Assembly (NCBI GenBank): GCA_008632985.1 | Contig: QPGO01000002.1 | Location: 992,001 to 1,056,000 of the forward strand | Direction of reading: 5' to 3' | From: Psammoneis japonica | Taxonomy: Eukaryota | DNA length: 64,000 nt | Part shown: positions 1 through 64,000 of the stretch, in pieces | Numbering within the stretch: position 1 is the stretch's first letter | How the letters are laid out: every line of letters starts with the position of its first letter | The notes under the pieces: model-generated | Told to the model about the DNA's origin: nothing | What the model saw: the letters and a program-made list of their open reading frames with translations, nothing else | The model's database searches: none | Made by a program: the position numbers and the translations under genes

Positions 1-1795
1 CGTTATTACAGCTTTTGCTCCCATGCCCACGGGACTGTTATCATCTGAGTGCAGCTGTCGAGGCATCGATCAATGTATCTGCATCACAGAGGAAGTAGAA
101 GCTTATACTGCTTTTGAGCTGTTCTGTTTGGCAAACGCACGAGCGTCGGCTTATTGCCTTTATCCGCTCTACATCATCATGTTTCTATCAATGTCTCGGA
201 ACCTTCGAACGAAGCTTCAACGTACAATCGTTGCAGAGTTCATTCCACTAACAAGCCTACATGCTCTCCACGCATGGGCAGGGACGTTGATTGGCGTTGT
301 TATATTCTGGCATGCTTTATGGCACTTCATCCGATGGGGAGTACAAGGCAAGCTATTGTCCATGACGTTCGCGACTCAAGTTGGTATCACGGGGTTCATC
401 GCTCTCGTCATTACACCAGTTCTTGTCTGGCCGATGCGCCTGGCAAAGCTTCGGTCAAGGATCAATTTTGAAACCCGAAAGAGAATGCACTATTTGAGCT
501 GGGTATGGGCAGCTCTGCTGTGCTTCCACTCTCCTGCATCGCGTATATTCTGGATCATTGGATCAGCCTTTTTGGTGTACCTGGTTGATTGGATATACGG
601 CCTCTTTATGACGACTCACCTAGTTCCATCGGCACGTTTTGTGCTGCTTGAATCAGCGATTATGATTCGTGTTCAGAAGCCCGATGGATTTCATTTTGCG
701 GGATCAGGCGGCTATTGCTACCTTTGCGTACCCTGGATATCAAAGTATGAATGGCACACATTCTCCGCTTACAAGGATCCCTTTGATAGCGAGTACGTTT
801 GCTTTTGCATCTCAGTTGTTGGTGACTGGACCAAGAAACTCCAAGACGAGATTCGCGAACCCATTTATCGAAGGCTTTGGATCTGTGGTCCGTTTGCGTC
901 TCCCTTTGAGAAAGCTTGCCTTCAAGACAATACCATTTCAATTGCCAGTGGGATTGGCATTACTCCCGCTGTCAGTGCAATCAACTCTCTTTCTACTACC
1001 CGCAAGATGCATTTGATATGGATTTGTAGAGAGGCAGGACTCGTAGAATTCATGGTTGATTATGGTGCGATGTTTGATGACGAAGCATACACATTTGTCT
1101 TTTACACCGGCAAACGTGAGCTCGTCTTTAGACGCAAGCTTCCGCCTAATTTGTTTCTGCTCAAGGGGCGACCGGATCTCAGCAATCTGATTGCTGTGTT
1201 AGTCCGTAATGGTGGAGACGATTGTGATGAACTGGATCTCTCGTCTTATGAAAAGGTCAACAACGACTTGATGCAGGGCGAGGACGTGGAAGGTGTGCCA
1301 TCTGCCGAGCAGAGGTTCTATACAGAGATGCTTCGGCTTCTCTTCTCATACACGGCCGAGGAGCTCTTTAATGATGCTGTTCGAAGGTCGCGTTTTACTA
1401 GCCGGTGTGTCTGTTATGACGGCCTCAAGGAGTTAGTGGATGATATTTTTGATCGAAAGTTATCCGACGAACAGCTGCGAATCGTTTTTGATCGGATAGA
1501 TCATGACAAGAACGGATCTATTGAATTTGAAGAGTTCAATGCATTCATTAAAGAGATGGAAGAGGACGCAGCGAAAGACTCCAAAAGACAGCGACTTGCA
1601 CTTGAAGACTTCCATGAGACTATGCAACGTCGAATCACCAGCAGATTTGAACCGGGAACGCGCTTCACCGAAGAGGTTGATACTCCCGGGTGGAGGCTAA
1701 TGTACTGCGGCGGAAGCGATGGGATTATCACACTCCTTCAAGCCATTTCCAAAAAGAACCATGTCCCCCTTTCGATCGAGAGTTTTCGATGGTAG
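1..1795 (+). CDS. Ferric reductase/NADPH oxidase (NOX-like) with EF-hand, copy 1; 5' end lies before the window
   Basis: Heme His pairs in TM helices (HALHAW..WHALWH, MHYLS..FHSP), FAD motif EWHTFS and VVGDWT, NADPH motifs GPF, ASGIGITP, YCGG and terminal ESF; EF loop DHDKNGSIEFEEF. Base 1 aligns to 33355 inside copy 2. Confidence 0.85.
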   Translation, partial: VITAFAPMPTGLLSSECSCRGIDQCICITEEVEAYTAFELFCLANARASAYCLYPLYIIMFLSMSRNLRTKLQRTIVAEFIPLTSLHALHAWAGTLIGVVIFWHALWHFIRWGVQGKLLSMTFATQVGITGFIALVITPVLVWPMRLAKLRSRINFETRKRMHYLSWVWAALLCFHSPASRIFWIIGSAFLVYLVDWIYGLFMTTHLVPSARFVLLESAIMIRVQKPDGFHFAGSGGYCYLCVPWISKYEWHTFSAYKDPFDSEYVCFCISVVGDWTKKLQDEIREPIYRRLWICGPFASPFEKACLQDNTISIASGIGITPAVSAINSLSTTRKMHLIWICREAGLVEFMVDYGAMFDDEAYTFVFYTGKRELVFRRKLPPNLFLLKGRPDLSNLIAVLVRNGGDDCDELDLSSYEKVNNDLMQGEDVEGVPSAEQRFYTEMLRLLFSYTAEELFNDAVRRSRFTSRCVCYDGLKELVDDIFDRKLSDEQLRIVFDRIDHDKNGSIEFEEFNAFIKEMEEDAAKDSKRQRLALEDFHETMQRRITSRFEPGTRFTEEVDTPGWRLMYCGGSDGIITLLQAISKKNHVPLSIESFRW

Positions 1796-1884
1796 TGTAT
1801 TGCGCGTGACAGTGTCTACGTGCGTATTCGATCACTCCAACATGTAACAATTAGAGACATTCATGTCACGAGAGCGTACTCACT

Positions 1885-2530
1885 TCGTGGCGTAGCTTGA
1901 AAGGAACCATTTGCTTTCTTCACAACCAACCCGTCATTTTGCAAATCTTCCACGAGACCAGGAAAATCTGATAGACCACAGTTGACTTGATTTGCAATTC
2001 TGCGAAAGTCGTCCCTTTTCTACCCATTTGCTCCAACGCTTCTACAAACGCCTTTTTGTTACCCGTCACTCTAATGTTGCTACTGCCGCCACCGCTTTCG
2101 TCTGCGTGTGCTTTTTCATGGTCATGAGTTCCACAACGTCGACAGCGCTTTCTTTCACTGCGTGTTCCCGAAGACAGGCCTTGGCTTGCGCTTGTGAAAG
2201 CCCAATCAATGCTTCCAATTGTGGTGCAGTAATTTGAACTGTGTAGTTCTTGCTGGATGAATCCCAATCGGGACACCTGCACAACAAGTAAAAGTCAAGT
2301 CAGTGAGCTGAGATTGGGACACGAGTGCTGTTAAAACATCGTCGTGTCGCACCGCAGCTTCACATGGTAAAGCAGTCCTCTAGAACCGCTGCAGCCCCCA
2401 TGCGTAAGTTTGAGCTTGCTGTGCTTTCTCGCATGTGAAATGCAGTTGCAAGCCAAATCAGCAGGGAGTTGCTCCTGTTGAAATCCAATCACCCAGACGA
2501 GCCAGCCCTTGGGTTTTTCCGAATCAACGT
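1885..2530 (-). pseudogene. MCM8: Decayed duplicate of the MCM8 3' end
   Basis: Aligns to about 35245-35932 (ITAPQLEALIGLSQAQAK vs ITTRQLEALIRLSQARAK; DLACNCISHARKHSK vs DLVRDYISYAREYCK) with frameshifts and deletions; homology stops at about 2530. Confidence 0.85.
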
Positions 2531-3160
2531 TGTGTGGCTTTTGCAAGTGTTGGACCAGTTCTCACAGCTTTTCCACTGGCCAATGTGTGTCGTTCCACTC
2601 AGCTGGCCCCAAGATGCGCACGCAGGCCAGCGTTGTTCATGTCAGCAGGAAGTTTTCACTTCGCACCATCGTTCAGTGAGGTCAATTTCACTGCTCAGCC
2701 CTGGTCTCAATCAAAGAGCAAGGCTCCCCACTGATGATTTCTTCCCCAAGGTGCCACTCATCTTGACATCACCTTTGTTGCCACTCTTTCCCTTCCCTGA
2801 CACGCAAGCTCAGCTCAGCTCTCAGCTCTGCTCTTGTGCTCCCTGCACGAAAACTGAAACCACGCACACTGCAAGGAGTTGGGCATCTGTCCATCACTGT
2901 GTCACTGTGCGGCAACACCGACAACCCATCAAAGGCGAGTTGCAGGGAGATGGATTTGCACGACCATTGCTTTGCATCATAAAAATTGAAGCTAAAAAAT
3001 GTGAGAATAAGATTGGATTTGATCACTGAAAAATGACCCAAAAAGTCCGTCATTACTGTACATAAGACTATTATCTCCGGGCATATGTTTTGAAGGTCAT
3101 TTCCTTTTATATAAGTTTTATGAAAGACTTTAATCAACCCTGACATTTTGACGGGGCTTA
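2531..3160. mobile_element. Unclassified degraded repeat truncating the MCM8 duplicate
   Basis: TpA-poor to about 2980, like the other TE islands; no recognisable protein motif. Confidence 0.3.
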
Positions 3161-3408
3161 GTACCGGTACTGTGGAGGTAGACGGAAAGAATACAACCCT
3201 GGGTACAACTGCGTAGGGTCTAGTACTTCTTCTACAGGGTCACCAGGAAAGCACAGACACCGACTTCCGCTACATCAACCTGCAGCACCCTCCAAGACGC
3301 GCAGCTGCGAAGACAACCAAAAAAGAAAACGATCGCGACAATGGCCTCCCTTGCGTCGCTGATATCTATATCTATTTTTGCCGTATTTTCCCGTTTCTTT
3401 TCGCAGCA

Positions 3409-4392
3409 TTAGGAGCTTTTATACAAGTAATATGATGGGCTAGTGGTGCTGGCGTTGAGTTCAATCCGTCGAGGCGGATTTGTCGCTGAAGGTGCAGTGC
3501 AGAAATTGTGAGAATGCAGCATCAACATGACGGATTTTTGTGATATACTATTGTATCTTTGGTGTTGTTTCTCACTTCTTGTCATTATTTTGACGTATGT
3601 GCTATAAGGTGTCCACGGGGCTTGGGTTTTTATGTGCTGACTTCTCTCGGAACTTATCGTTGAATAATCAAAATTGAGCTGCCACTGGAATTTATGGTAA
3701 AGAGTTGGCGGCGGTGATATCTCAACATCCCTTGGGCCGATTTTCGCGATTCTTGTTTCATTATTAATGGAAATTGTACAAGGAATCCAAGAGGCTTGGT
3801 TTTGTTGTGCAAAATTCCATTCTGTGCAGATGGATTTATTGGATGCCGTGCGCACAGAAATGATGCTTCAATTGGAAGGGGCGCTCCAGCGATGTTGTGG
3901 ATTGAACAAGGAAGAATGAAGCCCTAGACACGCACTACATGTAACAAGAATATTAAATATGAATGTTAAACATGGCACGGGGTTTTTTACGTCAGTTGAT
4001 CGTGTCGGGTTGCCTTGATTTGACAGAACATTCCACGGCACCAACCGGTTTGACATGTAGCTGGAAATCGGCTTCCTCCAGTGTTCCAACCAATTTGACC
4101 TTGCTTGCATGGGCAAGCTGTTGTCGCCTGGTTCGGGCGTTCCATACGCCTTTAGACCCATCCACCACGACATCGTTGGGGGTTGTTTGAATGGCCTCTG
4201 GTTGGTGAAGTCTTGTTCACATTGACAAGTCACCCCGCCAAGAAATAACGTGAGTGCTATCAAGGTTGGCTTGTAATACTTTTTAGACGGCATGGTCTCG
4301 GTTGTATTGTTGCATAAATCTATCAAAAACGCGACGTACCATGCAACAACCCGGTTGTTTCGATACGGGAAAAATTCCCGTGCTTCCTCCAC
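3409..4392 (-). mobile_element. Fragment of a stramenopile Crypton-like element (pseudogenised)
   Basis: Segment KAYGTPEPG..ARSNWLEHWRKPISSYMSNRLVPWNV..QGNPTRSTDV resembles, from memory, the N-terminal region of oomycete/diatom CryptonS-type proteins; the frame is broken downstream. Confidence 0.4.
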
Positions 4393-4704
4393 AAGAACAC
4401 GGAAGATACGGTCGCTGAAGTGGGGTAACGGTCAGTACAATGTGTAGAATTCAACGGAGAAATACTACGGAATACAACATGGGTTGTATTCCCGGGATAA
4501 TGTAGAAGTATGTCAATCGTCGTTCAGAGAACACAACAGCGTTTTCAAACACTATAGCCCTACTGTCTAGGGATGTGAAATATTCTGCTTACGACCAATA
4601 AAAAAGGAAATATTTCTACTTACGACCAATAAAAACAAGACAGGACGTTAGGTACCAGAGACCATCGTCAACAGGTGATAGTGTTTTCTTTCCTCCAAGA
4701 CAGT

Positions 4705-7700
4705 ATGAGCTTGATGTTGCGTGTGATAGCCGTCTTTGTAATATCCTCGATTGTGGTCCCGGTCGCCGGTAAGGATGACATTGCCATTTGGGCAAATAGC
4801 GGTAGCACCCCCCCTGGCTATGCTCTTTGGGACGGGAACTCGTTTTCTTCCTCAATGAGTATGCAAAGTACTCGGACACGATGGAAATTAATCAGAGGGG
4901 CCTACTCACCAACGCGTAATGAAGCCATTGTGCTCGGCCTGACATATGGCCAAGAGGTGACGGCGCAAATATACAATGGTAAAAGTTGGAGTAACCTACC
5001 TTTTTCGCCAATTGACTACAAGGGAAAGTCATTTTATCAATCAGCATTTGACGTTCGTTACGAGTCTAAAAGTGGAGATGCGTTGTTGGTGTGGATTGAG
5101 GGTGAGACGGACATTATCTCGTACAGAAAATGGAATGGGGTCTCCTGGAGCTCCGAAACGAGAATCAATGTACCATCAATGGGACAGACTCACTATCAGC
5201 TGGACTTAGTTCCAAGTCCTTTGTCCAATGAAATGATGTTGATTGTTGTTGGGGACGCGAAGTCTGACGACGTGCTTGTATGGGATGGAAACAGTTTTGG
5301 GAGAAAGTTCGAGATAAAAAACAATGTCAACTATGGACTCATCAAAGTAAAGGTGGTATACGAACAACAGAGTGGCCGTGCTATCATGGTATATCCAAAG
5401 AAGTCTCATACACTACATTATCGTGTATGGAATGGCTCATGGAGTGGAGAAGGCACTATTACTCCTCCCAGTGGCATCTCTTCATCGTACGATATCAACT
5501 ACATTTGTGCAGCTTCAGATCCGTCCAGCAATCGTATTGTCGTGGGAGCATCTACTTATACAAAGTTTGCATCGTGGTTTGTCATTTGGGATGGTCGGAG
5601 CGGCTGGGGATCAAAGGTAAACGCTGCGTCTTCATCTTCGGCGAGAATTATTCGAACTATCGATGTGGCATTCGAGAGCAATTCCGGTCAAGCTCTGGCA
5701 GTGTATACTAGAGGCAGTGACAAAGTACTTTACAGAACGTTTTCTTCATCATGGTCTTCCGAACGAAGTGGTCCCGACGTCGGAGACCAACCTAACTCCA
5801 TGAGACTATTCTCTTCGCCTAGTGACGACGAAATCATGATTGCTATTCAGGACAACAGCCAAGACGCCAACTTTTGTCTTTGGGAAGGAAGCGACTGGGG
5901 TCGTGTCTACCGGATGACAAGCAACACGGGCGAGACGCCAAATCGGGGTCAGCCGTATTTGTTTCTTTGGAACCAGAAGGAGGATGCACCTCCAACTTTG
6001 CCTCCAAGCCCCCCTCCATCACCTCCACCTACTCCAATGAGACCTACACCATCTCCAACGTCCTCTCCCACAGCAAAGCCAACGGTTTGTGTTGACGATC
6101 CAGGGGGGTGGTATGATCCTGATGGCGAGATCTATAATTGTGCATGGTATGGTTTAGATGACAACTGCAAAGAGTACGGAGATCTCTTTGAAAACTTTGG
6201 AGTAACGGCGAATGAGGCTTGTTGCTCCGTAAGTGCAATGCCAGCTTTGTTCTCTCTCTCCTCTCTCCTCTCTCTCTCTTGCTATTGAGTGGATTCAATC
6301 ATTTGCTCATCGATTATGTTTTGTGTTTCACGTTAGTGCCAGGGCGGGAAACTTCTGTCAATCGACGAGATTACCCCAACCCCGACACCTCTACCTACCG
6401 TAACCCCGACAAAAATGCCGACAACAAAACCGACAGATGAACCAACGCCATTGCCCACATCATCCCCTTCATTGAAGCCCACTCCTTTATTTACGGAGTT
6501 TCCAACAACACCTCCGACTCCAATTCCAACGGTGCCACCTACGCCGCCTCCTAGTCCTTCTCCCACGCCGCAACCAACTCCAGGGCCAACACCTACGCCC
6601 TCACCACCTCCATCTCTTAGTCCCACGCCATCACCGCCGACACCAGCTCCCTCGCCTCAGCTAACATTAAGTCCGACACCTCTACCAACAAATAAGCCAA
6701 CTCTCATTCCTACCGAAAGGCCGACAGCTCCACCGTCTCCGTTACCAACAAGGGATCCCACTAATCCTCCAACTCTGGTTCCCACGTCAAAGTTAACGCA
6801 TCTCCCAACCATAGAGCCATCGATATCTCCTTCAAAGAGGCCAGCAACATCTCCACCTACTCAACAGACCGGCAGACCAACGAAAGTATCAACCGAGACT
6901 CCGACATTGGTGCCAACTGCTCGACCGACTGCTGCGCCAACGATGTCACCAACATTAGAACCAAGCAAGAGCCCCACCATAATGCCCACACGGAAACCGA
7001 CTTTGGTGCCTAGCGTCTCACAAACACCAAAACCGACAACAGAACCAATAAGAACACCCCCTCAAGACACACCATCGCCAGTCGCATCAGACGTTGGTGT
7101 GTCTTTCGCAACAGATCTCTTGGTATTGGGAGGGCTTGTTCAATTGATAAAGATTGCAAGTCTAATGCATGCAGACGTGGAGTTTGCATGGCTTCATCTG
7201 ATTGTTATCCGATCAAACATAAACATGGAGCCCAGTTTACGAAGCACCACGTTAACATTGTCTTTGTCGCGTCGGCCTTTGATGGCGGGAGTCATGAAGA
7301 ATGGAACAATCAGGTCAACAAGACGTACACCTTGTTTAAAAGCTACAACATGTTCTCTGAAAGCATTGACGAACTGAGTTTCTTTCGTGTTGACCCTGAG
7401 AAGCTGGACGCATCATTCTGTATGAGAGGATGTGCAGGGATAGATCGATTATTGTGGTAAGTGGTGGCTACGTTTAGAAAGTCAATGGACAGAATTGATA
7501 TCTAATTTATGCTTCAATTCCGTTTCCGTGTTCCTGTTAAAGCTGTGATGTTGAGCGTGCCCACAGATTATCAAGCAAGTGTTCGCCCGTCGGGTCGAAT
7601 ATGCAAACCGTCATCATTCATAACTCCAACGCTTATGGCGGAGCGGGTTACACAATTTCCAACGTAGCTACTACGTCAGTGCATCCAAATGCTCCGCTGG

Positions 7701-8668
7701 TTGCAGTTCATGAATTAGGTCACTCTCTATTTAAGCTCAATGACGAATACACCTACGGACCTGCAACTGACGATGATCCGAATTGTGATTCAACTAGAAA
7801 ATGCAACAAGTGGAAGGACCTACGAAAAAACACGCCAGCTCCTTATGAACCTGCAAAGTGTCTGCCTGGGTGCCGCAATGGCAACTTTTTCGTCGGGTCA
7901 AAATCCTTCATGGATGTCTTGAATCTTCCTGTAGGCGTGAGTAGCCCTTGTTCTGCAGCTGCATCTTGGAAAGCCTTCTGCAAGGCTGATCCATAGGTAT
8001 CCGTCACAAACAAGACTCGCTCAACCTTTTCATTGCCTTTTTTTCGTTCTTTTCGTTTCGTTCAGGCTGTGAATGAAAGGTTTACTTGTTGCACCTATCA
8101 GATGCTGACAAAATCATTTCCGTTCTACTGCGACGTTTTTGACTTTTCACCCGGCTACCTTTTGAACTACTGCAAAGAACGTGACTACCAAAATTACGGC
8201 TCAGCAAATTATGAGGTTGACCCACTGTTAGCTATTCCAGCTAATGCTAAAGAGGCCAACAACAACGCAAAAGCAACGCATGTCTATGTTTCTGATCCCG
8301 TCCTGGTGACAATAATGCCCAAGATTCGAAGAAATGGAAGAACGGTTTTCAAGGTGAAACAAGCGCGTTTGCCACCAGGTACTTTTCCTCGCGCGCAAGT
8401 CCAAGGCGAATTCTCGAAGCCAAAGGCTGCTGCCAAGGAAGGGATCGATTCGTTGGTAAAAGTTGTAGTTCTCTACAAAGAAGGGAAGGAGATACTTTTG
8501 TTTTCTCGAAACGTCACAATCGACGTTCCCCTTCCCGATCCTTACGAGACAACGCAGCAAGATGATGAGGCAATCTTCGTGTCTCAGCAGTCCGACGTTG
8601 TCGAAGTAGTTTTGAACAAAAAGGGAAGAATCGTCAGCAGTGTGCGGGCGCTAATGGTTGCACTTTGA
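4705..8668 (+). CDS. Secreted mosaic protein: W-rich repeat domain, Cys module, Pro/Thr stalk, M64-type zinc metallopeptidase
   Basis: Signal peptide. Exons 4705-6228, 6337-7456, 7543-7936, 8066-8668 with GT..AG introns that restore frame. Motif NSNAYGGAG..VAVHELGHSLFKLNDEY matches peptidase M64. One unexplained frameshift near 7100. Confidence 0.75.
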
Positions 8669-8919
8669 CCTCGAATCAAACATAGATGTTGCTATAGATG
8701 CACCTTCGACTAGCTACAGGTTGTTTCAGCACATTGAAAGAGTTAATTTTCGCATCTCTAGTGGTCGTATCGTACGGAACGTCCCGGTCCGTGAAATGTG
8801 AATTTTGGTTGACTGATGATTCGAATCGAGCTTGGTCGTGAAACCGTCGAAGTGTCGTTCCAAAGGAGGATGCCTTTGACATTTTTTATTTCGCAGGAAG
8901 ATCAGCACAAAAAGCAAGT

Positions 8920-10870
8920 AGGCACCAAAGAGTGTGAATCCTGTGGTTGGACAGGGTTCTCAGGGAAATGCCCAACCAGCCAACCAAAGTCAAGAATGAG
9001 GACGAGGTTCTGCACCCAATGCTGTCAGTGTGCCAGGAGTGTTGGTGGTGCACCTTGGCAGCCAGTGGTGACTCAGGGGGAGTGCCATCCCCAGTCATTC
9101 ACACTTGCAATGATTTTCATGCCACCACCTCAAAGGACCCTCCATCAGAGGAAGCAAGACAAGGCCATGGCACCCTCCCCAAGCACATCTCAGCAGCATC
9201 TGAGCACAACAGGTCAGTGGTCACTGTGCACTGCTGTTTGGCAGCAGTTTTGCAAGGGCCTGGTGAGGTGCAGGGTTGTGCCACTCCTGTGTTTTGAGAT
9301 GCCCGGCAACTGCTGCACTCTGGGCTTGCATCCCCAGGTGCCTTGCAATGGCAACACATGCCCGCCTTGGCTGGGGACATGAACACATGTGTCTTGGTGG
9401 ATTGCCAGTGCCACCAGCAAGCCCACTTGTTGACCCAAGTGACTCTTTTTCTGTCAAAGCATGCACCACCCAGTCTGAGTGCATGTGTGCTTTTTGCCCA
9501 TGAGGCTGCTTTTGCTGGTGCCTCTTTCGCCAGAGGCTGTGCTCATGAAAGTCCATCATGGAGCCAGCACAACTGTGTGCTGCCAGCCAAGAAGTTGCCG
9601 CCAGTGCTCCCAGATTTCCCAAAGGCAGCTTGTGTGGCCACCACAGCAGACCCCAAGATGTCTGCCACCACCCAAGATTGGCCAGCCATTCAATCACAAC
9701 CCCAACTCAGACCTGCCAGATTGGCTGTGCACTGCTCTCTGCCAGCAGCAAGTTCATCATCCCATGGTGCAAGCCATTGACAACTTTGCCATTGAGCAGC
9801 ATGCCAATGTCTTTTTTGTCAGGCCATTGCTCTCCATGATTGTCACCCAGAAGCACAATCACTTGCACCAGCAGTGATTTTTGTTCACAGCTTCAATGGC
9901 TTTGCACCCGTTGTTGCCTCTTTATTTTGTTTCAATGCAACCCAACTGTGCAGTCCAAGCCCTGGCACCTGTGGACTCTGTTGCCTGTGCTGGTGCACTC
10001 TTTTATGATGTCAGCACTGCAAAGCATGCTGTCCAACACAGTGTTGCCATTGCAGCAGACACTGCCTCCAGCGGCTTGCTCGCACATTTCTTGAAAATGT
10101 CAAAGATCCCATCTTCTTCCTAAAGTCTTCATCTCAGCATCAAACTGGTGTCACTGCAAGGCAACCCTGTTGATGTGTGCACCACCAAGGATTCCATGCA
10201 GCAGGTTGGTGTTTGCTGTGAAGGAGTCTTTGGAAACATTTCCCACCCCAAGGCACCAGCATGCTGAACTTCCAACCAAATTGCCAAATCAGTTGCTGCT
10301 GCAAGAAACAACAAGACTCAGCTCCCAAGAGTGCAAAGCTGGCCTCTGAAGCTGTTGCTGATGTGCACCATCATTTTTAATGCACCCAGGCCAGCATGCC
10401 ACAGCTCTCTCTGAAACCCCCTCACATGACTCCTGGGCAACACCTGCTTGGCTGCTGGCAGTGTTTGTCCAGACATCTTCCTTGAGGCTGCCCTTGCACC
10501 TCTCCATTGCCAACTTGTTCATGGCAAGGCAGCTGGACTGGGCCCATCCAGCCACCCCAAACCCTGTCCCACTTGAGCCCCACTCTGTTGTGTGTTGCAT
10601 CAGGGAGAGAGCTCCTGTGGCACCACACATGACACACCCATGCAGGCCCACTTTTGAGAATGGCCAGCAGCACATCAGAGTGCACGAAATGTCAAAAATG
10701 TGCAGATTTACATGATGACAATTTGTGAAAACACTGCAAAATGTTGTTGTCGTGTGATGACAGGCCAACCTCTGGTTGCAAGTTTGGTGCACCAATGTTG
10801 CAACAACTTGTCAAGAATTGTGCATGCTGTTTTTCACTGTGTCCACATCACCATTTCTGCCTCCACCTTG
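8920..10870 (-). mobile_element. Heavily eroded element, possibly a non-LTR retrotransposon (RNase H and 3' region)
   Basis: Near-total TpA and CpG loss; faint minus-strand relics (AATD..GALGW, VCCNG, LLNGKVV, DSIGC) resemble diatom LINE RNase H and C-terminal motifs. Confidence 0.3.
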
Positions 10871-10969
10871 TTGCCACATGCCAATGCATGATTGCATTGC
10901 CACACAAACCTTGGTTTGTTAATTTTCGTAAACATCATTTTAAACGAGAAAAACATTTCATCAGTTGAG

Positions 10970-11761
10970 TCAATTCCTTGTTGTGTCTGCAGTGCAATGA
11001 CCGAGTGCTGTGTCAACTGTGTGCACATTTTCTTGCTGCAACTCTCTTAAACTGAGCCAACAATCATCATCAGACTCGTCTTCATTGGACTCGTCTTCAT
11101 CGGATTCGTCTCCTCCGTTGTTTGTTTTTCCTTTTGCGCCTTCCTCCTGCTCATCGTCGTCACCATTGTCATCCCTGCTGCTCTCCACCATCAGGCTGTT
11201 CATTGCCTTCACCTTCTCCGCATCACCGGTCGGTGCCATCTTCTTCTTCTTTTTTGCTTCTCCGGACTTCTCGCACTCGCTTTTCTTGATCTCCGCATGT
11301 CACTTTTCAAACTCCTTGCCCTCCTTGGAGTCTCTGTCTTTCGTCACCTCTTTGCACAAATCGTTGAACCAAATGATTCCGTCGTCTCCCCAAGACACTC
11401 GTTGTTTCTTTGGCTTCGTGCACCGAGGGGCAGGCCTTGTTTCTTCGGGCTCCATTTCCTCGCCCAATTCTTCCACCACCTCCTCCTTGTTCCTGCATGC
11501 CCACACCTGCCAACAATTCTCTACAGCTGACAGCGCCAAAGCTTCGTCACCCACCGCAAACAACTGTGAGACCTGTGCATTCCCAGTTTTGATGGTGCGA
11601 CTCCATGCCTGCTTTTGCTTGGTTTGAGGTAGGATGTGATCACAGAACCACTTGCATGCCTGCTTGTTCCTTTGTTTGCCGCCGGTGACAGTGTCCAGGC
11701 TAAACGGATCCCATGTCGGCACAAACGGGAGACTTGTTCCAGACTTAGGTGGCGCGCACAT
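10970..11761 (-). mobile_element. Degraded accessory ORF of a diatom DNA-transposon-type repeat
   Basis: Pattern VGDEALAL..VEN.W..W...P.CT....SWGDDGI.WFN.LC..V..DR...F with an acidic tail recalls a repeated TE-associated diatom ORF; TpA-depleted and broken by stops. Confidence 0.45.
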
Positions 11762-12065
11762 CCCCCTTTTCGCAGAAAAAATAATTTTTTAATGCTTCAT
11801 TGAACACCACACATGTTTGATAAAATTGATCATGTCAATGGCTTGTGAGGAAAATAAACAGAATAAACTCGAACAAACAAACAGCCAAACCGGCCTTTTA
11901 GCAGCGCAGGGGGAAGGACAGACACATCCACCCCCCAATGCATGCAGCCTTGAACGACCTGAATGCCAATGGCATTCTTTGCAACTCGTCGCCGCCTGCC
12001 GAGGCAGCAGCAGCAGCTGCAAACTTTTTGACAAAGGGAGCGACATGCGCCAACCTTGTCTCTGG

Positions 12066-14104
12066 ATGGCTGCTGTCCCTCCTGCAGTCGCCGGTGGAGC
12101 GCCTCCGGCACCCCCAAAAACATGCCACGACAAGTGGATGACCCAAGGCGATCACTTGGGAGGGGAGCACACGAATTTATTCCGTCGACACGATGCCACC
12201 GTCGCTGCTCCCAAGCCGGCCGCTACGCTGCTCGAGCACACCATCGACTCGAGCGACGTGGCACCCAAGGCCTTTTTGGTGCCAGTGCGCCAAGGCACGG
12301 GGTGCCGGATTACCTGCATCCACCGGCCCTCGGTTTACATAAGAGACCCGGTGGAGACCTCGCTGTGGGACGGTCGTGTGTTCTGTTTTCAAGGAGATGT
12401 GCTGCCGGGTAACTTCGCTGCCATCTTCGAGTTGCCCAACACTCCGTTTGAAACTGTGGGTCCACAAGTGGCACCTGCGGTGGCCAACATGGCCGCCCCA
12501 GAAGGCACTCTGGTGGATGAAGAGGAATTGGTGAGGTGCCCCATGCCTGTCTGCATCTTGTGCTGAACCGGGATCTCACTCCTCTACAGGCCTGGCGGGA
12601 ACTCGCAGGAGCAATCCAAAACGACGGACGTGCGGGGGACTTGAGTCCCCTCATCGACTGGTTGCGCGCGGCACTCACCACCGACACAGCGGCGAATCCA
12701 GATCCGGTTCAGTGTGTGGGTGATCGTGCCACCGCCTTGCCACCACTTGCGGTGGACGCCTGCCTGCAGGAGCATCGCTGGCGTGCGTTGTTACAGGACC
12801 TTCCCGCCCTGGATACAACGGCCGTAGACAACACCGACCGGGTGCTGGCTTTCGCCAACATGGTCCGCGCCGATGCAGCACGTGCGGAAGCAACACGTTC
12901 CGCAGCGGCGGCAGCGGCCGCCACCTCCAAAACTCCGACGGAAGCCTTCCCGCAGACTGCGCCCGTGTGGCTCTTGCTTTCGAGTGCACCGGATGATGCG
13001 GCTTTACCCGCGCTGTGCCACGCCTGGGCCAACAGCACCAAAGCCGAGCGGCGCCTGTGTTTTGCTCGCGCTTTGGAAGCTCGCGCTCAAGAGCCTGACG
13101 CGGCGTCCCGTGTGGCGCCCACAGTCTCCAAGGAGTTGTACGAGATGGTGTTGCAAGGGAAGGTAGCACCTCACATGCACCAAGTGAACGATTTGACCGC
13201 CGGCGTCTCCCCATTCACGTGCGGCTTCTTTTTGGCTGGACAAGGCTCCACTGTACAAGTCCGGGCCGAACGCTACGACCTCGCGTTGGCTGGCAACTTG
13301 ACGCCTGCCGTTGCGGAACAGGAGGAGTTCCGCACCAAGGACACACCTCTTCCCACGTCCACTTGCCATTGCGGAAGCATGCTTCAAGCTGCCAGTCTGG
13401 CATTGGACGTCATCCAAGGATCGAATCACCCCCATGCTGTGGCATTCTGGCAGTTCTGCTTGGAAGATTGGCGAGACATGGTCGACCTCCTCGAACAATC
13501 GGGAGCACTCCTGGCTGAGGGGAACGCACTTCCCCGAATCTGTCGCGAGGTGCAGATGCTCATGGGAGTCTACCTGCACAGGCTCACGCAAGGTGGTGTA
13601 CCCCGGGTGCCCGACTGCACCGCTGTGGCGCACAAGGTGCTCCACGGACAATTCTCCTTGCTGGCACAGTTGCCACACCATTTGCTTGGCCAACCAGAGC
13701 AGACAACCAATTCCCAGGCGAGCTCAACCAGCGCCAGCAACAGTGGCACCCCTTCCGCGGCTGCCGCCGCTGCGGGACGTTGCGACCCGGGTGCGGCCGT
13801 TACGAATCCCAACCCGGTGCGGTCCTGGCTGACGGCCTTTGCACAAGCCGGGATCCGCCTGGCTACGGTCCGACGTTTCGCACCCCGAACCACGGATTCA
13901 AGTGGCACCGCATGTGAAGTGTGCCTTTCCCATCACCTAAAAGGAACGTGCTTCGCCAACTGTGAGCGTGGCAACACGCACCGGAACCTCTCGCCACGAG
14001 AGAGGACGGCTGTGAGCGCGTTCGTTTGGGACCACGTGTCCAATCCCCAAGAAGGTGGCGCCCCAGCTCCGGCACCCGCGCCGGTGCCGGCGGCCTCCAC
14101 CTGA
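12066..14104 (+). pseudogene. Ngaro gag-like ORF1 (frameshift near 12540)
   Basis: Two overlapping ORFs; C-terminal zinc-finger-like CLSHHLKGTCFANCERGNTH; positioned before pol. Confidence 0.7.
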
Positions 14105-14155
14105 GGACGGGGGCCGGTCAGCCCTGAGGCTGGCCTGCAGCCCTCCTCTGCCTGC

Positions 14156-16141
14156 TTGCCAGATCCGCACCAGCAGTGTCCACGCAGCAACGAACTAGGC
14201 AAGTTGGTGGAGGACCATGTCAAACTCTTACAAACTTTAGGCTGGAGCCAGTTCGTTGCACACCTGCGCAGGGAGCCGTGTCTGGCCGAAAATGTTTGGC
14301 AGCTACCCCACCCAGCTGCCGAGTTACTTTCTAAACTCCGCAACGATGGAGCACCGGTCCAGTTTTCAACGGAAGACTGGTCCCCTCACCAGGTCCGGAT
14401 GGCGACCGACCGTGGGAGCCATCCGTCCACTCACGAGCACCTGGGCTTCCTCGAATCGGACATGGTGGACATGATCCAGAAACGACACTGGACAGTCCTG
14501 CCTTGCCGCGAAGCCTGCAAGCTCCCCCACCTGCGTGTCTCACCGATGGGCGTGGTGCCGCAACGCGACCGCCGCCCGCGCACCATCGTTGATTGCAGCC
14601 ATTGCGGTCTCAACGACGAGACTGTTGAGCACGCCCCTCCAGAAGCCATGCAATTCGGTCGAGCTCTCGACAGGTTCTTGCACAACATCTTCCGTGCAGA
14701 CCCGAAGCACGGCCCGGCACACATGCTCAAGCTTGACCTTTCCGATGGGTTCCATCGCGTCGGGCTGCGACCCCAGGACATGCCCAAGCTCGGGGTGGCC
14801 TTCCCAGTGGGCCCAGGGGAGGAACCGCTGACAGCGCTGCCTCTCGTCCTGCCCATGGGCTGGACTGAGAGTCCGCCATTCTTTTGTGTGGGCACCGAGA
14901 CGGTGATTGACTTGGCGAACAGCTGCTCACCCACAGCTTGGGACCCTCCGGTTCATCCCTTAGAACAGGCAGCGGCCACTCCAGCGCCTCATGACAACAC
15001 CTTGCGCATCGACGTGCCGCCGCCTTCCAGTGCAGCTCCGACTGGCCGCGCATCACGCCTTCCTCCTCCCGCTGCTCTCCGTTGCAGACCCCGACGGGGC
15101 TCTCAGCCATTAGAGCACTTCGATGTCTATGTCGATGATGAAACATGCGCCGCACAAGGAACAAAGGCTCGTCTCAACAAGCTACGTTGACGCCTCTTAC
15201 ACATCAGCGATCAAGTCTTCCGTCCCAACACACCGTCTGACGAGCACTGGCGGCGTGAAACCATTTCGCTAAAGAAACTCCTCAAAGGCGACGCGTCGTG
15301 GTCGACGGTGAAGGTCATTTTGGGGTGGCTCATAGACACACTAGCCGGGACTGTCGAGTTGCCGCCGCATCGTCGACAACGCCTCCTTGATGTTCTGGCC
15401 GACACCATCCCTCGCCGCCGCATGTCCAACAAACAATGCTGCAAACTTCTCAGCAAAGTCCGCAGCATGTTGTTAGCGGCATCCGGTGGTGCGGGCCTTC
15501 TCTCCAACCTCCAGCACTCTCTTGCCACCTCTGGTAACTCCCGCACTCGCATTGACCGCCATGCGCGTCGCCAGCTCCAAGATTTGCACACCTTGGCCGT
15601 GGACATTGTCTCGCGTCCCACTCGGCTGGCTGAACTCTTCCCTGCTGCCGACGGGCACTTCTGCGGGGCGTGCGACGCAGCAAAACCTGGGTTTGGCGGC
15701 GTCCTGTTGCCTGGCCCTCAAGACGACTTCCCTCCTGCCGCCTGGCAAGTTCCGTTGCCTCTAGACCTGCAAGCCGCCATTGTTTCGGACGACAACCCTA
15801 CAGGCACCACAACAAACTCCGACCTCGAGCTAGCCGGCACAGTGCTGCAAGAGGCCGTCGTCGGCATCGCCGTCGACGTCAGGGAACGCACCGTCCACAC
15901 ATGCTGCGACAACACGCCTGCCATTTCCCGGCGCGGAAAAGGCTCTGTCACAACCAACGGCCCCGGCGCCGATGTGCTGCGGACGGGGAGCCTACAACAA
16001 CGGCAGCTCCGACACGTCTCCCGCTTCCATTGCATTCCTGGCCCAGCCAATCTCCTCGCAGACACGTGCTCCCGAAAATTTTCCACGCCGTCTCACCTTC
16101 TTGCTGTGCTTGCTCGCCTTGCCCCACAGACGAAACCTTGA
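14156..16141 (+). pseudogene. Ngaro reverse transcriptase-RNase H (premature TGA at 15188-15190)
   Basis: SPMGVVPQRDRRPRTIVD, KLDLSDGF, LPMGWTESPPFF, YVDD, ILGW; RNase H CDAA..GGV, NSDLELAG, DNTPA, ADTCSR. Confidence 0.92.
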
Positions 16142-17285
16142 CAAATGCCACACCCGCTGCCAGACATCGTTTCTTCACTGATCTCCGCCTTGCGACGGCA
16201 AAAGCCCACGAAGCTGTCACTGGCGAGTGCGCCCGTGCCACGGACACCGTCTGGGCCAAGTGTTGGTTGCCTTTCCTGTCCAACATCGGAGTCGAAGACC
16301 CTCTCCTCACCGGTGTCCAAGACAAAATCCCGATGCTCCAAGTCTTTGCCTGTCATCTTAGGGATGGATGCCTCAGCTGCAGCGGCAACCCAATCTCAGC
16401 TCCGCACGTTCGTGACGAAGTCCTTCACATCACGAAGACGTTCACCGAACTGAGGGCCCCGGACCCGCGGCTAACGCCACACGGCACTGTGGATCCTCGC
16501 CTCACTCGCCTTTGCAGTGCGCACTCCAAAGACGATCCGCCGCCGAACCGCGTCAAGCCTCTGCCGATCCAAATCGTGCACCACGCACAAGCCCTTGTCG
16601 ATGAATCTTCCGCCCTCGACAACGCCATCATCGACATGTCCTGGATCGGCCTTTTCTACCTTCTCCGACCGGGGGAGCATTGCAAGAGCAAAGACAATGA
16701 CCCTTTGGTTCTCAAAGACATCAAACTGCTCGTCGGACAACGCGCACTTGACCACTTGACCTGCCCCCTGCAACAGCTGTTCCTCGCGACACACAGTGGC
16801 ATTGCGTTTGACACTCAAAACATGCTAGAAGCTCTCACTCCAAGGCATGCCCGGTCCTCGCCATCGCCCGCCGTGTGCATTGCCTTCGTTCCAACGGCGC
16901 CAACGCTAACACCCCCCTGTGTGCTGTGCGCCTCGGTGCGCGTTGCGGTCATGTCACGAGCCGTGCCACCACCAAAATGCTCCAAGTGTCAGCTGCTGCC
17001 TTGCCACATTTAGGATTCCTGCCGAAAGATGTCACAGCCCGCAGCCTCCGCGCCGGCGGCGCCATGGCCCTGCTGTGCGCAAAAGTGGACACCGACATCA
17101 TCCGTCTTGTCGGCCACTGGAAATCCGATGCTGTGTTTCGACACCTTCACGCCCAAGCATTGCCATTGACAGCAGGACCATCTACGAAAATCCTGAACTG
17201 CGGCAATTTCACACTGCTCCCAGGGTCCGATGTCCCTCCCATTGCGCAAAACATCATCAATCAAGCCAACGCACCCACCAACTGA
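16130..17285 (+). pseudogene. Ngaro tyrosine recombinase (frameshift near 16820, catalytic Tyr replaced by His)
   Basis: FYLLRPGE, ARSLRAGGAMAL, LVGHWKSDAVFRHLH versus the usual GRW.SDA..RYL. Confidence 0.88.
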
Positions 17286-18539
17286 TGCGTCCACGCCTTC
17301 ACCCACCCTCAGCTCTGCTTCTGGCCCATCCCCTTTTTCCTTGTCGGCCCTCCAAGAGTGGCGGATCGGAGGCGGTCTCGGTTGCTGGTGAGCCCAAAGA
17401 GGGCAAGAAACCCCAGCAAAGCGCTGCTGACACCACCAACCACCGCCTCCCAACTGTGGTGGGACACACCCCCCAGCAGTGTTGGTGGCGAACAGCCATT
17501 TTAGCAGTGCAGGGGGAAGGACAGACGCATCCACCCCCCAACGCACGCAGCCTTGAACGACCTGAATGCCAGCGGCATTCTTTGCAAGCGGCGAGGCCGC
17601 AGCAGCAGTTGCAAACTTTTTGACCCTCCACTCCCACCCAGCCGCCTCATCGGAGGCGGTCTCGGTTGCTGGTGAGCCCAAAGAGGGCAAGAAACCCCAG
17701 CAAAGTGCTGACACCACCAACCACCGCCTCCCAACTGCAGTGGGACGCACCCCCCAGCAGCGTTGGTGGCGAACAGCCAATGGCTTTCAGTGACCATGAC
17801 GGCCCACTTTTTTCAGCCTTGTGGAAAATTGAATGTCATGACCAGGATCTCCGTATTTAATGTAGTCTGTGTCATCAACAACAACAGTGAAAATGCTTGT
17901 TGAAGGCTGCAGCGCGGCACAACAATGCCAAATCTGTCAGCAACAACAATTGAGCCTCTGTTCACTCACAATTTGCCTCTAAGGACCATTTCTTTTCTAT
18001 TGCCATGTACATTTCCTCAACCCATTCGACTGATTCAAGTGTGTCAATCGTTTGTGCCTTTTAAACCGTGAAAAATGGTCGGAAGTCGACGCCATTGCGT
18101 GGGCTGAGCTACAGTGCACTTCTTCTCACGTCGTCCTAAACTTGTTAATCAACGAATGCTTTATTCGATCCGTTGAGTGTAACTCGTATTCGCGCATGAA
18201 AACAAAATGTTAATTGTGCTATGTTAAAGACTTAATTTACACATGTTAATAACATTTTATGTGTTTCTTGTTACATTGGGGCATGTGTAGATCGCTCATC
18301 GGAAAATTCGAGCTCTCAACTTACGGTGCAATTTAGCGACTAATAACTAACTGAGTCCATCAACAGTTTCGTATACATGGGTACACGCACAAGACAATTC
18401 TGCATGTTTGTTATGTTTTTACTGTCGAAAATGGCACCGCAAGTGTGGACCGCGCGTTTCATGCAAAAAGGGTCATTTTTTCGCGCGTGAGTGCACCTGA
18501 GTCTGGAACAAGTCGGGATGTCATTCTCTTCATTCTTGT

Positions 18540-21500
18540 CACGGCTTGACTTTTTCCTGTTTTGCTTTTTCCTCCTGACTGCCGCCTTGAGTTTCTTTTC
18601 TTTTTCCTTTCCCTCTTCCTTGGTGACAACGCCTGTGCAGATAAAGCATCACACCGTCATCTTCTTGTGAGACGCACGCAACTCTCGAATCACACACATT
18701 GGTCACTTGACTTGCGGGCCATTGCCTCCGCCCCAACAGCCGAACACACCGTGTTTCTGCAATTGTTGATTTGCCTTTTTACCGCCATTCCTCCCAAGTT
18801 CCTGACCAATTTGAAGTGTCCATGTTGCCACCAGCAATCTGTTTCTTGAAAAACATTGAGACACTCCCATTGCTTGCCAATTCTGATGGACTGAGAAACT
18901 TCACCTGTGGAAAGAGATCATTTCTAGCCACCTTCTCTACTTCTGATTTCAGTGCACCATGTGCTGCCTGCGTGCCTGTTCTCTTCAACGCTGCCTGAAG
19001 TCTCGGGCTCATTGGCTTGACAGTCTCATTTTTCTTTCTCTTCTTTGCCAGTGGTGCTGGAGACGACATCTTGATCTTCACACGGCAACGATGAGAGCAG
19101 TGTTGCTGTTCGACAGTGCAACCGTCGTCTGGGTCGTGTTGAGACAGCCAGCCACTCCATTTTTCTCTGTGACATTGCATGGGTCATTGTCAGTGACGTT
19201 GAAATTTGAAAATGTGTTCACACATGACAATGAACAGTCCAACTTGCTTTTTGACATGGCTGTCATTGCGTTCCAACGGAGACAATGTCCTTTGTTTTGA
19301 CAGTGAATAAAAAAGAACAACATTCATTGCAAATGCCAGATAAAAAATCAAAATGCAGACACGTCACACCCACAAGAATCATCCAAATCTGGAGGACAAT
19401 GTAATGTTTGGCATTTTCCCGCCATTTTTTGCATGTTGTTCTTCTTTTCCCTTCTCATCCACAAGACAAGGACGATGAGCATGAGTCTTGATGAAGGCCC
19501 TGTCAACATTGACCAGAGAACTGTGAGGCAATGGCATCAGCGTGCAGACTTGGTCAGTCGCTGGCAGCTTGATCACAAACGAAACAACTGGCTTTCAACG
19601 CCTGAGAAGACTCAGTGCTCACCCAAGTTACGGGTTGTCCCTGTCGAAGCAATTGGGGACAATGTTTTGGTTTATGAACAATGTCCAGGAGCAGCAGAAG
19701 CACAAGAAAAGGCCCCATTTGTTTGGGCTGCACAGGACAGAAGGAAGTGTTGGTCAGATTTGTTTCTAAAATGGGACGTGCGTCTGGATCTGTCATTCAC
19801 TCACAGTGATTGCCCAACTCTTTCTTGCAAACATGATGAATTTGATCCTTTCAGAATTGGCAAAGTCATTGCAGCACATGTGAAGCAGTGAGGTGCCAGC
19901 ACCTTCCGTTGCTTTTGTTCTGATGTCTTCTTCGGAAACTCCAAGATGAGCTTCTTCCTGATCGGAAGGCTTTCCCAACCACCGTTCTCGATGTTCTTGG
20001 GTTGCAAGGTTGCTTGCAAAGAACACACTCGCACGGCTCTTTGCAGCATCCTTGTCCATTGTGCATGTGTCGAACACAGCCAATAATTTCTTCCATTGTT
20101 TGACAACCTGGAAGAAGGTTGCAAGAGCAAAGGGAAAAATCACTGTGTCCCCCCCTTCTTCGTTTTTGGAGAGCAAGGCCCAAAGATCAACCAGATTTTG
20201 GAAAAATTGAGTCGTCCCAAAACGACTGTCGCACCACTCTCCATCTGGCATCCAGCAGCAGTCCAACATGATTTGGTCGAACCCATGATCATCAAAATCA
20301 ACAAGTTTCTCAAACTGCTGCTTGACTCTCTTGACGAAATCTCTTGCTTTCACATTGCAATTTAAGTGCAGATCAGGATGTCCATCTTGGAGAGAAACTG
20401 TCAGAACGACATTTGTGACTGTTTTGTCAGATTCCTCAAATGCCATTGCGCGGGCCTCGTCTCGCCTGTGTTGGTCGGACGACACTGAGGCCACCCCCTT
20501 CTCAGAGCACAATTCTTGAGAAGACAGTTGCCTTGCATTGAGCGGACGGGTCATCCCCAACCACAGCACATTGTGTGTTTCCCCGTTAGTTTCGTCACTT
20601 GCGAAACAATCTCCTAAGTCTCTATGGTCCTCTTCAAACTTGGAGCAATGTGCAACTTGGTTGTGCTCATTGTCAACAGGCTCTTCGCTTTTGTCCTCTT
20701 CACCCATGTAAGTTGTAGGAAGTTCACTTGTTTTCTTGTCAATTGACTCCTCCTCGCAATCGTCACTTTTGTTCATTGTGAATGACAACAAATCACCGGC
20801 GGCCTTCTTCCTGTTAGAACGAGAAATCAATGTGACAATGTCAGCACAATCAGACAAAAAACAAATGTGATTGCCATGAAAAAGCAACCTCTCTTTGCCA
20901 TTCCAGTTTGGCTCGAACTTCATCAATCGTCACGAATGGGACTGGCTCCCATTCACACCTTCCAAGGCCACTTGATCATTGATTGCCCATCAGAGAACAA
21001 GAGCAACAGATGCTGTCCGTGACAAAAGACATCGCAGATTCCCATCTTTTCATGAGCTGCACTCAGGTCACATGGCAAAGACTCTGGACCATTCTTTCCA
21101 CAGTCTTCCAAATCAAAATCACCCTCCATCCGTTCCAAGAGTAAATCGTGCTCCTCCACCGGGACCTTCATTTCCTCCATTTGCTTTGCCGCTCCCAACT
21201 TGGCTGCCGGATAGACAAGATTGCAAAGGTCAAGGTGAGGATGGATCCCTGTGCCACACAGCATCAACATCTGTGTAGAGTTCATGCATCTGAACTCTCC
21301 ACAATCAGCACCTGCATGATCCCATGTTTGGACCATGGTTTGAAACACATCCTCGATCGCCTTGTGGCCAAACGTTGGCTTGCCAACATTGTCATTGATC
21401 CAGTCAATGAGAACAACCAGTCTGCCAACAAGCAAATCCATCAAACCATTGAGTTTCGTCCCGCACTCTGCCACATGAACCTCCTCGAAATCGAGTCCCA

Positions 21501-24500
21501 GGCTCTGCATGCGTCGGTTGTTGCGATCCCCCACAATGCTGCCAAATGGCCTCGCAGCTTCTCTGAAGCAATGAAGGACATGATCGCCAGCCACAAAAGG
21601 ATGCTTCACAGCATCTGTGTTGCACAACAAGCAGCAAAAACGAGAGAATCTGGTTTGACACCCAGCCACAATGGTGTGACGAAAGCAATCGTGTGCACCA
21701 ACCTCATCGAGGTTGTCGATGATTGCCGAACAACCGCACGATAAATCAAAGTCCTCCACGATGGCAAACGGAAACGTTTCCTGGCATGACAACAACGGGG
21801 TGCTTGACTGTGTCGGACGGAAGATTTGGCTTGCCAATTTCCTCTTCCACCCACACAGAGTGAGGGTCAAGGAAAAAATCTTTGATGTTTCTGTGGGTTG
21901 GCTTGCCCAACGGAGGACGACAAGGGCCATGGCATCTCATCATTTCTGCAGTGTGTGACAGATCAAGTTTTGCGAAATGACCATGCACACGCGATCGGAA
22001 CTCGGCATGCCCATGTGCCGAACTGACATGGTTTCCAGCATTGCCTTTGGATGCAGTGACAACCTTCAATGACCAAGAGCGACCAACAGCATCTCGCAGT
22101 GATGAGCAAAGAGCACCAGTCTTGGTGCACCCATCCATGTCACAATCCTCTTTGTCAATGTGCAGCTCGGTGTCCGAATTAATGGATTTTTTGCCGGATG
22201 ACGAGATGCACTTAACTTGAATTTCCATGCCTTCCCTTCTAACATGCTTGGCTCCAACCATCTTATGGAGCTCAGCTGCAAAAAGACTGTCACGGTGCGG
22301 GTCATGGAAGGAACGCATTTCTTTCAATGCAACAAGATTAATTTGTCCTTGCAGAGTTGCGTGGCATCCAAGATTGAGGCCATCATCACCTGCACATCCT
22401 TTGGAAGCTTCTCCCGCTTGTCCCTGCCAAAGACAGCACCAGGCTTGTGAGTGGGTCCCACTTCAGCAACTCACCGTCTGCGACTTCGTAATTCTGGCCA
22501 CAACAACCAAAACAGATCCGACAGCGCAACTTGCATTCTGGTCCATCCCTTTTTTTGTTCGGCTCGCCATGTTCCAACACTGCACGGAGTGTTGACAACA
22601 CACTGAATCGCAATCCAAAAAAGCATTTCTGATGCATCTTGTCCGTGTGTCGCAAATGAGTGACCGCATCGGAAAAATGAAGGTTGACTGGGTCGGGCAA
22701 GTGATCGCAACCATCGATTCTTGCGTCGGATCATTGGGAGCCACGCCGTTTTCAAATCCATGCACAAACTTGCAGAGGTGATTCACCAAGCAGAAATCGG
22801 AGATGCTGTGGAATGACTGGTGCTTGACACAGTTCCCCTTGAAGGAACCAGAAATGGGGGTTTCCTCAAAGACGACAAGGTGAGAATGTTGTGACTTCAC
22901 CTCACCCGGAATCGCAAACGGAGATGGTTCAGGAAACACTTTCACAAGCTCTTCTTTTGTGAAATTGTCTGGCGGAGGAGGAGGCGACTGACAAGTCGTA
23001 CCAAGGGTCGGCCACTTTGTTCGGGAATGTTCAAATTGTTCCTTGAGAGTCGGCACATCTTGGAGAATCAGCAATTTGTTCTGAGAAACATCAGAAGGTT
23101 CACCATCTTTGGGGTTTTTGAGACTGGGGCTTGAGGAGCAAAGGGAGGCGGCTAAAGAGGTGGCAAGAAAAACAGAAGAATTAGAGACAAGAAGAGGAGC
23201 ACAAACAATCAATCAAACAACATGATGGATTCACACCATTTGGATTTTTTCGTTTCCGAGCATTTTTTGCAACGGATGGAATTGCATTGCTGATTTCTTT
23301 CTTCTTGCACTGAGTGGCAAAGTCACGAAGCCTGGCTTTCCACATGGCCTCAAAACGATCCCTTGCAGCCTTGCTTTTGCCGGAATCGTCAGCGGCAGAA
23401 ACCACACGATCAATTTTCACACATCTTAAAAGAGTCTCATCAACATGTGTTGCACACATTTGTTCTCGCTCGACATCGAGCATCGCCAGTCGCATGTGTT
23501 GGCGGAACAATGACTTTACGAATTCAGAGAAGGACATGGGGCATTCGTCTTTGGTTGTCTCATGGTGACCAAGAGCCAGGAAATTCTCCAAAAAGTTGAT
23601 GCAAGTTGATGTCTCGTCACATTCGCCGAACAGGGAGCACAGCCAACAATCGCAATCACCATTCCCCTCAGGTGCGCACGGCAGAATCTTGTCACAAAGA
23701 ATCAAAAAACCAATGTGAAGGTGAAAAAACCTTCCCTTCAAAACTTCTCAGCTCAATGTGCTTGACAAGCGGCTCTCCCTTTGGGTCGCACAATCCGGGA
23801 TCATGGAGAAGCTTGCACAACATGGAAATCTTTGCCATCATGTTGGTTGCAATGTCTGTTGATTTTGCCTTGTCGCCGATGACTTTCACATCCTCTGCTT
23901 TGGGAGCACGGCGATGCTCCAATGCATGAGGATGTTTGGCACCTTGACTGGAATGACTCCATCCTTTTGCGGAAAGAAAGTGCAGCAAGCTCTTGTGCCC
24001 AAGTTCCTTTGCAACAATGCGGTTCACAGCCATCAGTTCCACAAAAAAATGAGGTCTGCCCTTCGACTTTTGCCACACATGGGCAAGCGCGATCCAATTC
24101 GGAGAGGGATCACAAGTGGAATTGCGGTGAAACTGAACCTTGGATGTCACCGTCTCGATTGTCGCTTTGACACGGCTCCGCTCGTTGCTGTCGATCACTC
24201 CAAAACCGTTGGCAAAGAGAGATTCAAAAACGGCCTCCTCGAGGTGGGAATCATTGTTGTCTTGCGACAGAGAGGCGACCGACAGGTCACGTGGCGCCAT
24301 GGTTGCTGTTCCAACACCAAAAAATCTGGTTTCTGCAGAAATGCACCAGAGTGGTGTGTGGGAGAAGTTGCATGTGCGCCTGGTGTGATTTGGAGTTTTA
24401 AACACAAAAACCCACCAGACGCGTGTGTGACTTCTCCCAGGGAAATCCTGCGTGAGATTATGCCGGGAAAGGGCAATGCGGAGTGCAGAATTGATGGAAG

Positions 24501-27500
24501 AAAATGTTGTGCGGAACAGCATCAGGAGAAAGGGTGTGTGCACTGGAAAACAACATGGACTTCCACATGCACGTTAAGGTGCGTGAAAAACACGTGGGTG
24601 CCTTCAAGTGACGCATGCGAACAATCACAAAGAAACATCCGGAAATGGAGACAGCATGGAGAGAAGTCAGAAACATGGATCCAAAACAAAGTGACACAAC
24701 AGAAAAAACAACAACAACAAGAGATGAAGGCAACGGCAATGGGATTGATGAAAAAGAAGGATTCAGATGGAAAGACACCAGAGACGGTGAAAACAGGCGG
24801 CGCCAAGACGAGGAAGGAAGAGAAAAACAGGACGGGCAAAATGAAGAAAGACAAAAAGAAGCCGACAACATGACGTCAAGAGGGGAGCAGCGATGCGATT
24901 CAGCGTTTCGAGGGACCTCTTCCTCTCGATGATGTTCACCCAAATGCAAGAAATGCAGTGTGGCTTTTTTGGAACGGTGACGAGGAAACATCCAATGCGG
25001 CAGCGGTGCATTTGAAATTCTTGCAAGAGAGCGGACAAGACACATGGAATGAAGAGGACGATGCGGACGACCAGGCAAATTGGAGCACAGTTGTTGATTA
25101 AATAATTGGTGCACACTTTGCATGATGAAAATTTCATTGCATGCAATTGCAATGTTTGGCTTGTCGTTAAAGATTGTCAGTTGTTGTGAAAAAGGCAGAG
25201 CACAAAAATTAAAAAACATCTGTGTTCAAACATGAAGAACAGCAGGAGATCAATGATCAACTAAATGACAAAGACTGTCATGTGCAGACAAGCAGATTTT
25301 ATAATGTGGCAGTGTGTTTTTATCATGTGTGCAGATGTTGCTGTGTCGTGCACTCTGATGCACCCACTTGCATCACTCAAGCACTCCAAGCTGCTGCCAC
25401 AGCATTGGGCCCAGCAAATTTGCTGGGTTCAGCCCCCAAACTCAGATGAGATGTTGCACTGCCTGCTGCGTTTGCAGGTGCTGAGCCTGTCATTTCACCT
25501 GGCACTCAAGCTTTAAGTGGCAACTTCACTTTGCATCAAAACAATGATGTGCCCCCATTGCCCATGAGAACTCTCATGACTCTTGAGCTCTGCAGCCCTC
25601 CTGCAGCCTGACTCACCCTCTCATCCCTGACTCTCTCTTGACCCACACAAGCTGCACCACTGCCTGCTCATTGTGGGTGAAACCCAGCAGCCCTGCTCTG
25701 TCTGCCTTTGGGTCCAAGAGAACAAGCTTCCCACTGATCTTGCACAGCACCATTGCTCTGCTCCATGCGCTGTGCATCTGCCAGCCATCTGTGTTTTGCT
25801 TTAGAGAGAGCAGGCAAGTTGGGGATGATTCAACAAATTCTGGCAGCAGCCAGTTCCCAAGATGTCACAAAGAGGAGCAAAACTGTCAAGGAACAGCACT
25901 TGGGACAAAAAAAGATTGGCTCCTCCTCTGATGGAGCAGCACTTGCCAGAGTTCTTGAAAAGCACAAGCAGACTGTGAACCAAATCTCACATGAAAGAAA
26001 TGCACCAGCCAGAGACAAGGGGACAAGAGAGATTTTGGAATTGCTGCAGAGGGTGCAGTGCAAGCCTCAAGAAGTTGAGTTTGTCAACCAACCATTGTGG
26101 AAGGTGCTCAAGGATCTTTTTCACGGCACCAAAAAAAGCTCACACCTGCCACCTGAGGTGTTTGGACTTGTCAAACAACACCACTGTGGAGAGACAATGG
26201 AGACATTGCAATCAATTATGCCTTTTGGGAAGAGCCAGCCACGACATTGTGAAACTCACATCTCTGTGGCATCCAAAGTGTTGGCAATGAAATCAAGCAT
26301 GTGTTTGTAAAGAATGTTCTGAGAAACTTCTTTGAAGCATGTTCACTTTCACAAAAAGCATGCCAACAAGTGGTTGGGAAACAATGTTCCACTTGCTCTT
26401 CATTCAACCCAAGAACAAGACTGGACGAAGCTGTCAGAAGTTGACAATTGGGCACAGGTGTGTTGGCCAACACAGTGCTCACCCCCCCTGCTCTTTTCTT
26501 GCTGCCAGCCCCCCCCAGAAAAAACTGGATGGTTGTGCTTCATGTCCTCTTGACTTCAGCTCCCAACTTTCCCATGCAAAGCCAACAGTGGGAGTTGACA
26601 ACATGGCACTCTTCCTTGTTCTTCTCACCAGCAGTGCTCTTGAAATGAAACGACAAGGTCAGCAGCACATCAAAAGCTCCAAGTTAAATGCTGTTCTGCA
26701 TGCAGAGTTGGGGGCAAAACTCATGTGATGTGCACCTCCTCAGCTGTCTGCCATGTGGAGCTTGCTGGCCAGTGAGCCAAAAACTGCTGAACAGCCAGGT
26801 GCCTTTTTTGCACAGCTGCACATGCCAAAATTGTGAGCCTCCATGCAAATCTGCTCAGTGCATTGACAAAAAGCTCTTTGTTTGTGCACCAACTGTGATC
26901 CAGCGATGCCACAAACTAGAATGCCCAGCTCACAACAGCCAGCCCAGCAGCTCCACTGCCAAACAAAATGGGAGCACAGCTGCCTCCAAATGCCAGGTTG
27001 GAGAACAAGGTCAGTGCAGGTTAAAAAACAAGTTTTGCTCAAACAACTCCAAGGATTGAGCAAGAACAGACAACAAAACAGAGGACTCTGGGAGTTGCTG
27101 AGCAGATGATGACTGACTTGGGCTGGCATCTTCATTGCCAGCCAGCACTTGCTCCTTTGCACAAAAGAAGTGCTTGTCATGAGAGTCATGTGGGCTGGTG
27201 TGTGCACAAAACAGATGCATTTGGTTGAGATCACTCGAGTGCTTGTTGAGTGCTGGCAGCAGCGCATGTGCACTGGCTGCTCCCTTGTTCTCTCCACTGT
27301 GCAGCAGAGGACAGCTTGGGCATCATTGGCTTTTCCCCTGCCTGTGCCAAGCAGCAAAGTGGCTGACAGCAATTTGGTGGGCTGCAAGTCGAAAATCCTC
27401 ACACCACCCAAGCACTTTGAAGGGCAACAAAGTGCAGCTGCTTTGTTGGGGACAAACACACCAGCACTTTGGACCCCCAAAAGTCAGCAGCAAGGTGCTG

Positions 27501-27830
27501 AGGCAATGTGCCATGTTGTTGTTGGGGAGGATGAGGGGGAAAACTTGTGAGCTTTCTGAGCTCTGGTGGACAGGGTGGCAAGGTCACCCCCCTGTTTCCG
27601 CCCAGCATGGGCGCGCCAGTTTCTGAGTGGCAGGTGTGTGTGAGGCTGGTGTTGCAATGTTGTTTGCAATGGCTGGCAGAGTTTGGCCGGCTTGGTTTGC
27701 TGGGGTTTCTTTGCTTGGGTTTTTCTTGGCCTTTGCTCAGCTCCGCATCGAGCTGCTGGCTGGCACAGCCTTTTTTTGGGAGTTTGATTGGGAGGTTCGA
27801 AGTTCCTGTTGGTGTGATGAGCCCACACAT
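18540..27830. mobile_element. Large TpA-depleted block of decayed multi-ORF repeat(s), unclassified
   Basis: Chain of broken protein-like minus-strand ORFs (18779-19180, 19793-20926, 20953-24543), rich in Cys/His and nearly lacking Tyr; 25220-27800 has also lost most CpG. No family motif recognised. Confidence 0.5.
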
Positions 27831-28180
27831 GTGGCAAGACTAAAAAAATTGAAAAAAATGAGTCCTTTGTCCACCCATGCCAAGCAAACCACCCGAGCGG
27901 TTTTGAGCCTGTTGTTGTGATGAGCCCACTCTTGGCGAGACTCAAAAAATTGCAAACCACCCGAGAGGTTTTGATCGGTTCGGAAAAATTGAACTTTCGC
28001 GCGCAGCGCGAACTTTCGGCGAAAGTTGCCCCCTTTTGGAGCGCGAAGCGCTCCAACTTTCGGCTGAAAGTTGGGAAACGGAGGGGGCGCGCGGAGGAAA
28101 AAAAGTTCGTCCGTTGAATCTTGGCTGTGAATCGTGAGAGTGCGTTAAGTCGTGCGTCAAGTCGTGCGTTGAGTCGTCTT
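27810..28180. repeat. Cluster of hairpins and short repeats, probable element terminus
   Basis: Hairpins 28011-28027, 28036-28056 (TTGGAGCGC-GAA-GCGCTCCAA) and 28053-28074; GCAAACCACCCGAG.GGTTTTGA twice; 12-mer GTGCGTYRAGTC three times at about 28140-28175. Confidence 0.8.
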
Positions 28181-28353
28181 GAAATTTGAAAAAAAATCAA
28201 AAATCAATCGAAACACGAAAGCTCACGCGATGAGCGATGGAAACATGTTACCGTCGCACGCGAATCCTCATACGGAAGGCCTTTTCTCCTACTGTACTGT
28301 GGAGGATACTGTAGAGAAGTTTCCTGAATACCCAAAGTGCAGTGGATGGCAGA

Positions 28354-28979
28354 ATGGTTAAGAAGCGAAGTTTTGAGGGAGGAACTGCCGACGACGCAAT
28401 AGTTGTAGACAGCGCAAGCGACGACGAAGGTGGAAAAGACTTTGAGAGTGTGGCTATTGCTCCAAACCTACCGGCATCATCAAGATTTGGCAGTGCTGGC
28501 AAAGGTGAACCATCAAGGAAGAAGAAACGAGGGCGTCCTCGAAAGATCCGATCGCCCAAATTCTCCATCTCGGACACGCCCATATTTTCATACACCGGAT
28601 CTTCCATTGAATTTGACGTTGTCGGAAAGCCAATGCCAAAGTCAAGACCAAAGCATGGGTGGAATGGAAATGTTTACAATCCAAACCAAGCTGATGAGAA
28701 AGAGTTTGCAAGTGTAGCATCAGATCTCTGCCGATCAAGACTAGATTCAGTACCAAAGTTCCGTGACGGTGTGTTGTTGAAGGCTCGGATTGAATTTACT
28801 TTTCCTGGAAGAGTCTCAAGGATACAGGAGACATTGACAATCTCTGTAAGTTTGTTTTGGACAGCTTAAACACAGTGTTGTATCAAGATGATTGGCAAGT
28901 GTCACACTTATCGGCGAAAAAGGTACTTGCTTCGTCCGAATCTGCCGGACGTACAGCAGTCGAATTGAAGCGAATTTGA
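28354..28979 (+). CDS. AT-hook plus RusA-family Holliday junction resolvase (frameshift near 28815)
   Basis: KKRGRPRK AT-hook; VVGKPMPKSRP..VYNP; the shifted frame gives GDIDNLCKFVLDSLNTVLYQDDWQV, the RusA D.DN..K..D..DD signature. Confidence 0.8.
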
Positions 28980-29407
28980 AACAAATAATTCTATACGATT
29001 ATAACAAGCACTGTATCACCTACTCACTTGACGTGTGCCTAGAGTAGTCATGTTTTATTTTAGCCCACTTGTGTCGTGAGACAAGCACTTGCTTCGTCTG
29101 AATCGGCTGGACGCACGGTCGTCTCTCTGAACCAAATTTGAAATAGATAGTATATTATTTCACTTGGCATGTGCTATACCTTACTTTGGTGCACTTCTTT
29201 GACTGGCAAGTTGTGGAGCCGTCGGCATGAAAAGTATACATTTTTCGTCTGAATAGATCGGACGCATGACAATCTGGCGGACGCAAAATCTGGAGTCGTT
29301 GCACCGCACCAAATTTGAAATAGACAGTTCTATAAGCTTCTATTGGTACAGTAACACACAATTACTTTACATACATTTTACTTTCACCTAATTCTTTGCA
29401 TGTGGGT

Positions 29408-31942
29408 TCACGGTTTTTTCGGACTAGTTCCAGAAGCTTTGGATACAACCTTTTTCACAAACCCTACCAAGACGCTCGTTCGCTGCTCGCCGATGGTTGA
29501 TATGTTCTGATTCTTCTTGTACGCTATAACTCGAGCACCTAGACCTATGAAGGTAGGCTGTGCTCTTCCCTTCTTCTTGTTATCCAGGGGGCTCTTCATG
29601 CCAGCGTCTTCTTCCATCTTTCTCATTTTTTGCAGGCAAGTGTTTTGCACGGCGTAACAAACATTGTGGAATTCGACGGATGCATGGTCATGAATACGTA
29701 TCGTATGCCACTGGTCTTCCGTCATGACGTGTTCTAGGAGCTCCATAGCTGCTTTAAACTTCTGTGGCTCTGCTTCACTGTTTGGAAACTTGAGGTGCAA
29801 AAGCCGCTCCTTGGATGACGAAGAAAGGTGTCCATGCTGCTTGAAGAAACTTGGGCATACATGCAGAGAGATTTTTGCGCCTGTACTGTTTACCAAGCCA
29901 TCCACTTGCTCCTGCAATGTCAGTTTCTTTTTCTTTTTGTTTGAAAACTTCTTACTCACAACTCCGGCCGAGAACAGTGTCGCGACAGCGGGAGGTCGTT
30001 GCTTTCGCGTGGAGGCCGTGACAGGCTGAGTCGCAGTGGCTGACTCGTCAGAATCCACACGACGTCGAGAAGCAGCCGGCGCGTCACCATCATCAGTAGT
30101 AGTAGCATCAGCATCTGGTGGGCTTACAGCATAGGCAGCCACATTGTTGTTTTGAGTGGAGCCGGCGTTTTCATCAATAACGTTGCACTCGATGCCGCCG
30201 TCTCGATTGGATATTTTTTCGTCCGCAAAATCCGTCGTGCTATCTTCCTCCTCCGATGATAGGAGTTCAATATTCCTTTTCTTACTGGACTGATTGGCCT
30301 CAAGCTGAGCCATCTCCAAGTTGCGAATCGCGTGGGCTTGCTCGGAAAGCTCGGTACGTTGTGCATCACACACTGATAATACACGAGACAGTAGCTCATT
30401 CTGCTGCTTTATCTGTAAAGCAAGGTTGATGTCACTTGAAAGATCCGGGTTGCGGTCTTGAAAGCTAGCGTCTATTTTCTTTCCCCAGATCCGAAGCACT
30501 TGTGAGGTGTCAGCCGTGTCACCATCACGAATCTTCGCTTCTGCTGCAGCACGCTCCAACGTGTACACGATTTGATGGTTTTGACGAAGCTCCTTCGAAA
30601 CTTCAGCGTGATGCCGAATCATACTAGCCGTGCAAGAACGCAAGAAGGGACGCAGCTCCCCTCCTTTCAGAAATTGAGCAAGAGAGTCAGAGATCATATA
30701 CAATTTTTCAATGAGACGTTCAACATCATCTTGTACATGGCTCCCAAGGCATTCCAAGTTTGGAGCAAATTTCTTGCCGGCAGTATCATCCCAGCCCATC
30801 ATCGCGTTTGCCGCTGGAAGAGTGAGCTGCGGTGTAATTCGTTTGTAAGTCTTGCCATTGGCAGCTCCGGGCGCCCATCCAACTCGAGCGTCCGCTTCTT
30901 CAACTGACACTCCTCGATGCGAATTCAAGAATGTAGCCATACCAACTCGAACAGACTTAGAAGAATAATCGTTCTGTAGAACCGGGTTGACCTTGCTTCG
31001 AATGATAGACGTCAACTTAGCGGCAACATGCTTGTCGCTCACGCTCCACAAGTCTGGAAAAGTGCACTTGTGGAGCTCCTTCTCCATGCTGTCTGGACGA
31101 TAGAGACCTTTCTCACAAGAATAGAAACACGCGAAAGCATGGTAGAGATCAAAGAGATAAGACTTTTTGTTTGGTGGGAAGAGGAGTCCATACAAATCCA
31201 CAGTCTTCGGCTCACACCACGTTGCTTCCAAATTCTCATAAAATAAATCCCAGAACCATTCATCGTGCCGTTGATGCCTCACTTCCCCTCCACGTCCAGC
31301 AGCCATAGCACCCATCAAAATCCAGCAACGCTGCTGAAGAGGGCCATTGTTCATCATTGGATAATTGCATTGCAGAACAAGAGCAAGAAGCAACGTCTCG
31401 ATGTCGTTTGCGAATGCACCGTTCTCGCGTCTCAACATTGAATTTCTGTCAGACGTAAGAATAGTATTTCGCTGCTTGGCTCGAACATATTCTGAAGACA
31501 CGTTTGGAACCAGGGGCAAAGTCCTTTTGTCAGAATGCTCCATGCTAAGGAGGTTGGCTTTATCAGTGGCCTTTGCCACATCTTTGAACAGAGGCTTGCA
31601 CCACTTGTCCTCGTCTTCCCAGTCAGGGTGCTTGGGGAACTTCATTTTTAGCGCTTCTTTGACCTTTCCAAAAATTCGCTGCTTTCCGTCAATTCCTGCT
31701 AGCCCGTTGGAGGGATTGTCATGCCGATGGATGGGCTCATCCGACAAGAACTTGCTGAAGCGCATCATAAGTGTCCTGAGGTGGCATCCATCCACATGAC
31801 GTTCCTCCAATCCGTGAAACGGCTTGTCTTGTTTTTTGTCTTGAAACGCGTCAAACGTTTTGATTGCAGACTTATCGCCACTTATGGTAGAAGGGGCCCT
31901 AGACGCCTTCATGATTGGCGCCTCAAGGGTCGAAGTGGGCAT
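29408..31942 (-). CDS. Crypton-like tyrosine recombinase, 844 aa
   Basis: AAGRGGEV (Arg I), YSSKSVRVGMAT (H-x-x-R box variant), RVGW..GKTY (Trp and catalytic Tyr); no RT nearby. Confidence 0.7.
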   Translation of the reverse strand: MPTSTLEAPIMKASRAPSTISGDKSAIKTFDAFQDKKQDKPFHGLEERHVDGCHLRTLMMRFSKFLSDEPIHRHDNPSNGLAGIDGKQRIFGKVKEALKMKFPKHPDWEDEDKWCKPLFKDVAKATDKANLLSMEHSDKRTLPLVPNVSSEYVRAKQRNTILTSDRNSMLRRENGAFANDIETLLLALVLQCNYPMMNNGPLQQRCWILMGAMAAGRGGEVRHQRHDEWFWDLFYENLEATWCEPKTVDLYGLLFPPNKKSYLFDLYHAFACFYSCEKGLYRPDSMEKELHKCTFPDLWSVSDKHVAAKLTSIIRSKVNPVLQNDYSSKSVRVGMATFLNSHRGVSVEEADARVGWAPGAANGKTYKRITPQLTLPAANAMMGWDDTAGKKFAPNLECLGSHVQDDVERLIEKLYMISDSLAQFLKGGELRPFLRSCTASMIRHHAEVSKELRQNHQIVYTLERAAAEAKIRDGDTADTSQVLRIWGKKIDASFQDRNPDLSSDINLALQIKQQNELLSRVLSVCDAQRTELSEQAHAIRNLEMAQLEANQSSKKRNIELLSSEEEDSTTDFADEKISNRDGGIECNVIDENAGSTQNNNVAAYAVSPPDADATTTDDGDAPAASRRRVDSDESATATQPVTASTRKQRPPAVATLFSAGVVSKKFSNKKKKKLTLQEQVDGLVNSTGAKISLHVCPSFFKQHGHLSSSSKERLLHLKFPNSEAEPQKFKAAMELLEHVMTEDQWHTIRIHDHASVEFHNVCYAVQNTCLQKMRKMEEDAGMKSPLDNKKKGRAQPTFIGLGARVIAYKKNQNISTIGEQRTSVLVGFVKKVVSKASGTSPKKP

Positions 31943-33010
31943 GCTGCACGGCTGCTCTGTTGTTGCGGGTGGCTTCTGTGACAGCTGTGTGGCTGCGTCT
32001 GCTTTTTTGTGAGACGATATCTCCTCCGTGCCGTGTCTCTAGTCTCGAACTTTAGCACGGTATCGCAGAAGTCTTGCGGGTGGTGGTGAATCTGATGATG
32101 TAAAAATTCTGGCGCGTTTCAAGGTTATGTGTGTATACAGACATGTGATGTTATATTTACATCAACTTTCAGAGAACTTTCGGGTTACTTCTTCTGAAAG
32201 TTGCCAAATCTATTCCGGAAAGAGCAGCAAATTGCCCGAGCAGTTTTGAGCTGCACCGCACGACTAAAAAATTTAGTATCATGAAGATAGAACGACTTTC
32301 AGAAAGAGTGAATGACCTTGCTGCAGTGGCTTACAGTACAAAGATCCATGAGCATCCATCAGTTAAAAGTCTACAGTATCCGGTCTTTGTGTCGATGTCT
32401 CGATGTCTTATCTTTTTTTTCCAATTCTACGAATCCTTACGTAGAATTTCAATAATGTCAAGATCAAACTGTCAATGGCCACATACACATGACTGATGAG
32501 AGCCAACAGACTCTCATCCCGCGGCCGCCTGTGCACAGTTGACTTGTGCGTCAAGTAAGTTCTCTTGTTTTTTTGCGTTCTTCACAGTTCTTCAGAAGTT
32601 TATTATCACATTTTGTGTTCCGCCTTACACGCTGACTCACATCATTTTGCAACATCATCGCACATCATGTTTTAAAGTTTCGCTCGTCATACCGTAGAAT
32701 TTTCGCCACGAAAATAACTGCGCGATGCACGACGTGTCCTTTCTATTCTACAGAAAGATTAGTACTTATCTAGCTAGGTACTTCTACTACGTCCGACAGG
32801 ATCACGACTAGGGTCATTGTTCTAGAAGCGCATTCTTCTCACAAAATACCGTAGCTGTTTCATCGTCCTCGCATGCCTCTAACCAAGAATAACAACAGCC
32901 GGATCTTTGTTTCAGCTTATCACGACTGCAGTCATCGTTCTAGAAGCACGCTCTTCTTCCTTCTTCCTGTCCTCGCAAATTTGGCCGTTCGTCGTTCTCA
33001 CTTCCCCGGC

Positions 33011-35149
33011 ATGAACAACAACAGCCAGATCTACGAAAGTGCGACCAACAACTTGGTGAAAGACGACGAGTTCCAAACGAAAGGCCTTTCAAGCTTTCAG
33101 AAGATTGTCACGGCATGCACCGACAGCATGAGGGACCTTCGCGATCATAAAAGTTCTGATCCCACCATTCATATGCTCGAAGAAGGAATAGGAATGTCCT
33201 TGGATGCATCGACATTGCACGCCACCAAGGTACTGAAAGAGAAGGAAGGGCATTCTCAACCAAATCTCGAAAAGCCGGCTGTAGAGAAGAGCATCTCACG
33301 TTTTGGAATGTATTCAGTGATTTCGTTTTTCATGGCGTTTTGCCTCGTGTATAGCGTTATTACAGCTTTTACTCCCATGCCCACGGGACTATTATCATCT
33401 GAGTGCAGCTGTCGAGGTTTCAATCATTGCATCTGCATCAGAGAGGAAACAGAAGCTTATACTGCTTTTGAGTTGTTCTGTTTGGCAAACGCACGAGCGT
33501 CAGCTTATTGCCTTTATCCGCTCTACATCATCATGTTTCTATCAATGTCTCGGAACCTTCGAACGAAGCTACAACGTACAATCGTTGCAGAGTTTATTCC
33601 ACTTACAAGCCTACATGCTCTTCATGCATGGGCAGGGACGTTGATTGGCGTTGTTATATTCTGGCACGCTCTATGGCATTTCATCCGATGGGGAGTACAA
33701 GGCAAGCTATTGTCCATGACATTCGCGACTCAAGTTGGTATCACGGGGTTCATCGCTCTTGTCATTACCCCGGCACTTGTCTGGCCGATGCGCCTGGCCA
33801 AGCTTCGGTCAAGGATTAACTTTGAAACAAGAAAGAGAATGCACTATTTGAGCTGGGTATGGGCAACTCTGCTGTGCTTCCACTCTCCCGCATCGCATAT
33901 ATTCTGGATCATTGGATCAGCTTTTTTGGTGTACCTGGTTGATTGGACATACGGTCTCTTTATGACGACTCACCTAGTTCCATCAGCACGTTTTGTGCTG
34001 CTGGAATCAGCGATTATGATTCGTGTTCAAAAGCCCGATGGATTTCATCTTGCGGGATCAGACGGCTATTGCTACCTTTGCGTACCGTGGATATCAAAGT
34101 ATGAATGGCACACATTCTCCGCTTACAAGGACCCCTTTGACAGCGAGTACGTTTGCTTTTGCATCTCAGTTGTTGGCGACTGGACCAAGAAACTCCAAGA
34201 CGAGATTCGCGAACCCATTTATCGAAGGCTTTGGATCTGTGGTCCGTTTGCGTCGCCCTTCGAGAAGGCTTGCCTTCAAGACAATACTATTTCAATTGCT
34301 AGTGGGATTGGCATTGCTCCCGCTGTCAGTGCAATCAACTCCCTTTCGACTACCCGCAAGATGCATTTGATATGGATTTGTAGAGAGGCAGGACTCGTAG
34401 AATTCATGGTTGATTACGGCGCGATGTTTGATGACGAAGCATACACATTTGTCTTTTACACGGGCAAACGTGAGCTCGTCTTTAGACGCAAGCTTCCGCC
34501 TAATTTGTTTCTGCTAAAGGGCCGACCGGATCTCAGCAATCTCATTGCCGCGTTAGTCCGTAGTGGTGGAGACGATTGTGATGAACTGGATCTCTCGTCT
34601 TATGAAAAGGTCAACAATGACTTAATGCAAGGCGAGGACGTGGAAGGTGTGCCATCTGCCGAACAGACGTTCTATACAGAGATGCTTCGGCTTCTCTTCT
34701 CATACACGGCCGAGGAGCTCTTTAATGATGCTGTTCGAAGGTCGCGTTTCACTAGCCGGTGTGTCTGTTATGACGGTCTCAAGGAGTTAGTGAATGATTT
34801 GTTTGATCGAAAGTTATCCGACGAACAGCTGCAAATCGTTTTTGATCGGATAGACCATGACAAGAACGGATCTATTGAATTTGAAGAGTTCAATGCATTC
34901 ATTGAAGAGATGGAAGAGGATGCAGCGAAAGACTCCAGAAGGCAGCGACTTGCTCTTGAAGACTTCCACGAGACAATGCAACGTCGAATCAGCAGCAGAT
35001 TTGAACCGGGAACACGCTTCACTGAAGAGGTTGATAATCCCGGGTGGAGGCTAATGTACTGTGGCGGAAGCGCAGGGATCGTTAGACTTCTCAAAGTCAT
35101 TTCCAAAAAGAACGATATTCCTCTTTCGCTCGAGAGCTTTCAATGGTAG
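33011..35149 (+). CDS. Ferric reductase/NADPH oxidase (NOX-like) with EF-hand, copy 2
   Basis: Same motifs as copy 1 and near-identical protein; start could alternatively be 32873. Confidence 0.88.
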   Translation: MNNNSQIYESATNNLVKDDEFQTKGLSSFQKIVTACTDSMRDLRDHKSSDPTIHMLEEGIGMSLDASTLHATKVLKEKEGHSQPNLEKPAVEKSISRFGMYSVISFFMAFCLVYSVITAFTPMPTGLLSSECSCRGFNHCICIREETEAYTAFELFCLANARASAYCLYPLYIIMFLSMSRNLRTKLQRTIVAEFIPLTSLHALHAWAGTLIGVVIFWHALWHFIRWGVQGKLLSMTFATQVGITGFIALVITPALVWPMRLAKLRSRINFETRKRMHYLSWVWATLLCFHSPASHIFWIIGSAFLVYLVDWTYGLFMTTHLVPSARFVLLESAIMIRVQKPDGFHLAGSDGYCYLCVPWISKYEWHTFSAYKDPFDSEYVCFCISVVGDWTKKLQDEIREPIYRRLWICGPFASPFEKACLQDNTISIASGIGIAPAVSAINSLSTTRKMHLIWICREAGLVEFMVDYGAMFDDEAYTFVFYTGKRELVFRRKLPPNLFLLKGRPDLSNLIAALVRSGGDDCDELDLSSYEKVNNDLMQGEDVEGVPSAEQTFYTEMLRLLFSYTAEELFNDAVRRSRFTSRCVCYDGLKELVNDLFDRKLSDEQLQIVFDRIDHDKNGSIEFEEFNAFIEEMEEDAAKDSRRQRLALEDFHETMQRRISSRFEPGTRFTEEVDNPGWRLMYCGGSAGIVRLLKVISKKNDIPLSLESFQW

Positions 35150-35246
35150 TGCGATAGTCTACTGCGCCTGACAGTTCGACGGACGTATTAGATCATTAGG
35201 TACATGTAACAAATAGAGATATTCGTGTCGCGAGAGCGTACTCACT

Positions 35247-38037
35247 TCATAGCGTAACTTGAAAGGAACCATTTGCTTTCTTGATAACCAACCCGTCATT
35301 TCGCAAATCTTCCACGAGACCAGGAAAATCTGAAAGACCACAGTTGACTTGATTTGCGATTCTCCGAAGGTCGTCCAAATGACACTCTTTTCTACCCATT
35401 TGCTTCAACGCTTCTACAAACGCCTTTTTCATCTTTCGCTTTTGTTTGCTACCCGTCACTCTAATGTTGCTACCACCGCCGCCGCTTCCGTCTGCGTGTA
35501 CTTGCTTCATGGACTCCATCATGAGTTCCACAACGTCGAGTGCGTCTTCTTCTACTACATGTGCCCGCAGACAGGCCTTGGCTCGCGCTTGTGAAAGCCT
35601 AATCAATGCTTCCAATTGTCGCGTAGTAATCGGAACTGTGTTGTTCTTGCCGGATGAGTCCTCATCGGGATACCTACACAACAAGTTAAGCCAGTGAGCT
35701 GAGATCGAGATATGCATGCCGTGAACAATATCGAGGTGTCTTTCTTCACTTACCGTAGCTTCATAAAGTAGTCCTTCAGAACCGCTGCAGCTCCCTGCGT
35801 AAGTTTGGGTTTGCAGTACTCACGCGCATATGAAATATAGTCGCGAACCAAATCAGCAGGCAGTGGCTCCTGTTGGAATCCAGCCACCCAGCCGAGTCGG
35901 TCCTTGAGCGGCATTCGGTTTTCCGAATCGACACTACACCCCTTGAGCAACGACGTTTGCTTTACTCGACCATGAAAGCCTCCGCTACGGTTACCGCTAC
36001 TGTTCTGATCCAAATAAAGATTCATAATGTTGCTCGAAACGAGTCTATCCTGAGCTTCATCGGCACGGTCTCGAAGAATAAAAATCAAGTCAAAGCGGGA
36101 CAGAATCGGCGCCGACATGTTGATGTTTTCTTGCACCGTATGCTCCATGTTGTAACTCCCCTGCTTTGGATTGGCGGCGGCAATCACACTACACCTTGCC
36201 GGGAGCGCAGCCACAATACCAGCCTTGGCAATGGATATTTGTTGCTGCTCCATAGCCTCCAACAATCCTGAAGAAGAGACATTCAGAATAATGAGATTCT
36301 GAAATCGAAAAACAATACGTTGCACAACGAATAACCAGATTCACTTACCATCTTGGTGAACCTTTTGCATTTATCAAACTCGTCAATACAGCAAATGCCT
36401 TGATCGGCCAAGACGAGCGCTCCCGCTTCAATTCCAACTTCACCACCCGCTTCCTTGGTGAGTGATACCGTCAATCCAGTGGTAGATGTCGTGTTGCCAC
36501 CAACGTAGACACTCCGAGCCGCCAATTGGGACGCGGCCAGTAACATTTGAGACTTGCCCACAGACGGGTCTCCAACAATGAGCATGTGTGAATTGGAACG
36601 TGTTGTCGTTGCCGTGTTGGTATTGCTATTGTTGTTGTTGCTGGCATCGCCACTTCCTCCCAATAGACTCAATAAAATACCCGCCTTTACCAAATCATGA
36701 CCGATAATGGATGGACAAAGGGAACGAACCAACAAGTCAAACGGAAAGGCGCGTCGTTCAATCAAACCAAAGAAACGATGATCGGCATGAGACAGCTTGG
36801 TAATGCTCTCGAGCTGTGCTTGTGTGTACACCATGTTGTTGGAGGAAGAGGATGACGTCTTTTCCTGGTTGTTGTTGCTGTTATTGTTGGTTTCCGACAT
36901 TGTCGTGACGGAATGTGCTTGAATGTAGAGAGAAAAGGTGGAACTCTCCTTGGCTCGTTTGCCGGCCGCAATGGCGGAATTGACTGCTTGAATAATTCCC
37001 GCCACGGATACAATATCCCCGGGACGGCAGGAATCCACCAAGCCTTGGGAGAGTTGCACTTCTATTTGTCGCGGTGTCCGTCCCGCGTGTGCCGTGGTTT
37101 CTTCTTGCACTTCTTGAAGCTTGACTTCTTGAACATTCACGTACTTGGCCGTGTGACGCATCAAGGAAAAGGCATTGGAACGACATTTCGGCGTGACACA
37201 CTTGGAGGGAGTCGAATAGCGGCCTTCCAAAAAGATGTGCGGAAGATTGGAGGCACCGCACTTTGTGCAGGTAAAATCCGCCGATACGACAAGCAGCCGT
37301 TTGGGCCGGGCCTTGACAACGTGTCCGCGGACCGTCACAAATTTGTATGCTAAATTGGTCTTGACATTCATCATGGGGACTTGTGGCTGTACATGAACAA
37401 AGAGCAGTGTCAATGGGTTGGTATCTAGAAAGATATCCAACGGCGTAGGCTCGTCTGGTGCTTGTTGTTGTTGCTGCTGCTGCATTGGTTGGTATTCACG
37501 TGGATTTTGCTTGCTCCAGAGCGTGCCTATAGCCAGACACGCTGCTACTCGAATCGTTACAAGAGCATGTTTGGGCCGATGATGCAAAAAGGCTCCAAAT
37601 GAGTGCTGCACAATAAAATCATCCGTCGGTGCTTGTCCCTCGAGTTCAAAGCTGTTGAGTTCATTGAGATAATCTTCGTGAGGAATCGAAACGCGACTGC
37701 CTTTTTGAGGGAGCTGTATTTTTTGAGAAATCACCACGAGACGAGTCAAGGGAAGCAAACATGTTTCGTGTGGGCCTTTTATATGATGACGTGACGATCT
37801 AGCAGTGTTGTCGAATTGCAGTGCTTGCTTCAGTATGGCCATGAAAAAGTGATGCAATCGAACCGCAAAAAACAGAGAATGATCGTCCATGCGTTCGAGT
37901 CTGTTGCTGCTTCCGCCATGTGTTGGGACGTAGACTTCTGTCTTTGTAATGCTAGTCCATAAACGATCAATGTGTTCCCGCTGTGTCTTGGACAATTCGT
38001 TGGGCGACGGGAACGAGAAGCTACGAGACGGCGCCAT
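35247..38037 (-). CDS. MCM8: DNA helicase MCM8
   Basis: Zn finger CTKC..C...C, GRTPR, Walker A GDPSVGKSQ, IDEFDK, LLEAMEQQ, arginine finger SRFD, TRQLEALIRL. Exons 38037-36349, 36267-35754, 35673-35247; one missing A near 36371. Confidence 0.88.
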
Positions 38038-38109
38038 GGTTAATGCATTCGAGTTGAAAATGAATAATTTCACAGATTTTAGCGAAAATACAAAATTATT
38101 GAATAATTT

Positions 38110-41100
38110 TGAATGGAGACCAGGACATTTAAAAAACGGGTGACAGCGCGCACGCGCACAGAAATCCCAAAAATTCCCGATTCAAAAACACCAACCGTCA
38201 CCATGACTGTCAGTTAGTTGCGTCCGTTTCATCCCGGTGGTCTGTATTGTTGCTGTATGACACATCAGAACCCCATTTCATATGCTATGGGAATAAAAGG
38301 CTGCCGATTACTGGTGTGTCACGTTCTCGAGAAAGAAGGAATGTCGGTTGATGACTCATGCACCACTTTGCGGCACAGAGCGACGGTGCATGTTGTGGCA
38401 TGTGGTAGAGACGACTCGTTTATTGCATGTTGACACCAACTGGCATATCTCGGAAATATATGAATCGTGTAAGTGGACCCATGCCATCAGGAAGAGGCAG
38501 TGGCGTAAGTGGCAACCATCACCTGTTTTGTCTTTTGCTTCTGACACAAGTGTCCCACGCACGACGCATGGAGCGGGCTTTGTTAAGAATTCATTTGTTA
38601 CCTTGGGTCGGAAGTCTACGTTTCTAAAGAATCTTCTGTGTCGACACTTGTGATTTTGTGAGAAACCGATGGCACATTGCTTGGTTCAAAGTATGAGCAT
38701 GGACTTGGGACCACACCTGGTGGTTCCGACAGTGTCGACGACAGCGCCCCACTCGGAACAGATGATGGAGTCACGCAGTTGCTGGTGTGTTGCTTGTTTC
38801 AGATGATGGATGACGCCAATTGGCTTGTCTCGGAAATAAAGCAATCTTGTCAGTGGACCCACACCGTTGGACTGGGAGGTTGTGCGCAGTCGGTGCAGCT
38901 GATGGATTTGTGGACGGCATCACTGGTGGTGGTGGGAGCCTGGTCACTGCCAGCACCAGTGGAGGTGGGAGCCTGTGTGGCTGCCAGCACTGGTCAAGGC
39001 GGTTGGAGCATGCACACTGCCAGCAATCGAGGTGGTTGGATCCTTCCATCTTCTTGCGGTGCCTGCTCTTGTGCTGTGTGCTGCTGGCACTGGTGGCAGT
39101 GGCAGCCTGGTTACTCTGCTAGCACTGGTGGTGGTGGGAGCCTGTGTGGCTGCCAGCGCTGGTCGAGGCGGTTGGAGCGTGTGCACTGCCAGCAATCAAG
39201 GTGGTGTTAGACGTGTTACACTGGCAGATGGTGGTGCATTTGGCATTGGGTGCGGCGCACTGGTCGGCGTTGGATGTGTTGCACTGGCAGATGGTGGCGT
39301 GGGTGGCAATGGGCACGGCGTAGATGGGGAGCGTGGGCTGCTAGCAACTTCATGTTCTTGTTTCAGTTGCGTCTTGCATGAGGCAAATGTGTTGGAGCGG
39401 GCGAGGAAATGCAACAACTCGACGCCCTGGAATTGTCGAGTGTGTGCGGAATTGAATCCGTGATTGCACCGGTGGGAGCATGGGCTGCTGGTGGCTTCAC
39501 ATTCTTGTTTTGATTGTGTCTTGCACGAGGCGAATTTATTGGAGTGGGCGAGGAAACGCAACAACTTAATGCCCCTGGAATTGTCGAGTGTGTACCGAAT
39601 TGAACACGTGATTGAAAGATCCGAAATGTCAAAAGCATCCACAACATCAAGCGGTTACGAGAATGGCAGGTGACAAGGTTGTTAGATACAATGAGATCAA
39701 AACAACTCTCTTATTGTCAGTAAAAAGAAGCAGTTATTAACAATGCACATTTATGGTGTAGGCTTGGGCATAAAATTAGCCTGGAAAGCCATGTGTCACA
39801 CGATTGTTCAACGGCATGGCACTGTCGAGTTGACCTTGATGCCACGTTAAACATGTCCCGACAGCTCCGAGACATGGACAGTAAACCTATCCATCTTTAG
39901 CATGTGTGTTTGTCACTTGTTAACATTCTGTCACTAGGATCATCCGAGTCTTATCTACTCTCTACTGCACCGACTTGTTGGCCCGAGTCAATTCCCTTGC
40001 CTTCGTACTTCGTCGAGTTTTCCGGCGCCTTGCCAAAGCCACAACAGTCCCAGAACCAAGATCGATCTTCCTTCATTTAACCACATGGATCCCGAAAAGC
40101 ATCCAATTCTGTAATGATGGAAATTGCAAAATCCATCCTTGACGTTTCAATGTCCACCACCTGCGTTGTCTTGGAAGATTCATTCGCAGCATGGCTTATA
40201 GGAAACGCCTCTTGTACCACGCCATTGCTGTGGGGATATTGACACGGTGATTGCTCACCACAGCGCGATAGAAAATAGGAATCCAATGTGGTAGACGGTG
40301 TCATTTGGATCTTCGTTGGTCCAAACATGACGTCGTCTAGTGTTCCGCCCCGTTTTAAATGCTCGGTCCATCCAGAGCTACGCTTCGAACGTTGTTCTGG
40401 ACCCGAAAGTCTTCGACTCATGCATTCAATGTCCAGTCCAAGGATGTCATCTTGATCACTGCCATGCACTGGTACAACACGTCCAACACACCCAACACCG
40501 GCTACACCATGCCCAATGCCACCATCTGCTAGTGCAACACGTCCAACACCATTTAAACCTGGTGAGGTGCCATCCATAAAACGGTCAGCGGTTCTATCAA
40601 CACTCCTCTCCCCATTTGAAGTCAAAGTGCTACACCATCATCAATTTCATCTTCCGTGCCAAGTAATGTACCATCACCTATGCCATCCGCAATGCCAAGT
40701 GATGTACCATCACGTGCGCCATCCATGAATCCATTGTCTGCACCGAGCAGTGCGCCATCATCAATGCTATTGGAACGGCCAAGTGTGGTTCCAAGTAAAG
40801 AGCCGCTGTCTGCTCCATGCTCATGCTTTGAACCAAGAAATATGCCACCCGTATATGCCATCCGGAATTGCAACGTCACGCGTGCCATCCATGAAACCAT
40901 TGTCTGCAACAAGTGGTGCGCCATCATTGACACGGAAGATTCTTTAGAAACACAGTCTTCTGATCCATGGCAACGTCTGAATTCTTAACAAAGCCCACTC
41001 CATATGTCTTACGTGGGATAATAAAGAAGTGTATCCAAAGCAACAGGCAAATCAATTGCTGGTTGATCAATTGATCAAGTGCAGACACACACAACTGCTG

Positions 41101-41520
41101 GCACGCAACAAGGCACACGGTTGCCACTTACACTGCTGCCTCTTCCCAATGATAAGTCCATTGATATGATTGCTACATTTCCGAGACAAGCCAGTTGGTG
41201 TCAACATACAATAAACGAGTCGTCTCTACCTGCCACGCACTGTCGCTCCGTGCCGAAAAATGGTGCATAAGTCATCAAACGACATTCCATCTTTATGGAG
41301 AAAGTGATAAGCCAGTAATCAGCAGCCTTTTATCTCCATAGCGGATGAAGTGGAGTTATGATGTGTTATACAGCAACAATGCAGACTACGGGATGAGACG
41401 GACGCAACAAACTGACGGTCATGGAGGTGACGGTTGGTTGTGTTTTGAATCGGAATTTTGTGGATTTCTTTGCGCGTGCGCGCTGTCACCCGTTTTTTTA
41501 ATGTCCTGGTCTCCATTGAA
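38110..41520. repeat. Large imperfect inverted duplication (foldback-like)
   Basis: 38113-38225 is the near-exact reverse complement of 41401-41517; patchy homology continues inward to about 39330 and 40460. Confidence 0.85.
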
Positions 41521-41692
41521 ATCAAAAATACTCGAGCTTGTTTATGAAACAAGTAATCTGTGTATTCATGAATCTATAAAATATTCAGTCGCGCCATTTT
41601 TTTCTCAAAGAGAGAAAGAGAACAAAGCCAAAGAGCACAAAAAATCAAAGAAGCTCTTATTGTTCTTTTTTGACGCGCAAACTTGAAACATC

Positions 41693-42895
41693 ATGTCGGA
41701 CGTTGTCACAATCCCGCAAGAGTCGTCCCCTCCACACGAGAAGAATGATGCCAACTCTTCCAGTGGAACAAAGCACAAAGAGTCATCACCGACTGCAGCG
41801 ATGGAACTTCTGTCGGTTGAAACATTGACGGCGCCGCTGAAAAAGTCTCCACCCAAACTCAAAAAAAAATCTGTCTATGTTCGATTCAAGGCGCACTTTG
41901 TAAAGCATCTTAAAGAGTCTTCCATTGAGGTGGAAAACGACTCCAACACAGCCAAGGAGGCTTGGAACAAGGTGAGGCATTTGTTTCATGCTCCCCCGAC
42001 CGTGACGTCATCGGAGAACGAGGATCCAAAGCAAGTTCATGACATTCAGCTGTCGCGACTCTATGAATTCAAGGAAGCGGCACAACAAGATGAAGCAAAC
42101 GACAAGGCTGCGCACGAGGAGAAGCTGTTGAATGAGAGCAAAGTGCATGAGTCAGTCATCAAGAGCACGGTCGAGACTCTCGTTTCTACAGTCAATGCCA
42201 CGTGGGAACCCCCGACGGCAGAAACGGTCAAGAATGAGTCGTCATCCAACATTGAAACCGTTTGCAGCCTTGTGTCAGAGGTCGTGCGCATTGTGGAAGA
42301 TTCTCTCAAACCGTGGCTTGCCGTTTGGCCAGACAAGGTCGAAAAGCCGTCTCTGGAGTCGGCCCGGCAGCTTTCTTGTAAGGTTGCAGCCGATCGAATA
42401 GATGTGACCATTTTCAAAAAGCTCAAGACAGCATCGACTCTAGACTTGTGGAATCACGCCAAGATGCACCGTCAAGCCGTCTTGGATCAACGCAAGTGGA
42501 AAGCCCTTGAGGAAAAGAATCAACAAGCGGCTCGCATCCAACACGAAAAGGAACAAGAATTGGTAAAAAATGCCAAATCGATTGTTCCTCCACAGCTTGC
42601 CAAACAGTTTCATAGCATGATGAAGCACGACGCTTTCCTCAAGATGCATTTTCATGAGCTCATTGTCGACATGGACGACATTTGTCCCGCCGCCTTTGAG
42701 GCGGCCTTTGATTTGCAACAGGGTGTCCGGCAAACCACCATTTCGTCGGATGACTTGGGAATTGGAACCAAGGAGCTTCGGTTTGGAGCCATTCTCAAGT
42801 GTGAAGATGTCACCATTGCCCTCAACGGCACGTCGCTCATGGCCAAGACCAAGTTTACCATGCACAAGCCAGAGAAGTTTGGTTTTTTATTCTGA
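41693..42895 (+). CDS. Hypothetical protein, possibly repeat-derived
   Basis: 400-aa ORF without a recognised domain; only 2 Tyr, many His. Confidence 0.45.
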   Translation: MSDVVTIPQESSPPHEKNDANSSSGTKHKESSPTAAMELLSVETLTAPLKKSPPKLKKKSVYVRFKAHFVKHLKESSIEVENDSNTAKEAWNKVRHLFHAPPTVTSSENEDPKQVHDIQLSRLYEFKEAAQQDEANDKAAHEEKLLNESKVHESVIKSTVETLVSTVNATWEPPTAETVKNESSSNIETVCSLVSEVVRIVEDSLKPWLAVWPDKVEKPSLESARQLSCKVAADRIDVTIFKKLKTASTLDLWNHAKMHRQAVLDQRKWKALEEKNQQAARIQHEKEQELVKNAKSIVPPQLAKQFHSMMKHDAFLKMHFHELIVDMDDICPAAFEAAFDLQQGVRQTTISSDDLGIGTKELRFGAILKCEDVTIALNGTSLMAKTKFTMHKPEKFGFLF

Positions 42896-43439
42896 AAGAT
42901 GTGTGGGCGTAGTGGTGGCATGTTCTCCGAGCATGAGTCTTTGCTTTTTCGTTGTGGGGAATTGATCAGGACAGGGCGGTCGGTGATTGCAGGTTCCAGT
43001 GAAATTCCTAGTAAACAATAGTCTATCTGTTCCGTGTGGTGCCTTGTAGTTTTATTTTGAAACGACATCCCTCCTAAAATTGTCATTCCTTCTTACAGGA
43101 CGTTGTCTCACCTAGAGGGCCGCCTCGTTTTCTTTGGTAGGGCCCTACATAACGTTTGGAGAACTGTTCACCCCCTGCCTGTGCGAAATGACCGTTTTCT
43201 CTACAATGGCTGGGCGCTAGAGAGTGCTGGCAGATGCTTCATTCGCCTCGATCTGTTGAAACAAAAGCTACAATAAGACATACAATTGCACTTTTGAAGA
43301 TGGCTATTTTATAGCTAGAGAGAGACCATCAGAGCTCTGTAGGGTCGGCACCATCTAACATGCATTTTCAAGCCCATCTTTCTTCTAATAGTAGCGCCAT
43401 GCAATCGTCAATTTTTCTTTAGCACACGCTTCCATGCGC

Positions 43440-46400
43440 TTACTTGGTCTCGTGGGTGCCGTCCAGAATGGCATAGTGTACTCCCTCTTTATCCAAAGAG
43501 GCGAGAATGTCTTCGAGCGCGGGGCGATCTTCACGATCCACCGTGCTCAAGGTCTGGTACTGTCCAGGCGTGTATTTGATAGCAAGAGTATTGGCGGCTC
43601 TCCAAGCCTTGGAATCACCAGAAACGTTTGAGTAATTTGTGCCTTTGTACACGTCCACAAATCCAGAAGTGGCGTCGAAAACGACAACCGCCCAGTCCGA
43701 AAGAATGCTGGGGGACTCAAGAGTGTATACGAGGAAATCCGAAAAGGACTGAACGTCCTCTCCGACAACGCCTTGATGAGCCCACTCTGGATGGGCCTTG
43801 ACGACCGCCGCTTCAATCGTGCGCTTGAGCTGCTGGCCAAACGCGCTAATCAAGGTCATGTCGAATTCGTGCAAGGCCAAATCGTCACCATCGGACCACA
43901 TGAGAGCTCGAATACCACGCAAGTATGACGCAGCAAGACTGAGGTAGAAACACGAGTTGGCAAGGCGCTGGTCCTTGTCTTCGCGCTTCTCGAATTCTGA
44001 ATACCTCACCTCGAATCCAATCGCCTCGAGAGCGTGCGTCATGTTAGATTTGTTGGCTGCAGCCTCGGCTCCGTGGTGTTCGAATAGATCCTCTACAGCG
44101 CGGTGGTGATCATGCAGTTCGTGGTCCCAGAAGGCTGTGCTATGTAGCTCCGGTGTTGGTTCGGATTTGGTTTCCTCGGGCTCCGTGACTGGCTGTGGCT
44201 CACGAGGTGTCTGGGAAAGAATCCGGTACGCGAGAGCCAGCTCGGCAAATTGATGCCTACAACCGCCCTTGTCGGGATGGGTCTGCAATGCCATCTTGCG
44301 ATAAGCCGAAGTAATCTCGGTTGCCGTTGCCGTGTCGTCCACTCCCAAGAGCTCGTATGCAAAGGATTCTGTTGTTTCTTTCTTCGCCACTTTTGGCTGC
44401 TTTCGAGACACAATCGAAAAGTCTAGCTCGGACATTTCCATCGCTCTCTTGATAGCGTCTTCTTCCATCTGAATTGGATCTTCCGTCGTAAGGTCGTAGA
44501 AGGTGTCGCTAATGGATGTAGCAAGTCTCATTGCTACATCTCGACCAACGTAAATATGAGTGTGAATCTCCACTCCCGCATCGGCTGCAACGGGAACGAG
44601 TTCCGCGCTTGGTGGCTCCGGCGTGACCAATGCAGTGCCGGAGGGCTCGGCTGGAGGAGCGACTTCTGGAGTTGCTGGCGCACTGTGCGTCTCTACCGCA
44701 GGAGGCGCGGCAACATCCTTGGGACCAGTCGTCTTGGAAGCTCGATGAATGGCAGCAGCCACCCGCACATTGAGCCTTTCCGAATAGGGTCTGGGCACCG
44801 CTCCGATACCTGAAGGTAACGCCTTACTTGTAACCACATGCTTCGGGGGTGGGGAGGCTTCGGCCTTGGGCTCAACCTTCTCAGCCGGCTTCTTCGCAGG
44901 AGCTTCCTTCGGTGCGCTTGTCTCGGCTTTTTTGTCGCCGTCAGGCTTCTCGACCGCCTCTTTTGGTGGCTCAGGAGCGCTGGTCTCGGCTTCTGGTTCG
45001 TCGTCGTGCTTCTCGGCCGTTTCCTTCGGTGTTTCAGAGGCGTCTTCGTCTTTTTTCTCGACAGGCTCTTCCGATGAGGTTGAAACTTCCGTATCAGCAC
45101 TGGAAACGTCGTCTTCCTCTTCTCCTTTGCTACCCTTCTCATCCTTCGACACAGTCTCCTCGCTGGCTTCGGGGGACTTAGGTTCAGTCTTAACGGGAGC
45201 TTCTGGCTCTTTAAGAGCGGCTTCAGCTTTTTCGGTCGGCTCATCTTTGTCGCTGGCATCCTTCTTGTCATCTTTTGAGGCATCATCAACAGTCGCACTG
45301 GCCGCTTTCGGGGTTTCAGAAGTACCAGTCTCCTCCTTTTCGGCAGGTTCTTCCTTGACGGGAGTTGACTCTTCGGCTGGCTTCTCCACTTCTTCTGTTG
45401 CATCTTTGGTTTCTTTCGGTTCGTCAGATTTTGTCTCAGCCTTTTCGGCGGGTTCTTCCTTGGCGGGCGCAGAGTCTTCCGCAGCACTCTCGGCCTCTTT
45501 CGGAGTCTCGGAGGGAGTTTCCACCTTCTTCGCAGGTTCTTCCTTGGCGGGTGCAGATTCTGTGGTGGCACTCTTAACCTCTTCGTCACTCGACGCTTTT
45601 TCGTCGGGTTTCTCAACTTTGACGTCAGTTTCTTTTGTTTCTTTCGGGGTCTCAGAAGGAGCTTCTGCCTTCTTTGTAGGTTCCTCTTTGGCAGGCTCCT
45701 TGTCCTCAGACTTTTCGGGTTCGGCTTCAGGTTCCGTGGGTGCTTTGGGAGTTTCCGCAGGAGGTTCAACCTTCTTGGCGGGCTCCTCTTTGGGGGTGGA
45801 TGCAGGCTCTTTGTCGGCCTTCTTTCCATCATCTTTAGCATCGTCAACCTTTTTGTCGGGCTTTTCGGTTTTCGTAGCAGCCTCCTTGGCTGGTTCGGAA
45901 GCTTTGGGTTTACTGTCCACCTTCTCGGCAGGCTTGTCGTCAGCCTTAGCGTCAACTTTCTTATCATCCTCGGTCTTCTCGTCACCCTTCTTTACAGCTG
46001 TTTCGGCCTTCTCTGCAGGCTTTTCTTCCGACTTCTTCTCACTCTCGGAGGGCTTTTCCTTGTGCTCCTTCGTATCAGGCTTCTTGGCAGTAGTTTCAAC
46101 AGCCTTCTCTTTCGCGGGAGCAGTCGTCTTGCTTGCGTCTACAGAGCCCTGGTCTTTCTTCTCTTCAGTCTTCTTTGCAGGAGCGATCTCGACGCTAGCT
46201 CTGGGAGTCTCAGTCGCAGGTTCCGCCTTTTCCGCCGGCTTCTCGGGCGCAGGCTTGGAATCCTTTGGAGCGGCTGTTTTCTTTTCGTCACTGCTCTCGG
46301 GCTTTGGCTCGGGCTTCTTTGTGCTGGGAGTGTCTTTGACCTCCTTCGCGGGCTCTTTCGCGGGAGCAATGTCTTTCGTGCTGTCAGTCTTCTCGGCGTC

Positions 46401-47351
46401 CTTCTTGTCATTAGCTTTTGGAGCATCGGAAGCGGGCTTCGCCGTTTCAGCCGGTTTCTCCGGACTCTTTTTGGCACCGGCGTCCTTCTCCTTTGGTTTT
46501 TCAGTCTTTGTATCCGCCTTGTTCTCGGGAGCTGGAGTTTTAGCACGAGTTTCGGCCTTGTCGCTTTTGGCAGGTTCAACCTTTTTGTCAGGCTTGACTG
46601 CGGGAGGCGCCTTCTCAGCCTTAGCCTCTGGAGCTGGTTTAGTCTTTTCGTCAGGCTTCTTGTCTTCTTTGGCAGTCGTCGTCTCCGGGGTAGCTTTTGC
46701 CTTTTCTTTCGGTTTTTCCTCCGTAGCCGCTTTAGCTTTTTCTTTCGTTTTTTCCTCGGTAGCCACTTTCGCCTTTTCTTTGGGTTTTTCCGGAGTTGCT
46801 TCCACCTTGGGCTTAGGCATCTCCTTCTTGCCTTCGTCTTTGGCAACGGCCGGCTCCGTTTTCTTAACTTCAACCTTCTTCTCCGGTTTCAGCGGGCTCG
46901 CCGGGGGAGCAGTCACGGGTTTGGATACTTTCTTTTCGCTGCTCACCCTCGTAATCGGCTTTGTTGCACTGCTTGTAAATATACCCGGTTTTTTCGTACT
47001 CGGGACCTTTTGTAATCGTTGGAGCCTATTCATGAACGCGGGAATAAATTCTGTAGCATCCACGTCTGTCCAGTGCTCTTCTTCTTCCAACAACGACATT
47101 CGCTGAAGCCACTCGCCGTCGACAATAGCCACATTTTGTTTCTGGCAAGTAAAAATATCGTGCTTCACATGCGGAGTCACTGCACTCTCATCTCCAACCC
47201 AGAGGGCGTGAGTCGCATCGTAAGGGGTTTTCGCAATTTGACCGCCCAGCGCTTCGATGAAGAAGCCCATTTCGCTCGCATGTTCTTTGTGGTGGTGTTC
47301 ACTCACAAGAATATACACTGCCGCCCTTTCCAAGGGCGCTTCTCCAGACAT
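43440..47351 (-). CDS. BRCT-like, long P/E/K/A linker, UIM, DnaJ and OTU-like protein (paralog 1)
   Basis: N-terminal ALGG..ATH..IVDGEWL; UIM EEDAIKRAMEMS; J domain with THPDKGG; C-terminal NSCFYLSLA..PGQYQ. Confidence 0.8.
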   Translation of the reverse strand: MSGEAPLERAAVYILVSEHHHKEHASEMGFFIEALGGQIAKTPYDATHALWVGDESAVTPHVKHDIFTCQKQNVAIVDGEWLQRMSLLEEEEHWTDVDATEFIPAFMNRLQRLQKVPSTKKPGIFTSSATKPITRVSSEKKVSKPVTAPPASPLKPEKKVEVKKTEPAVAKDEGKKEMPKPKVEATPEKPKEKAKVATEEKTKEKAKAATEEKPKEKAKATPETTTAKEDKKPDEKTKPAPEAKAEKAPPAVKPDKKVEPAKSDKAETRAKTPAPENKADTKTEKPKEKDAGAKKSPEKPAETAKPASDAPKANDKKDAEKTDSTKDIAPAKEPAKEVKDTPSTKKPEPKPESSDEKKTAAPKDSKPAPEKPAEKAEPATETPRASVEIAPAKKTEEKKDQGSVDASKTTAPAKEKAVETTAKKPDTKEHKEKPSESEKKSEEKPAEKAETAVKKGDEKTEDDKKVDAKADDKPAEKVDSKPKASEPAKEAATKTEKPDKKVDDAKDDGKKADKEPASTPKEEPAKKVEPPAETPKAPTEPEAEPEKSEDKEPAKEEPTKKAEAPSETPKETKETDVKVEKPDEKASSDEEVKSATTESAPAKEEPAKKVETPSETPKEAESAAEDSAPAKEEPAEKAETKSDEPKETKDATEEVEKPAEESTPVKEEPAEKEETGTSETPKAASATVDDASKDDKKDASDKDEPTEKAEAALKEPEAPVKTEPKSPEASEETVSKDEKGSKGEEEDDVSSADTEVSTSSEEPVEKKDEDASETPKETAEKHDDEPEAETSAPEPPKEAVEKPDGDKKAETSAPKEAPAKKPAEKVEPKAEASPPPKHVVTSKALPSGIGAVPRPYSERLNVRVAAAIHRASKTTGPKDVAAPPAVETHSAPATPEVAPPAEPSGTALVTPEPPSAELVPVAADAGVEIHTHIYVGRDVAMRLATSISDTFYDLTTEDPIQMEEDAIKRAMEMSELDFSIVSRKQPKVAKKETTESFAYELLGVDDTATATEITSAYRKMALQTHPDKGGCRHQFAELALAYRILSQTPREPQPVTEPEETKSEPTPELHSTAFWDHELHDHHRAVEDLFEHHGAEAAANKSNMTHALEAIGFEVRYSEFEKREDKDQRLANSCFYLSLAASYLRGIRALMWSDGDDLALHEFDMTLISAFGQQLKRTIEAAVVKAHPEWAHQGVVGEDVQSFSDFLVYTLESPSILSDWAVVVFDATSGFVDVYKGTNYSNVSGDSKAWRAANTLAIKYTPGQYQTLSTVDREDRPALEDILASLDKEGVHYAILDGTHETK

Positions 47352-48201
47352 TGCGATGAAATGTTGCCTCTCTTTTTTCTGTACAGTATCTTTTTCTCTC
47401 TCTCTCTCTCTCTCTCTTTACTCTATTCCGTGGTTATCAGGTGCTTCAATTCTCCAGCAATCACACGCTGACTTCACAGAAAAAGTGAGACGATGTTTCG
47501 TCGGCTTCGTTCGAAAAAAGTATGAGCGCTTACGTACTTGCCACTAACACGTAGAGCACGTAGAAGCATACCATGACGTCATTTTCGTATAACGTCAGCA
47601 TGACGTCGCTCGGAGGTCGAATTGGGATTCGTTTCGCGCGACATCAAGATCGCGCGAACAGTCAAGGCCTTTTGTCACTTCAAACTGAAGAACAGTAAGC
47701 TCGAAGTACTCTAAAAGACTAGTTCTAGCTCTACTAGCTAGAGAGAGCAGAGAGCTAGTAGCTACTACTCTACTAGAAGTAGCGCAACTTGAACAGCTTA
47801 CGGTACAAGTTGCACAACTATGGTGCTAGTATTGACGACGGTTGCCTAGCTTTGTTGTTCTCAAAACAGATGGCCTTTAAAAAAGCTGCCGATTCGGGTG
47901 AGAGGAGTCCTTCAAGCTCCAAGCAAGGAAAGCGTGAACTGAACAGAACGAACGAGAGAACAAGCTTGGAAAATGATAGCTCGGATTGGGAGGCACCGCT
48001 TCAACGATGCTCGCCCCAGCAATGTACGAAATAAATTCATCAAGACATTTTGCTACTATGAGACAAAACCCTAAGCCCCTGTATCACCCCAACACTTGAA
48101 AATGCAATTCACTGATCAACATAAATCCATGTACCTGTACAACAAATTCCCTTCCACGAAGTACCCACAACCATGAGCTATTCCCCTGATGTTCACTCCA
48201 G

Positions 48202-51200
48202 TCACGACTCCTGTACAACGTAAACGATGCAAATGACGGAGAGGAGAACGATGATGGATTTCGCAACAATACTGCTGGGAATACCAGCAGGCCCACGCTG
48301 AACACCTGCTTTTGGTGGCGAATCGGCGGAAGTTTCCGAGCTGGACCCCGTCTCTCCTGTAGCAGCCGTTTCTTCGTCACCCTCAACCACCGTTTCTGCT
48401 TTCTTCACGCTGGGAGCCGTTTCATTTACAGACTCGGAAGTGTTTTCAACCTTTTCAAGTGGCTCCTGTGAAGTCGGTGTTTCAACCTTTTCGTTTTCCT
48501 CATCCGCAATTTCTCCTTCATCGATTGTAGCCTCCTTGGTCTCCGGAGCGGTTTCAGCCTTCTCGCTGGGCCTATCAGCGGGAGTCGGTTCCTTTTCCTC
48601 ACGCTCCGCCATAACTGGTTCTTCCTTGTTGGCTGTCATATCGCTAGCAGCTTTGTCGCCCTCGATGGTCTTTGGGGAAGCTTCATCACAATCAGACTTC
48701 TTCTCCTCTTGCTTTTCAACACTGGCATCCAGCTCAGCAGTAGCGTTAGTAGCCTCACACGCCTTGTTAGACTTCTCTGATGTTTCTTGTTCGCTGTCAC
48801 CCTTAACGTCTAGTTCGGGGGTCTCTTTCACGTTATCTTCATCCTTGTCTACCGACTCTTCTGTTGCAGTAGTGGTTGAACTCTCACCATCCACCTTCGC
48901 TTCCGGTTTTGAGTTAGACGATTCGACTTCCTTTGCCGACTCTTCTGGAGAACTCTTTTCTTCGCATTCGGCCTTTTCAGCAGGAGGCTTGATGGTGGCG
49001 GTAGCTTCCTCAACAGGTTTTGTGGCGGCACTTGTAGCCTTTTCTGCCACCTCCGATTTCTCAGTCTCCTTGGTAGGACCCTCGGCATCCGGCTTGACTT
49101 CTTCGACGGCCTTCTCGGGAGAGCTATTTCCTTCACTCTCGGAGTTATCAGCATCGGCGGACGATCCGACACTAGCAGACTCCTTGGCAGCCTCGGCCTT
49201 CTCGACGGATGACTCGCCACCGGTGAGCTCAACGGCTGTCTCAGTAATCTTTTGTTCATTGTCAGCACGCTTAGCCTCGTCGGGTGCGTTTTCGTCTAGA
49301 TCCTTGGCAGCTTCCGCCTTCTCGGCGGGTTCCTTGGAAGAGCTTGGTCCAGTCTTCTCGGGTTCCTCTGATGGTTCGTTGGCAGCAGGCTCTGAGGCTT
49401 TCTCAACAGAATTCTCTGGAGAACGCGTTTCGGCATTCTCATTCTTGCTCTTTTCAGTCTTCTCGCGCTCCTCGGACGGTTCATCGGAAACAGGCTCAGA
49501 GGCTTTCTCGTCGGGTTCTTCTGCCGAACTCGTTTCGAAATTCTCATCCTTTGTCTTTTCAGTCTTCTCGGGCTCCCCACATGGTTCATCAGTAACAGGT
49601 TCAGAGTCATCTTCTGGCTTCTCGACGGGTTTCTCTGACGAACTCGTTTCTGCCTTGCCATCCTTGCTCTTGTCTGTCTTCTCGGGCTCCTCGGATGATT
49701 CATCGGAAACAGCCTCAGACGCAGCTTCGGCTTTTTTGACGGGTTTTTCTGGAGAACTCGTTTCGGCATTCTCTTCCTTGGTCATTTCCGTCTTCTCGGG
49801 CTCCTCTGCTTCATCTGTAATAGGCTCAGAGGCGGATTCGGTGTTCTCGACAGGCTTCACGGGCGAACTTGTTTCAACCTTCTCATCCTTTTCGACAAGA
49901 TTTTTCGTTGCAGTTGGGTGCGTCTCCGCGGCTGGTGCGGGACGTTCAATGCCACCTTCTCTCTTGTCAATTGGATTATTCGTGGCTGACTCGTCGTTTT
50001 TGGATGGCGTCTCAGTAGCTGCAGCAGCAGGAGGCGCCGAAGTATCACTTACTTTCTCTACAGACTTCGGTGGAGAACACTTCTCTTCTATCTCTGTCTT
50101 CTTTCCAGCTTGTTTTTCAATATTTTGCAGCGACTCAGCTGCAGGAGGCGCGGGGGCAGTTTCGACCTTCTCTGCGGGCTTATTTGAAGGATTCTTTCCC
50201 TCTGTCTCATCCTTCTTCTCCACCGGAGCTTCCGTTGCAGCTTGCCTATTATCAGAAACAGGCTTGGGAGATTCAGACACAGCTTGAGCCTTCTCATTGA
50301 GCTTCTCTGAAGATCTCTTTTCCTCTTTTTTGGCGTCTTTGGTTGGCTTTTCCGTTGTCGGAGTAGGTGCGGGAGGCTCCGAGATGGCTTCAGGGTTCTC
50401 GACAGGCTTCTTTGGTGCGCTCTTTTGCTCCTTCTCAACATTTATTTCGGCTGGCTTTTCTGTTATAGCTCCAGATGTCTCCGCTGCAGCATCGACCTTC
50501 TTAGGGGAGCTATGTTCCTCCGTATCAGTCTCCTTCTTGGTTGGCATTTCTGTATTAGTCAGCTTCTCAGAAGGTTTAGCACTCGTACCCTTGACCTCCT
50601 TGGAAGCGGCCGTCTCTGGAGTACCATTTTTCTTTTCTTTTGGGTTCTCCGAGGTTGATACAGCATCTTCCTTGGGTTTTGAAACGTCGCTAGTGGAGTC
50701 TTTCTTATTGGAAGGTGGCTTCGTACCGTTACTCTTGATTTCGACGTCGTCAGGTTTCACGGAAATCGCCGCAGCATCTTTCGTATCCTTTCGGGACGCT
50801 CTTTCACTTTTGACAGCTTCCAAAGGCTTCTTATTATTTGAGAATAGACTAGGCTTCGTAGCAGACGCCTTTGGACGACGATGGAGCTTGGTGACAAAAC
50901 CGGGAACGTACAAGCTACCGTCGATGTCTGTCCAATGCTCCTCGTCTTCCAAAAGCGACATTCGCTGAAGCCATTCCCCATCAACAATGGCCACGTTTTG
51001 CTTTTGGCATGTAAGGACGTCATGTTTTACTTGCGGAGTGACTGCGCTCTCGTCACCAACCCATAAGGCGTGGGTGGCGTCGAATGGTGTTCTCGCAACT
51101 GCTCCTCCAAGAGCTTCAACGTAAAAGCCCATTTCGCTTGCATGTTCGTTGTGGTGGTGCTCACTCGTTAGAATATAAACAGAGGCATTTTCTAGTGGTG

Positions 51201-51216
51201 ATTCGTCGTACGACAT
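48202..51216 (-). CDS. Paralog 2: BRCT-like domain, acidic linker and C-terminal hydrophobic anchor
   Basis: First about 110 aa closely match paralog 1; ends in IIVLLSVICIVYVVQES; no J domain. Confidence 0.75.
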   Translation of the reverse strand: MSYDESPLENASVYILTSEHHHNEHASEMGFYVEALGGAVARTPFDATHALWVGDESAVTPQVKHDVLTCQKQNVAIVDGEWLQRMSLLEDEEHWTDIDGSLYVPGFVTKLHRRPKASATKPSLFSNNKKPLEAVKSERASRKDTKDAAAISVKPDDVEIKSNGTKPPSNKKDSTSDVSKPKEDAVSTSENPKEKKNGTPETAASKEVKGTSAKPSEKLTNTEMPTKKETDTEEHSSPKKVDAAAETSGAITEKPAEINVEKEQKSAPKKPVENPEAISEPPAPTPTTEKPTKDAKKEEKRSSEKLNEKAQAVSESPKPVSDNRQAATEAPVEKKDETEGKNPSNKPAEKVETAPAPPAAESLQNIEKQAGKKTEIEEKCSPPKSVEKVSDTSAPPAAAATETPSKNDESATNNPIDKREGGIERPAPAAETHPTATKNLVEKDEKVETSSPVKPVENTESASEPITDEAEEPEKTEMTKEENAETSSPEKPVKKAEAASEAVSDESSEEPEKTDKSKDGKAETSSSEKPVEKPEDDSEPVTDEPCGEPEKTEKTKDENFETSSAEEPDEKASEPVSDEPSEEREKTEKSKNENAETRSPENSVEKASEPAANEPSEEPEKTGPSSSKEPAEKAEAAKDLDENAPDEAKRADNEQKITETAVELTGGESSVEKAEAAKESASVGSSADADNSESEGNSSPEKAVEEVKPDAEGPTKETEKSEVAEKATSAATKPVEEATATIKPPAEKAECEEKSSPEESAKEVESSNSKPEAKVDGESSTTTATEESVDKDEDNVKETPELDVKGDSEQETSEKSNKACEATNATAELDASVEKQEEKKSDCDEASPKTIEGDKAASDMTANKEEPVMAEREEKEPTPADRPSEKAETAPETKEATIDEGEIADEENEKVETPTSQEPLEKVENTSESVNETAPSVKKAETVVEGDEETAATGETGSSSETSADSPPKAGVQRGPAGIPSSIVAKSIIVLLSVICIVYVVQES

Positions 51217-51812
51217 TGCTTCTTCTAATCTTGGAGGCTTGACTAGGTCTAGAGTAACTTCTACTGTAAAAGATGTGTCACTACGGATCGATTGTTCTCA
51301 ATTTTGGAATTTTTGAAATTGTTGGTGGCAGATTTGCTGACGTAAGCTCGGAAGCCACGCTTGTTCGCGCATGACGTTGCATCCAAATAACACGCAAAGT
51401 ATCCAGAAGCTAGAGAGCAATAGTCTACGTAGCTTTCTAGCTAGCTACTCTAGTAGCAGAGGTATCGGTTCTCTGGAGAGCTAGCCCTCGCTAGTAGTAG
51501 CTACAAGAATCAATGTTAGGGGTCAGAAGTTCTGCACTAGACTCTCCCACTGTCTCTTGCTACTAGAGAGAGCACAAGGCTGCAAACATTTAGGACTGGG
51601 ATTGATCAAATCTTTGCAACCCACAGACACTAGAGAATCCCAACACTATTGCTCTAATGCACTTCATGCAAATTCCATACCTTATATCTTTGTCGCGCAG
51701 CATAACTCCCAGTGAGGCATATACTCAATGTCGAATTTGAATGTCTGTTCACAGGTACAAGTAGAGGACCTCGAGCTTCGATAGCTAATCCGTAAAAATC
51801 CCCACTAGTGAT

Positions 51813-53680
51813 TTAACCAGCACCGTCAACAATAGCATAAAACACACCCTCCTTGTCGAGTGAAGTGAGAATGTCATTGAGCGTTGAGCGCTTCTCGGGA
51901 TCCGAAGGGACCAACGCCTGGTAGTGCCCGGGTGTATATTTGAGGGTAAGCGTGTTTGCCTTTCCCCATGCCTTGTCATCATCAGCAACACTCGAGTAGT
52001 TCGTACCCTTGTATACGTCTACAAAACCAGATGTTGAGTCAAAGACGACAATCGCCCACTCTGAGAGCAGTGTGGACGACTCAAGAGTGTAAACGAGAAA
52101 ATCAGAAAACGCCTGAACCTCTTCGCCGACCATGCCTTGGTGCGCCCACTCTGGATGAGCTTTTACCACCGCTGATTCAATGGTACGCTTAAGCTGCAGG
52201 GCTGTTTCACCAATCAGGGTCTTGTCCAATTTCTTCAACTCGGGGTCGTCATCTTCGGTCCCAACGAGAGCTCCAACTCCACGCAAGTAGGACGAGGCCA
52301 AGCTGAGATAGAAGCACGAATTAGCAATGCGTTGATTCTGCTCATTACGGTTGAATGCTCCTGCGTCCTTTGTAACGAGGCCCAATGAGTCCACAGCATG
52401 AGCCATGTTGGATGTGTTGACGTCAATCATCGCACCGTGGTGTGCAAACATATCTTCCACGAGTTTTCGGTGATCTTGTAACTCATTGTCCCAATAGGCC
52501 GTACTGTGAATAGTCTTGCTTTTTTCAGTTTTGGCCTCCTCTTCAACAAACGTCTTTTCCTCGCGAGAGGTGGATTCGAGAAGAGATCTGTATGCTCGCG
52601 CCAAGTTAGCAAACTCGTTCGCACAACCACCCTTGTCTGGATGAATCTGTAACGCTTTCTTCCTGTAGGCTGAGCGAATCTGTGCTGGTTTCGCCGTCTC
52701 GGTAACACCCAAGGTCTCGTATACGCAAGGATCGGGCGCTGCACTTCGTCCCTTATCAACATTCTCTTGAGAAACGATCGAGTAGTCCAAGACGGACAGT
52801 TCAATCGCCCTTGCAATCTCGTCTTGTTCCATCTTTTCTGGATCCTCCATTGTGAGCTTGTAAAAGGTCTCACTGATAGAAGTCCCTAGCCTCAACGGCG
52901 TGTCCACGCCAATGTTGTACCTACCGGCTGCAGGAACAAGTTGGCCACCAGCTTGCTCAGGTATAGGCACATGTGCCGATTGAGGAGACACGGATGCGGC
53001 AATTGGAACCAATTGTGCTTCTCTAAACGGTGTAGCACCTGGAGGATCAATCTTATAGTCTGTAGAGACAACAAGATCACTAGAAGGCCCGCTCGTTTTG
53101 GAAGCACGAGCGAGCACAAGGGCAAGCTGCTCGTCAAGCCCGCTTTCTTCACTTGAAACTGCAGGAGGATCTTCAGACTTAGCCTCAAGTAGATCTTTCT
53201 CTTTGACTTCAGGTTCGGGTTGAGAAATAGCTTCTGATAGATCTTCCTCCTTGACTTCTTGTTTGGGTTTTGGCTTTTCTGCGGGCTTGGCTGGAAGGCT
53301 TTCTTTCTTCAATTCGGTCAACGCTTACTCTTAGTTTTTGGACGTTGTTGAAGATTGTATACAGCGGCGGGAATAAACGGAGTGATGTCAATATCTGACC
53401 AGTGCTGGTCTTCTTCCAACACTGACATTTGTTGAAGCCAGCCCCCGTCCACAATGGCCACGTTAAGATGTTGACATTTCAGCATGACATGTTCGACATG
53501 CGGAGTGACTGCATTTTCGTCGCCCACCCAGAGGGCGTGGGTCGCATCGTATGGAGAACCCGCGACCTGTCCACCAAGGGCCTCGATGAAGAACCTCATT
53601 TCCTCGGCATGCTCATCGTGATGGTGGGGGCTTGAGATGATGTACACAGATGCTCTGAAGAGGGGAGAATCAATTGTCAT
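51813..53680 (-). CDS. Paralog 3: BRCT-like, short linker, UIM, DnaJ and OTU-like (frameshift near 53325)
   Basis: ORFs 53318-53680 and 51813-53321 together are colinear with paralog 1; IHPDKGG, NSCFYLSLA, PGHYQAL. Confidence 0.78.
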
Positions 53681-54099
53681 TTTACTTGTCAACTTCGTCT
53701 TTTGCTTCGTCGAGCTACAGATGCGACTCTTTAAAGAGGGGTCGCCTTACGTGCAGTGCTCAAGGGGCGAGGTGTTAAAGGGGCGACGGTTCTTCTTGCT
53801 CTCAGGGTTGCTGTTCTTGGTTGTTTCGTTTTTTCGTTGAACAGCGAACAGCGGTGACACGAAAAATCTTTGTACTGATAGCTGGAGGTAAGGTTATGGG
53901 TCCAGGGCGGCCGGTCCCTGCTCGCTTGTTTTAGCTTGAATTCTGTCATTGTTTTAGCGTGCTTCACCGTGGTGAAAACCGCATGCCACAAGTTTGTAAC
54001 GGGGTTTCCGCCATGGGACTTACATCAGAATTATGTTCTTCATGGTGTGTCAAATGATCGACGTGATTGTCCCATGGCAGAAGACTGATTTTTTAGAAA

Positions 54100-55590
54100 G
54101 CCAATGACCACCAGCAAGGAGCGAGCGAGATGAGCGGTCTTTGATTGTTCAAAGGTTGACCAAGAATGGGAGCCAACACCTGGCCCACACCATGTTGGCA
54201 GCACAGGCATGCTCATGAGTGACAGCTTGGTGGGCCTCTGCAATTAAGGTGCAGAGAGACTGTTGTGGAAGCCATGCCTGGGGAGGTGGACAGTGCACTT
54301 GCCAGGAGGGGCTTTGTTTTTGTTCTTGTGGCGCAACATGTGACAGAGTCACACAAGAACAAGGGCAGCTTTCACACAATTCAGAGATGCCACTGTTGCA
54401 GGCTGGCAGCTTGGAGGAGGATGCCAGTCACTGGGCCTGTCATGGTGACTGAGCCCTTTCCTTTGCAACTTGCAAGCTGGTGTGTGTGTTTTGTCACAGC
54501 CCGCATGGTGGGCTGCATTTTCCCGCACATGTCAACCATGCTGCCTGCCACTGCCTCCTCTTGGAGCATCATGCCAGCCAGTTCAAGATCCAAATCATTG
54601 ATGACCCCACCCACCTGAGTTGGCATCTTGTGTGGCGCAGCTTTGAAGATCTGTGCCGGAGGCCGTCAGCGAGAAATCTCGTCATTTGGCCCCAGCAGCA
54701 AGGCACCTCTGAGCTCCAGTTTGGCAGCACTGGTGCAGGCACACCACAGAAGTGTTCTTTGGCAGCAGAAAAGAGTTTGGCCAGTTGTGTGGGGCATGGC
54801 ACCATGTCTGAAGCTGGCATTTGGCACCTGAGTCTGTGAAAGACATGGGAGAGTTTTGCAAGTTTGACAACATCAGCTGAAAAACACAAAGCATCAATGA
54901 TCCAACCCAGGATGACCCTGATGGCCAGCCATTTGGTCCCCCCCCCCCCCTCCTTCAAGAGCTTCTCAAGGGATGTGGTTTCTCTGCAGCAGTGGTCATT
55001 GGCTCACATGTTGAGCAAGCAGGAGAGCTGGTGGTTGTTGACATGGAGGCATTCTTGATGGCACAGATGATTGAGCCAAGCCTTGCAACCTTCTTGCATG
55101 ACTCCAACATTGTTGTCTGGGTGAAGAACATCAAAATGTTGGAACTGCCTTCAGCTCTCAGCAGCATCTCTTCCATTGAATTGACTTTGGATCCATGAGC
55201 TTTTGCAAATGGCTGGCATGTGTTGGTTGGTCAGCAGGCAGAACATTGACTTGCAATGCCTTGTCTCATGGGCTGCCACCTGCTCCAGTGGGTGCACTGG
55301 AGGAGGACCCCATGCAGCAGCTGTGCATGCATTGGCCAAATCCGTTGGTGCCCACAAAAAAGCAAAACAGACTTTTGACCCAGCCCTTGGACAGAGCCAA
55401 TGAAAAGGTGATGAGAGGCTCTTTGACCAGACCTTCCAGAGATGCCAAACCTGGTTTGGGTGTGTCAGCAGGCTTCAAGCCCACCCCAGAGAACCCGTTG
55501 GCATGATCCAGCTTGATGAGATAAAAACTGGAGATCTTGTGTGGGACTCGACCCAGCATGCATCTGAATTGCATGGCTTCTGGCATCTGT
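54100..55590 (-). mobile_element. Older eroded copy of the Ngaro RT-RNase H-YR region
   Basis: Colinear relics PEAMQF, KLD..GF..VGLKP.DTPK, PPVHPLEQ, ILGWIID, DLELAG..LQE, GKGSVT, VWARCWLPFL. Confidence 0.85.
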
Positions 55591-56156
55591 GAGTGGTTAA
55601 ACAAAAAGTGGAAGCAGATCGGGCAGACAATGAGAGGTGGAGTAGAAGGAAAGAAAAATGTTGGGGACACATTGCGATTGTCAGGTGATGGACAATTGTT
55701 TGCTGTTATGGACAAAGATGATTAGAGGAGTGCGCGAATGACACGTTTGTTTCCTCAGCGCGAGTTTATGCGAACGTCTGTGACAACAATTCAGGACGCA
55801 AGGAATGGGCAGGGAAAATAATTAGAAGCGCTGTCAACGAACATCTGGGAAAGCGAGAGCGAATCGCCCTCTCTGGATGTGGAAGGCTCCTCGTCGTTTC
55901 TTCCGAAAGGAGAGAACTGCGCAAAAGCTTGAGAGGTGCTCAATCCCTTAAAAAGTTGAGAATTCACACGTTATCAGAATGGGATTTACAGAACGAAAGC
56001 TACAAAAACAACAACAGCTTAAAGGTTGTCTCAAGCCTGCTGGCCGATTTTAAGTAGAATTCACTCAAAACGTACTCTACATGTTGCCTTAGTTTTGCAT
56101 TAAATGTGCTTACCAGCTGACTGGGTGGTTAGCGTTCTCCTGCTCTCTCGCTCTCT

Positions 56157-56708
56157 CTAGCGCTTGGACTTGCCACTAAGGCCAACTTCCATGAGTACGT
56201 TCCCGGAAATAGCAACGCTAGCCGCAAGTCCCGCTGTGTACGCCAAGGCACGAAAGGGTTGCTTCTGAACGAAGTAGTAAAGGAAGAAATGCGACAAGCG
56301 CGCGTATACAAAGGTCGTGACGGCTGTCGGAGCCCAAGCTGGTAGAGTGGCAGTGGCATACGGCCAGAGAGTAGCCACGGCAAAAAAGAATGGCTCGTTT
56401 TCGGTCGCGTTGCGTTCCATGGACTGGAGACGGTACAGATCATTCTCACTTGTACCCGCCTTGACAAAGCAACCCATGGCGTAGTAAAAAAGGTTGAAAA
56501 AGCCTCCTCCGGTTGGATCGACCCACTTGGACGGATTGCTCTCGGGTGTTCCGTCGCCTCCTTCCTTGTCGGGAATGTTGCCGTACTTTCCCGTGAGGCC
56601 ATTTGCGAGACGGACTCGAATCACCATTACATGATTAACGCACACTTTGACCGTCAGAACAGCGGCAGCCCATGCTAGAGTCTTGTTGTACGATTCCGTG
56701 CTGCTCAT
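56157..56708 (-). CDS. MAPEG family protein (microsomal glutathione S-transferase-like)
   Basis: TM helices with R...RN..EN..FF and F..AR..H..Y motifs. Confidence 0.8.
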   Translation of the reverse strand: MSSTESYNKTLAWAAAVLTVKVCVNHVMVIRVRLANGLTGKYGNIPDKEGGDGTPESNPSKWVDPTGGGFFNLFYYAMGCFVKAGTSENDLYRLQSMERNATENEPFFFAVATLWPYATATLPAWAPTAVTTFVYARLSHFFLYYFVQKQPFRALAYTAGLAASVAISGNVLMEVGLSGKSKR

Positions 56709-56999
56709 GATGATAATGATGACTACGAAGCTGGCGAAAGGTGACTGCAACAAGACGGCGGCCGCGACTAGCTAGAGAGAGAGGGAGAGTGGAGAGAGTG
56801 ATGAATAGAGGAAGTGAACAAGAGTTGTTGATGTCAACGTTCGAACGTTTCGTGGAGCGAAATCTTCTTCCCGCGATGGGAGAGCAACGGACGTACGACA
56901 ACGGACGTGAAAGAATTTTGCATCATACATGCATTCGTTCATGATTGCTTCAGCGGCCACCGCCGTTTCGAACAGTGCAGTTAACTCCGGCTCTAACTC

Positions 57000-59900
57000 T
57001 AGTTTGTGGCAGAGGTCCATTTGCAGAGCTCAAGCTCCAGACTCAATCACCACTGGGGTGGGTGGGAGGATCCTTTTAAAGCTGTCTGCCAGCTGTTGGT
57101 GCAACAAAACAAAAAACGACAACAGAGAGGACGACCTCGTCAGCCGAGAGAGACATCGGCAATTGGCGGTCAGGCAAACAGCAAGCATTTGACATCTGTC
57201 CTTTGTGGGACAGACTTGAGCCAATCAACAGCCCTTGCATCATCTTCCCCATTCTGCAGTGGCTGCCTCCACTTCCAGCGGCACAGCCAAGAACGGCGCC
57301 CCAGCTCTGACTCCAGCCAGCTGGAAGCAGAGGTCCATTTGCGGAGCTCCAGACCCAATCACTGGGAGCCTGACACACAGGCTCCCAGGCCCAGCTTTGA
57401 TGAGGTTGCCAAAGGCAGACCAAACAAATTCGTGTGGGAAGGCAACATGGGCAGGAAGGGAAAGGTCTCAGCACAAGGGAGCTTCTTGGTTGTTGATGCA
57501 TGAGCTGAGTTTTCACCTTGAGAGAGCCCCCGGGATAAGAAACTTTGCATGGCAGGCTCAGCTTTGATGCAAAGACAGCACATTGTTTTGTCAGAGAAAG
57601 TGTCATTGTCCAATGAATGGGGGCAAGACTTGGCTGCACTGGTCGCACGGCACTTCATCAGGCTCATCATGATGTGGGGAAATCATGAGCCACTGTTGTG
57701 AAAAAGACATGTTTCATTCAAAACACACCAGTGTTTAAATGCTGTTTGCCTGGACAACATGGCTGGCATTGTTTGTCATGCAGGCAAGGCTCAAAAACTT
57801 CTTTGCAGTCAATGGCAGAGTGTGTTTTGCCCAAATGGCTCATGGTTTCAGACCAGCATCTGGCATCTTTGGCATCACAGATTGTGGGACATGGGGCACC
57901 ATCATCATCATGTGGATTGCAAATGGCCACAATGGCTGTCTTTGACAAAAGAAGCAGGAGAGAGAGTGCTCTCCTGGAGAAAAAAACCCCTCTCAGCTGG
58001 CACCACTGTTGAGCTGTGTGGCAAAGGTGGTTGCTGCTGCTGAAGAAAAGGGTGCTGCTGCTGCTGCTGCTGCTGCTGGAAACAAAGGGTGCAGCAGAGA
58101 TTCACCACAAAATTGTGCTCACAAGAAAAGATTCAGACCATCAACATGTCAATGAGATTGAAAAAATCCCTGCCATGCTTTCCTCAACAGAGACATGATG
58201 CTCCAGGAGCCAGCCCTGGGCAGGACTCTGTGTGACATGGGCCCACAAAATTCTGCATGGGTGCAAGCTTTGCAGTTCATGCACCAGGCAATGGGAACAT
58301 GTTTGTTTTCAACACCAAATGAATGACCACACAATTGCCCCTCTTCATGTTGGGTGTTTTTGAAAACCTGCTTCTGTTCCAGCGCACGCTCTGCACACAT
58401 TGAAAAATTGCTTTGGAGACAAGAAAACATCAAAAGTGGGTGAATGGATTGCCCAACAATTGGGCTGCAAAATGACACAAAATGCAGCCAAAGTCATGCA
58501 GAAATGTGTGTGCATGTCACATGGTGCATGATAAAAAATGTCAGCATCACAGTTCAGCCAGTGCTGCAAGGCCCCACCTGGAGCTCGGGGGCACCCAGAG
58601 CTGCCAACAATCCCTTGGAATGGCCAAGCCTTGCAGCACAAAAGCCTCACAACAAAAGGCTCAGTTTTTGCATGTTGTCTCACCTGAGCAAACTCCCTGC
58701 TTCTCACTCAGATGGACCCACACGGAAGGAGAGCCAACATTCGTGGCAAGGGTTTTTCAACTCATTGTGTCCTGGAGCCTTCTTCTTGGCCCCAGCTTTT
58801 GCAGTGCCTCTCAGAAAGAGACTGTCACCATTGGCTTTTGTGAAAGTGCAAGAAAGAGTGTGCTCTCAAAGATTGAAAGTTGACTGTGTGAGGATGTCAT
58901 GCAGGAGGCTGAAAACAAGTCTGAGTTTGAAACTCTTTTTTAAAGTGGTGCTGCTTTGTTTGTGATCAGCGTGGTTGAACAACATGATGACCCCACATGT
59001 GGAAAGTGGAGGTGAGTTTCAATGCAAAAGATTTGTCAATTTTTGCAGCAAGAACAAGAGATGAAGGCAGCTGCAAAACTTCCCTCTTCCTCCATCTGGA
59101 GGTGAGGTCTTGGGAGCTCACACGCATTTGTCTGCTGCCAGTGTGCCCTGTTCATTGTCATTGCTGCAAGCCAGACATTCATTGCAGTTGACACTTTGCC
59201 AAACTGTCCCTGCCACAAGACATCAAGACCCACCTCATGCCCCTCCTTGAGCAGCACTGCCACTTCACGTCACCCCTGGATGGGTTGGCAGCAACAGATC
59301 TGACATTGAAGCAACTCCAGCAACTCTTGCATCAGCAAACTTTGCTCAGGTCCTGGAGTTCTTGGGGCAGCTGCAGCAAACACTGACAGTGGACTCAGCT
59401 CGGGCACTGGGTGGAGCAAAGCAATTCAAGCAACTGTGCCACCACCAGAGCAGAGGAGCCGACTCAAGCCCCCCAGCCCCCCCCCCCCCCCCAGTGGACA
59501 TGCTGGCCCAACTCCAGCAACCACAAAGAGCAGCAAACTCAGCTCAAGCCCTGGTTGCAGTGGAGCTCTGGATTTGGCAGAGTGACTCCATCAGCTGTTG
59601 CCAGCAGCAAGCTTGTGTCACATTGGCGGCCTCCCATGCCCAACCAACATCTGCGCTGGCAGTTGGGTGTCCCACACGCCACCTGCTGGGCTGAGCCTGG
59701 GCTCAGACATTGATGGATGGAAAGATGGATCTCCTCCCTCCTGCTGCATCTCTCAGGCTGGCTCCAGCGGAATGGGCACAAGTCCTGAGTTGGGTGCTGG
59801 CTCGCTCCTTGCAGAGAGCATGTGGGAAGAAGCAGCGCACCAGCACCCAATCCTGGCATTGGCAAGTGCTGGCTGTGCGCTGCAGCTGGCTGGCCGCACT

Positions 59901-60200
59901 TCTCTTGTGACGTGCTGACAAAGCCTCAGATGCAGCAGTTTGTTGTGTTTTTGTCAATGGCGCTGCCATGATGACGACAAGTGGGGGGGGGCTCATCACT
60001 TTCCACCCGAACAACCATGTGAGAAGGAGGAGAATTCAGACAGACGATTCCTCACCAGGGCCGCCCGCATGTGGGCAATGCATTGTGGTGCCCTTGGGTG
60101 TGTTTCGTGCACAATTCTTCGCAGAAAAGTTTTGCGTGTGTAGATTTCATGCCAGTGACAAGTGCGGTGACTGGCGGTCACCTTGCCTCTTGAGAGTCAG
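57000..60200. mobile_element. Heavily eroded TpA/CpG-depleted repeat(s), possibly hAT-like in part
   Basis: Composition as in the other islands; possible BED-finger relic (AIC..PC....SHL) at 57718-57948 on the minus strand. Confidence 0.4.
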
Positions 60201-60413
60201 TCAATGCAGTAAAAAGAGCGCCCTCCCAAAGCAGTGCGGTCGACGCGGCGGCGGGTGTGGCGGTTATTCCACTGCGATCGGCGGACGCGGCACACTTTTT
60301 CTCAAAGACGAACGAACAGTTGCACAGCATTGGCGGCAACAGCTTTTGGAAAATCGCTCTGCCCTCTGCCATGGCGTTTATTTGCATTGCTACTAGAAGT
60401 ACTTACAACAAGC

Positions 60414-61880
60414 ATGAGTAAATTAGAGAGACTCCTCTTGATGAGCTTGCTGGGTTTTGCCTTGCTTCAGCTGCTTTCCTTTTACAACATTCACCATGCT
60501 ACCAACGTGCGAGTTGGTGACGACATGCAAATAGAAACAAACAGAAATTCATACAAAAACGACAACAATCGGTCTTTGATGGATTATTCTCCTTCAAGAC
60601 AAGAATCAGCCTCGGCCTGTCTCTTGATCATGGATGACAATCACTACTTGATTGAATGGATTGCCTATCATTATCACGTGTTGAATTTGCGCCACTTGAT
60701 TGTCGCCACTGACCCCAAGAGTAAAACGTCCCCCAGTCGAATCTTGAATCGCTGGAGAAACTACATTCAAATTGAAGAATGGACCGATGACGATTTTTGG
60801 CCAAGCAATACTACCAAGAAGTTAAGAAAATATGGCGGAGCGAGCGGTGAATTGAGAAAGCATCGTGCTCGACAAGGGCTCTTCACGTTGCAGTGCTTGC
60901 GGCATTTCAAGAGAAAGGACAAATCGTGGGTCCTACTCACGGATACTGACGAATATACAACCATTAACCCAAAATTTACACCAAGCGTCCTTCCGCAACA
61001 ACAGCAACGACCAATAATCGAACAGCCCGGGTCGGTCTTGACCTTTCTTAATGAAATGTTGCTTCCCGACAAAAAGGTCAAGGAGATTGACTATCCATGT
61101 GTGTATATGTATCGACATCAATTCAGCAACAAGGAGAGTCCACGCGACAAGGTCCAAGACGGGGTTCCTTCTTCACAACTGAATCCCTTTCATTTCCAAA
61201 CACTCCGTTGGAGATATTGTGATTGGATTGATTTATGGCACAATGCGACGATTGCCCATTGCAAGGTAACGAGGAAGTTGCCAGGAAAAACAATGATTGA
61301 TCTAAAGAGATTGAGATTATTGGATTTGTATCATCCCGCCAATGCTGGCAATCCACACTTTCCCCTCGAGGGACTGTGCCAATCGACGTGGCCCAAGCTG
61401 GCAACCTCCCCACTGGCGGTTCATCACTACATTGGCACGTTGGAACAGTGGCTGTACCGAACCGGAGATACCCGTGGCAACGCGTATCGAATGGCCTTGT
61501 ATGACCACACTAACGACTTTACAGGTAAGTCTGAAAATGATAATGTCCGATTGTGGCTCAAGGGTTTCGTGGACAATGTGGGTCAAGCGGAAGCGGTGCG
61601 ATTGTTGCAAGGAGTTGGACAACTCGAACCACTGCCGCAACAACAAAAACTCGTGGAGATTTCAAATCAAACTTCTAGCAATACTACACAAGACGTTTAC
61701 AAGGTGGGAGAAAGAGTTCAAGGAAACTACAAGGGAGACGGATACTGGTTTTGGGTTGACATTTTACGAGTGTATCCTGGAGGCTATTACAACATCTTGT
61801 ACGATGATTGTTCCCAAGAATTGGGAGTGCCCGCATCCATGCTTCGACGAACAGGCAAAGTGGATGAGCTAGAAAGGTAG
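60414..61880 (+). CDS. Type II membrane GT-A glycosyltransferase (GT92-like) with C-terminal Tudor/Agenet-like domain
   Basis: N-terminal anchor; SACLLIMDDNHYLIEWIAYHY, WVLLTDTDEY (DxD), GKT.ID, HHY; tail YKVGERVQGNYKGDGYWF..I......YNILYDD. Confidence 0.75.
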   Translation: MSKLERLLLMSLLGFALLQLLSFYNIHHATNVRVGDDMQIETNRNSYKNDNNRSLMDYSPSRQESASACLLIMDDNHYLIEWIAYHYHVLNLRHLIVATDPKSKTSPSRILNRWRNYIQIEEWTDDDFWPSNTTKKLRKYGGASGELRKHRARQGLFTLQCLRHFKRKDKSWVLLTDTDEYTTINPKFTPSVLPQQQQRPIIEQPGSVLTFLNEMLLPDKKVKEIDYPCVYMYRHQFSNKESPRDKVQDGVPSSQLNPFHFQTLRWRYCDWIDLWHNATIAHCKVTRKLPGKTMIDLKRLRLLDLYHPANAGNPHFPLEGLCQSTWPKLATSPLAVHHYIGTLEQWLYRTGDTRGNAYRMALYDHTNDFTGKSENDNVRLWLKGFVDNVGQAEAVRLLQGVGQLEPLPQQQKLVEISNQTSSNTTQDVYKVGERVQGNYKGDGYWFWVDILRVYPGGYYNILYDDCSQELGVPASMLRRTGKVDELER

Positions 61881-62079
61881 ACATTGTCTTGAGAATAATG
61901 TAGCTGGCTTTCCAGAAAGATGCTTGCCATTGTCGAAATGCACAAAAAATCTGAATAAGTTGAGGCGCCACCTTTTGGCTTGTTCGGGTCGTCGGAAGCC
62001 CTCGAGATTTTCCTGTGCACAGAACTGTCATTTCGCGTGGTTATGGGCAAGAAGGGGCTGCGTGTGATTTAATTTTGAG

Positions 62080-63500
62080 GTGCTGGTNGGTTTACCTTCC
62101 ATTCACACCTGCCAGTCCTGAACAACCCTTCTCTTGCTTGCCGACATGTCAAGCTCATTGTCCGAGTGGCAAACTCTCTGCTTTCGTCCCAGTGTCCAAA
62201 AGTGTGAAATTGAGTCAGTCTTTGTTGAAGGCAAGCCTCTTCCTCCTTGGAAGCCATGTTTTTGCTCCAGACGTTGTGCTGTTCTTGAACCAATTTCTGA
62301 ATGTGACTGTCCTTTGCTGTTGAAGTGTGGATGCTGTGTGTCCAGTGCCAAAGAAAGCAACAAACCCTTTCACATGTCTCATTTCATTTCAACCAGTTGT
62401 CTCCAGTGGGCATCACTGCAAGGTGGTGCAATGTCTGGCCAACTGCACTTGCTTCTGCTGCATCCCCAAGTGTGTGGGCTGGCTGGCACCAGCATTGCCA
62501 GGCAAAGGTGGGCTAAAACAGCACTTTGCACCAGTTTTTTTTTTTTGTGTTGACAAGCCCTCCTCTGGAGTGAGAGAATCTGCTCCCGTTGATTGATGAT
62601 TTTCAACCGACAAACACCAGCATTCTCTTGGCATCCCACTCTATGATGCAGTGGCAATGGTTTGTTTCACACAATGGCTTTTTTAACCTCAATTTCTTTT
62701 GGCAGCTTGTGAAAGTTGTGATGTTTGCCCATCCCAGCTCCAGCTTGCACCGATGATCAAAAGGACAGGTGGGGGTGACGGCTTGCTCCATGCTCTCAAC
62801 TCTTGACATCAAGCTCCAACAAGCCTTAACCCCTGCCAATGTTTCCATGATGTCTGTCATCATGGCCATGTCTTTTGCCTTGGGAGCATCATGGTTTTGC
62901 TGCATCACAGCATTGCCAACAACAGATGACGACACAGCATGGTGTGTGGCTCATTGCGCTCAATTGCAAACAAAGCCTGGATCATGACAATCCCAAAGAG
63001 ATCACTTTGGACATGACTGTGCAGCAGAAGTGGAGCAACATAGAGTCCAGCAGGAAACCATCATGATCAGACATTGGGAAACCTGTGAAAAATCTGCATG
63101 TTCTGATGTGCGCCCACAAAGAGATCCATCAACCCACTGAACAGCACCGCACTTAGACAGGGAGAGAGAGATTCTGTGGTCTGCTTGCACTGGCTGTGGT
63201 TGAGTCATTTTAGCATTGTCATGATGCTCTTTCAAGGCCGAGACTTTGTGCTCTCCTCAGTTTAAAACAAAGAGAGAAGCTCCTTTTTTGGGACTTCAGA
63301 TGCTGCAGTGACGTGTTGGGGCAAGCAGCTGCATTGTGCTTCCACTTCAGTGCAGAATGTGGCACAAGAGTTTGAGTTCCCAAACACAGCTTTTTTGTCA
63401 CAAAAGACATTGTGATCCCAGTGGTGCTTGCCAACTGATTCTTTGTCCTTCTAGCGTGCAGCCAGCAAATCGCACAATTTCATCAACTGAGCAATGATTG
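62080..63500. mobile_element. Eroded TpA/CpG-depleted repeat, possibly a hAT transposase relic
   Basis: Composition; plus-strand CVAHCAQL resembles the hAT CxxH motif; starts next to an ambiguous base at 62088. Confidence 0.35.
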
Positions 63501-64000
63501 ATCAGCAACAGTGGCAGGGGAGTGGAAATCCATGGATCTGCCCCTGCCCCGCACCACACTGTATGTCCTCTGAAGTTACACACAAATTTTGGGTTGTAGG
63601 TTATGACAGACATTTCCTCCATTCCTTGTGCGAACATGACAGCCTACACTCTACAGGAAATATTCCAAACAAGGCGAGAACAAAACAATTGTGTTTCTCT
63701 CGTGTAGCTAAATTAAAAGCAATGTCAAGAAACGGTAATACCTGCTTCCAATTAAACATCCAGAAAATCCCCTTGTGTTGTTCTGCTGTCATAAGCAGGG
63801 GGTTGCATTCTTCCCTGATTCCCACTGGCGTGTCCAGCCGAAAAATTACGCATTTCATTCTCCACTTCACGAATAAAGGCCAAACTGCCCCCAGCCGGAG
63901 AAAAAACCACTGTAAGTCGTGGACATCGAATCATATCAAAACAGCACGATCGATCTGGTTTTCCCGCAGACCGTGGCCACATAAAAAATGGCGTGGAGGG

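Follow-up and report, generated by a model that had tools for sequence, protein, structure and literature searches.

The DNA analysed here, referred to as the window, is a stretch of 64,000 nt on the forward strand of the assembled genome of the diatom Psammoneis japonica (GCA_008632985.1, contig QPGO01000002.1, positions 992,001-1,056,000). It contains a pair of direct duplicates, one of which ends in the remains of a gene that is intact in the other (Table 1). A BLAST self-comparison of the window paired 1-2511 with 33355-35906 in an alignment of 2565 columns that has 89.5% identity, 202 mismatches and 12 gap openings, and a global alignment of the copies carried the homology past a 9-bp gap to ~2529 and ~35933, respectively. 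Because the BLAST match begins at base 1, the duplicate must start at the first base of the window or earlier, and not at 1796. Hereafter, 1-2511, the side with the dead MCM8 fragment, is called copy A, and its intact partner copy B.

Both copies carry a NOX-like gene of the ferric reductase/EF-hand type, recognised by Pfam matches to FAD_binding_8, NAD_binding_6 and EF-hand, and over the NOX part (1-1795) the copies are 94.2% identical, with 104 differences in 1795 columns. In copy B, this gene is convergent with an intact MCM8 gene, and 97 bp lie between the MCM8 stop codon (35249-35247) and that of NOX (35147-35149). The last exon of the intact MCM8 occupies 35673-35247, the last intron 35674-35753, and the preceding exon starts from 35754. 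Its best homologs, at 50-58% identity, are the MCM8 proteins of raphid pennate diatoms, including Nitzschia, Pseudo-nitzschia, Phaeodactylum, Mayamaea and Fistulifera. Copy A holds just the last ~640 bp of MCM8, reaching from the end of the penultimate exon through the last intron to the final exon, and this fragment has been disabled by frameshifting indels and substitutions. Since it retains the intron and runs on into the NOX copy, the duplication was a DNA event rather than a retrocopy.

Table 1. Features of the window, with coordinates counted from its first base.
Feature	Coordinates	Strand	Basis or observation
NOX-like gene (ferric reductase/EF-hand), copy A, 3' 1.8 kb to stop codon	1..1795	+	Pfam
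Duplicated intergenic/UTR DNA and distal dead MCM8 3' fragment, TpA mostly kept	1796..2081	-	3/17 converted
Hypermutated dead MCM8: part of last exon, intron, end of preceding exon	2082..2529	-	Copy comparison, orthologs
TpA-free DNA without homology to copy B	2530..2979	.	TA-free gap 2405-2980
NOX-like gene, copy B; ORF 32873-35149	33355..35149	+	Self-comparison, Pfam
Intact MCM8 gene, ancestral-state reference for the dead fragment	35247..38073	-	Pfam MCM, MCM_OB
TA-poor tracts	9-11 kb, 19-28 kb, 54-56 kb, 57-60 kb, 62-63 kb		Dinucleotide o/e

The stretch is present in three sequencing runs from one sample, none of which is recorded as RNA. A contig of ordinary depth (60) from one of them, run X1, matches 1942-3174 with 3 differences, and a contig from another, run X2, equals copy A over 1520-1871 with 0 differences; both runs share their sample with the best-matching run and may be the assembly's own source. 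The joints in X2 are GT..AG skips in all four cases, so this run is RNA-like. It gives no cover over 2002-3335, from which no inference of silence is drawn.

In the MCM8 part of the duplicate (1881-2511), the copies differ at 84 of 619 columns (86.4% identity), by 62 transitions and 22 transversions, and a further 14 differences fall in the 84 columns of 1796-1880. The transitions are directed. Over 1881-2511, a TA in copy B faces TG or CA in copy A 19 times and the reverse occurs once (binomial p=4e-5), and a CG in copy B does so 11 times, with 3 in reverse (p=0.057). Changes of both kinds are symmetric between the copies in the NOX part, 9 versus 7 for TA and 10 versus 14 for CG.

Conversion is also unevenly placed along copy A. 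The TpA dinucleotides of copy B are converted at 3/12 sites in 1796-1950, 0/5 in 1951-2100, 5/6 in 2101-2250, 8/9 in 2251-2400 and 4/5 in 2401-2511. Thus, 17 of the 20 TpA over 2101-2511 have become TpG or CpA, with one change in reverse, the 20 sites of this single locus pair being the whole of the polarisable evidence, versus 3 of 17 over 1796-2100 (Fisher p=5.6e-5) and 9 of 74 in the NOX part, where 7 changes are in reverse (Fisher p=1.2e-9). The rate over 1796-2100 is itself no different from that in NOX (Fisher p=0.69). Per site, the transition frequency over 2101-2511 is 0.39 at TA and 0.067 outside TA and CG. The expectation of the initial annotation that in a full alignment TA losses would be more frequent than other transitions, and unequal between the copies (17 versus 1 in reverse), is therefore borne out. 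At sites outside TA and CG, transitions and transversions amount to 6.7% and 4.0% over 2101-2511 versus 4.6% and 2.7% over 1796-2100. As this background divergence is alike on both sides of 2100, the extra divergence beyond 2100 consists of TA changes and, to a lesser degree, CG changes, and the two stretches are of the same age.

The CpG changes are of a different tempo. In the tract, 8 of 24 CpG have become TpG or CpA, with 2 in reverse (p=0.11), a fraction higher than the 10 of 100 in NOX (p=0.008). Within the polarised tract, TpA decays several times faster than CpG (17/20 versus 8/24). Conversion of CpG to TpG/CpA is what decay by 5-methylcytosine deamination has in common with this tract, and methylation may underlie these 8 changes; such deamination cannot yield loss of TpA.

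The direction of change was assessed with 81 MCM8 orthologs (at least 640 aa, among 120 listed), whose C-terminal 430 residues were aligned with the intact spliced C-terminus. A codon was considered informative when it differed nonsynonymously between the copies and had at least 40 orthologs aligned, as 40 of 41 did. The majority residue of the orthologs is that of the intact copy at 26 of these 40 codons, that of the dead copy at 3 and neither at 11. By simple ortholog support, copy B exceeds copy A at 33 codons and copy A exceeds copy B at 5, with 2 ties. The 3 codons at which the dead copy has the majority residue indicate that the intact lineage changed too. The 20 TA to TG/CA events in 1796-2511 comprise 12 nonsynonymous, 5 intronic, 2 synonymous and 1 UTR/intergenic. 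At all 12 nonsynonymous events, the intact residue is found among the orthologs, being the majority in 10, and that of the dead copy in 0-1 orthologs; the other 8 (intronic, synonymous and UTR/intergenic) are polarised by the 20:1 asymmetry alone, without outgroup, and all 5 intronic ones have TA in copy B. Five tyrosine TAY codons, at which 60-75 of 63-77 orthologs have Y, read TGC, CAT, CAC, TGC and TGT in the dead copy. Six CpG events were polarised likewise, with CG ancestral. The ortholog alignment therefore supports TA and CG as the ancestral states, with TG and CA having arisen in the dead copy.

The initial annotation had already taken TA to be ancestral and the changes to lie on the dead copy, an opinion with which the 26/40 against 3/40 agrees. 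The strings that it quoted are present, that of the dead copy exactly at 2431-2453 and that of the intact copy at 35826-35848, one base off the 35827-35849 claimed, and the residues DYISYAREY in the intact copy versus NCISHARKH in the dead one are as translated. That the intact copy instead gained TpA, or that the asymmetry is an artefact of alignment or assembly, has nothing in its favour except that a pairwise comparison without polarisation is formally symmetric. The orthologs back the intact residues, two aligners concur (17/20 in the first; 15/19 with 1 in reverse after re-alignment of the tract with MAFFT), and the X1 contig repeats 1942-3174 with its 3 differences; such a gain or artefact is almost certainly not the explanation.

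The converted stretch has an abrupt beginning. For the 36 TpA of 1796-2511, a step model beats a logistic gradient (log-likelihood -16.2 versus -18.8), with the change point between 2081 and 2109, inside the duplicate and ~430 bp before the homology ends. The conversions upstream of it (1729, 1762, 1858, 1888 and 1923) become no more frequent as the junction is approached, and all 5 TpA at 2021-2081 are unconverted. The initial annotation had described changes that become denser toward 2530 and fade toward the NOX gene. The higher density stands (17/20 beyond 2100 versus 3/17), but the smooth fading does not, the step being the better fit. On the other side, a TA-free gap of 575 bp spans 2405-2980, where ~22 TA would be expected at the 37.8 TA per kb of ordinary window parts, and TA density is normal from 2980 on (2980-3200). 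From the step on the left and the TA-free DNA up to 2980, it follows that the affected unit is a tract of ~0.9 kb (~2082-2979) with sharp edges, of which ~450 bp are non-duplicated DNA. Its left boundary lies inside a duplicate of uniform age, and the NOX copy and the intact MCM8 are untouched.

A sharp boundary of this kind bears on an account of the data according to which nothing is targeted: the change from TpA to TpG/CpA would be the dominant neutral mutation of this genome, made visible in the dead fragment by relaxed selection. In favour of this account, transitions in the NOX part are ~5x commoner at TA (0.105) and CG (0.106) than at other sites (0.021-0.023), and the TA-poor tracts of the window are the long gene-free ones. 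However, the stretch 1796-2081, which is equally dead or intergenic, retains 14 of its 17 TpA, the intron of the intact MCM8 retains its TpA at the 5 sites of intronic events, and TA density is normal at 2980-3200. Moreover, NOX has TA changes in both directions about equally, and the step makes little difference to the divergence outside TA and CG. An untargeted bias is thus an unlikely explanation of the tract.

Because the fragment keeps its intron, is contiguous with an unmutated duplicate and has been changed on both strands (on the plus strand, 11 of the 17 products are CA and 6 are TG), the initial reading of a DNA-level rather than an RNA-intermediate process is upheld. These properties have to be set against A-to-I editing of double-stranded or antisense RNA whose reverse transcript was then integrated or took part in conversion. 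In favour of such editing, A to G changes with a 5' U/T preference are typical of RNA adenosine deaminases, as described in the available text of a recent preprint (10.64898/2026.01.13.699255). An edited transcript would hardly have left the intron in place or joined the fragment to an unedited duplicate. In addition, A>G (6) and T>C (11) occur together on one strand, and no inverted repeat is found in 1500-4800, so that we consider RNA editing to be barely plausible at this locus.

The adjoining DNA at 2530-2979 had been called a repeat in the initial annotation, from which mutation would have spread out of a transposable element into host-derived DNA. A low-stringency search of the window with 2480-3050 returned chance-level matches only and no relative of 2530-2979; this DNA has no Pfam match, and Rfam gave 0 matches over 1500-4800. 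Among the run contigs, 1942-3174 is spanned by one contig, whose depth is ordinary, with no further near-identical copy at a likeness of at least 92%, and the tract contains no tandem repeats. As nothing marks 2530-2979 as a transposable element or a repeat, the designation is not sustained, and spread from such an element is no more than a possible reading.

The same results weigh on the idea that 2082-2529 was hypermutated elsewhere, in a third copy of the MCM8 fragment such as a mobile element might have captured, and reached its present place through gene conversion or recombination. The abruptness of the boundary at ~2100 and the continuation of the tract into unrelated TA-free DNA would both be natural outcomes of such an event. 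Against it, the copies are collinear across 2100 with like divergence outside TA and CG on either side, and the single depth-60 contig leaves no sign of a second copy at the likeness given above. Pasting from a third copy, which we hold to be very unlikely, would in any case only relocate the TpA process and not remove it.

Duplication itself could be the trigger, as in repeat-induced point mutation (RIP) of ascomycete fungi, in which the repeat is recognised and mutated. The affected DNA does belong to a 2.5-kb duplicate, and RIP can leak into adjacent sequence, as the process here can. The two are also alike in being DNA-level, dinucleotide-specific transitions that degrade non-genic or repeated DNA and leave a strong dinucleotide skew. 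The differences are more fundamental. Under RIP, mutations fall in both copies throughout the repeat, whereas in this duplicate neither copy of the 1.8-kb NOX part is affected, nor is the intact MCM8, and the tract reaches ~450 bp into DNA that is not duplicated. Furthermore, the chemistry is reversed: through C to T changes at CpA, RIP creates TpA and enriches it, whereas in the diatom TpA is destroyed, as the polarisation by orthologs indicates. A RIP-like trigger is therefore highly improbable, and the process acts on host-derived single-copy DNA, independently of duplication as such.

Composition like that of the tract recurs over ~20 kb of gene-free DNA in the window, with TA observed/expected (o/e) values of 0.02-0.2 and TG+CA o/e values of 1.5-2.0 in 1-kb windows. 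The CG o/e of these TA-poor tracts ranges over 0.08-0.85 (0.08-0.6 in many), and 24001-25000 combines a TA value of 0.05 with a CG value of 0.85. Given that CpG depletion varies so widely among uniformly TA-poor tracts, the decay of TpA and that of CpG are separable. Summed contig depth is very high over TA-poor 10673-12006 and 17343-20000, ordinary over TA-poor 8672-10672, and high over 2669-4669, where TA content is yet normal; since summed contig depth is not copy number, it does no more than suggest repeat status for 2669-4669, 10673-12006 and 17343-20000. Of the 73 stop-to-stop ORFs (at least 120 aa) in tracts that are TA-poor or repeats, 55 were compared with Pfam, which excluded 18 overlapping ORFs of a GC-rich element. 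The sole notable match among the 55 was a sub-threshold one to RVT_1 (E=0.0029) at 14105-15187, and the TA-poor tracts are accordingly not assigned to any transposon family.

The TpA that survive in the TA-poor tracts are not a random sample. There are 125 of them in 20.2 kb, versus 1166 in 30.8 kb of ordinary sequence, and 100 of the 125 stand in a TAA/TTA context, versus 448 of the 1166. Relative to ordinary sequence, TpA survival is 1.31 in TTAA, 0.20-0.33 in CTAA, ATAA and GTAA, and 0.00-0.07 in the rest, where A flanks the site on neither strand. Likewise, the density of TAA is 0.42 of the ordinary and that of TAC, TAG and TAT 0.09-0.12, and among the product trinucleotides TGA has the smallest gain, 1.21 versus 1.48-1.80 for the others. 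This pattern fits an independent attack on each strand at a candidate motif T-A-(not A), under which survival would be ~1, ~0.25 and ~0.05 with 0, 1 and 2 susceptible strands, respectively; the motif is drawn from setting TA-poor tracts against genic DNA, and the two may not have had the same composition to begin with. In the polarised tract, conversion reached 13 of 13 TpA that are susceptible on both strands, versus 3 of 6 of the TAA/TTA type (Fisher p=0.02). A strand-wise test of the +1 position in the tract was not significant, with 2/6 TAA targets versus 15/32 TAB targets converted. Two converted sites break the T-A-(not A) rule, a TTAA at 2296 and a TTAC at 2350, the latter adjoining an alignment gap. 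Metagenome loci obtained from the MCM8 alignment were searched for comparable composition, and 0 of 80 had a 500-bp window with a TA o/e below 0.12 together with a TG+CA o/e above 1.5; being mostly short contigs or archaeal MCMs, these loci are uninformative on other diatoms.

The tract and its surroundings are probably best explained by a regionally confined process at the DNA level that is specific for TpA, is targeted to regions, and converts TpA to TpG/CpA on either strand. Such a process would have run almost to completion in the ~0.9-kb tract, including the last ~430-450 bp of the truncated MCM8 duplicate, with a slower decay of CpG to TpG/CpA proceeding in the same DNA as a separate process, presumably driven by 5-methylcytosine. 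The process would be the work of an enzyme, with chromatin domains that are silent or foreign as its targets, and not duplicated sequence as such. UV photoproducts and generic oxidative damage are set aside, on the reasoning that they would not halt at domain borders. The chemistry is most likely to be adenine deamination, in which A becomes inosine and is read as G, and a nucleic-acid deaminase of the ADAT/TadA type would be suited to this. ADAR, ADAT2/3 and TadA convert A to G with a 5' T/U preference, as seen in the diatom, where the substrate must be genomic DNA; avoidance of A at +1, which we infer from the window, is not documented for these enzymes. As TpA is palindromic, a T-directed chemistry (T to C) fits equally well.

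The closest counterpart comes from the chlorarachniophyte Bigelowiella natans, a rhizarian, whereas the diatom is a stramenopile. According to the text available for the preprint of Mettrop et al. (bioRxiv 10.64898/2026.01.13.699255), mutation-accumulation lines of B. natans acquired almost solely TpA to TpG/CpA mutations in integrated NCLDV and virophage regions, where the TpA mutation rate is elevated ~1000-fold, and the NCLDV insert is transcriptionally silent. Its authors proposed an ADAT2-like DNA adenine deaminase, citing ADAT2 DNA editing in amphioxus and trypanosomes. The B. natans regions, as reported there, and the diatom tract share transitions confined to TpA, with TpG and CpA as products, in discrete regions of otherwise normal genomes, depletion of TpA along with enrichment of CpA+TpG as the long-term signature, and a proposed DNA-level adenine deamination. 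By analogy with the proposal for the same signature in B. natans, an ADAT/TadA-like enzyme may be responsible in the diatom, although this assignment is a tentative one that we do not hold with confidence.

Several differences set the two cases apart, as far as the preprint's main text describes the rhizarian one. In B. natans, the mutations arose de novo in mutation-accumulation lines, whereas in the diatom they are deduced from a polarised comparison of paralogs. The NCLDV and virophage inserts targeted in B. natans retain at least 3.3% TpA, whereas depletion in the diatom is near-complete (TA o/e 0.02-0.1). While the targets there are viral, the diatom tract reaches host-derived single-copy DNA and its polarised target is a host pseudogene fragment. 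In addition, CpG decay occurs in the same diatom tracts and TAA/TTA are spared, whereas the terms 'CpG', 'trinucleotide' and 'context' do not appear in that main text, which contains no mention of diatoms either. A literature search returned TpA-specific genomic hypermutation in one report only, this preprint, and nothing of the kind from diatoms; a term search of passages of the Phaeodactylum mutation-accumulation paper (PMC6604790) likewise gave no mention of it. The diatom tract thus adds to a very recently described kind of mutation a case with near-saturating depletion, single-copy host DNA, co-occurring CpG decay and a candidate T-A-(not A) motif.

On a broader scale, it is conceivable, if speculative, that diatoms possess a base-editing defence of DNA directed at chromatin domains, which would deaminate adenine or modify thymine in T-A-(C/G/T) and would erase TpA from silent, repeated and foreign DNA, together with any host DNA that happens to lie inside a silent domain. 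Such a defence might be the same system as in Bigelowiella, and could then be shared across SAR or be more ancient still, as an equivalent of fungal RIP whose chemistry is reversed.

The locus amounts to a natural experiment in which the ancestral sequence is known, and the direction of change, its DNA level and its sharp onset can be seen side by side. It shows that single-copy DNA of host origin can be swept into such a tract, and, together with the sparing of TAA/TTA over ~20 kb of the window, it supplies a concrete motif for testing candidate deaminases. If the process is general, it would account for degraded elements being difficult to recognise. Moreover, stop codons are scarce where TpA is absent, and the long spurious ORFs that result would then affect the annotation of repeats and pseudogenes in diatoms. 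A general process of this kind would also bear on the breadth of base-editing genome defences among eukaryotes.

Transition differences between the NOX-like gene of the duplicate (NOX-A, 1-1795) and that of the intact copy (NOX-B, 33355-35149) occur at a frequency of 0.105 at TA sites, 0.106 at CG sites and 0.021-0.023 at other sites, codon positions being pooled; in these conserved copies, TA and CG sites carry ~5x more transition differences than other sites, symmetrically between copies. A second comparison is offered by the two arms of an inverted duplicate (Table): TA in one arm faces TG/CA in the other 5 times, and 11 times the other way round; for CG against TG/CA the counts are 8 and 5, and only 10 TpA are common to both arms. 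This pattern is consistent with TpA and CpG being mutable in both arms, but the comparison is unpolarised. NOX-B (+) and MCM8 (-) are convergent, and as their stop codons lie 97 bp apart (35147-35249), their 3' UTRs probably overlap.

Features of the window, with strand and sequence characteristics
Feature	Position	Strand	Characteristics
Long ORF in TA-poor tract	19793-20926	-	no Pfam match
Long ORF in TA-poor tract	20953-21930	-	no Pfam match
Long ORF in TA-poor tract	23692-24543	-	no Pfam match
Inverted duplicate pair	38108-38642 vs 40929-41521		~86% identity
GC-rich element	11895-17780		5.9 kb; GC 0.59-0.63
Large paralogous ORFs (cluster)	43440-47351, 48202-51216, 51813-53321	-	

In the dinucleotide profile of the window, the GC-rich element is low in TA and normal in CpG. 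Self-comparison of the window places short terminal direct repeats at its ends (11888-12032 resembles 17491-17624), and a sub-threshold Pfam match to RVT_1 lies inside it at 14105-15187. One contig of sequencing run X1, of depth 3007, joins 11895 directly to 17780, which implies other copies of the surrounding repeat that lack the element. The element probably represents a retroelement that entered a TA-poor repeat of greater age.

The long ORFs of the TA-poor tracts, of which the Table gives examples, measure 250-380 aa and have no Pfam match. Because TAA and TAG are nearly absent from TpA-free DNA, these ORFs probably arise as artefacts, from a lack of stop codons, and do not represent genes. 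Outside this group, Pfam finds DnaJ domains in two ORFs of the paralogous cluster, within which self-comparison detects low-identity internal repeats (43459-44530 resembles 51823-52894, 67%; 49350-49890 is a tandem).

At 2669-4669, summed DNA-contig depth, which is not a copy number, reaches 20-45x that of the flanks. This stretch is covered in the RNA-like run, with a GT..AG intron at 3507-3609, and its TA o/e (observed/expected ratio) of 0.73-0.81 is normal. Should the stretch be a repeat, TpA loss has spared it.

A second TA-poor stretch of ordinary contig depth (54-57) lies at 8672-10672 and contains a gap without any TA at 8919-9923; it starts ~230 bp past the end of an RNA-like contig at 7113-8688. 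The spacing is similar at NOX-A, where another RNA-like contig ends at 1871 and the hypermutated, TpA-depleted tract starts at ~2082-2109. These two cases give only a hint that TA-poor domains stop at a fixed distance from transcribed genes.

Follow-up and report, generated by a model that had tools for sequence, protein, structure and literature searches.

The 64,000-base stretch of DNA analysed here (the window) was shown by its host genes to be nuclear DNA of a diatom-like stramenopile, and it raises the question of what has removed the dinucleotide TpA from discrete parts of it. The observed/expected ratio (o/e) of TpA was 0.02-0.2 in eight sharply bounded blocks, comprising about 19 kb at 8.9-27.9 kb and five smaller islands, compared with 0.58 in the background. 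In these blocks, the o/e of TG and CA reached 1.5-2.0, the remaining twelve dinucleotides were nearly constant, and CpG had also fallen to 0.1-0.2 in the oldest-looking blocks. The 1-kb windows at 9-11, 19-22, 25-28, 54-55, 57-59, and 62 kb showed TA o/e of 0.00-0.17 and mean TG/CA o/e of 1.51-2.03. When the dinucleotides of the most extreme blocks (13.4 kb) and the background (30 kb) were pooled, the o/e values were 0.07 and 0.58 for TA, 0.18 and 0.94 for CG, 1.76 and 1.19 for CA, and 1.83 and 1.15 for TG, respectively, and the 12 others shifted by at most 0.2. Pyrimidine-purine steps accounted for 23.9% of dinucleotides in both sets, indicating that the loss of TA and CG equals the gain of CA and TG; the CpG deficit of the islands is thus likewise offset by TpG/CpA gain. 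Simulated conversion of TA and CG in background DNA gave 1.95 for CA and 1.86 for TG (observed, 1.76 and 1.83). The GC content was 0.50 in the islands and 0.47 in the background.

The window was segmented with a hidden Markov model (HMM) on pyrimidine-purine steps, the log-likelihood of which was -12194 with one state, -11567 with two, and -11402 with three. The resulting islands (2420-2969, 8915-27952 with two interruptions, 38675-39289, 54075-55698, 57010-60169, and 62100-63558) match almost to the base those of the initial annotation, which had described TpA-poor, TG/CA-rich islands beside DNA that keeps TpA. Their edges are sharp: TA o/e was 0.12 in the 100 bases just inside and 0.49-0.61 outside at every distance. 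The claim that 8921-9922 holds no TA was exact, since the TA at 8919 is followed by no other before 9923; about 1000 TA-free bases have a chance of about 1e-18 at the background frequency of 0.040 TA per position. Five further TA-free runs of about 800-1280 bases each were found in the window. We give a sequencing or assembly artefact a negligible chance. No support for it was found, the sole run set with the sequence being possibly the assembly's own source. In separately assembled contigs, the blocks recurred with a single difference over 1254 bases (a contig over 8548-9801) and 8 over 896, an agreement that is not independent because the contigs' sequencing run may be the window's own assembly sample. 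In addition, the changes obey codon logic against 150 homologues, and the borders fall on insertion joints.

Table 1. Features of the window and their TpA-related composition (counts are from the HMM segmentation).
Feature	Coordinates	Strand	Observations
NADPH-oxidase-like gene copy A, end and 3' flank	1601..2535	+	TpA loss climbs toward the island edge; compared with copy B (33355-35930)
Small TpA-free island adjoining gene copy A	2420..2969		TA 0, CG 17, TG+CA 115
Left single-copy block	8903..10762		TpA and CpG both nearly gone; left of repeat nest; HMM block 8903-11066: TA 10, CG 13, TG+CA 531
High-copy unclassified repeat, left part	10762..11890	-	Split by the DIRS-like insertion; depth 11,000-18,500 over 10669-12002
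DIRS-like tyrosine-recombinase retroelement	11890..17780	+	Nested in the high-copy repeat; GC 0.61; depth 380-800
High-copy unclassified repeat, right part	17780..25134	-	Depth 3,000-19,800; minus-strand ORF run nearly without Tyr
Right single-copy block	25134..27891		TpA and CpG both nearly gone; right of repeat nest; HMM block 25081-27891: TA 16, CG 19, TG+CA 632
Small island with two diverged tandem duplications	38675..39527		
TpA- and CpG-poor island	54075..55698		TA 5, CG 16, TG+CA 362; TA-free run of 1277 bases
TpA- and CpG-poor island	57010..60169		TA 6, CG 43, TG+CA 694; TA-free run of 1200 bases
TpA- and CpG-poor island	62100..63558		TA 9, CG 17, TG+CA 323

The composition of the islands is very probably of mutational origin and not native. 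All substitutions considered here are fixed differences, no de novo mutation having been observed, and their direction was read from two comparisons. In the first, gene copies A and B were aligned over 1601-2560, where 21 of 42 TpA sites of copy B had become TG or CA in copy A, whereas the reverse had occurred at 1 of 25 (binomial p 1e-5). The loss in successive bins toward the island was 5/17, 3/8, 8/11, and 5/6, and over 1-1600 the copies were symmetric (7 vs 7). The open reading frame of copy A is intact and 95% identical to copy B, and the signature enters the 3' flank of this host gene by about 800 bases. Homology between the copies stops near 2535, and the rest of the adjoining island has no counterpart in copy B. 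CpG polarisation between the two copies was not significant, either overall (16/61 vs 8/51, p 0.25) or nearest the island (9/20 vs 2/12, p 0.14).

In the second comparison, the polyprotein of the DIRS-like element was set against 150 homologues and agreed with their consensus at 455 of 573 columns. Tyr was kept at 3 of its 14 columns and was replaced by Cys at 4 and by His at 3 (Fisher p 4e-6). Among the 118 mismatching columns, TA-to-TG/CA changes explain 16, divided equally in the sense orientation between TA-to-TG (8) and TA-to-CA (8), while A>G or T>C in other contexts explains only 7. In the recombinase frame of the same element, a C-terminal Tyr invariant in 29 of 29 homologues, which by its position is the putative nucleophile, has become His (CAC), an Arg present in 30 of 30 has become His (CAC) by a CpG-type change, and a Met present in 28 of 30 has become Val (tATG to tGTG). 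TpA-to-TpG/CpA transition on both strands, as proposed in the initial annotation, is thereby upheld by paralogue and homologue alike, and the claim of Cys or His at expected Tyr was borne out for this one element.

These data bear on the rival possibility that the elements and blocks arrived TA-poor and TG/CA-rich, or had acquired their mutations in a previous host, with no mutation in place. Comparison with other copies lends it some weight: in the 40 of 1788 window-versus-contig rows in which every contig differed from the window, a selection biased against sites mutated in parallel, the window had TG or CA where other copies have CG in 19 and TG where they have TA in 3. Most TpA loss in the repeats is therefore common to the copies and may predate their amplification instead of having struck each copy in place. 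Furthermore, the high-copy repeat, whose 378-amino-acid frame returned 1 homologue, offers no outside relatives for polarisation. Against a native composition stand the 21-to-1 loss in the gene flank and the conserved Tyr residues turned to Cys or His. The initial annotation had itself named a TpA-free element family as a refutation, and the DIRS-like relatives on which this was checked do not form one: TA o/e in 80 related metagenome loci had a median of 0.63 and a minimum of 0.44 (0/80 below 0.3), compared with 0.21 in the window copy. Duplicates within an island also alternate between CA and TG. Interchanges among TA, CG, TG, and CA make up 12 of 14 mismatches between 38921-39036 and 39088-39205 and 18 of 24 between 39327-39466 and 39474-39614, and 10 CA-to-TG double changes were found in such internal duplicates. 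One junction is represented by two contig variants, which show CA against TG at 3 sites and TA against TG at 1. In the gene flank and in the DIRS-like element, a native composition already stands contradicted, and we judge it very unlikely overall.

Copy number was read from contig depth with matches at 80% likeness or more, so that copies diverged by more than 20% would go undetected, and on this scale the neighbouring repeat reached depths in the thousands, compared with about 52-55 over 8668-10668 and 56-62 over 26010-28000. One 2686-base contig spans 25282-27967. Pfam searches of open reading frames in the left block gave no match, and no recognisable coding remnant was found in 8.9-10.7 kb or 25.3-27.9 kb. 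The description of the islands as derived from transposable elements was substantiated at 10.7-25.1 kb by the repeat depth, the insertion joints, and homology to reverse transcriptase and recombinase, and not in these two single-copy blocks. In the nest, other copies of the high-copy repeat have an empty site (joints 11889/11895 to 17780), and a joint from 25134 to 10762 marks head-to-tail copies. The minus-strand frames of this repeat contain 0-0.3% Tyr, 2.7-6.0% Cys, and 3.2-7.6% His.

The inserted element is DIRS-like, combining a reverse transcriptase with a tyrosine recombinase and not with a DDE integrase. Its frame at 12545-16138 has 5155 relatives and 2 TGA stops, one of which (15188) is CGA in other copies. 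RVT_1 matched the window frame weakly (E 0.003) and 5 of 8 scanned homologues at E 6e-6 to 6e-4, all below the Pfam cut-off, and the translation contains a YVDD box. For ORF 16812-17282, the tyrosine recombinase identity was not recovered by sequence methods alone; a model of one full-length homologue of its family (pLDDT 89.5) is predicted to fold like Cre recombinase (Foldseek E 2.6e-6, TM 0.59/0.70). Terminal direct repeats pair 11888-12032 with 17491-17624 and 17365-17498 with 17649-17779.

TG and CA were equal in number and unclustered in 7 blocks (runs test z -0.96 to +1.07), and the DIRS-like element had 438 TG and 534 CA (z -0.08). These results indicate a process acting on duplex DNA and not on a transcript. 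They bear directly on the idea that retroelement transcripts underwent A-to-I hyper-editing as double-stranded RNA before their edited copies were integrated. One affected element is indeed a retroelement, and the sequence context seen here is like the 5' U preference of ADAR-type enzymes, a likeness remarked on in the initial annotation and in the Discussion of a preprint on Bigelowiella natans (Mettrop et al., bioRxiv 10.64898/2026.01.13.699255). However, the sense-oriented retroelement lacks strand bias in both its codon changes and its TG/CA counts, and the signature is also present in DNA that never passed through reverse transcription, namely the single-copy blocks and the host gene flank. 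To our knowledge, ADAR is confined to animals. The symmetric signature in DNA other than retroelements refutes RNA editing as the general cause, and we regard it as highly improbable.

The effect is restricted to separate domains that look silent and have mobile elements among their contents, in agreement with the initial annotation. Its further statement that repeats are the target held in part: the mobile-element nest is included, but the two most extreme blocks are single-copy and about 800 bases of host gene flank were hit. Domain or chromatin targeting thus fits better than repeat recognition. Fungal RIP is similar in being a regional, irreversible point-mutation defence that places transitions in mobile elements, in its dinucleotide footprint, and in possible leakage into neighbouring unique DNA. 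RIP nevertheless converts CpA to TpA and raises TpA and AT, whereas in the islands TpA has been erased with GC the same or slightly up; the opposite direction claimed at the outset was confirmed by the depleted TpA and enriched CpA of the islands. In addition, RIP requires duplicated sequence, and the most strongly depleted blocks have single-copy depth when matches of 80% likeness or more are counted. Fungal RIP was rejected, as there is no TpA excess or AT enrichment and single-copy blocks are hit.

The closest precedent is that of B. natans. The initial annotation knew of no described system of this kind, but the preprint by Mettrop et al. describes exactly such a signature: TpA-to-TpG/CpA hypermutation arose de novo in mutation-accumulation lines, and 230 of 231 mutations in two integrated viral regions were A>G or T>C, all stated to be on TpA. 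Its genomic footprint is clustered 1-kb windows depleted in TpA and enriched in CpA+TpG (consecutive windows, with rho of at most 0.43 for TpA and at least 1.52 for CpA+TpG), and its TpA-depleted genes are enriched in reverse-transcriptase and transposase domains. The TpA-poor 1-kb windows listed above lie within these cut-offs, and the substitutions, here fixed differences, likewise hit TpA on both strands as A>G or T>C. In both cases, discrete regions of foreign or silent DNA are affected, those of foreign origin here being the mobile elements at 10.7-25.1 kb, beside single-copy blocks without recognisable genes and the host gene flank. From these likenesses to the preprint's account, we infer the same kind of targeted TpA hypermutation. 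The two cases differ in several respects. B. natans is a rhizarian, on another supergroup branch from the present host. Depletion here is near-complete (o/e 0.02-0.1), compared with rho 0.45 in the active giant-virus region of B. natans. Integrated virus is the target there, whereas here the DIRS-like retroelement, the high-copy repeat, the single-copy blocks, and the flank of a host gene are hit, and the window yielded no viral genes. CpG is also lost here and is absent from the main text of the preprint, and the mutations of B. natans are de novo, whereas those of the window are known from fixed differences alone. To date, B. natans is the only other alga from which the signature has been reported, which makes the diatom a second, unrelated lineage.

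We consider it fairly probable that the window records domain-confined TpA hypermutation of the B. natans type, with adenine deamination as the likeliest chemistry. A local process has very probably turned nearly every 5'-TA-3' within discrete domains to TG or CA (A-to-G on either strand), altering duplex DNA in place, site by site and equally on both strands. The mobile-element nest and adjoining single-copy DNA have been struck together, and at the domain borders the effect ends within about 100-250 bases. An enzyme may deaminate adenine after T in silent-marked chromatin, preferring TAT/TAC over TAA, and inosine would then pair with C at replication; this adenine-deaminase step is put forward tentatively. 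Adenosine deaminases (ADAR, TadA/ADAT2-3) prefer a 5' U/T neighbour, and the natural target of TadA/ADAT is tRNA A34, which always follows U33. Transition hypermutation by APOBEC3 and ADAR likewise disables invading sequence. ADAR, however, works on RNA, and APOBEC produces strand-coordinated C-to-T clusters on single-stranded DNA, whereas the changes here are A-to-G on duplex DNA without strand coordination. The predicted outcome is irreversible inactivation of mobile-element genes through Tyr-to-Cys/His changes, loss of the recombinase Tyr, and stops.

TpA has been lost faster than CpG. The DIRS-like element, as the most recent insert, lost TpA only (TA o/e 0.21, CG o/e 0.87), the high-copy repeat at 18435-25080 lost TpA and some CpG (0.08 and 0.65), and the outer blocks lost both; wherever CG o/e dropped below 0.5 in a 1-kb window, TA o/e there was at most 0.34. 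The simplest source of the added CpG loss, which may be ordinary decay, is deamination of 5-methylcytosine in methylated silent DNA. Repeat methylation in diatoms is cited in PMC6604790. The low CpG of the older blocks with TpG/CpA gain resembles this deamination, and one metagenome relative shows CpG loss alone (CG 0.20, TA 0.61); it cannot, however, remove TpA, the loss of which is earlier and goes further in the window.

Thymine might instead be the target, the T of TpA in silent chromatin being oxidised to 5-hydroxymethyl- or 5-formyluracil by a TET/JBP-type dioxygenase and mispairing with G (T-to-C). The products would be the same as those of adenine deamination, with strand symmetry expected; 5-formyluracil is mutagenic toward T-to-C, and the hydroxymethyluracil of dinoflagellates is said to favour TpA. 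Since the same enzyme class acts on 5-methylcytosine, the losses of TpA and CpG, the latter seen only within TpA-depleted domains, could be united as one attack on 5-methylpyrimidine-purine steps. This is unlikely: the TpA/CpG ratios of 0.21/0.87, 0.08/0.65, and 0.07/0.18 across the blocks fit two separately timed processes better.

Surviving TpA was over-represented in TTAA (4.3x) and CTAA (2.5x) and nearly missing from ATAT (0) and ATAC (0.11x) (context chi-square p 3e-16). The sparing of TAA relative to TAT/TAC is equally compatible with adenine and thymine chemistry. Finally, a patch of about 480 bases (17975-18455) with normal TA is enclosed by the TpA-depleted repeat, which indicates that location by itself is not enough to bring about the signature or that the process is episodic.

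Averaged over the whole window, the observed/expected (o/e) ratio of TpA was 0.38 and those of CA and TG were 1.36 and 1.31, values that mask two classes of DNA. A hidden Markov model of the pyrimidine-purine steps, each classed as TA, CG or TG/CA, separated islands, in which TA and CG made up 1.9% and 9% of these steps, from a background in which they made up 14-17% and 22-25%, respectively. The islands described in the initial annotation matched this segmentation almost exactly, the stretch from 8921 to 9922 that it had reported as free of TA contained none (chance approximately 1e-18 at the background TA rate), and its observation of TpA depletion as a whole was confirmed. A three-state model gave a better fit and split the islands into blocks that had lost only TpA (TA 3.4%, CG 29%) and blocks that had lost both dinucleotides (TA 1.8%, CG 4.9%, TG/CA 93%). 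In pooled counts, the differences between islands and background were limited to the four pyrimidine-purine dinucleotides, with o/e ratios of 0.07 versus 0.58 for TA, 0.18 versus 0.94 for CG, 1.76 versus 1.19 for CA, and 1.83 versus 1.15 for TG. These dinucleotides summed to 23.9% in both classes, and the gain of CA and TG equals the loss of TA and CG. Simulated conversion of TA and CG in background DNA gave o/e ratios of 1.95 for CA and 1.86 for TG.

Positions, contig depth and composition of features in the window
Feature	Position (strand)	Contig depth	TA o/e	CG o/e
Island	2420-2969
Island, with two interruptions	8915-27952
Island	38675-39289
Island	54075-55698
Island	57010-60169
Island	62100-63558
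Single-copy segment	8668-10668	~52-62
High-copy repeat segment	10669-12002	11,000-18,500
Moderate-copy element segment	12003-17338	380-800
High-copy repeat segment	17339-25342	3,000-19,800
Single-copy segment	26010-28000	~52-62
Inner insert (DIRS-like)	11890-17780 (+)		0.21	0.87
High-copy repeat	10762-11890, 17780-25134 (-)		0.08	0.65
Outer single-copy blocks	8903-10762, 25134-27891		0.02-0.1	~0.1
TA-normal patch	17975-18455
487-aa frame over right border (rejected)	26743-28203 (-)
NADPH-oxidase-like gene, copy A	1-2535
NADPH-oxidase-like gene, copy B	33355-35930
RusA domain	28794-28976 (+)
Upstream part of RusA gene, other frame	28354-28866
402-aa ORF	41687-42895 (+)		0.16	0.92
Inverted duplication, two arms	38108-38642, 40929-41521

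Copy number over 8-28 kb was measured from the depth of contigs of the only run set that contains the sequence, possibly the source of the window assembly itself; no RNA run set with the sequence is listed. Among these contigs, other copies run straight from 11889/11895 to 17780, which identifies the GC-rich segment as an insertion into the high-copy repeat. Other copies also link 25134 to 10762 through a filler of approximately 37 bases; copies of the high-copy repeat thus lie head to tail, which suggests tandem arrays or circular forms. The inserted element carries terminal direct repeats and a 1198-residue frame with two TGA stops, 5155 relatives (best 53% identity), and weak reverse-transcriptase matches. 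A family of 163 hits includes its downstream ORF, and the model of this family folds like Cre recombinase. Based on the reverse-transcriptase matches and this fold, the element is classified as a DIRS-like tyrosine-recombinase retroelement. The fold search decided the recombinase identity; Pfam Phage_integrase matched 2 of 31 members of the recombinase family (E 0.047), and the family profile had no match among PDB sequences. The only Pfam match among 24 + 24 + 104 translated ORFs from the islands and their surroundings was a weak one to RVT_1. The high-copy repeat is left unclassified, its 378-aa ORF having one homologue and no Atlas lead (best score 0.78), and Pfam and ORF checks found no recognisable genes in the two outer blocks. 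The 487-aa frame over the right border was rejected as low-complexity junk. The degree of decay parallels the nesting order, increasing from the insert through the high-copy repeat to the outer blocks.

A patch of approximately 480 bases with normal TA density (30 TA) lies within the TA-depleted high-copy repeat and is missing from some contigs, where 17977 is followed by 18456. It probably represents a small, later insertion that escaped the process. The patch weakens the case, in that either the insertion was very recent or the process is episodic.

A mutational origin of the islands is well supported by five independent tests on fixed differences, none of them seen to arise de novo. Copies A and B of the NADPH-oxidase-like gene (EF-hand and FAD-binding domains), each with its 3' flank, form a segmental duplication; both ORFs are intact, with 95% protein identity. 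Divergence between the copies rises from approximately 4% to 28% toward the island that begins at 2420. Over positions 1-1600 of copy A, TA-versus-TG/CA differences were symmetric (7 versus 7). Over 1601-2560, 21 of 42 TpA sites of copy B were TG or CA in copy A, and the reverse held at 1 of 25 (p 1e-5). The corresponding CpG asymmetry between these copies (16/61 versus 8/51) was not significant.

The DIRS-like polyprotein was compared with 150 homologues in query-anchored BLASTP columns; a MAFFT alignment of 151 mixed fragments was too poor for use, with 2930 columns and only 1 of 6 Tyr columns kept. The consensus residue was retained at 455 of 573 agreed columns (79%) and at 3 of 14 Tyr columns, where Cys was found at 4 and His at 3 (p 4e-6). 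Among the 118 mismatches, 16 fit a single TA-to-TG/CA change, 13 were of the CpG type, and A>G or T>C in any other context accounted for only 7. In the recombinase ORF, His (CAC) stands in place of a Tyr shared by 29 of 29 homologues and, again as CAC, in place of an invariant Arg, and Val replaces a Met by a change of tATG to tGTG. The ORFs of the high-copy repeat contain 0-0.3% Tyr, with Cys and His raised. Native TA-poverty of the family is contradicted by 80 related elements from metagenomes (median TA o/e 0.63, minimum 0.44, none below 0.3), although the finder relies on conserved peptides and may miss mutated copies. One metagenome locus (L070) showed CpG loss alone (CG 0.20, TA 0.61). 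One protein of the representative library (P0255) has 0.3% Tyr overall and Cys or His at three of the six Tyr columns that it covers. It alone carries the signature among 128 polyprotein homologues covering at least 6 Tyr-rich columns, which indicates that another hypermutated copy is present in public data.

Duplicates within the islands differ mostly by TA/CG/TG/CA interchanges, ten of which are CA-versus-TG double changes, as expected if an ancestral TA or CG had different outcomes in the two copies. The pattern recurs between two contig variants of one junction. The window and the contigs differ at 1788 positions, 40 of which were listed with a bias to places where the window stands apart from every other copy; TA was involved in only 3 of these 40, and 19 were private CpG-decay cases of the window copy. 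Most TpA loss in the repeats is therefore common to the copies and may have occurred before they spread. Within the single-copy block, three sites distinguish the window from contigs of the same sample, one TG/TA and two CA/CG sites (9070, 10139 and 10153). These may be haplotype differences, in which case the process was active after the haplotypes split.

TG and CA were equally frequent and not clustered in runs in seven blocks (z -0.96 to +1.07), and in the sense-oriented retroelement TA-to-TG and TA-to-CA changes explained eight columns each. This lack of strand bias argues against transcript editing and against processive action on one exposed strand, and favours site-by-site action on duplex DNA. 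The borders are sharp, with a TA o/e of 0.12 within the first 100 bases inside and 0.49-0.61 at every distance outside. Averaged across all borders, no outward gradient of TpA loss was found; the gradient in copy A is therefore a single case of visible spread. Among surviving TpA sites, TTAA (4.3-fold) and CTAA (2.5-fold) were spared, and no ATAT was left and ATAC was reduced to 0.11-fold (p 3e-16 for the whole pattern); A followed by T or C is thus the preferred target. CpG loss was confined to TpA-depleted DNA, and the ratio of TpA to CpG loss differed between blocks. We therefore read the pattern as two processes on the same domains, a fast TpA process and a slower CpG decay.

The mechanism that we favour would be adenine deamination at TpA in marked chromatin, with 5-methylcytosine decay proceeding in parallel. 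Thymine modification at TpA would be an alternative route, with the same footprint as adenine deamination. The initial annotation knew of no described system, a claim that needs correcting: a 2026 preprint on Bigelowiella natans (10.64898/2026.01.13.699255) describes the same signature. There, 230 of 231 new mutations of mutation-accumulation lines in integrated giant-virus and virophage regions are A>G or T>C, all stated to fall on TpA, at approximately 6e-7 per site per generation in those regions, and an ADAT2-like protein, candidate Bn78255, is put forward as the enzyme. The window passes the cut-offs given there. It differs in its diatom-like host, its near saturation, and the involvement of both mobile elements and single-copy DNA; it also adds CpG loss, of which the main text of the preprint makes no mention. 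Fungal RIP is a functional analogue that runs the opposite way and depends on repeats, and the window shows neither its direction nor this dependence. The link to repeats drawn in the initial annotation needs correcting. Literature searches turned up no report of a TpA-to-TpG/CpA signature in diatoms. Mutation-accumulation work on Phaeodactylum (PMC6604790) found the usual GC-to-AT bias; the accessible part of that paper does not mention TpA hypermutation.

TpA-directed hypermutation has to date been described from one organism, by a single 2026 preprint. We assign the window to a second lineage with this kind of system. The saturated signature on mobile elements in a diatom-like genome suggests either an ancient process that is common across these algal lineages or two separate origins. 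A second lineage makes the enzyme hunt practical, as candidates narrow to genes shared by two lineages and diatoms have genetic tools. For annotation, the signature matters as well: saturation eliminates Tyr codons together with two of the three stops, so that saturated targets contain long spurious ORFs without homology, and such targets may account for some of the unannotatable, repeat-free 'dark' DNA of genomes like this one. A natural duplex-DNA adenine deaminase, if real, would be of interest for base editing. We consider it unlikely, if worth stating, that diatoms and chlorarachniophytes share one enzyme-driven defence that edits duplex DNA of silent chromatin at self-complementary pyrimidine-purine steps, turning TpA and CpG into TpG/CpA. 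Such a single system would rest either on one DNA deaminase for both adenine and cytosine or on an attack directed at 5-methylpyrimidines. It would constitute a widespread counterpart of RIP running the opposite way, overlooked because saturated targets lose all recognisable homology.

The host genes of the window comprise two NADPH-oxidase-like paralogues, an MCM8-like helicase, two DnaJ proteins and a glycosyltransferase; an Rfam search of the window gave no match. The MCM8-like ORF has 231 relatives (best 50-57% identical), and the named ones among the best 120 of the 231 are all diatoms (Nitzschia, Pseudo-nitzschia, Mayamaea, Phaeodactylum, Fistulifera and others). Immediately beyond the right end of the large island is a RusA-type Holliday-junction resolvase domain (Pfam RusA, E 8.7e-10), the gene of which appears to be divided over two frames by an intron or a frameshift. 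The 402-aa ORF is intact and TpA-poor with normal CpG, and contains 0.5% Tyr and 4.2% His; its only Pfam match was a sub-threshold DUF5523 (E 0.006). It may be a gene that passed through the TpA process with its frame kept, or may merely have an unusual composition. The small island at 38.7-39.5 kb lies between the arms of an inverted duplication (84% and 75% identity). On their outer sides the arms adjoin the start of the MCM8-like gene and that of the 402-aa ORF, and the duplication may represent a duplicated promoter region.

Follow-up and report, generated by a model that had tools for sequence, protein, structure and literature searches.

Evidence that mobile elements of the diatom Psammoneis japonica lose TpA ahead of CpG, with a signature that matches TpA hypermutation in Bigelowiella natans

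RIP of ascomycetes is a repeat-directed process that introduces dinucleotide-specific transitions on both strands, disables mobile elements and is tied to cytosine methylation. Hypermutation of TpA has been described for integrated NCLDV and virophage DNA of Bigelowiella natans, for which the main text of a preprint gives a mutation rate per generation raised ca. 1000-fold, with activity limited to certain lines, and proposes an ADAT2-like deaminase (Mettrop et al., 10.64898/2026.01.13.699255). The terms "diatom" and "CpG" are absent from that main text, the supplement of which may treat the flanking context, and a literature search covering titles and abstract openings returned no report of TpA hypermutation in a diatom. 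Excerpts on TadA/ADAT2-derived adenine base editors indicate a preference for TA over CA and AA, and for these over GA, with TAC/UACG favoured (PMC8065034, PMC8052359), although for ABE7.10 TA exceeds GA by only ca. 3-4-fold (PMC8065034). In diatoms, CG methylation of TEs is maintained by DNMT5, as stated in extracts of an article in which no passage on deamination occurs (PMC9998398). Finally, the Ngaro superfamily (DIRS order) is outlined in part of a further article as elements of ca. 6 kb with an A1-[ORFs]-B1A2B2 organisation and gag-like, RT, RNase H and YR products (PMC8547959).

The window analysed here, a 64,000-nt stretch of P. japonica contig QPGO01000002.1, contains elements whose mutational signature matches the B. 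natans hypermutation. As in the main text of that preprint, changes are TpA>TpG/CpA only, are regional, concern foreign or mobile DNA and leave TpA-poor, CpA+TpG-rich clusters; the TpA-poor genes of B. natans, enriched in transposon domains, also resemble the diatom case. The preprint deals with two viral regions in mutation-accumulation lines of a rhizarian, whereas the targets here are Ngaro, Copia and Crypton-like elements of a diatom. Compared with what that text presents, the diatom case adds near saturation, an order relative to CpG decay, a bias towards a pyrimidine on the 3' side and domains within single elements.

Table 1. Features of the window.
Feature	Position	Strand	Remarks
Left arm of high-copy repeat hosting the Ngaro insertion	10700..11895	.	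right arm 17780 to ~18400
Ngaro-type retrotransposon (putative tyrosine recombinase), mid-stage	11896..17779	+	losses from source ~73% (TpA) and 13% (CpG)
Split direct repeat A1	11896..12032	+	84% to A2 over 145 columns; alignment extends back to 11888
ORF1, gag-like by position	12521..14104	+	without Pfam match
RT/RNase H frame	14105..16141	+	broken by stop at 15188-15190; RVT_1 E=0.003, below cut-off
Putative tyrosine recombinase region, frameshifted	16145..17285	+	motifs RPGEH 16666, RSLRAGG 17040, FR[H/C]LH 17133
Split direct repeat B1	17365..17498	+	95% to B2
Split direct repeat A2	17491..17624	+	aligned to A1
Split direct repeat B2	17649..17779	+	aligned to B1
Crypton-like element, earliest stage	29100..32221	-	ORF 29408-32038, 876 aa; left end at or before 29100
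Decayed Ngaro relic, late stage	54100..55590	-	TpA O/E 0.02, CpG 0.14; distant kin of the focal Ngaro

The focal Ngaro element has the repeats, size and coding content outlined for its superfamily (PMC8547959, in part), its YR being putative, and differs in that all nine copies examined in its family are mutated, none being found TpA-intact. The same layout occurs in sister copies, with eight further near-full copies in the genome. Short-read contigs contain the empty site, in which 11895 is joined directly to 17780, and the repeat that hosts the insertion has a contig depth of 3,000-17,000 versus ca. 55 for single-copy DNA. The RT/RNase H frame has 445 homologs, which are annotated PF00078. 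Pfam searches with ORF1, the YR piece and the ORFs at 20953-26310 were uninformative. Motifs that we take to be those of RNase H were identified by eye, and YR-like motifs include one, FR[H/C]LH, whose variable position presumably corresponds to the catalytic Tyr and is His in three and Cys in five of eight copies.

The earlier note had described this element as still CpG-rich and the relic as having lost both dinucleotides, and both descriptions hold. In the focal element, 49 TpA are observed for 225 expected (O/E 0.22) and 469 CpG for 536 (0.87); in the relic, 2 TpA remain for 84 expected and 14 CpG for 103. Ordinary genes of the window have O/E values of 0.46-0.61 for TpA, against 0.02-0.22 in mobile elements, and of 0.88-1.02 for CpG; flanks of twin loci are almost unchanged. 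The two 18-mers quoted in the note were located at 15821 (+) and 54590 (-). Reading the two Ngaro copies as one time series failed, since they share only 32-36% protein identity and a DNA match of 87 bp at ca. 72%. The relic was also rejected as a late stage of the focal family, being too distant: its only close match, at 96%, is its own twin from one and the same insertion event, leaving no family for polarising changes. These two copies thus do not prove that TpA is lost before CpG; family comparisons do.

Such series were obtained in three element classes, and TpA loss almost certainly runs ahead of CpG loss in the elements of this genome, as the note had proposed. The Crypton-like element has 16 matches in the genome, eight of them at 98-100% and with a common right end; its ORF matches NDC10_II and Phage_integrase clusters (Atlas features, 0.95-0.97) and has gene-like O/E values (0.47 for TpA, 0.89 for CpG). 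Relative to its least-hit sister it has lost 15 of 129 TpA and none of 160 CpG, in line with the impression that it was lightly hit. Seven young copies together have lost 196/862 TpA and 3/1088 CpG, and two older ones 70/82 TpA with 24/106 CpG and 84/106 TpA with 42/136 CpG. In the Copia family C1 (27 loci), TpA and CpG losses go from 0/0 through 0.6-0.7/0.04-0.07 to 0.92/0.57, with a Spearman coefficient of 0.90 over 12 TSD-matched hit copies. Ngaro families lie at 0.62-0.83 for TpA versus 0.08-0.22 for CpG, losses in the focal element being computed by a star model over family copies. The two losses are not proportional at all ages: the TpA:CpG rate ratio falls from ca. 15-90 early, through ca. 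10 in the focal Ngaro, to ca. 2-3 late, this last slowdown resting on 6 and 7 events.

The changes arise after insertion. In 17 of 20 LTR pairs, three chimeric loci being left out, the two LTRs differ at 135 TpA-type, 6 CA/TG and 14 CpG-type sites and by 4 transversions. The split repeats of the focal copy had been said to differ mostly at such sites; this applies to 9 of 14 differences, chiefly of CpG type (8) with one of TpA type (CA vs TG), against 5 others. The difference quoted in the note as CTGTGGT in B1 and CTGCAGT in B2 is real, and the site reads CTATAGT in sister copies. A given TpA may become CA in one copy and TG in another, both strands are equally hit (225 CA vs 221 TG at RTAY sites) and strand-coordinated runs were absent from all four copies examined. 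Per base, A>G reaches 0.34-0.36 after T versus 0.002-0.018 after A, C or G, with transversions at 0.002-0.005; TA is favoured ca. 45-fold over AA/CA. The following base matters (0.53 before C, 0.41 before T, 0.27 before G, 0.17 before A), TAY being preferred. Off-target A>G is raised 3-fold in TpA-hit parts, 71 of 79 cases being NAY, in the order AA ~ CA > GA. As a point against the main reading given below, Ngaro families are not hit most strongly at TACG (CTACG is retained at 30/55 sites in the focal family); protection of TpA by a neighbouring CpG was seen in Ngaro and is absent from C1 (54/218 vs 346/1350).

Strand equality, the palindromic nature that TpA shares with CpG and the occurrence of CpG decay in the same domains (see below) would also fit a modified base at TpA of silent DNA, such as 5hmU/5fU or methylated adenine, that miscodes or decays without a dedicated deaminase. 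Available portions of two articles report 5hmU on dinoflagellate TEs, with a TA and TC preference in one species and, on the opposite side, no sequence preference in Breviolum (PMC11572971, PMC11071213). Against this reading, changes outside TpA are rarest at TC/GA here (13/4298). A Tet_JBP search of the genome gave no match, nor did the control query. Overall, we regard a modified base as unlikely, though worth keeping in view.

TpA loss fills bounded domains: for 11 of the 12 copies fitted, the change-point model did better than each of 10 shuffles. CpG loss is 3.3-fold higher inside TpA-hit parts (93/1816) than outside (17/1072), and both decays very probably act in one shared domain. The proposal that the TpA process is faster than, or separate from, 5mC deamination is thus retained as to speed and chemistry, but not as to location. 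No correlation with CpG loss emerges for domain length, taken to the 3' edge (rho 0.29, p 0.39, n=11), and broad domains are often shallower than narrow ones; a front advancing with time thus finds no support. A universal 5'-first polarity was discarded: 9 of 11 young C1 copies conform, but in C3 the 5' end is spared, and C2b/C4 are variable. That polishing overwrote 3' halves is unlikely, with 25 private variants (3') versus 29 (5') and 11-25 pairwise differences.

Polymerase-eta-like synthesis errs at WA motifs. Error-prone repair of silent DNA, possibly set off by lesions at 5mC, would accordingly place A>G changes at the TA sites of either strand, link them to methylated domains and account for the slight excess of AA>AG; it is nevertheless quite improbable given the 45-fold excess of TA over AA, transversions that do not rise in hit parts (9/23222 vs 7/16449 elsewhere) and TpA loss that comes before nearly all CpG loss.

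A RIP-like process of reversed polarity, triggered by homologous pairing, appears slightly less probable still. The targets are indeed repeats, mutated by dinucleotide-specific transitions on both strands, and family-specific hot zones recur in independent copies. Yet RIP proceeds by C>T and raises TpA, which falls here, and it hits both duplicates, whereas identical LTRs of one insertion are unequally hit (13 vs 0, 14 vs 0), the loss in a duplicated gene (1-2511 / 33355-35906) falls within the final 900 bp of one of its copies, next to a repeat, and three full-length members of the 27-locus Copia family are untouched. RNA editing copied back by reverse transcription, or an assembly or base-calling artefact at modified bases, could explain a raw excess of TG over CA on the sense strand and the chimeric Copia loci of the assembly, but is extremely improbable: the excess vanishes with context control, LTRs diverge after insertion, the multi-copy Crypton-like element (YR ORF, no RT seen within 3.1 kb) is also hit, short-read contigs, checked over 8800-18400, match the assembly at 8800-9801 (one other letter) and 14899-15072 (none, including changes private to the focal copy), and losses shared by the twins of a single insertion have the same direction in 98/98 cases.

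As a whole, the data are probably best explained by a silent domain combining a targeted TpA edit with slower CpG decay. After insertion, the host would mark part or all of an element as silent; a targeted process would there turn A:T into G:C at TpA (TAY best) on either strand, giving TG/CA, and most TpA would vanish before more than a small percentage of CpG has decayed. The CpG of the same domain would decay more slowly to TG/CA by deamination of 5-methylcytosine, continuing once TpA is spent. We infer that these domains are methylated or silenced chromatin; a DNMT5-type gene (Tudor, DNMT-fragment and SNF2) is present. Decay of CpG by 5mC deamination is well known, and cannot yield A:T>G:C changes. 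On the DNMT5-methylated CpG of diatom TEs it would account for the slower CG>TG/CA arm. For the faster arm, DNA adenine deamination by a TadA/ADAT-type enzyme guided by silencing has about an even chance of being the chemistry. A>G in TAY is equivalent to T>C in RTA, so that the attacked base cannot be told from sequence. The A>G change and TA-best order are those given for TadA editors in the excerpts cited above, with far stricter specificity in the diatom; natural TadA/ADAT2 enzymes act on tRNA, whereas the changes here are in element DNA. The deaminase genes found, ADAT2-like on contig C26 and TadA-like on C38, are ordinary and lend the mechanism no support.

Loss of Tyr codons is marked in the focal RT/RNase H frame, which has one Tyr in 677 residues (0.15%) versus 1.07-3.53% in 120 homologs. 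Of four apparent Tyr to Cys/His changes quoted previously, GFHRV, LPCRE and DCSH are true Tyr sites, being TAT/TAC, TGY or CAY in other copies and Tyr in 120, 81 and 112 of 120 outside homologs, so that His/Cys is not fixed there; PGEHC is fixed in the family (CAT TGC in all eight copies holding the site). Against expectation, and without explanation, the Tyr of YVDD is retained in 9/9 Ngaro copies. Such losses would disable RT and recombinase, and the process would thereby act as a genome defence.

The suggestion that TpA loss can date insertions is borne out for ordering the youngest copies. Otherwise it is a poor date: its extent differs between positions of one copy and with the neighbouring bases, its onset is the targeting of an element and not the insertion, and it levels off near 0.9. 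Domain size and context also influence it, and its rate later drops to about 2-3 times that of CpG. Transversions were rejected as a neutral clock: most are source-element differences (unhit Copia copies are 13-18 apart), and those after insertion are near zero (one in the twins L065/L066).

To date, the only account found of this signature is that in the main text of the 2026 preprint, which concerns viral DNA integrated in a distantly related alga. The present families include members at all stages of the process, and this establishes its order, target context and domain structure; the loci named as unhit, part-hit or saturated allow direct tests of mechanism through methylation, inosine and small-RNA maps. 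A further consequence is a strong bias, in this genome, of insertion dates taken from LTR divergence and of profile searches that depend on Tyr. More tentatively, diatoms may possess an epigenetically guided DNA adenine-editing defence, in effect RIP with A:T>G:C polarity and common to diatoms and Rhizaria, that would nucleate at family-specific zones (in Copia C1, immediately 3' of the 5' LTR), spread in a few generations, erase Tyr codons and then cease, with CpG decay still going on; the enzyme responsible would be a natural DNA adenine editor acting in double-strand context, the possible existence of which is indicated by these data.

TpA loss runs before CpG loss, as the earlier note had claimed; family series of the Crypton-like element and of Copia C1 both show it. 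The Crypton-like element has 16 matches, and eight of the ten fetched loci are 98-100% alike. Scored against sites that at least one young copy retains, the seven hit (TpA-depleted) young copies have lost 11-55 TpA each (196/862 in total) and 3/1088 CpG; the window copy, correctly described as only lightly hit in its ORF, has lost 15/129 TpA and 0/160 CpG, and two older copies have lost 70/82 and 84/106 TpA with 24/106 and 42/136 CpG, respectively. For Copia C1, 27 of 38 matches were fetched (all but the 11 with no more than 72% identity) and three real copies with near-identical LTRs served as rulers. TpA/CpG losses form the series 0/0, 0.09/0.011, 0.33/0.028, 0.50/0.030, 0.68/0.036, 0.73/0.072, 0.91/0.28 and 0.92/0.57, the oldest values containing source divergence, and correlate at 0.90 over 12 hit copies with matched target-site duplications (TSD). 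Differences within 17 LTR pairs correspond to 135 TpA-type, 6 CA/TG and 14 CpG-type sites and 4 transversions. The lead narrows late: between twins (two assembled loci of one insertion), the assembly sequence gives 7 TpA and 8 CpG differences over the initial 3 kb of Copia twins L129/L131, and 47/1055 CpG, 6/76 TpA, 1 transversion and no CA/TG conflict for one Ngaro insertion.

The Ngaro element has the A1...B1A2B2 repeat layout given for Ngaro in the available text of PMC8547959, and its empty site occurs in short-read contigs, 11895 being directly joined to 17780. A DNA search with it gave 14 matches, nine of them near full length. The GFHRV site reads TAT in two copies, TGT in five and CAT in two, with the same behaviour at LPCRE and DCSH; Tyr occupies these three sites in 120, 81 and 112 of 120 outside homologs, which together with the Tyr codons of other copies upholds the proposed Tyr to His/Cys changes. 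PGEHC, proposed as a further case, is CAT TGC in 8/8 copies and is not one. Where the recombinase should have its catalytic Tyr, 8/8 copies carry His or Cys. A few TpA sites are kept in 9/9 copies (window 15128, 12410; loci L015-L022), including the YVDD Tyr codon, and five surviving sites are grouped at 14196-14332, close to the ORF1/pol junction, as if these sites were protected. The two Ngaro copies of the window had also been read as young and old members of one series, but the relic aligns with the other over just 87 bp at 72% (protein, 32-36%), and they therefore do not make up a series of one family.

When the four most closely related copies of the 11896-17779 family are fitted to a star model, TpA loss is 0.73 (window), 0.68, 0.68 and 0.71 and CpG loss, in the same order, 0.13, 0.08, 0.08 and 0.10, with transversions at 0.2-0.5% and a modelled source at TpA observed/expected (O/E) 0.78. 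Pairwise conditional estimates of TpA loss are lower (0.33-0.59) because sites differ, 13/173 TpA surviving in all four. Three further Ngaro groups show TpA loss of 0.62-0.83 versus CpG loss of 0.09-0.22, the third not being a clean star.

Along the window, which is 992001-1056000 of contig C3 in a 91 Mb assembly, TpA O/E drops to 0.0-0.3 within repeat blocks, against 0.4-0.8 in the rest; the TpA-poor blocks include both CpG-rich and CpG-poor ones. For one host gene the closest named homologs come from raphid pennate diatoms (38-44% identity), and the genome is accordingly taken as that of a diatom.

Features of the window, with O/E values
Positions	Strand	Feature	TpA	CpG	Remarks
1-2511; 33355-35906		Partial duplicate (89.5%), ferric-reductase-like and MCM-like gene region (labels from translations)			TpA loss in 1-2511: 22/40 in final 900 bp, adjoining repeat, 7/65 in remainder; suggests spill-over from silent DNA
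10700-11895; 17780-18400		High-copy repeat, host of Ngaro			Contig depth up to 17,000 versus 55; TpA retained in right arm (0.58), not in left (0.17)
11896-17779	+	Ngaro	0.22	0.87	
19000-25000		TpA-erased, CpG-retaining block, long ORFs	0.08	0.65	No Pfam match for the long ORFs; probably an unclassified mid-stage mobile element
29100-32221	-	Crypton-like element			
38108-41521		Element whose long inverted arms are 84% complementary; short repeats inside			TpA depletion only partial
43440-53671		Tandem paralogs, long low-complexity Glu/Lys/Pro/Ala-rich regions and DnaJ domain			DnaJ Pfam match in 51813-53324 frame
54100-55590	-	Ngaro relic	0.02	0.14	

Loss occupies copy-specific domains. In Copia C1 it reaches 0.8-0.95 in hit segments and is near zero elsewhere in the copy, segments starting at the 5' LTR or at position 400-500 and ending anywhere within 2200-5900; of 11 young copies, nine are hit more heavily in the 5' half and one less heavily there, and a 5' LTR may have lost up to 14 TpA versus 0 in its own 3' LTR. 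Mosaic copies or polishing could produce such domains, but hit 5' LTRs are on average nearer to their own 3' LTR than to other copies, directions of change are not common to different TSD-matched copies and unhit 3' parts retain private variants, all of which argue against this source. These tests were run without L129, five truncated old copies and six chimeric or gapped Copia loci recognized by TSD and flank checks (L101, L102, L106, L120, L121 and L131), whose mismatched TSD and swapped flanks reflect misassembly or ectopic recombination between copies. Other Copia families are patchy; the first 700 bp of C3 are spared, 5' LTR and leader keeping TpA (0.9-1.0) in 3/3 copies (L116-L118) with the remainder erased, the opposite of C1. 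In the family of the 11896-17779 Ngaro, 33 TpA remain in the terminal repeats A1 and B2 versus 6 in the internal ones, A2 and B1, with clustering in four copies. CpG loss amounts to 93/1816 within hit parts versus 17/1072 outside. CpG loss is not tied to the length of a domain, so that a moving front is not proven and the claim is limited to copy-specific domains.

An assembly artefact was rejected, since short-read contigs of run X1 agree with the window (1 differing letter in 8800-9801, 8 in 9803-10698, none in 14899-15072 at single-copy depth), the last match including two CpG losses private to the window copy among four young Ngaro copies; X1 being possibly the source sample, this verifies letters, not independent biology.

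We show that the process acts on DNA, after insertion, on two strands, as A:T>G:C at TpA. A>G at TpA depends on the next base (C 0.53, T 0.41, G 0.27, A 0.17), survival being best in YTAR (131/247) and worst in RTAY (70/516), a flanking preference confirmed in three Ngaro alignments; CA and TG products are equal in symmetric contexts, and off-target A>G, 3-fold up in hit parts, has a 3' pyrimidine in 71/79 cases. The early process is 10-90 times faster than CpG decay and lies in the same domains; the proposal that it is faster than or separate from 5mC deamination stands for speed and for chemistry, with the qualification that the domains are shared. In tRNA, U33 precedes A34. An adenine deaminase of TadA/ADAT type may be the agent, the context order being like that of such enzymes in the accessible parts of PMC8065034 and PMC8052359. 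Only ordinary deaminase genes were found in the genome, and modification of the T or A of TpA, instead of a deaminase, has to be taken seriously as a rival explanation; poorer fits are given by error-prone synthesis and RIP-like pairing. The hit domains would represent silenced, CG-methylated chromatin, a view drawing on the portion consulted of PMC9998398; a DNMT5-type gene is located on contig C76. Several C5 DNA methyltransferase copies (L083-L085, L089; G000:C301, C297) lie in TpA-erased DNA (O/E 0.06-0.11) with Tyr to His/Cys changes, which points to a methyltransferase gene that a repeat carried, or that was duplicated inside one, before being hit.

No report of TpA hypermutation in diatoms was found in the literature searched. 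The finding is real and is a variant of the type recently reported in Bigelowiella natans, where TpA hypermutation has the same signature in the part available of bioRxiv 10.64898/2026.01.13.699255. Contrary to the earlier note's inference, TpA loss alone is unable to date insertions; it orders only the very youngest copies, older ones being ranked by CpG loss, and jointly the two thus provide a two-hand clock, ordinal in nature, for the time elapsed since targeting.

Follow-up and report, generated by a model that had tools for sequence, protein, structure and literature searches.

Surviving TpA sites in eroded DNA of the diatom Psammoneis japonica point to a probable three-letter, one-strand DNA-editing activity

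The TpA dinucleotides that survive in the eroded parts of a 64,000-nucleotide stretch of the Psammoneis japonica genome (contig QPGO01000002.1, positions 992,001 to 1,056,000; hereafter the window) sit beside a further T or A, and this placement suggests that the DNA was edited by an activity recognising three letters of a single strand. The observation is real and holds under controls. The reading we favor, and consider probable, is a DNA-level process in which transitions turn TpA into TpG or CpA, and which works strand-wise, reads at least three bases, and hits selected stretches. Its targets would be islands between genes, a block of dead gene sequence, and the region flanking a single copy of a duplicated gene. 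On a given strand, A would change to G within 5'-TAB-3' (B = C, T or G, TAC being hit most readily), read on the complementary strand as T to C in 5'-VTA-3'. The A of 5'-TAA-3' would be spared, and that of TAAA even more so. Such a TAB-only strand rule leaves TTAA untouched, exposes TTAB and VTAA to TA loss on one strand, and exposes VTAB on both.

Eroded islands were called blind to context as 200-bp windows with four or fewer TA plus CG. The five islands obtained (Table 1) measure 1.5 to 2.7 kb each and pool to 10,462 bp. They hold 37 TA (observed/expected, O/E, 0.06) and 86 CG (O/E 0.13), compared with O/E values of 0.53 and 0.93 in the background of the window, and TG (O/E 1.86) and CA (O/E 1.78) rise nearly 2-fold. 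Pyrimidine-purine steps account for 0.239 of the island dinucleotides and 0.236 of the background. This share is unchanged as TA and CG vanish and TG and CA double, which indicates that only transitions took place. TG and CA counts are nearly equal in all five islands, and both strands were therefore hit. Erosion is limited to discrete regions beside normal DNA, with edges that are sharp at single-site resolution. At the edge of the island between the DnaJ and MAPEG genes, 13 TAs lie in 53716-54032 and just two more occur up to 55521. Past the island that follows the MAPEG gene, the zone without TA extends to 60140, and CG resumes about 250 bp earlier. The 109 island ORFs gave no real Pfam hit, and thus no TE or viral domain, and the ORFs of 54095..55620 likewise carry no Pfam domain. 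The islands have no DNA similarity in common within the window. Other contigs of the genome match parts of them.

Table 1. Positions of the eroded regions and of the sequences used for comparison, numbered from the first letter of the window.
Feature	Position	Strand	Remarks
3' flank of NADPH-oxidase-like gene, copy 1	1796..3026	.	aligns with copy 2 up to ~2546
Eroded island	8857..10941	.	9 TA, 12 CG; includes the second interval of the sequence-only reading
TA-poor, CG-retaining block	18501..25262	-	6.8 kb; TA O/E 0.09, CG O/E 0.64; tyrosine-free ORF chain
ORF with homolog P0121	19796..20929	-	54% identity; homolog tyrosines replaced 7/7
Eroded island	25263..27894	.	11 TA, 18 CG
Paralogous copy 2	33355..35950	.	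TAs kept; reference state for polarised events
Eroded island	54095..55620	.	between DnaJ gene and MAPEG gene; 3 TA and 14 CG in 1526 bp
Uneroded MAPEG-family gene	55621..57167	-	internal control between two islands
Eroded island	57168..59895	.	MAPEG gene to glycosyltransferase-like gene; 4 TA and 25 CG in 2728 bp
Second diverged copy or haplotype in read contigs	59063..59934	.	four adjacent CA-vs-TG double differences
Eroded island	62071..63562	.	10 TA, 17 CG

A sequence-only reading of 54040-60200 had noted that surviving TAs occur almost only as TTA or TAA. All eight survivor sites that it named were found, displaced by at most 1 base. The interval contains 61 TAs, 52 of them in the uneroded MAPEG stretch 55640-57167 and 9 in two eroded parts. 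T before or A after is seen in 8 of these 9, the exception being GTAG at 60141, at the edge. The second interval to which the claim extended, 9923-11050, behaves likewise (9/9 TAs are T- or A-flanked). The 37 island TAs divide by context into 5 VTAB, 20 with one T or A flank, and 12 TTAA, compared with 820, 497, and 61 of the 1378 background TAs (chi-square 71, p = 3.7e-16). Binomial tests of the island VTAB and TTAA counts gave p = 1e-8 and 4e-8 relative to background, 7e-6 and 7e-5 relative to a first-order Markov model of the islands, and 6e-8 and 4e-7 relative to the flank distribution of island TG/CA. The same flank picture was obtained with noncoding background. The 40 TAs of block 18501-25262 comprise 7 VTAB, 23 one-sided, and 10 TTAA (p = 1.8e-11). 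NTAN survival is clearly not uniform after composition is controlled.

The loss of TA was graded by flank. Over all 128 500-bp windows the VTAB share drops with TA depletion, from 0.61 through 0.59, 0.41, and 0.22 to 0.11. The TA share of pyrimidine-purine steps falls from 0.187 in background to 0.0035 in islands between V_B flanks and from 0.136 to 0.021 between one-sided flanks, and it does not drop between T_A flanks (0.084 to 0.081). An A at +2 protects further: TAAA makes up 45 of 87 surviving TAA strands versus 194 of 593 in background (p = 7e-4), which fits the suggested protection in A/T tracts. TA is scarce (O/E 0.22) in the GC-rich retroelement at 12001-18000, yet without a flank bias (VTAB 27/53).

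We fitted the islands and block 18501-25262 together with a model that gives each strand its own hazard, determined by the base that follows the A. Background DNA of the same window was the proxy for the ancestral state of the islands in calculating expected counts. The pooled regions retain 77 TAs versus 654 expected. Uniform TA loss was rejected (chi-square 108, p = 2.6e-23), and the per-strand model fits all 16 contexts. The fitted strand hazards are 2.20 for TAC, 1.67 for TAT, 1.34 for TAG, and -0.02 ± 0.09 for TAA. TTAA is not depleted in the pooled data, with 22 seen versus 23.1 expected under zero loss; by region class, the counts against the ancestral level are 12 versus 12.5 and 10 versus 10.5. 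The island deficit is 53-fold for VTAB (2h = 3.97) and 6.4-fold for hemi-flanked sites (h = 1.86), and the corresponding losses in the block are 19.5-fold and 4.2-fold. These ratios match the prediction of two independent strand hazards in both region classes.

The products at hemi-flanked sites were counted as VCAA plus TTGB versus VTGA plus TCAB. The pooled counts of 918 versus 548 (model 925/541) favor the product of the TAB-reading strand. The islands gave 560/330, compared with 557/333 in the model and 503/387 under symmetric loss (p = 5.7e-5), and the block gave 358/218 (model 368/208; p = 0.014). The drop in TA share by flank, the per-strand hazard fit, and the product bias at hemi-sites all agree on a target near VTAB, as first proposed from the letters alone. 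The flank, hazard, and product tests also support the enzyme-like specificity suggested at that time; the enzyme itself is inferred.

A duplicated NADPH-oxidase-like gene (89.5%) was used to polarise the changes. In the flank, 22 of the 41 TAs of copy 2 are TG or CA in copy 1, with one case in the opposite direction, and positions 2501-3000 of the copy 1 flank are almost TA-free (O/E 0.07). TA differences in the coding part are balanced (7 versus 7), and one copy alone is eroded, in its non-coding flank. Among polarised events whose flanking bases are unchanged, the difference is a non-significant trend, with 1 of 8 TAA strands lost versus 13 of 38 TAB strands. They include one clean TTAA to TCAA change. 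The proportions are 3/13 for TAA and 19/69 for TAB with ambiguous flanks included, and 2/10 and 6/24, respectively, in unpolarised inverted-repeat arms.

By our own arithmetic, the survivor counts are fit about as well by a steady state in which TA is lost uniformly and rapidly re-created by C to T changes at 5'-TCA-3' (TGA to TAA on the other strand). The source would be an APOBEC-like or other TC-biased process, and the TAs would be mostly young, with a TTA or TAA context that dates from their making. The island TA/(TG+CA) ratio of 37/2376 = 0.016 is near the gain:loss estimate from the flank (~1 : 22 of 41). Hemi-flanked sites and TTAA have similar ratios of TA to its TCA-type source: 23/218 and 10/94 for the block, 20/330 and 12/132 for the islands. 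The product asymmetry is equally expected, and the clean TTAA loss in the duplicate fits as well. A steady state, however, needs one coincidence to keep TTAA, in islands and block alike, as frequent as it was ancestrally, and a second to bring the product counts level with the tally of TAs lost. The block shows no depletion of TC or GA (O/E 1.18 and 1.16 versus 1.15 and 1.11 in background), just one TA of copy 1 faces CA in copy 2 across the polarised flank, and 1 of the 211 mutations in the hypermutable region reported for Bigelowiella natans was a GC to AT change (10.64898/2026.01.13.699255). We judge the steady state unlikely.

Block 18501-25262 looks like formerly coding DNA. Its ORFs contain 0.1% Tyr, 5.0% Cys, and 4.9% His, compared with 2.2, 1.4, and 2.4% in ordinary genes, and just 2 Tyr remain in 1928 residues. 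The tyrosines of P0121 are replaced in its homologous ORF by Cys (4), His (1), Phe (1), and Val (1), and Phe (12/12) and Trp (4/4) are retained. The family that includes the block has 46 representatives, all unannotated. Selection might instead have purged TA and CG as harmful in RNA or chromatin, and kept TTAA and TAAA as functional elements such as polyadenylation-like or binding sites. Some survivors do resemble signal words (GATAAA, TTTAAA), and avoidance of UpA and CpG is described for many cytoplasmic RNAs (PMC3829696). A working gene would not, however, allow the destruction of all but two tyrosine codons in the block; TTAA stands exactly at its unselected background share and not above it; and DNA that carries neither ORFs nor domains has lost much more TA and CG than the genes have. 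Selection is a highly improbable explanation.

A retroelement with a weak RVT_1 match (E = 0.003) adjoins the block, and the sense strand of the block has slightly more TG (549) than CA (473). Both features would fit retroelement transcripts that were hyper-edited from A to I at UA by an ADAR- or ADAT-like enzyme, reverse-transcribed, and inserted already mutated, and a 5' U preference is given as typical of A-to-I editors (10.64898/2026.01.13.699255). Against this RNA-level route, the near equality of TG and CA in the five islands shows both strands hit, in-place erosion extends into the 3' flank of a duplicated cellular gene, in one copy, and a search of the islands turned up neither terminal repeats nor remnants of a reverse transcriptase or integrase. 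We regard it as very unlikely.

Contigs from a public DNA run, which may be the assembly's own sample, differ from the window in the islands by 0-3 letters per 640-3450 bp piece at a depth of ~55-60. One contig of this run is 315 kb long, which indicates that the reads are accurate. The TA at 58532 is CA in three read contigs. Base modification (5mC at CG, an altered A or T at TAB) misread as T or G by a long-read base-caller would make the islands maps of modification in place of true sequence. Such misreading would be motif-specific and confined to domains, as is the pattern here, and base-calling errors at methylated motifs are known in nanopore assemblies. The agreement of the public-run contigs, although these may be the assembly's own data, and the presence in them of a further, diverged copy of an island segment make such an artefact the least probable of the alternatives. 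The complete loss of the P0121 tyrosines, the 22 versus 1 changes in the duplicate, and the CA/TG double differences in the read contigs establish the direction of change as TA to TG/CA.

The loss of CG in islands is flat across flanks, and the 16 contexts do not differ in CG survival (p = 0.53). Block 18501-25262 lost its TA with little loss of CG, and the two processes are therefore separable. The decay of CpG to TG/CA is a second, flank-blind process that overlaps the TA process in the oldest islands, and is probably due to 5-methylcytosine deamination. It resembles the CpG decay of methylated TEs in that CG becomes TG/CA whatever its flank. Unlike CG loss, removal of TA is impossible by 5mC deamination. 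Diatom TEs are described as CpG-methylated by DNMT5a (PMC9998398; PMC2806351).

The closest known case is the TpA-only hypermutation of B. natans, reported as a localised process in integrated viral DNA (Mettrop et al., bioRxiv 10.64898/2026.01.13.699255). The mutation-accumulation lines changed at TpA only, with A>G or T>C in 210 of 211 mutations of one region (10.64898/2026.01.13.699255). A de novo rate ~1000-fold above baseline in clonal lines is characteristic of this type of hypermutation. A DNA adenine deaminase was proposed as the agent (10.64898/2026.01.13.699255) and would be the simplest candidate enzyme here. As in B. natans, changes are TpA-only, lead to TpG/CpA on either strand, and lie in discrete regions. 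The present case is a diatom and B. natans is a chlorarachniophyte, the erosion is far deeper (TA O/E of 0.06 versus a viral-region Rho of 0.45), and CpG is co-depleted in the diatom islands, unlike B. natans. Integrated viral DNA is the target there, whereas a viral or TE origin of the islands is not shown by the Pfam search of their ORFs. The words "flanking", "context", "trinucleotide", and "CpG" are absent from the main text of the preprint (10.64898/2026.01.13.699255), and our literature search found no report of TpA hypermutation in diatoms or of the flank rule.

Local, sequence-specific DNA hypermutation is a known means of genome defence in fungi (RIP), and cytosine deaminases fill the role in animals. 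RIP converts CpA to TpA and hence enriches TpA. The erosion is like RIP in being a regional, dinucleotide-specific, transition-only degradation of putatively unwanted DNA in place. It differs in that TpA is destroyed and CpA is made, and the RIP signature of TpA enrichment with CpA/TpG depletion was rejected because the direction is opposite. A dependence on duplication, the trigger of RIP, is not evident in the coding part of the duplicate, where TA differences are balanced. The direction of RIP is given as C>T (PMC7296669), and diatoms are reported to carry DNMT4 enzymes related to RID (PMC9998398).

The A-to-I editors (ADAR, ADAT2/3, and TadA) likewise change A to G with U or T directly 5'. 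ADARs favor G at the 3' side. ADAT2/3 edits A34 of tRNAs, where the next base is G, C, or A and, to our knowledge, never U. The natural site of TadA is UACG. The 3' order found here, C > T > G >> A, is unlike the ADAR and ADAT2/3 preferences, and the TadA site matches the top-ranked TAC.

The process may serve to disable unwanted DNA. We tentatively suggest that diatoms may have a genome defence based on DNA editing, RIP in mirror image, in which an enzyme reads single-strand 5'-TA(C/T/G)-3' and converts the A to G. Because the same TpA-only process is seen in a chlorarachniophyte, this possible system would be old and shared across SAR algae. Such a defence would silence chosen DNA by erasing tyrosine codons and TA-containing signals, with TTAA structurally out of reach. 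Islands free of TA and CG give long spurious ORFs because TGA is the only stop remaining. Tyrosine-free "proteins" enter gene catalogues in this way, and at least one (P0136) is already in public data. TpA-specific hypermutation was first reported in 2026, in one alga (10.64898/2026.01.13.699255), and the same signature is nearly completed here in a diatom, a member of a major group of marine primary producers. The new element is the strand-wise three-base rule, TAC > TAT > TAG >> TAA, a rule that published mutation-accumulation results could confirm or contradict and that could guide oligonucleotide assays of candidate deaminases. If the defence reading is true, the rule would be a biochemical fingerprint for finding the enzyme.

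A 500-bp scan of the window revealed certain stretches in which TA and CG are both nearly gone and TG + CA is doubled. Five such islands were delimited by a definition blind to sequence context, at most 4 TA+CG per 200 bp. Pooled over 10,462 bp, they contain 37 TA (observed/expected ratio, O/E, 0.06) and 86 CG (0.13), with TG at 1.86 and CA at 1.78; the window outside the islands (background) has O/E values of 0.53 for TA, 0.93 for CG, 1.13 for TG and 1.22 for CA. Island edges are sharp, and a MAPEG gene lying between two islands keeps 52 TAs. Pyrimidine-purine steps account for similar fractions of all dinucleotides in the islands (0.239) and in the background (0.236), so transversions are not the cause of the TA and CG loss. 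TA is also depleted in a block of minus-strand ORFs at 18501-25262 (TA O/E 0.09, CG 0.64) and in the GC-rich stretch 12001-18000 (0.22 and 0.87). At 59896-60140 the TA-free zone is ~250 bp longer than the CG-free zone and reaches the start of a glycosyltransferase-like gene, which indicates two erosion domains without common edges.

Positions of the islands and of the duplicated and repeat-like features
Feature	Positions	Properties
Island	8857-10941	
Island	25263-27894	
Island	54095-55620	
Island	57168-59895	
Island	62071-63562	
Segmental duplication of NADPH-oxidase-like gene, C-terminal EF-hand	1-2546 (copy 1) vs 33355-35950 (copy 2)	89.5% identity
Retroelement-like unit	11793-17786	GC 61%, short terminal repeats
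Inverted-repeat arms	38108-38642 and 40929-41521	about 74-84% identity, ~2.3 kb enclosed

The sequence-only reading held that the remaining TAs sit in TTA/TAA context, with a preferred target near VTAB (neither T before nor A after), protection in A/T tracts and an enzyme-like specificity. All eight TA sites it listed are present in the sequence, and a T before or an A after was found at 8 of the 9 TAs in the eroded parts of 54040-60200 and at 9/9 in 9923-11050. The 37 island TAs comprise 5 VTAB, 20 with one T/A flank and 12 TTAA, compared to 820, 497 and 61 of the 1378 background TAs (chi-square 71, p = 3.7e-16). The bias persists against a first-order Markov model built from island sequence (VTAB p = 7e-6, TTAA p = 7e-5), and it is also evident against the flanks of island TG/CA (VTAB p = 6e-8, TTAA p = 4e-7). 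The 40 TAs of the block divide 7/23/10 among the same classes (p = 1.8e-11), and the VTAB share in the full set of 128 500-bp windows declines stepwise from 0.61 to 0.11 as TA depletion grows. The suggested protection in A/T tracts fits a further count: A follows in 45/87 surviving TAA strands vs 194/593 background ones (odds ratio 2.2, p = 7e-4), indicating that longer A runs give extra protection.

The pyrimidine-purine steps TA, TG, CA and CG were sorted by their two flanks; transitions keep sites inside this set. From background to islands, the TA share drops 53-fold between V_B flanks (0.187 to 0.0035) and 6.4-fold with one T/A flank (0.136 to 0.021), and it is unchanged between T_A flanks (0.084 to 0.081). 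The corresponding changes in the block are 19.5-fold, 4.2-fold and no fall. These values match two independent strand hazards, with ln 53 / 2 = 1.99 vs ln 6.4 = 1.86 for the islands and 1.49 vs 1.43 for the block. A Poisson model in which each strand has its own hazard, determined by the 3' neighbour of the A, was fitted; it gave hazards of -0.02 ± 0.09 for TAA, 2.20 ± 0.24 for TAC, 1.67 ± 0.19 for TAT and 1.34 ± 0.17 for TAG, and rejected uniform TA loss (chi-square 108, 3 df, p = 2.6e-23). There are 22 TTAA sites vs 23.1 expected under zero loss; with the noncoding background as proxy, the depletion would be 58-fold for VTAB and no more than 1.5-fold for TTAA. CG survival in the islands is even over all 16 contexts (p = 0.53), and the flank effect is therefore specific to TA.

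If only the strand that reads TAB is hit, a lost VTAA becomes VCAA and never VTGA, and a lost TTAB becomes TTGB and never TCAB. The islands gave 560 vs 330 in this product test; expectations are 557/333 under the per-strand model and 503/387 under symmetric loss (p = 5.7e-5). The block gave 358/218 (model 368/208, symmetric 332/244; p = 0.014), and the pooled counts were 918/548 with 925/541 from the model (p = 5e-6). Chief among the rival explanations is a steady state in which uniform TA loss is offset by fast re-creation through C>T at TCA; its fit to the counts of survivors and products is about equally good. It would make the ancestral level of TTAA a coincidence in the islands and in the block alike, and it predicts a TC-targeted flux of which the block shows no sign (TC O/E 1.18). 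It also differs from the mutation spectrum of Bigelowiella natans, reported in the preprint on that alga as A>G or T>C in 210 of the 211 mutations of one region (10.64898/2026.01.13.699255).

The segmental duplication gives the direction of change. Its coding part is intact in both copies with balanced TA differences (7 vs 7), and erosion is found only in the 3' flank of copy 1. Starting at the stop codon, copy 2 has 41 TAs, and copy 1 shows TG or CA at 22 of these sites; the reverse occurs in 1 case. The eroding flank continues into the nearly TA-free 2501-3000, and alignment of the copies past about 2546/35950 with transition-tolerant scoring gave no signal above shuffles. Some results lend the three-base rule no support. 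In the polarised flank, at sites with unchanged flanking bases, 1/8 TAA strands and 13/38 TAB strands changed, a trend only, with a baseline transition rate of 0.059; the sole TAA event cleanly turned TTAA into TCAA. The counts are 3/13 vs 19/69 with ambiguous flanks included, and 2/10 vs 6/24 in the unpolarised inverted-repeat arms. Both hemi-flanked changes (one T/A flank) in the polarised set gave the product predicted by the rule. The retroelement-like unit has terminal repeats that pair 11888-12032 with 17491-17624 and 17365-17498 with 17649-17779, and one of its ORFs has a YVDD motif and matches RVT_1 weakly (E = 0.003). It is Tyr-poor (0.4%) and TA-poor without flank bias (27/53 TAs are VTAB, 11 of these 27 CTAC), and we infer that its TAs are tyrosine codons under selection in a young element. 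The inverted-repeat unit is possibly a decaying DNA transposon; partial TA depletion (O/E 0.26-0.30) was seen at 38501-39500, in the inner part between the arms.

Proteins encoded by the block record the same direction. Its minus-strand ORFs have 2 Tyr in 1928 residues (0.1%), 5.0% Cys and 4.9% His, compared to 2.2%, 1.4% and 2.4% in the ordinary genes of the window. ORF 19796-20929(-) has the homolog P0121 at 54% identity. All 7 aligned P0121 tyrosines are replaced (4 by Cys and 1 each by His, Phe and Val), Phe is conserved at 12/12 positions and Trp at 4/4, and family-wide Tyr columns are C and H in this ORF. A change of TAY to TGY or CAY is a single transition at TA; selection is a weaker explanation. 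Another homolog, the public 242-aa predicted protein P0136, has zero Tyr, 5.4% Cys and C/C/H at the conserved Tyr columns of the family, and may represent another hypermutated copy, located in one public gene catalogue. A Protein Atlas lead to the homolog P0122 as a BMT5-like methyltransferase was below threshold (score 0.75) and was set aside. The search with ORF 20956-21936(-) found no homologs.

Contigs from a public DNA run agree with the window in the islands, and a base-calling artefact is likewise a weaker account of the losses. Over 59063-59934 the run contigs also include another copy that has diverged, with four adjacent CA-versus-TG double differences; decay of a single ancestral CG or TA, independently in each copy, gives this pattern. 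The TA at 58532 (GATAA) is CA in 3 contigs, matching the product predicted by the rule. Contigs of run X2, a second run of the same sample, cover gene bodies only and no islands in 53000-64000; this coverage looks transcript-like, though run X2 is not on record as RNA.

TG is about equal to CA in every island, and this balance together with the in-place erosion of a cellular gene flank indicates that the process acts on DNA and on both strands. RNA-level editing of retroelements is a weaker alternative. An enzyme would be the simplest agent: it would flip out its target base, the A of TAB or the T of VTA, and convert it. CpG loss would most simply reflect 5mC deamination, since diatom TEs are reported to be CpG-methylated through DNMT5a (PMC9998398). 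TA erosion may proceed faster than CG loss, to judge from the block, which has lost its TA but still has most of its CG. UV damage was rejected as a cause because the TC/GA steps of the block are not depleted.

The islands are intergenic and have no long ORFs, and those in 8.8-27.9 kb flank the retroelement and the dead gene block. Pfam searches of 109 island and block ORFs (E <= 0.01) returned nothing beyond one chance-level zinc-finger hit. A repeat search found no terminal or target-site-like repeats around the islands, and self-BLAST of the window found no mutual similarity among them. Pieces of islands match other contigs of the same DNA run at 80-95%, which shows that the islands hold repeated pieces. 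A foreign or transposon origin is plausible. No 1-kb window with TA O/E < 0.2 and TG/CA > 1.5 was found in 80 metagenome loci (707 kb) fetched by MCM8 alignment, which are mostly distant MCMs (best 47% identity) and serve as a specificity control only and not as a diatom test.

Long ORFs of the window encode eukaryotic proteins, including NADPH-oxidase-like proteins with EF-hands, MCM, DnaJ and MAPEG. The best named relatives of the MCM8-like ORF 36283-38073(-) are from the pennate diatoms Nitzschia, Pseudo-nitzschia and Phaeodactylum at 50-61% identity, which places the window in a diatom without a close match to those named records. Two very long minus-strand ORFs, 43440-47351 (1303 aa, DnaJ domain) and 48202-51216 (1004 aa), have internal tandem repeats, extreme AT skew (down to -0.6) and, in contrast to the islands, a TG O/E of about 0.5-0.7. 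The 400-aa ORF 41693-42895, with just 2 Tyr and without a real Pfam hit, is possibly a further gene eroded at TA alone; in its second half (42001-43000) TA O/E is 0.15-0.17 and CG is normal.

A prior description in B. natans places TpA erosion beside a known phenomenon. The preprint reports that hypermutation in mutation-accumulation lines was restricted to TpA and struck two integrated viral regions, and it lists 231 mutations in its supplement; the words 'flanking', 'context', 'trinucleotide', 'CpG' and 'diatom' are absent from its main text (10.64898/2026.01.13.699255). In our literature search, TpA hypermutation itself appeared only in this one description, from another algal lineage; neither TpA erosion in diatoms nor any flank rule for it turned up. 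The strand-wise three-base rule is the new part and is directly testable.
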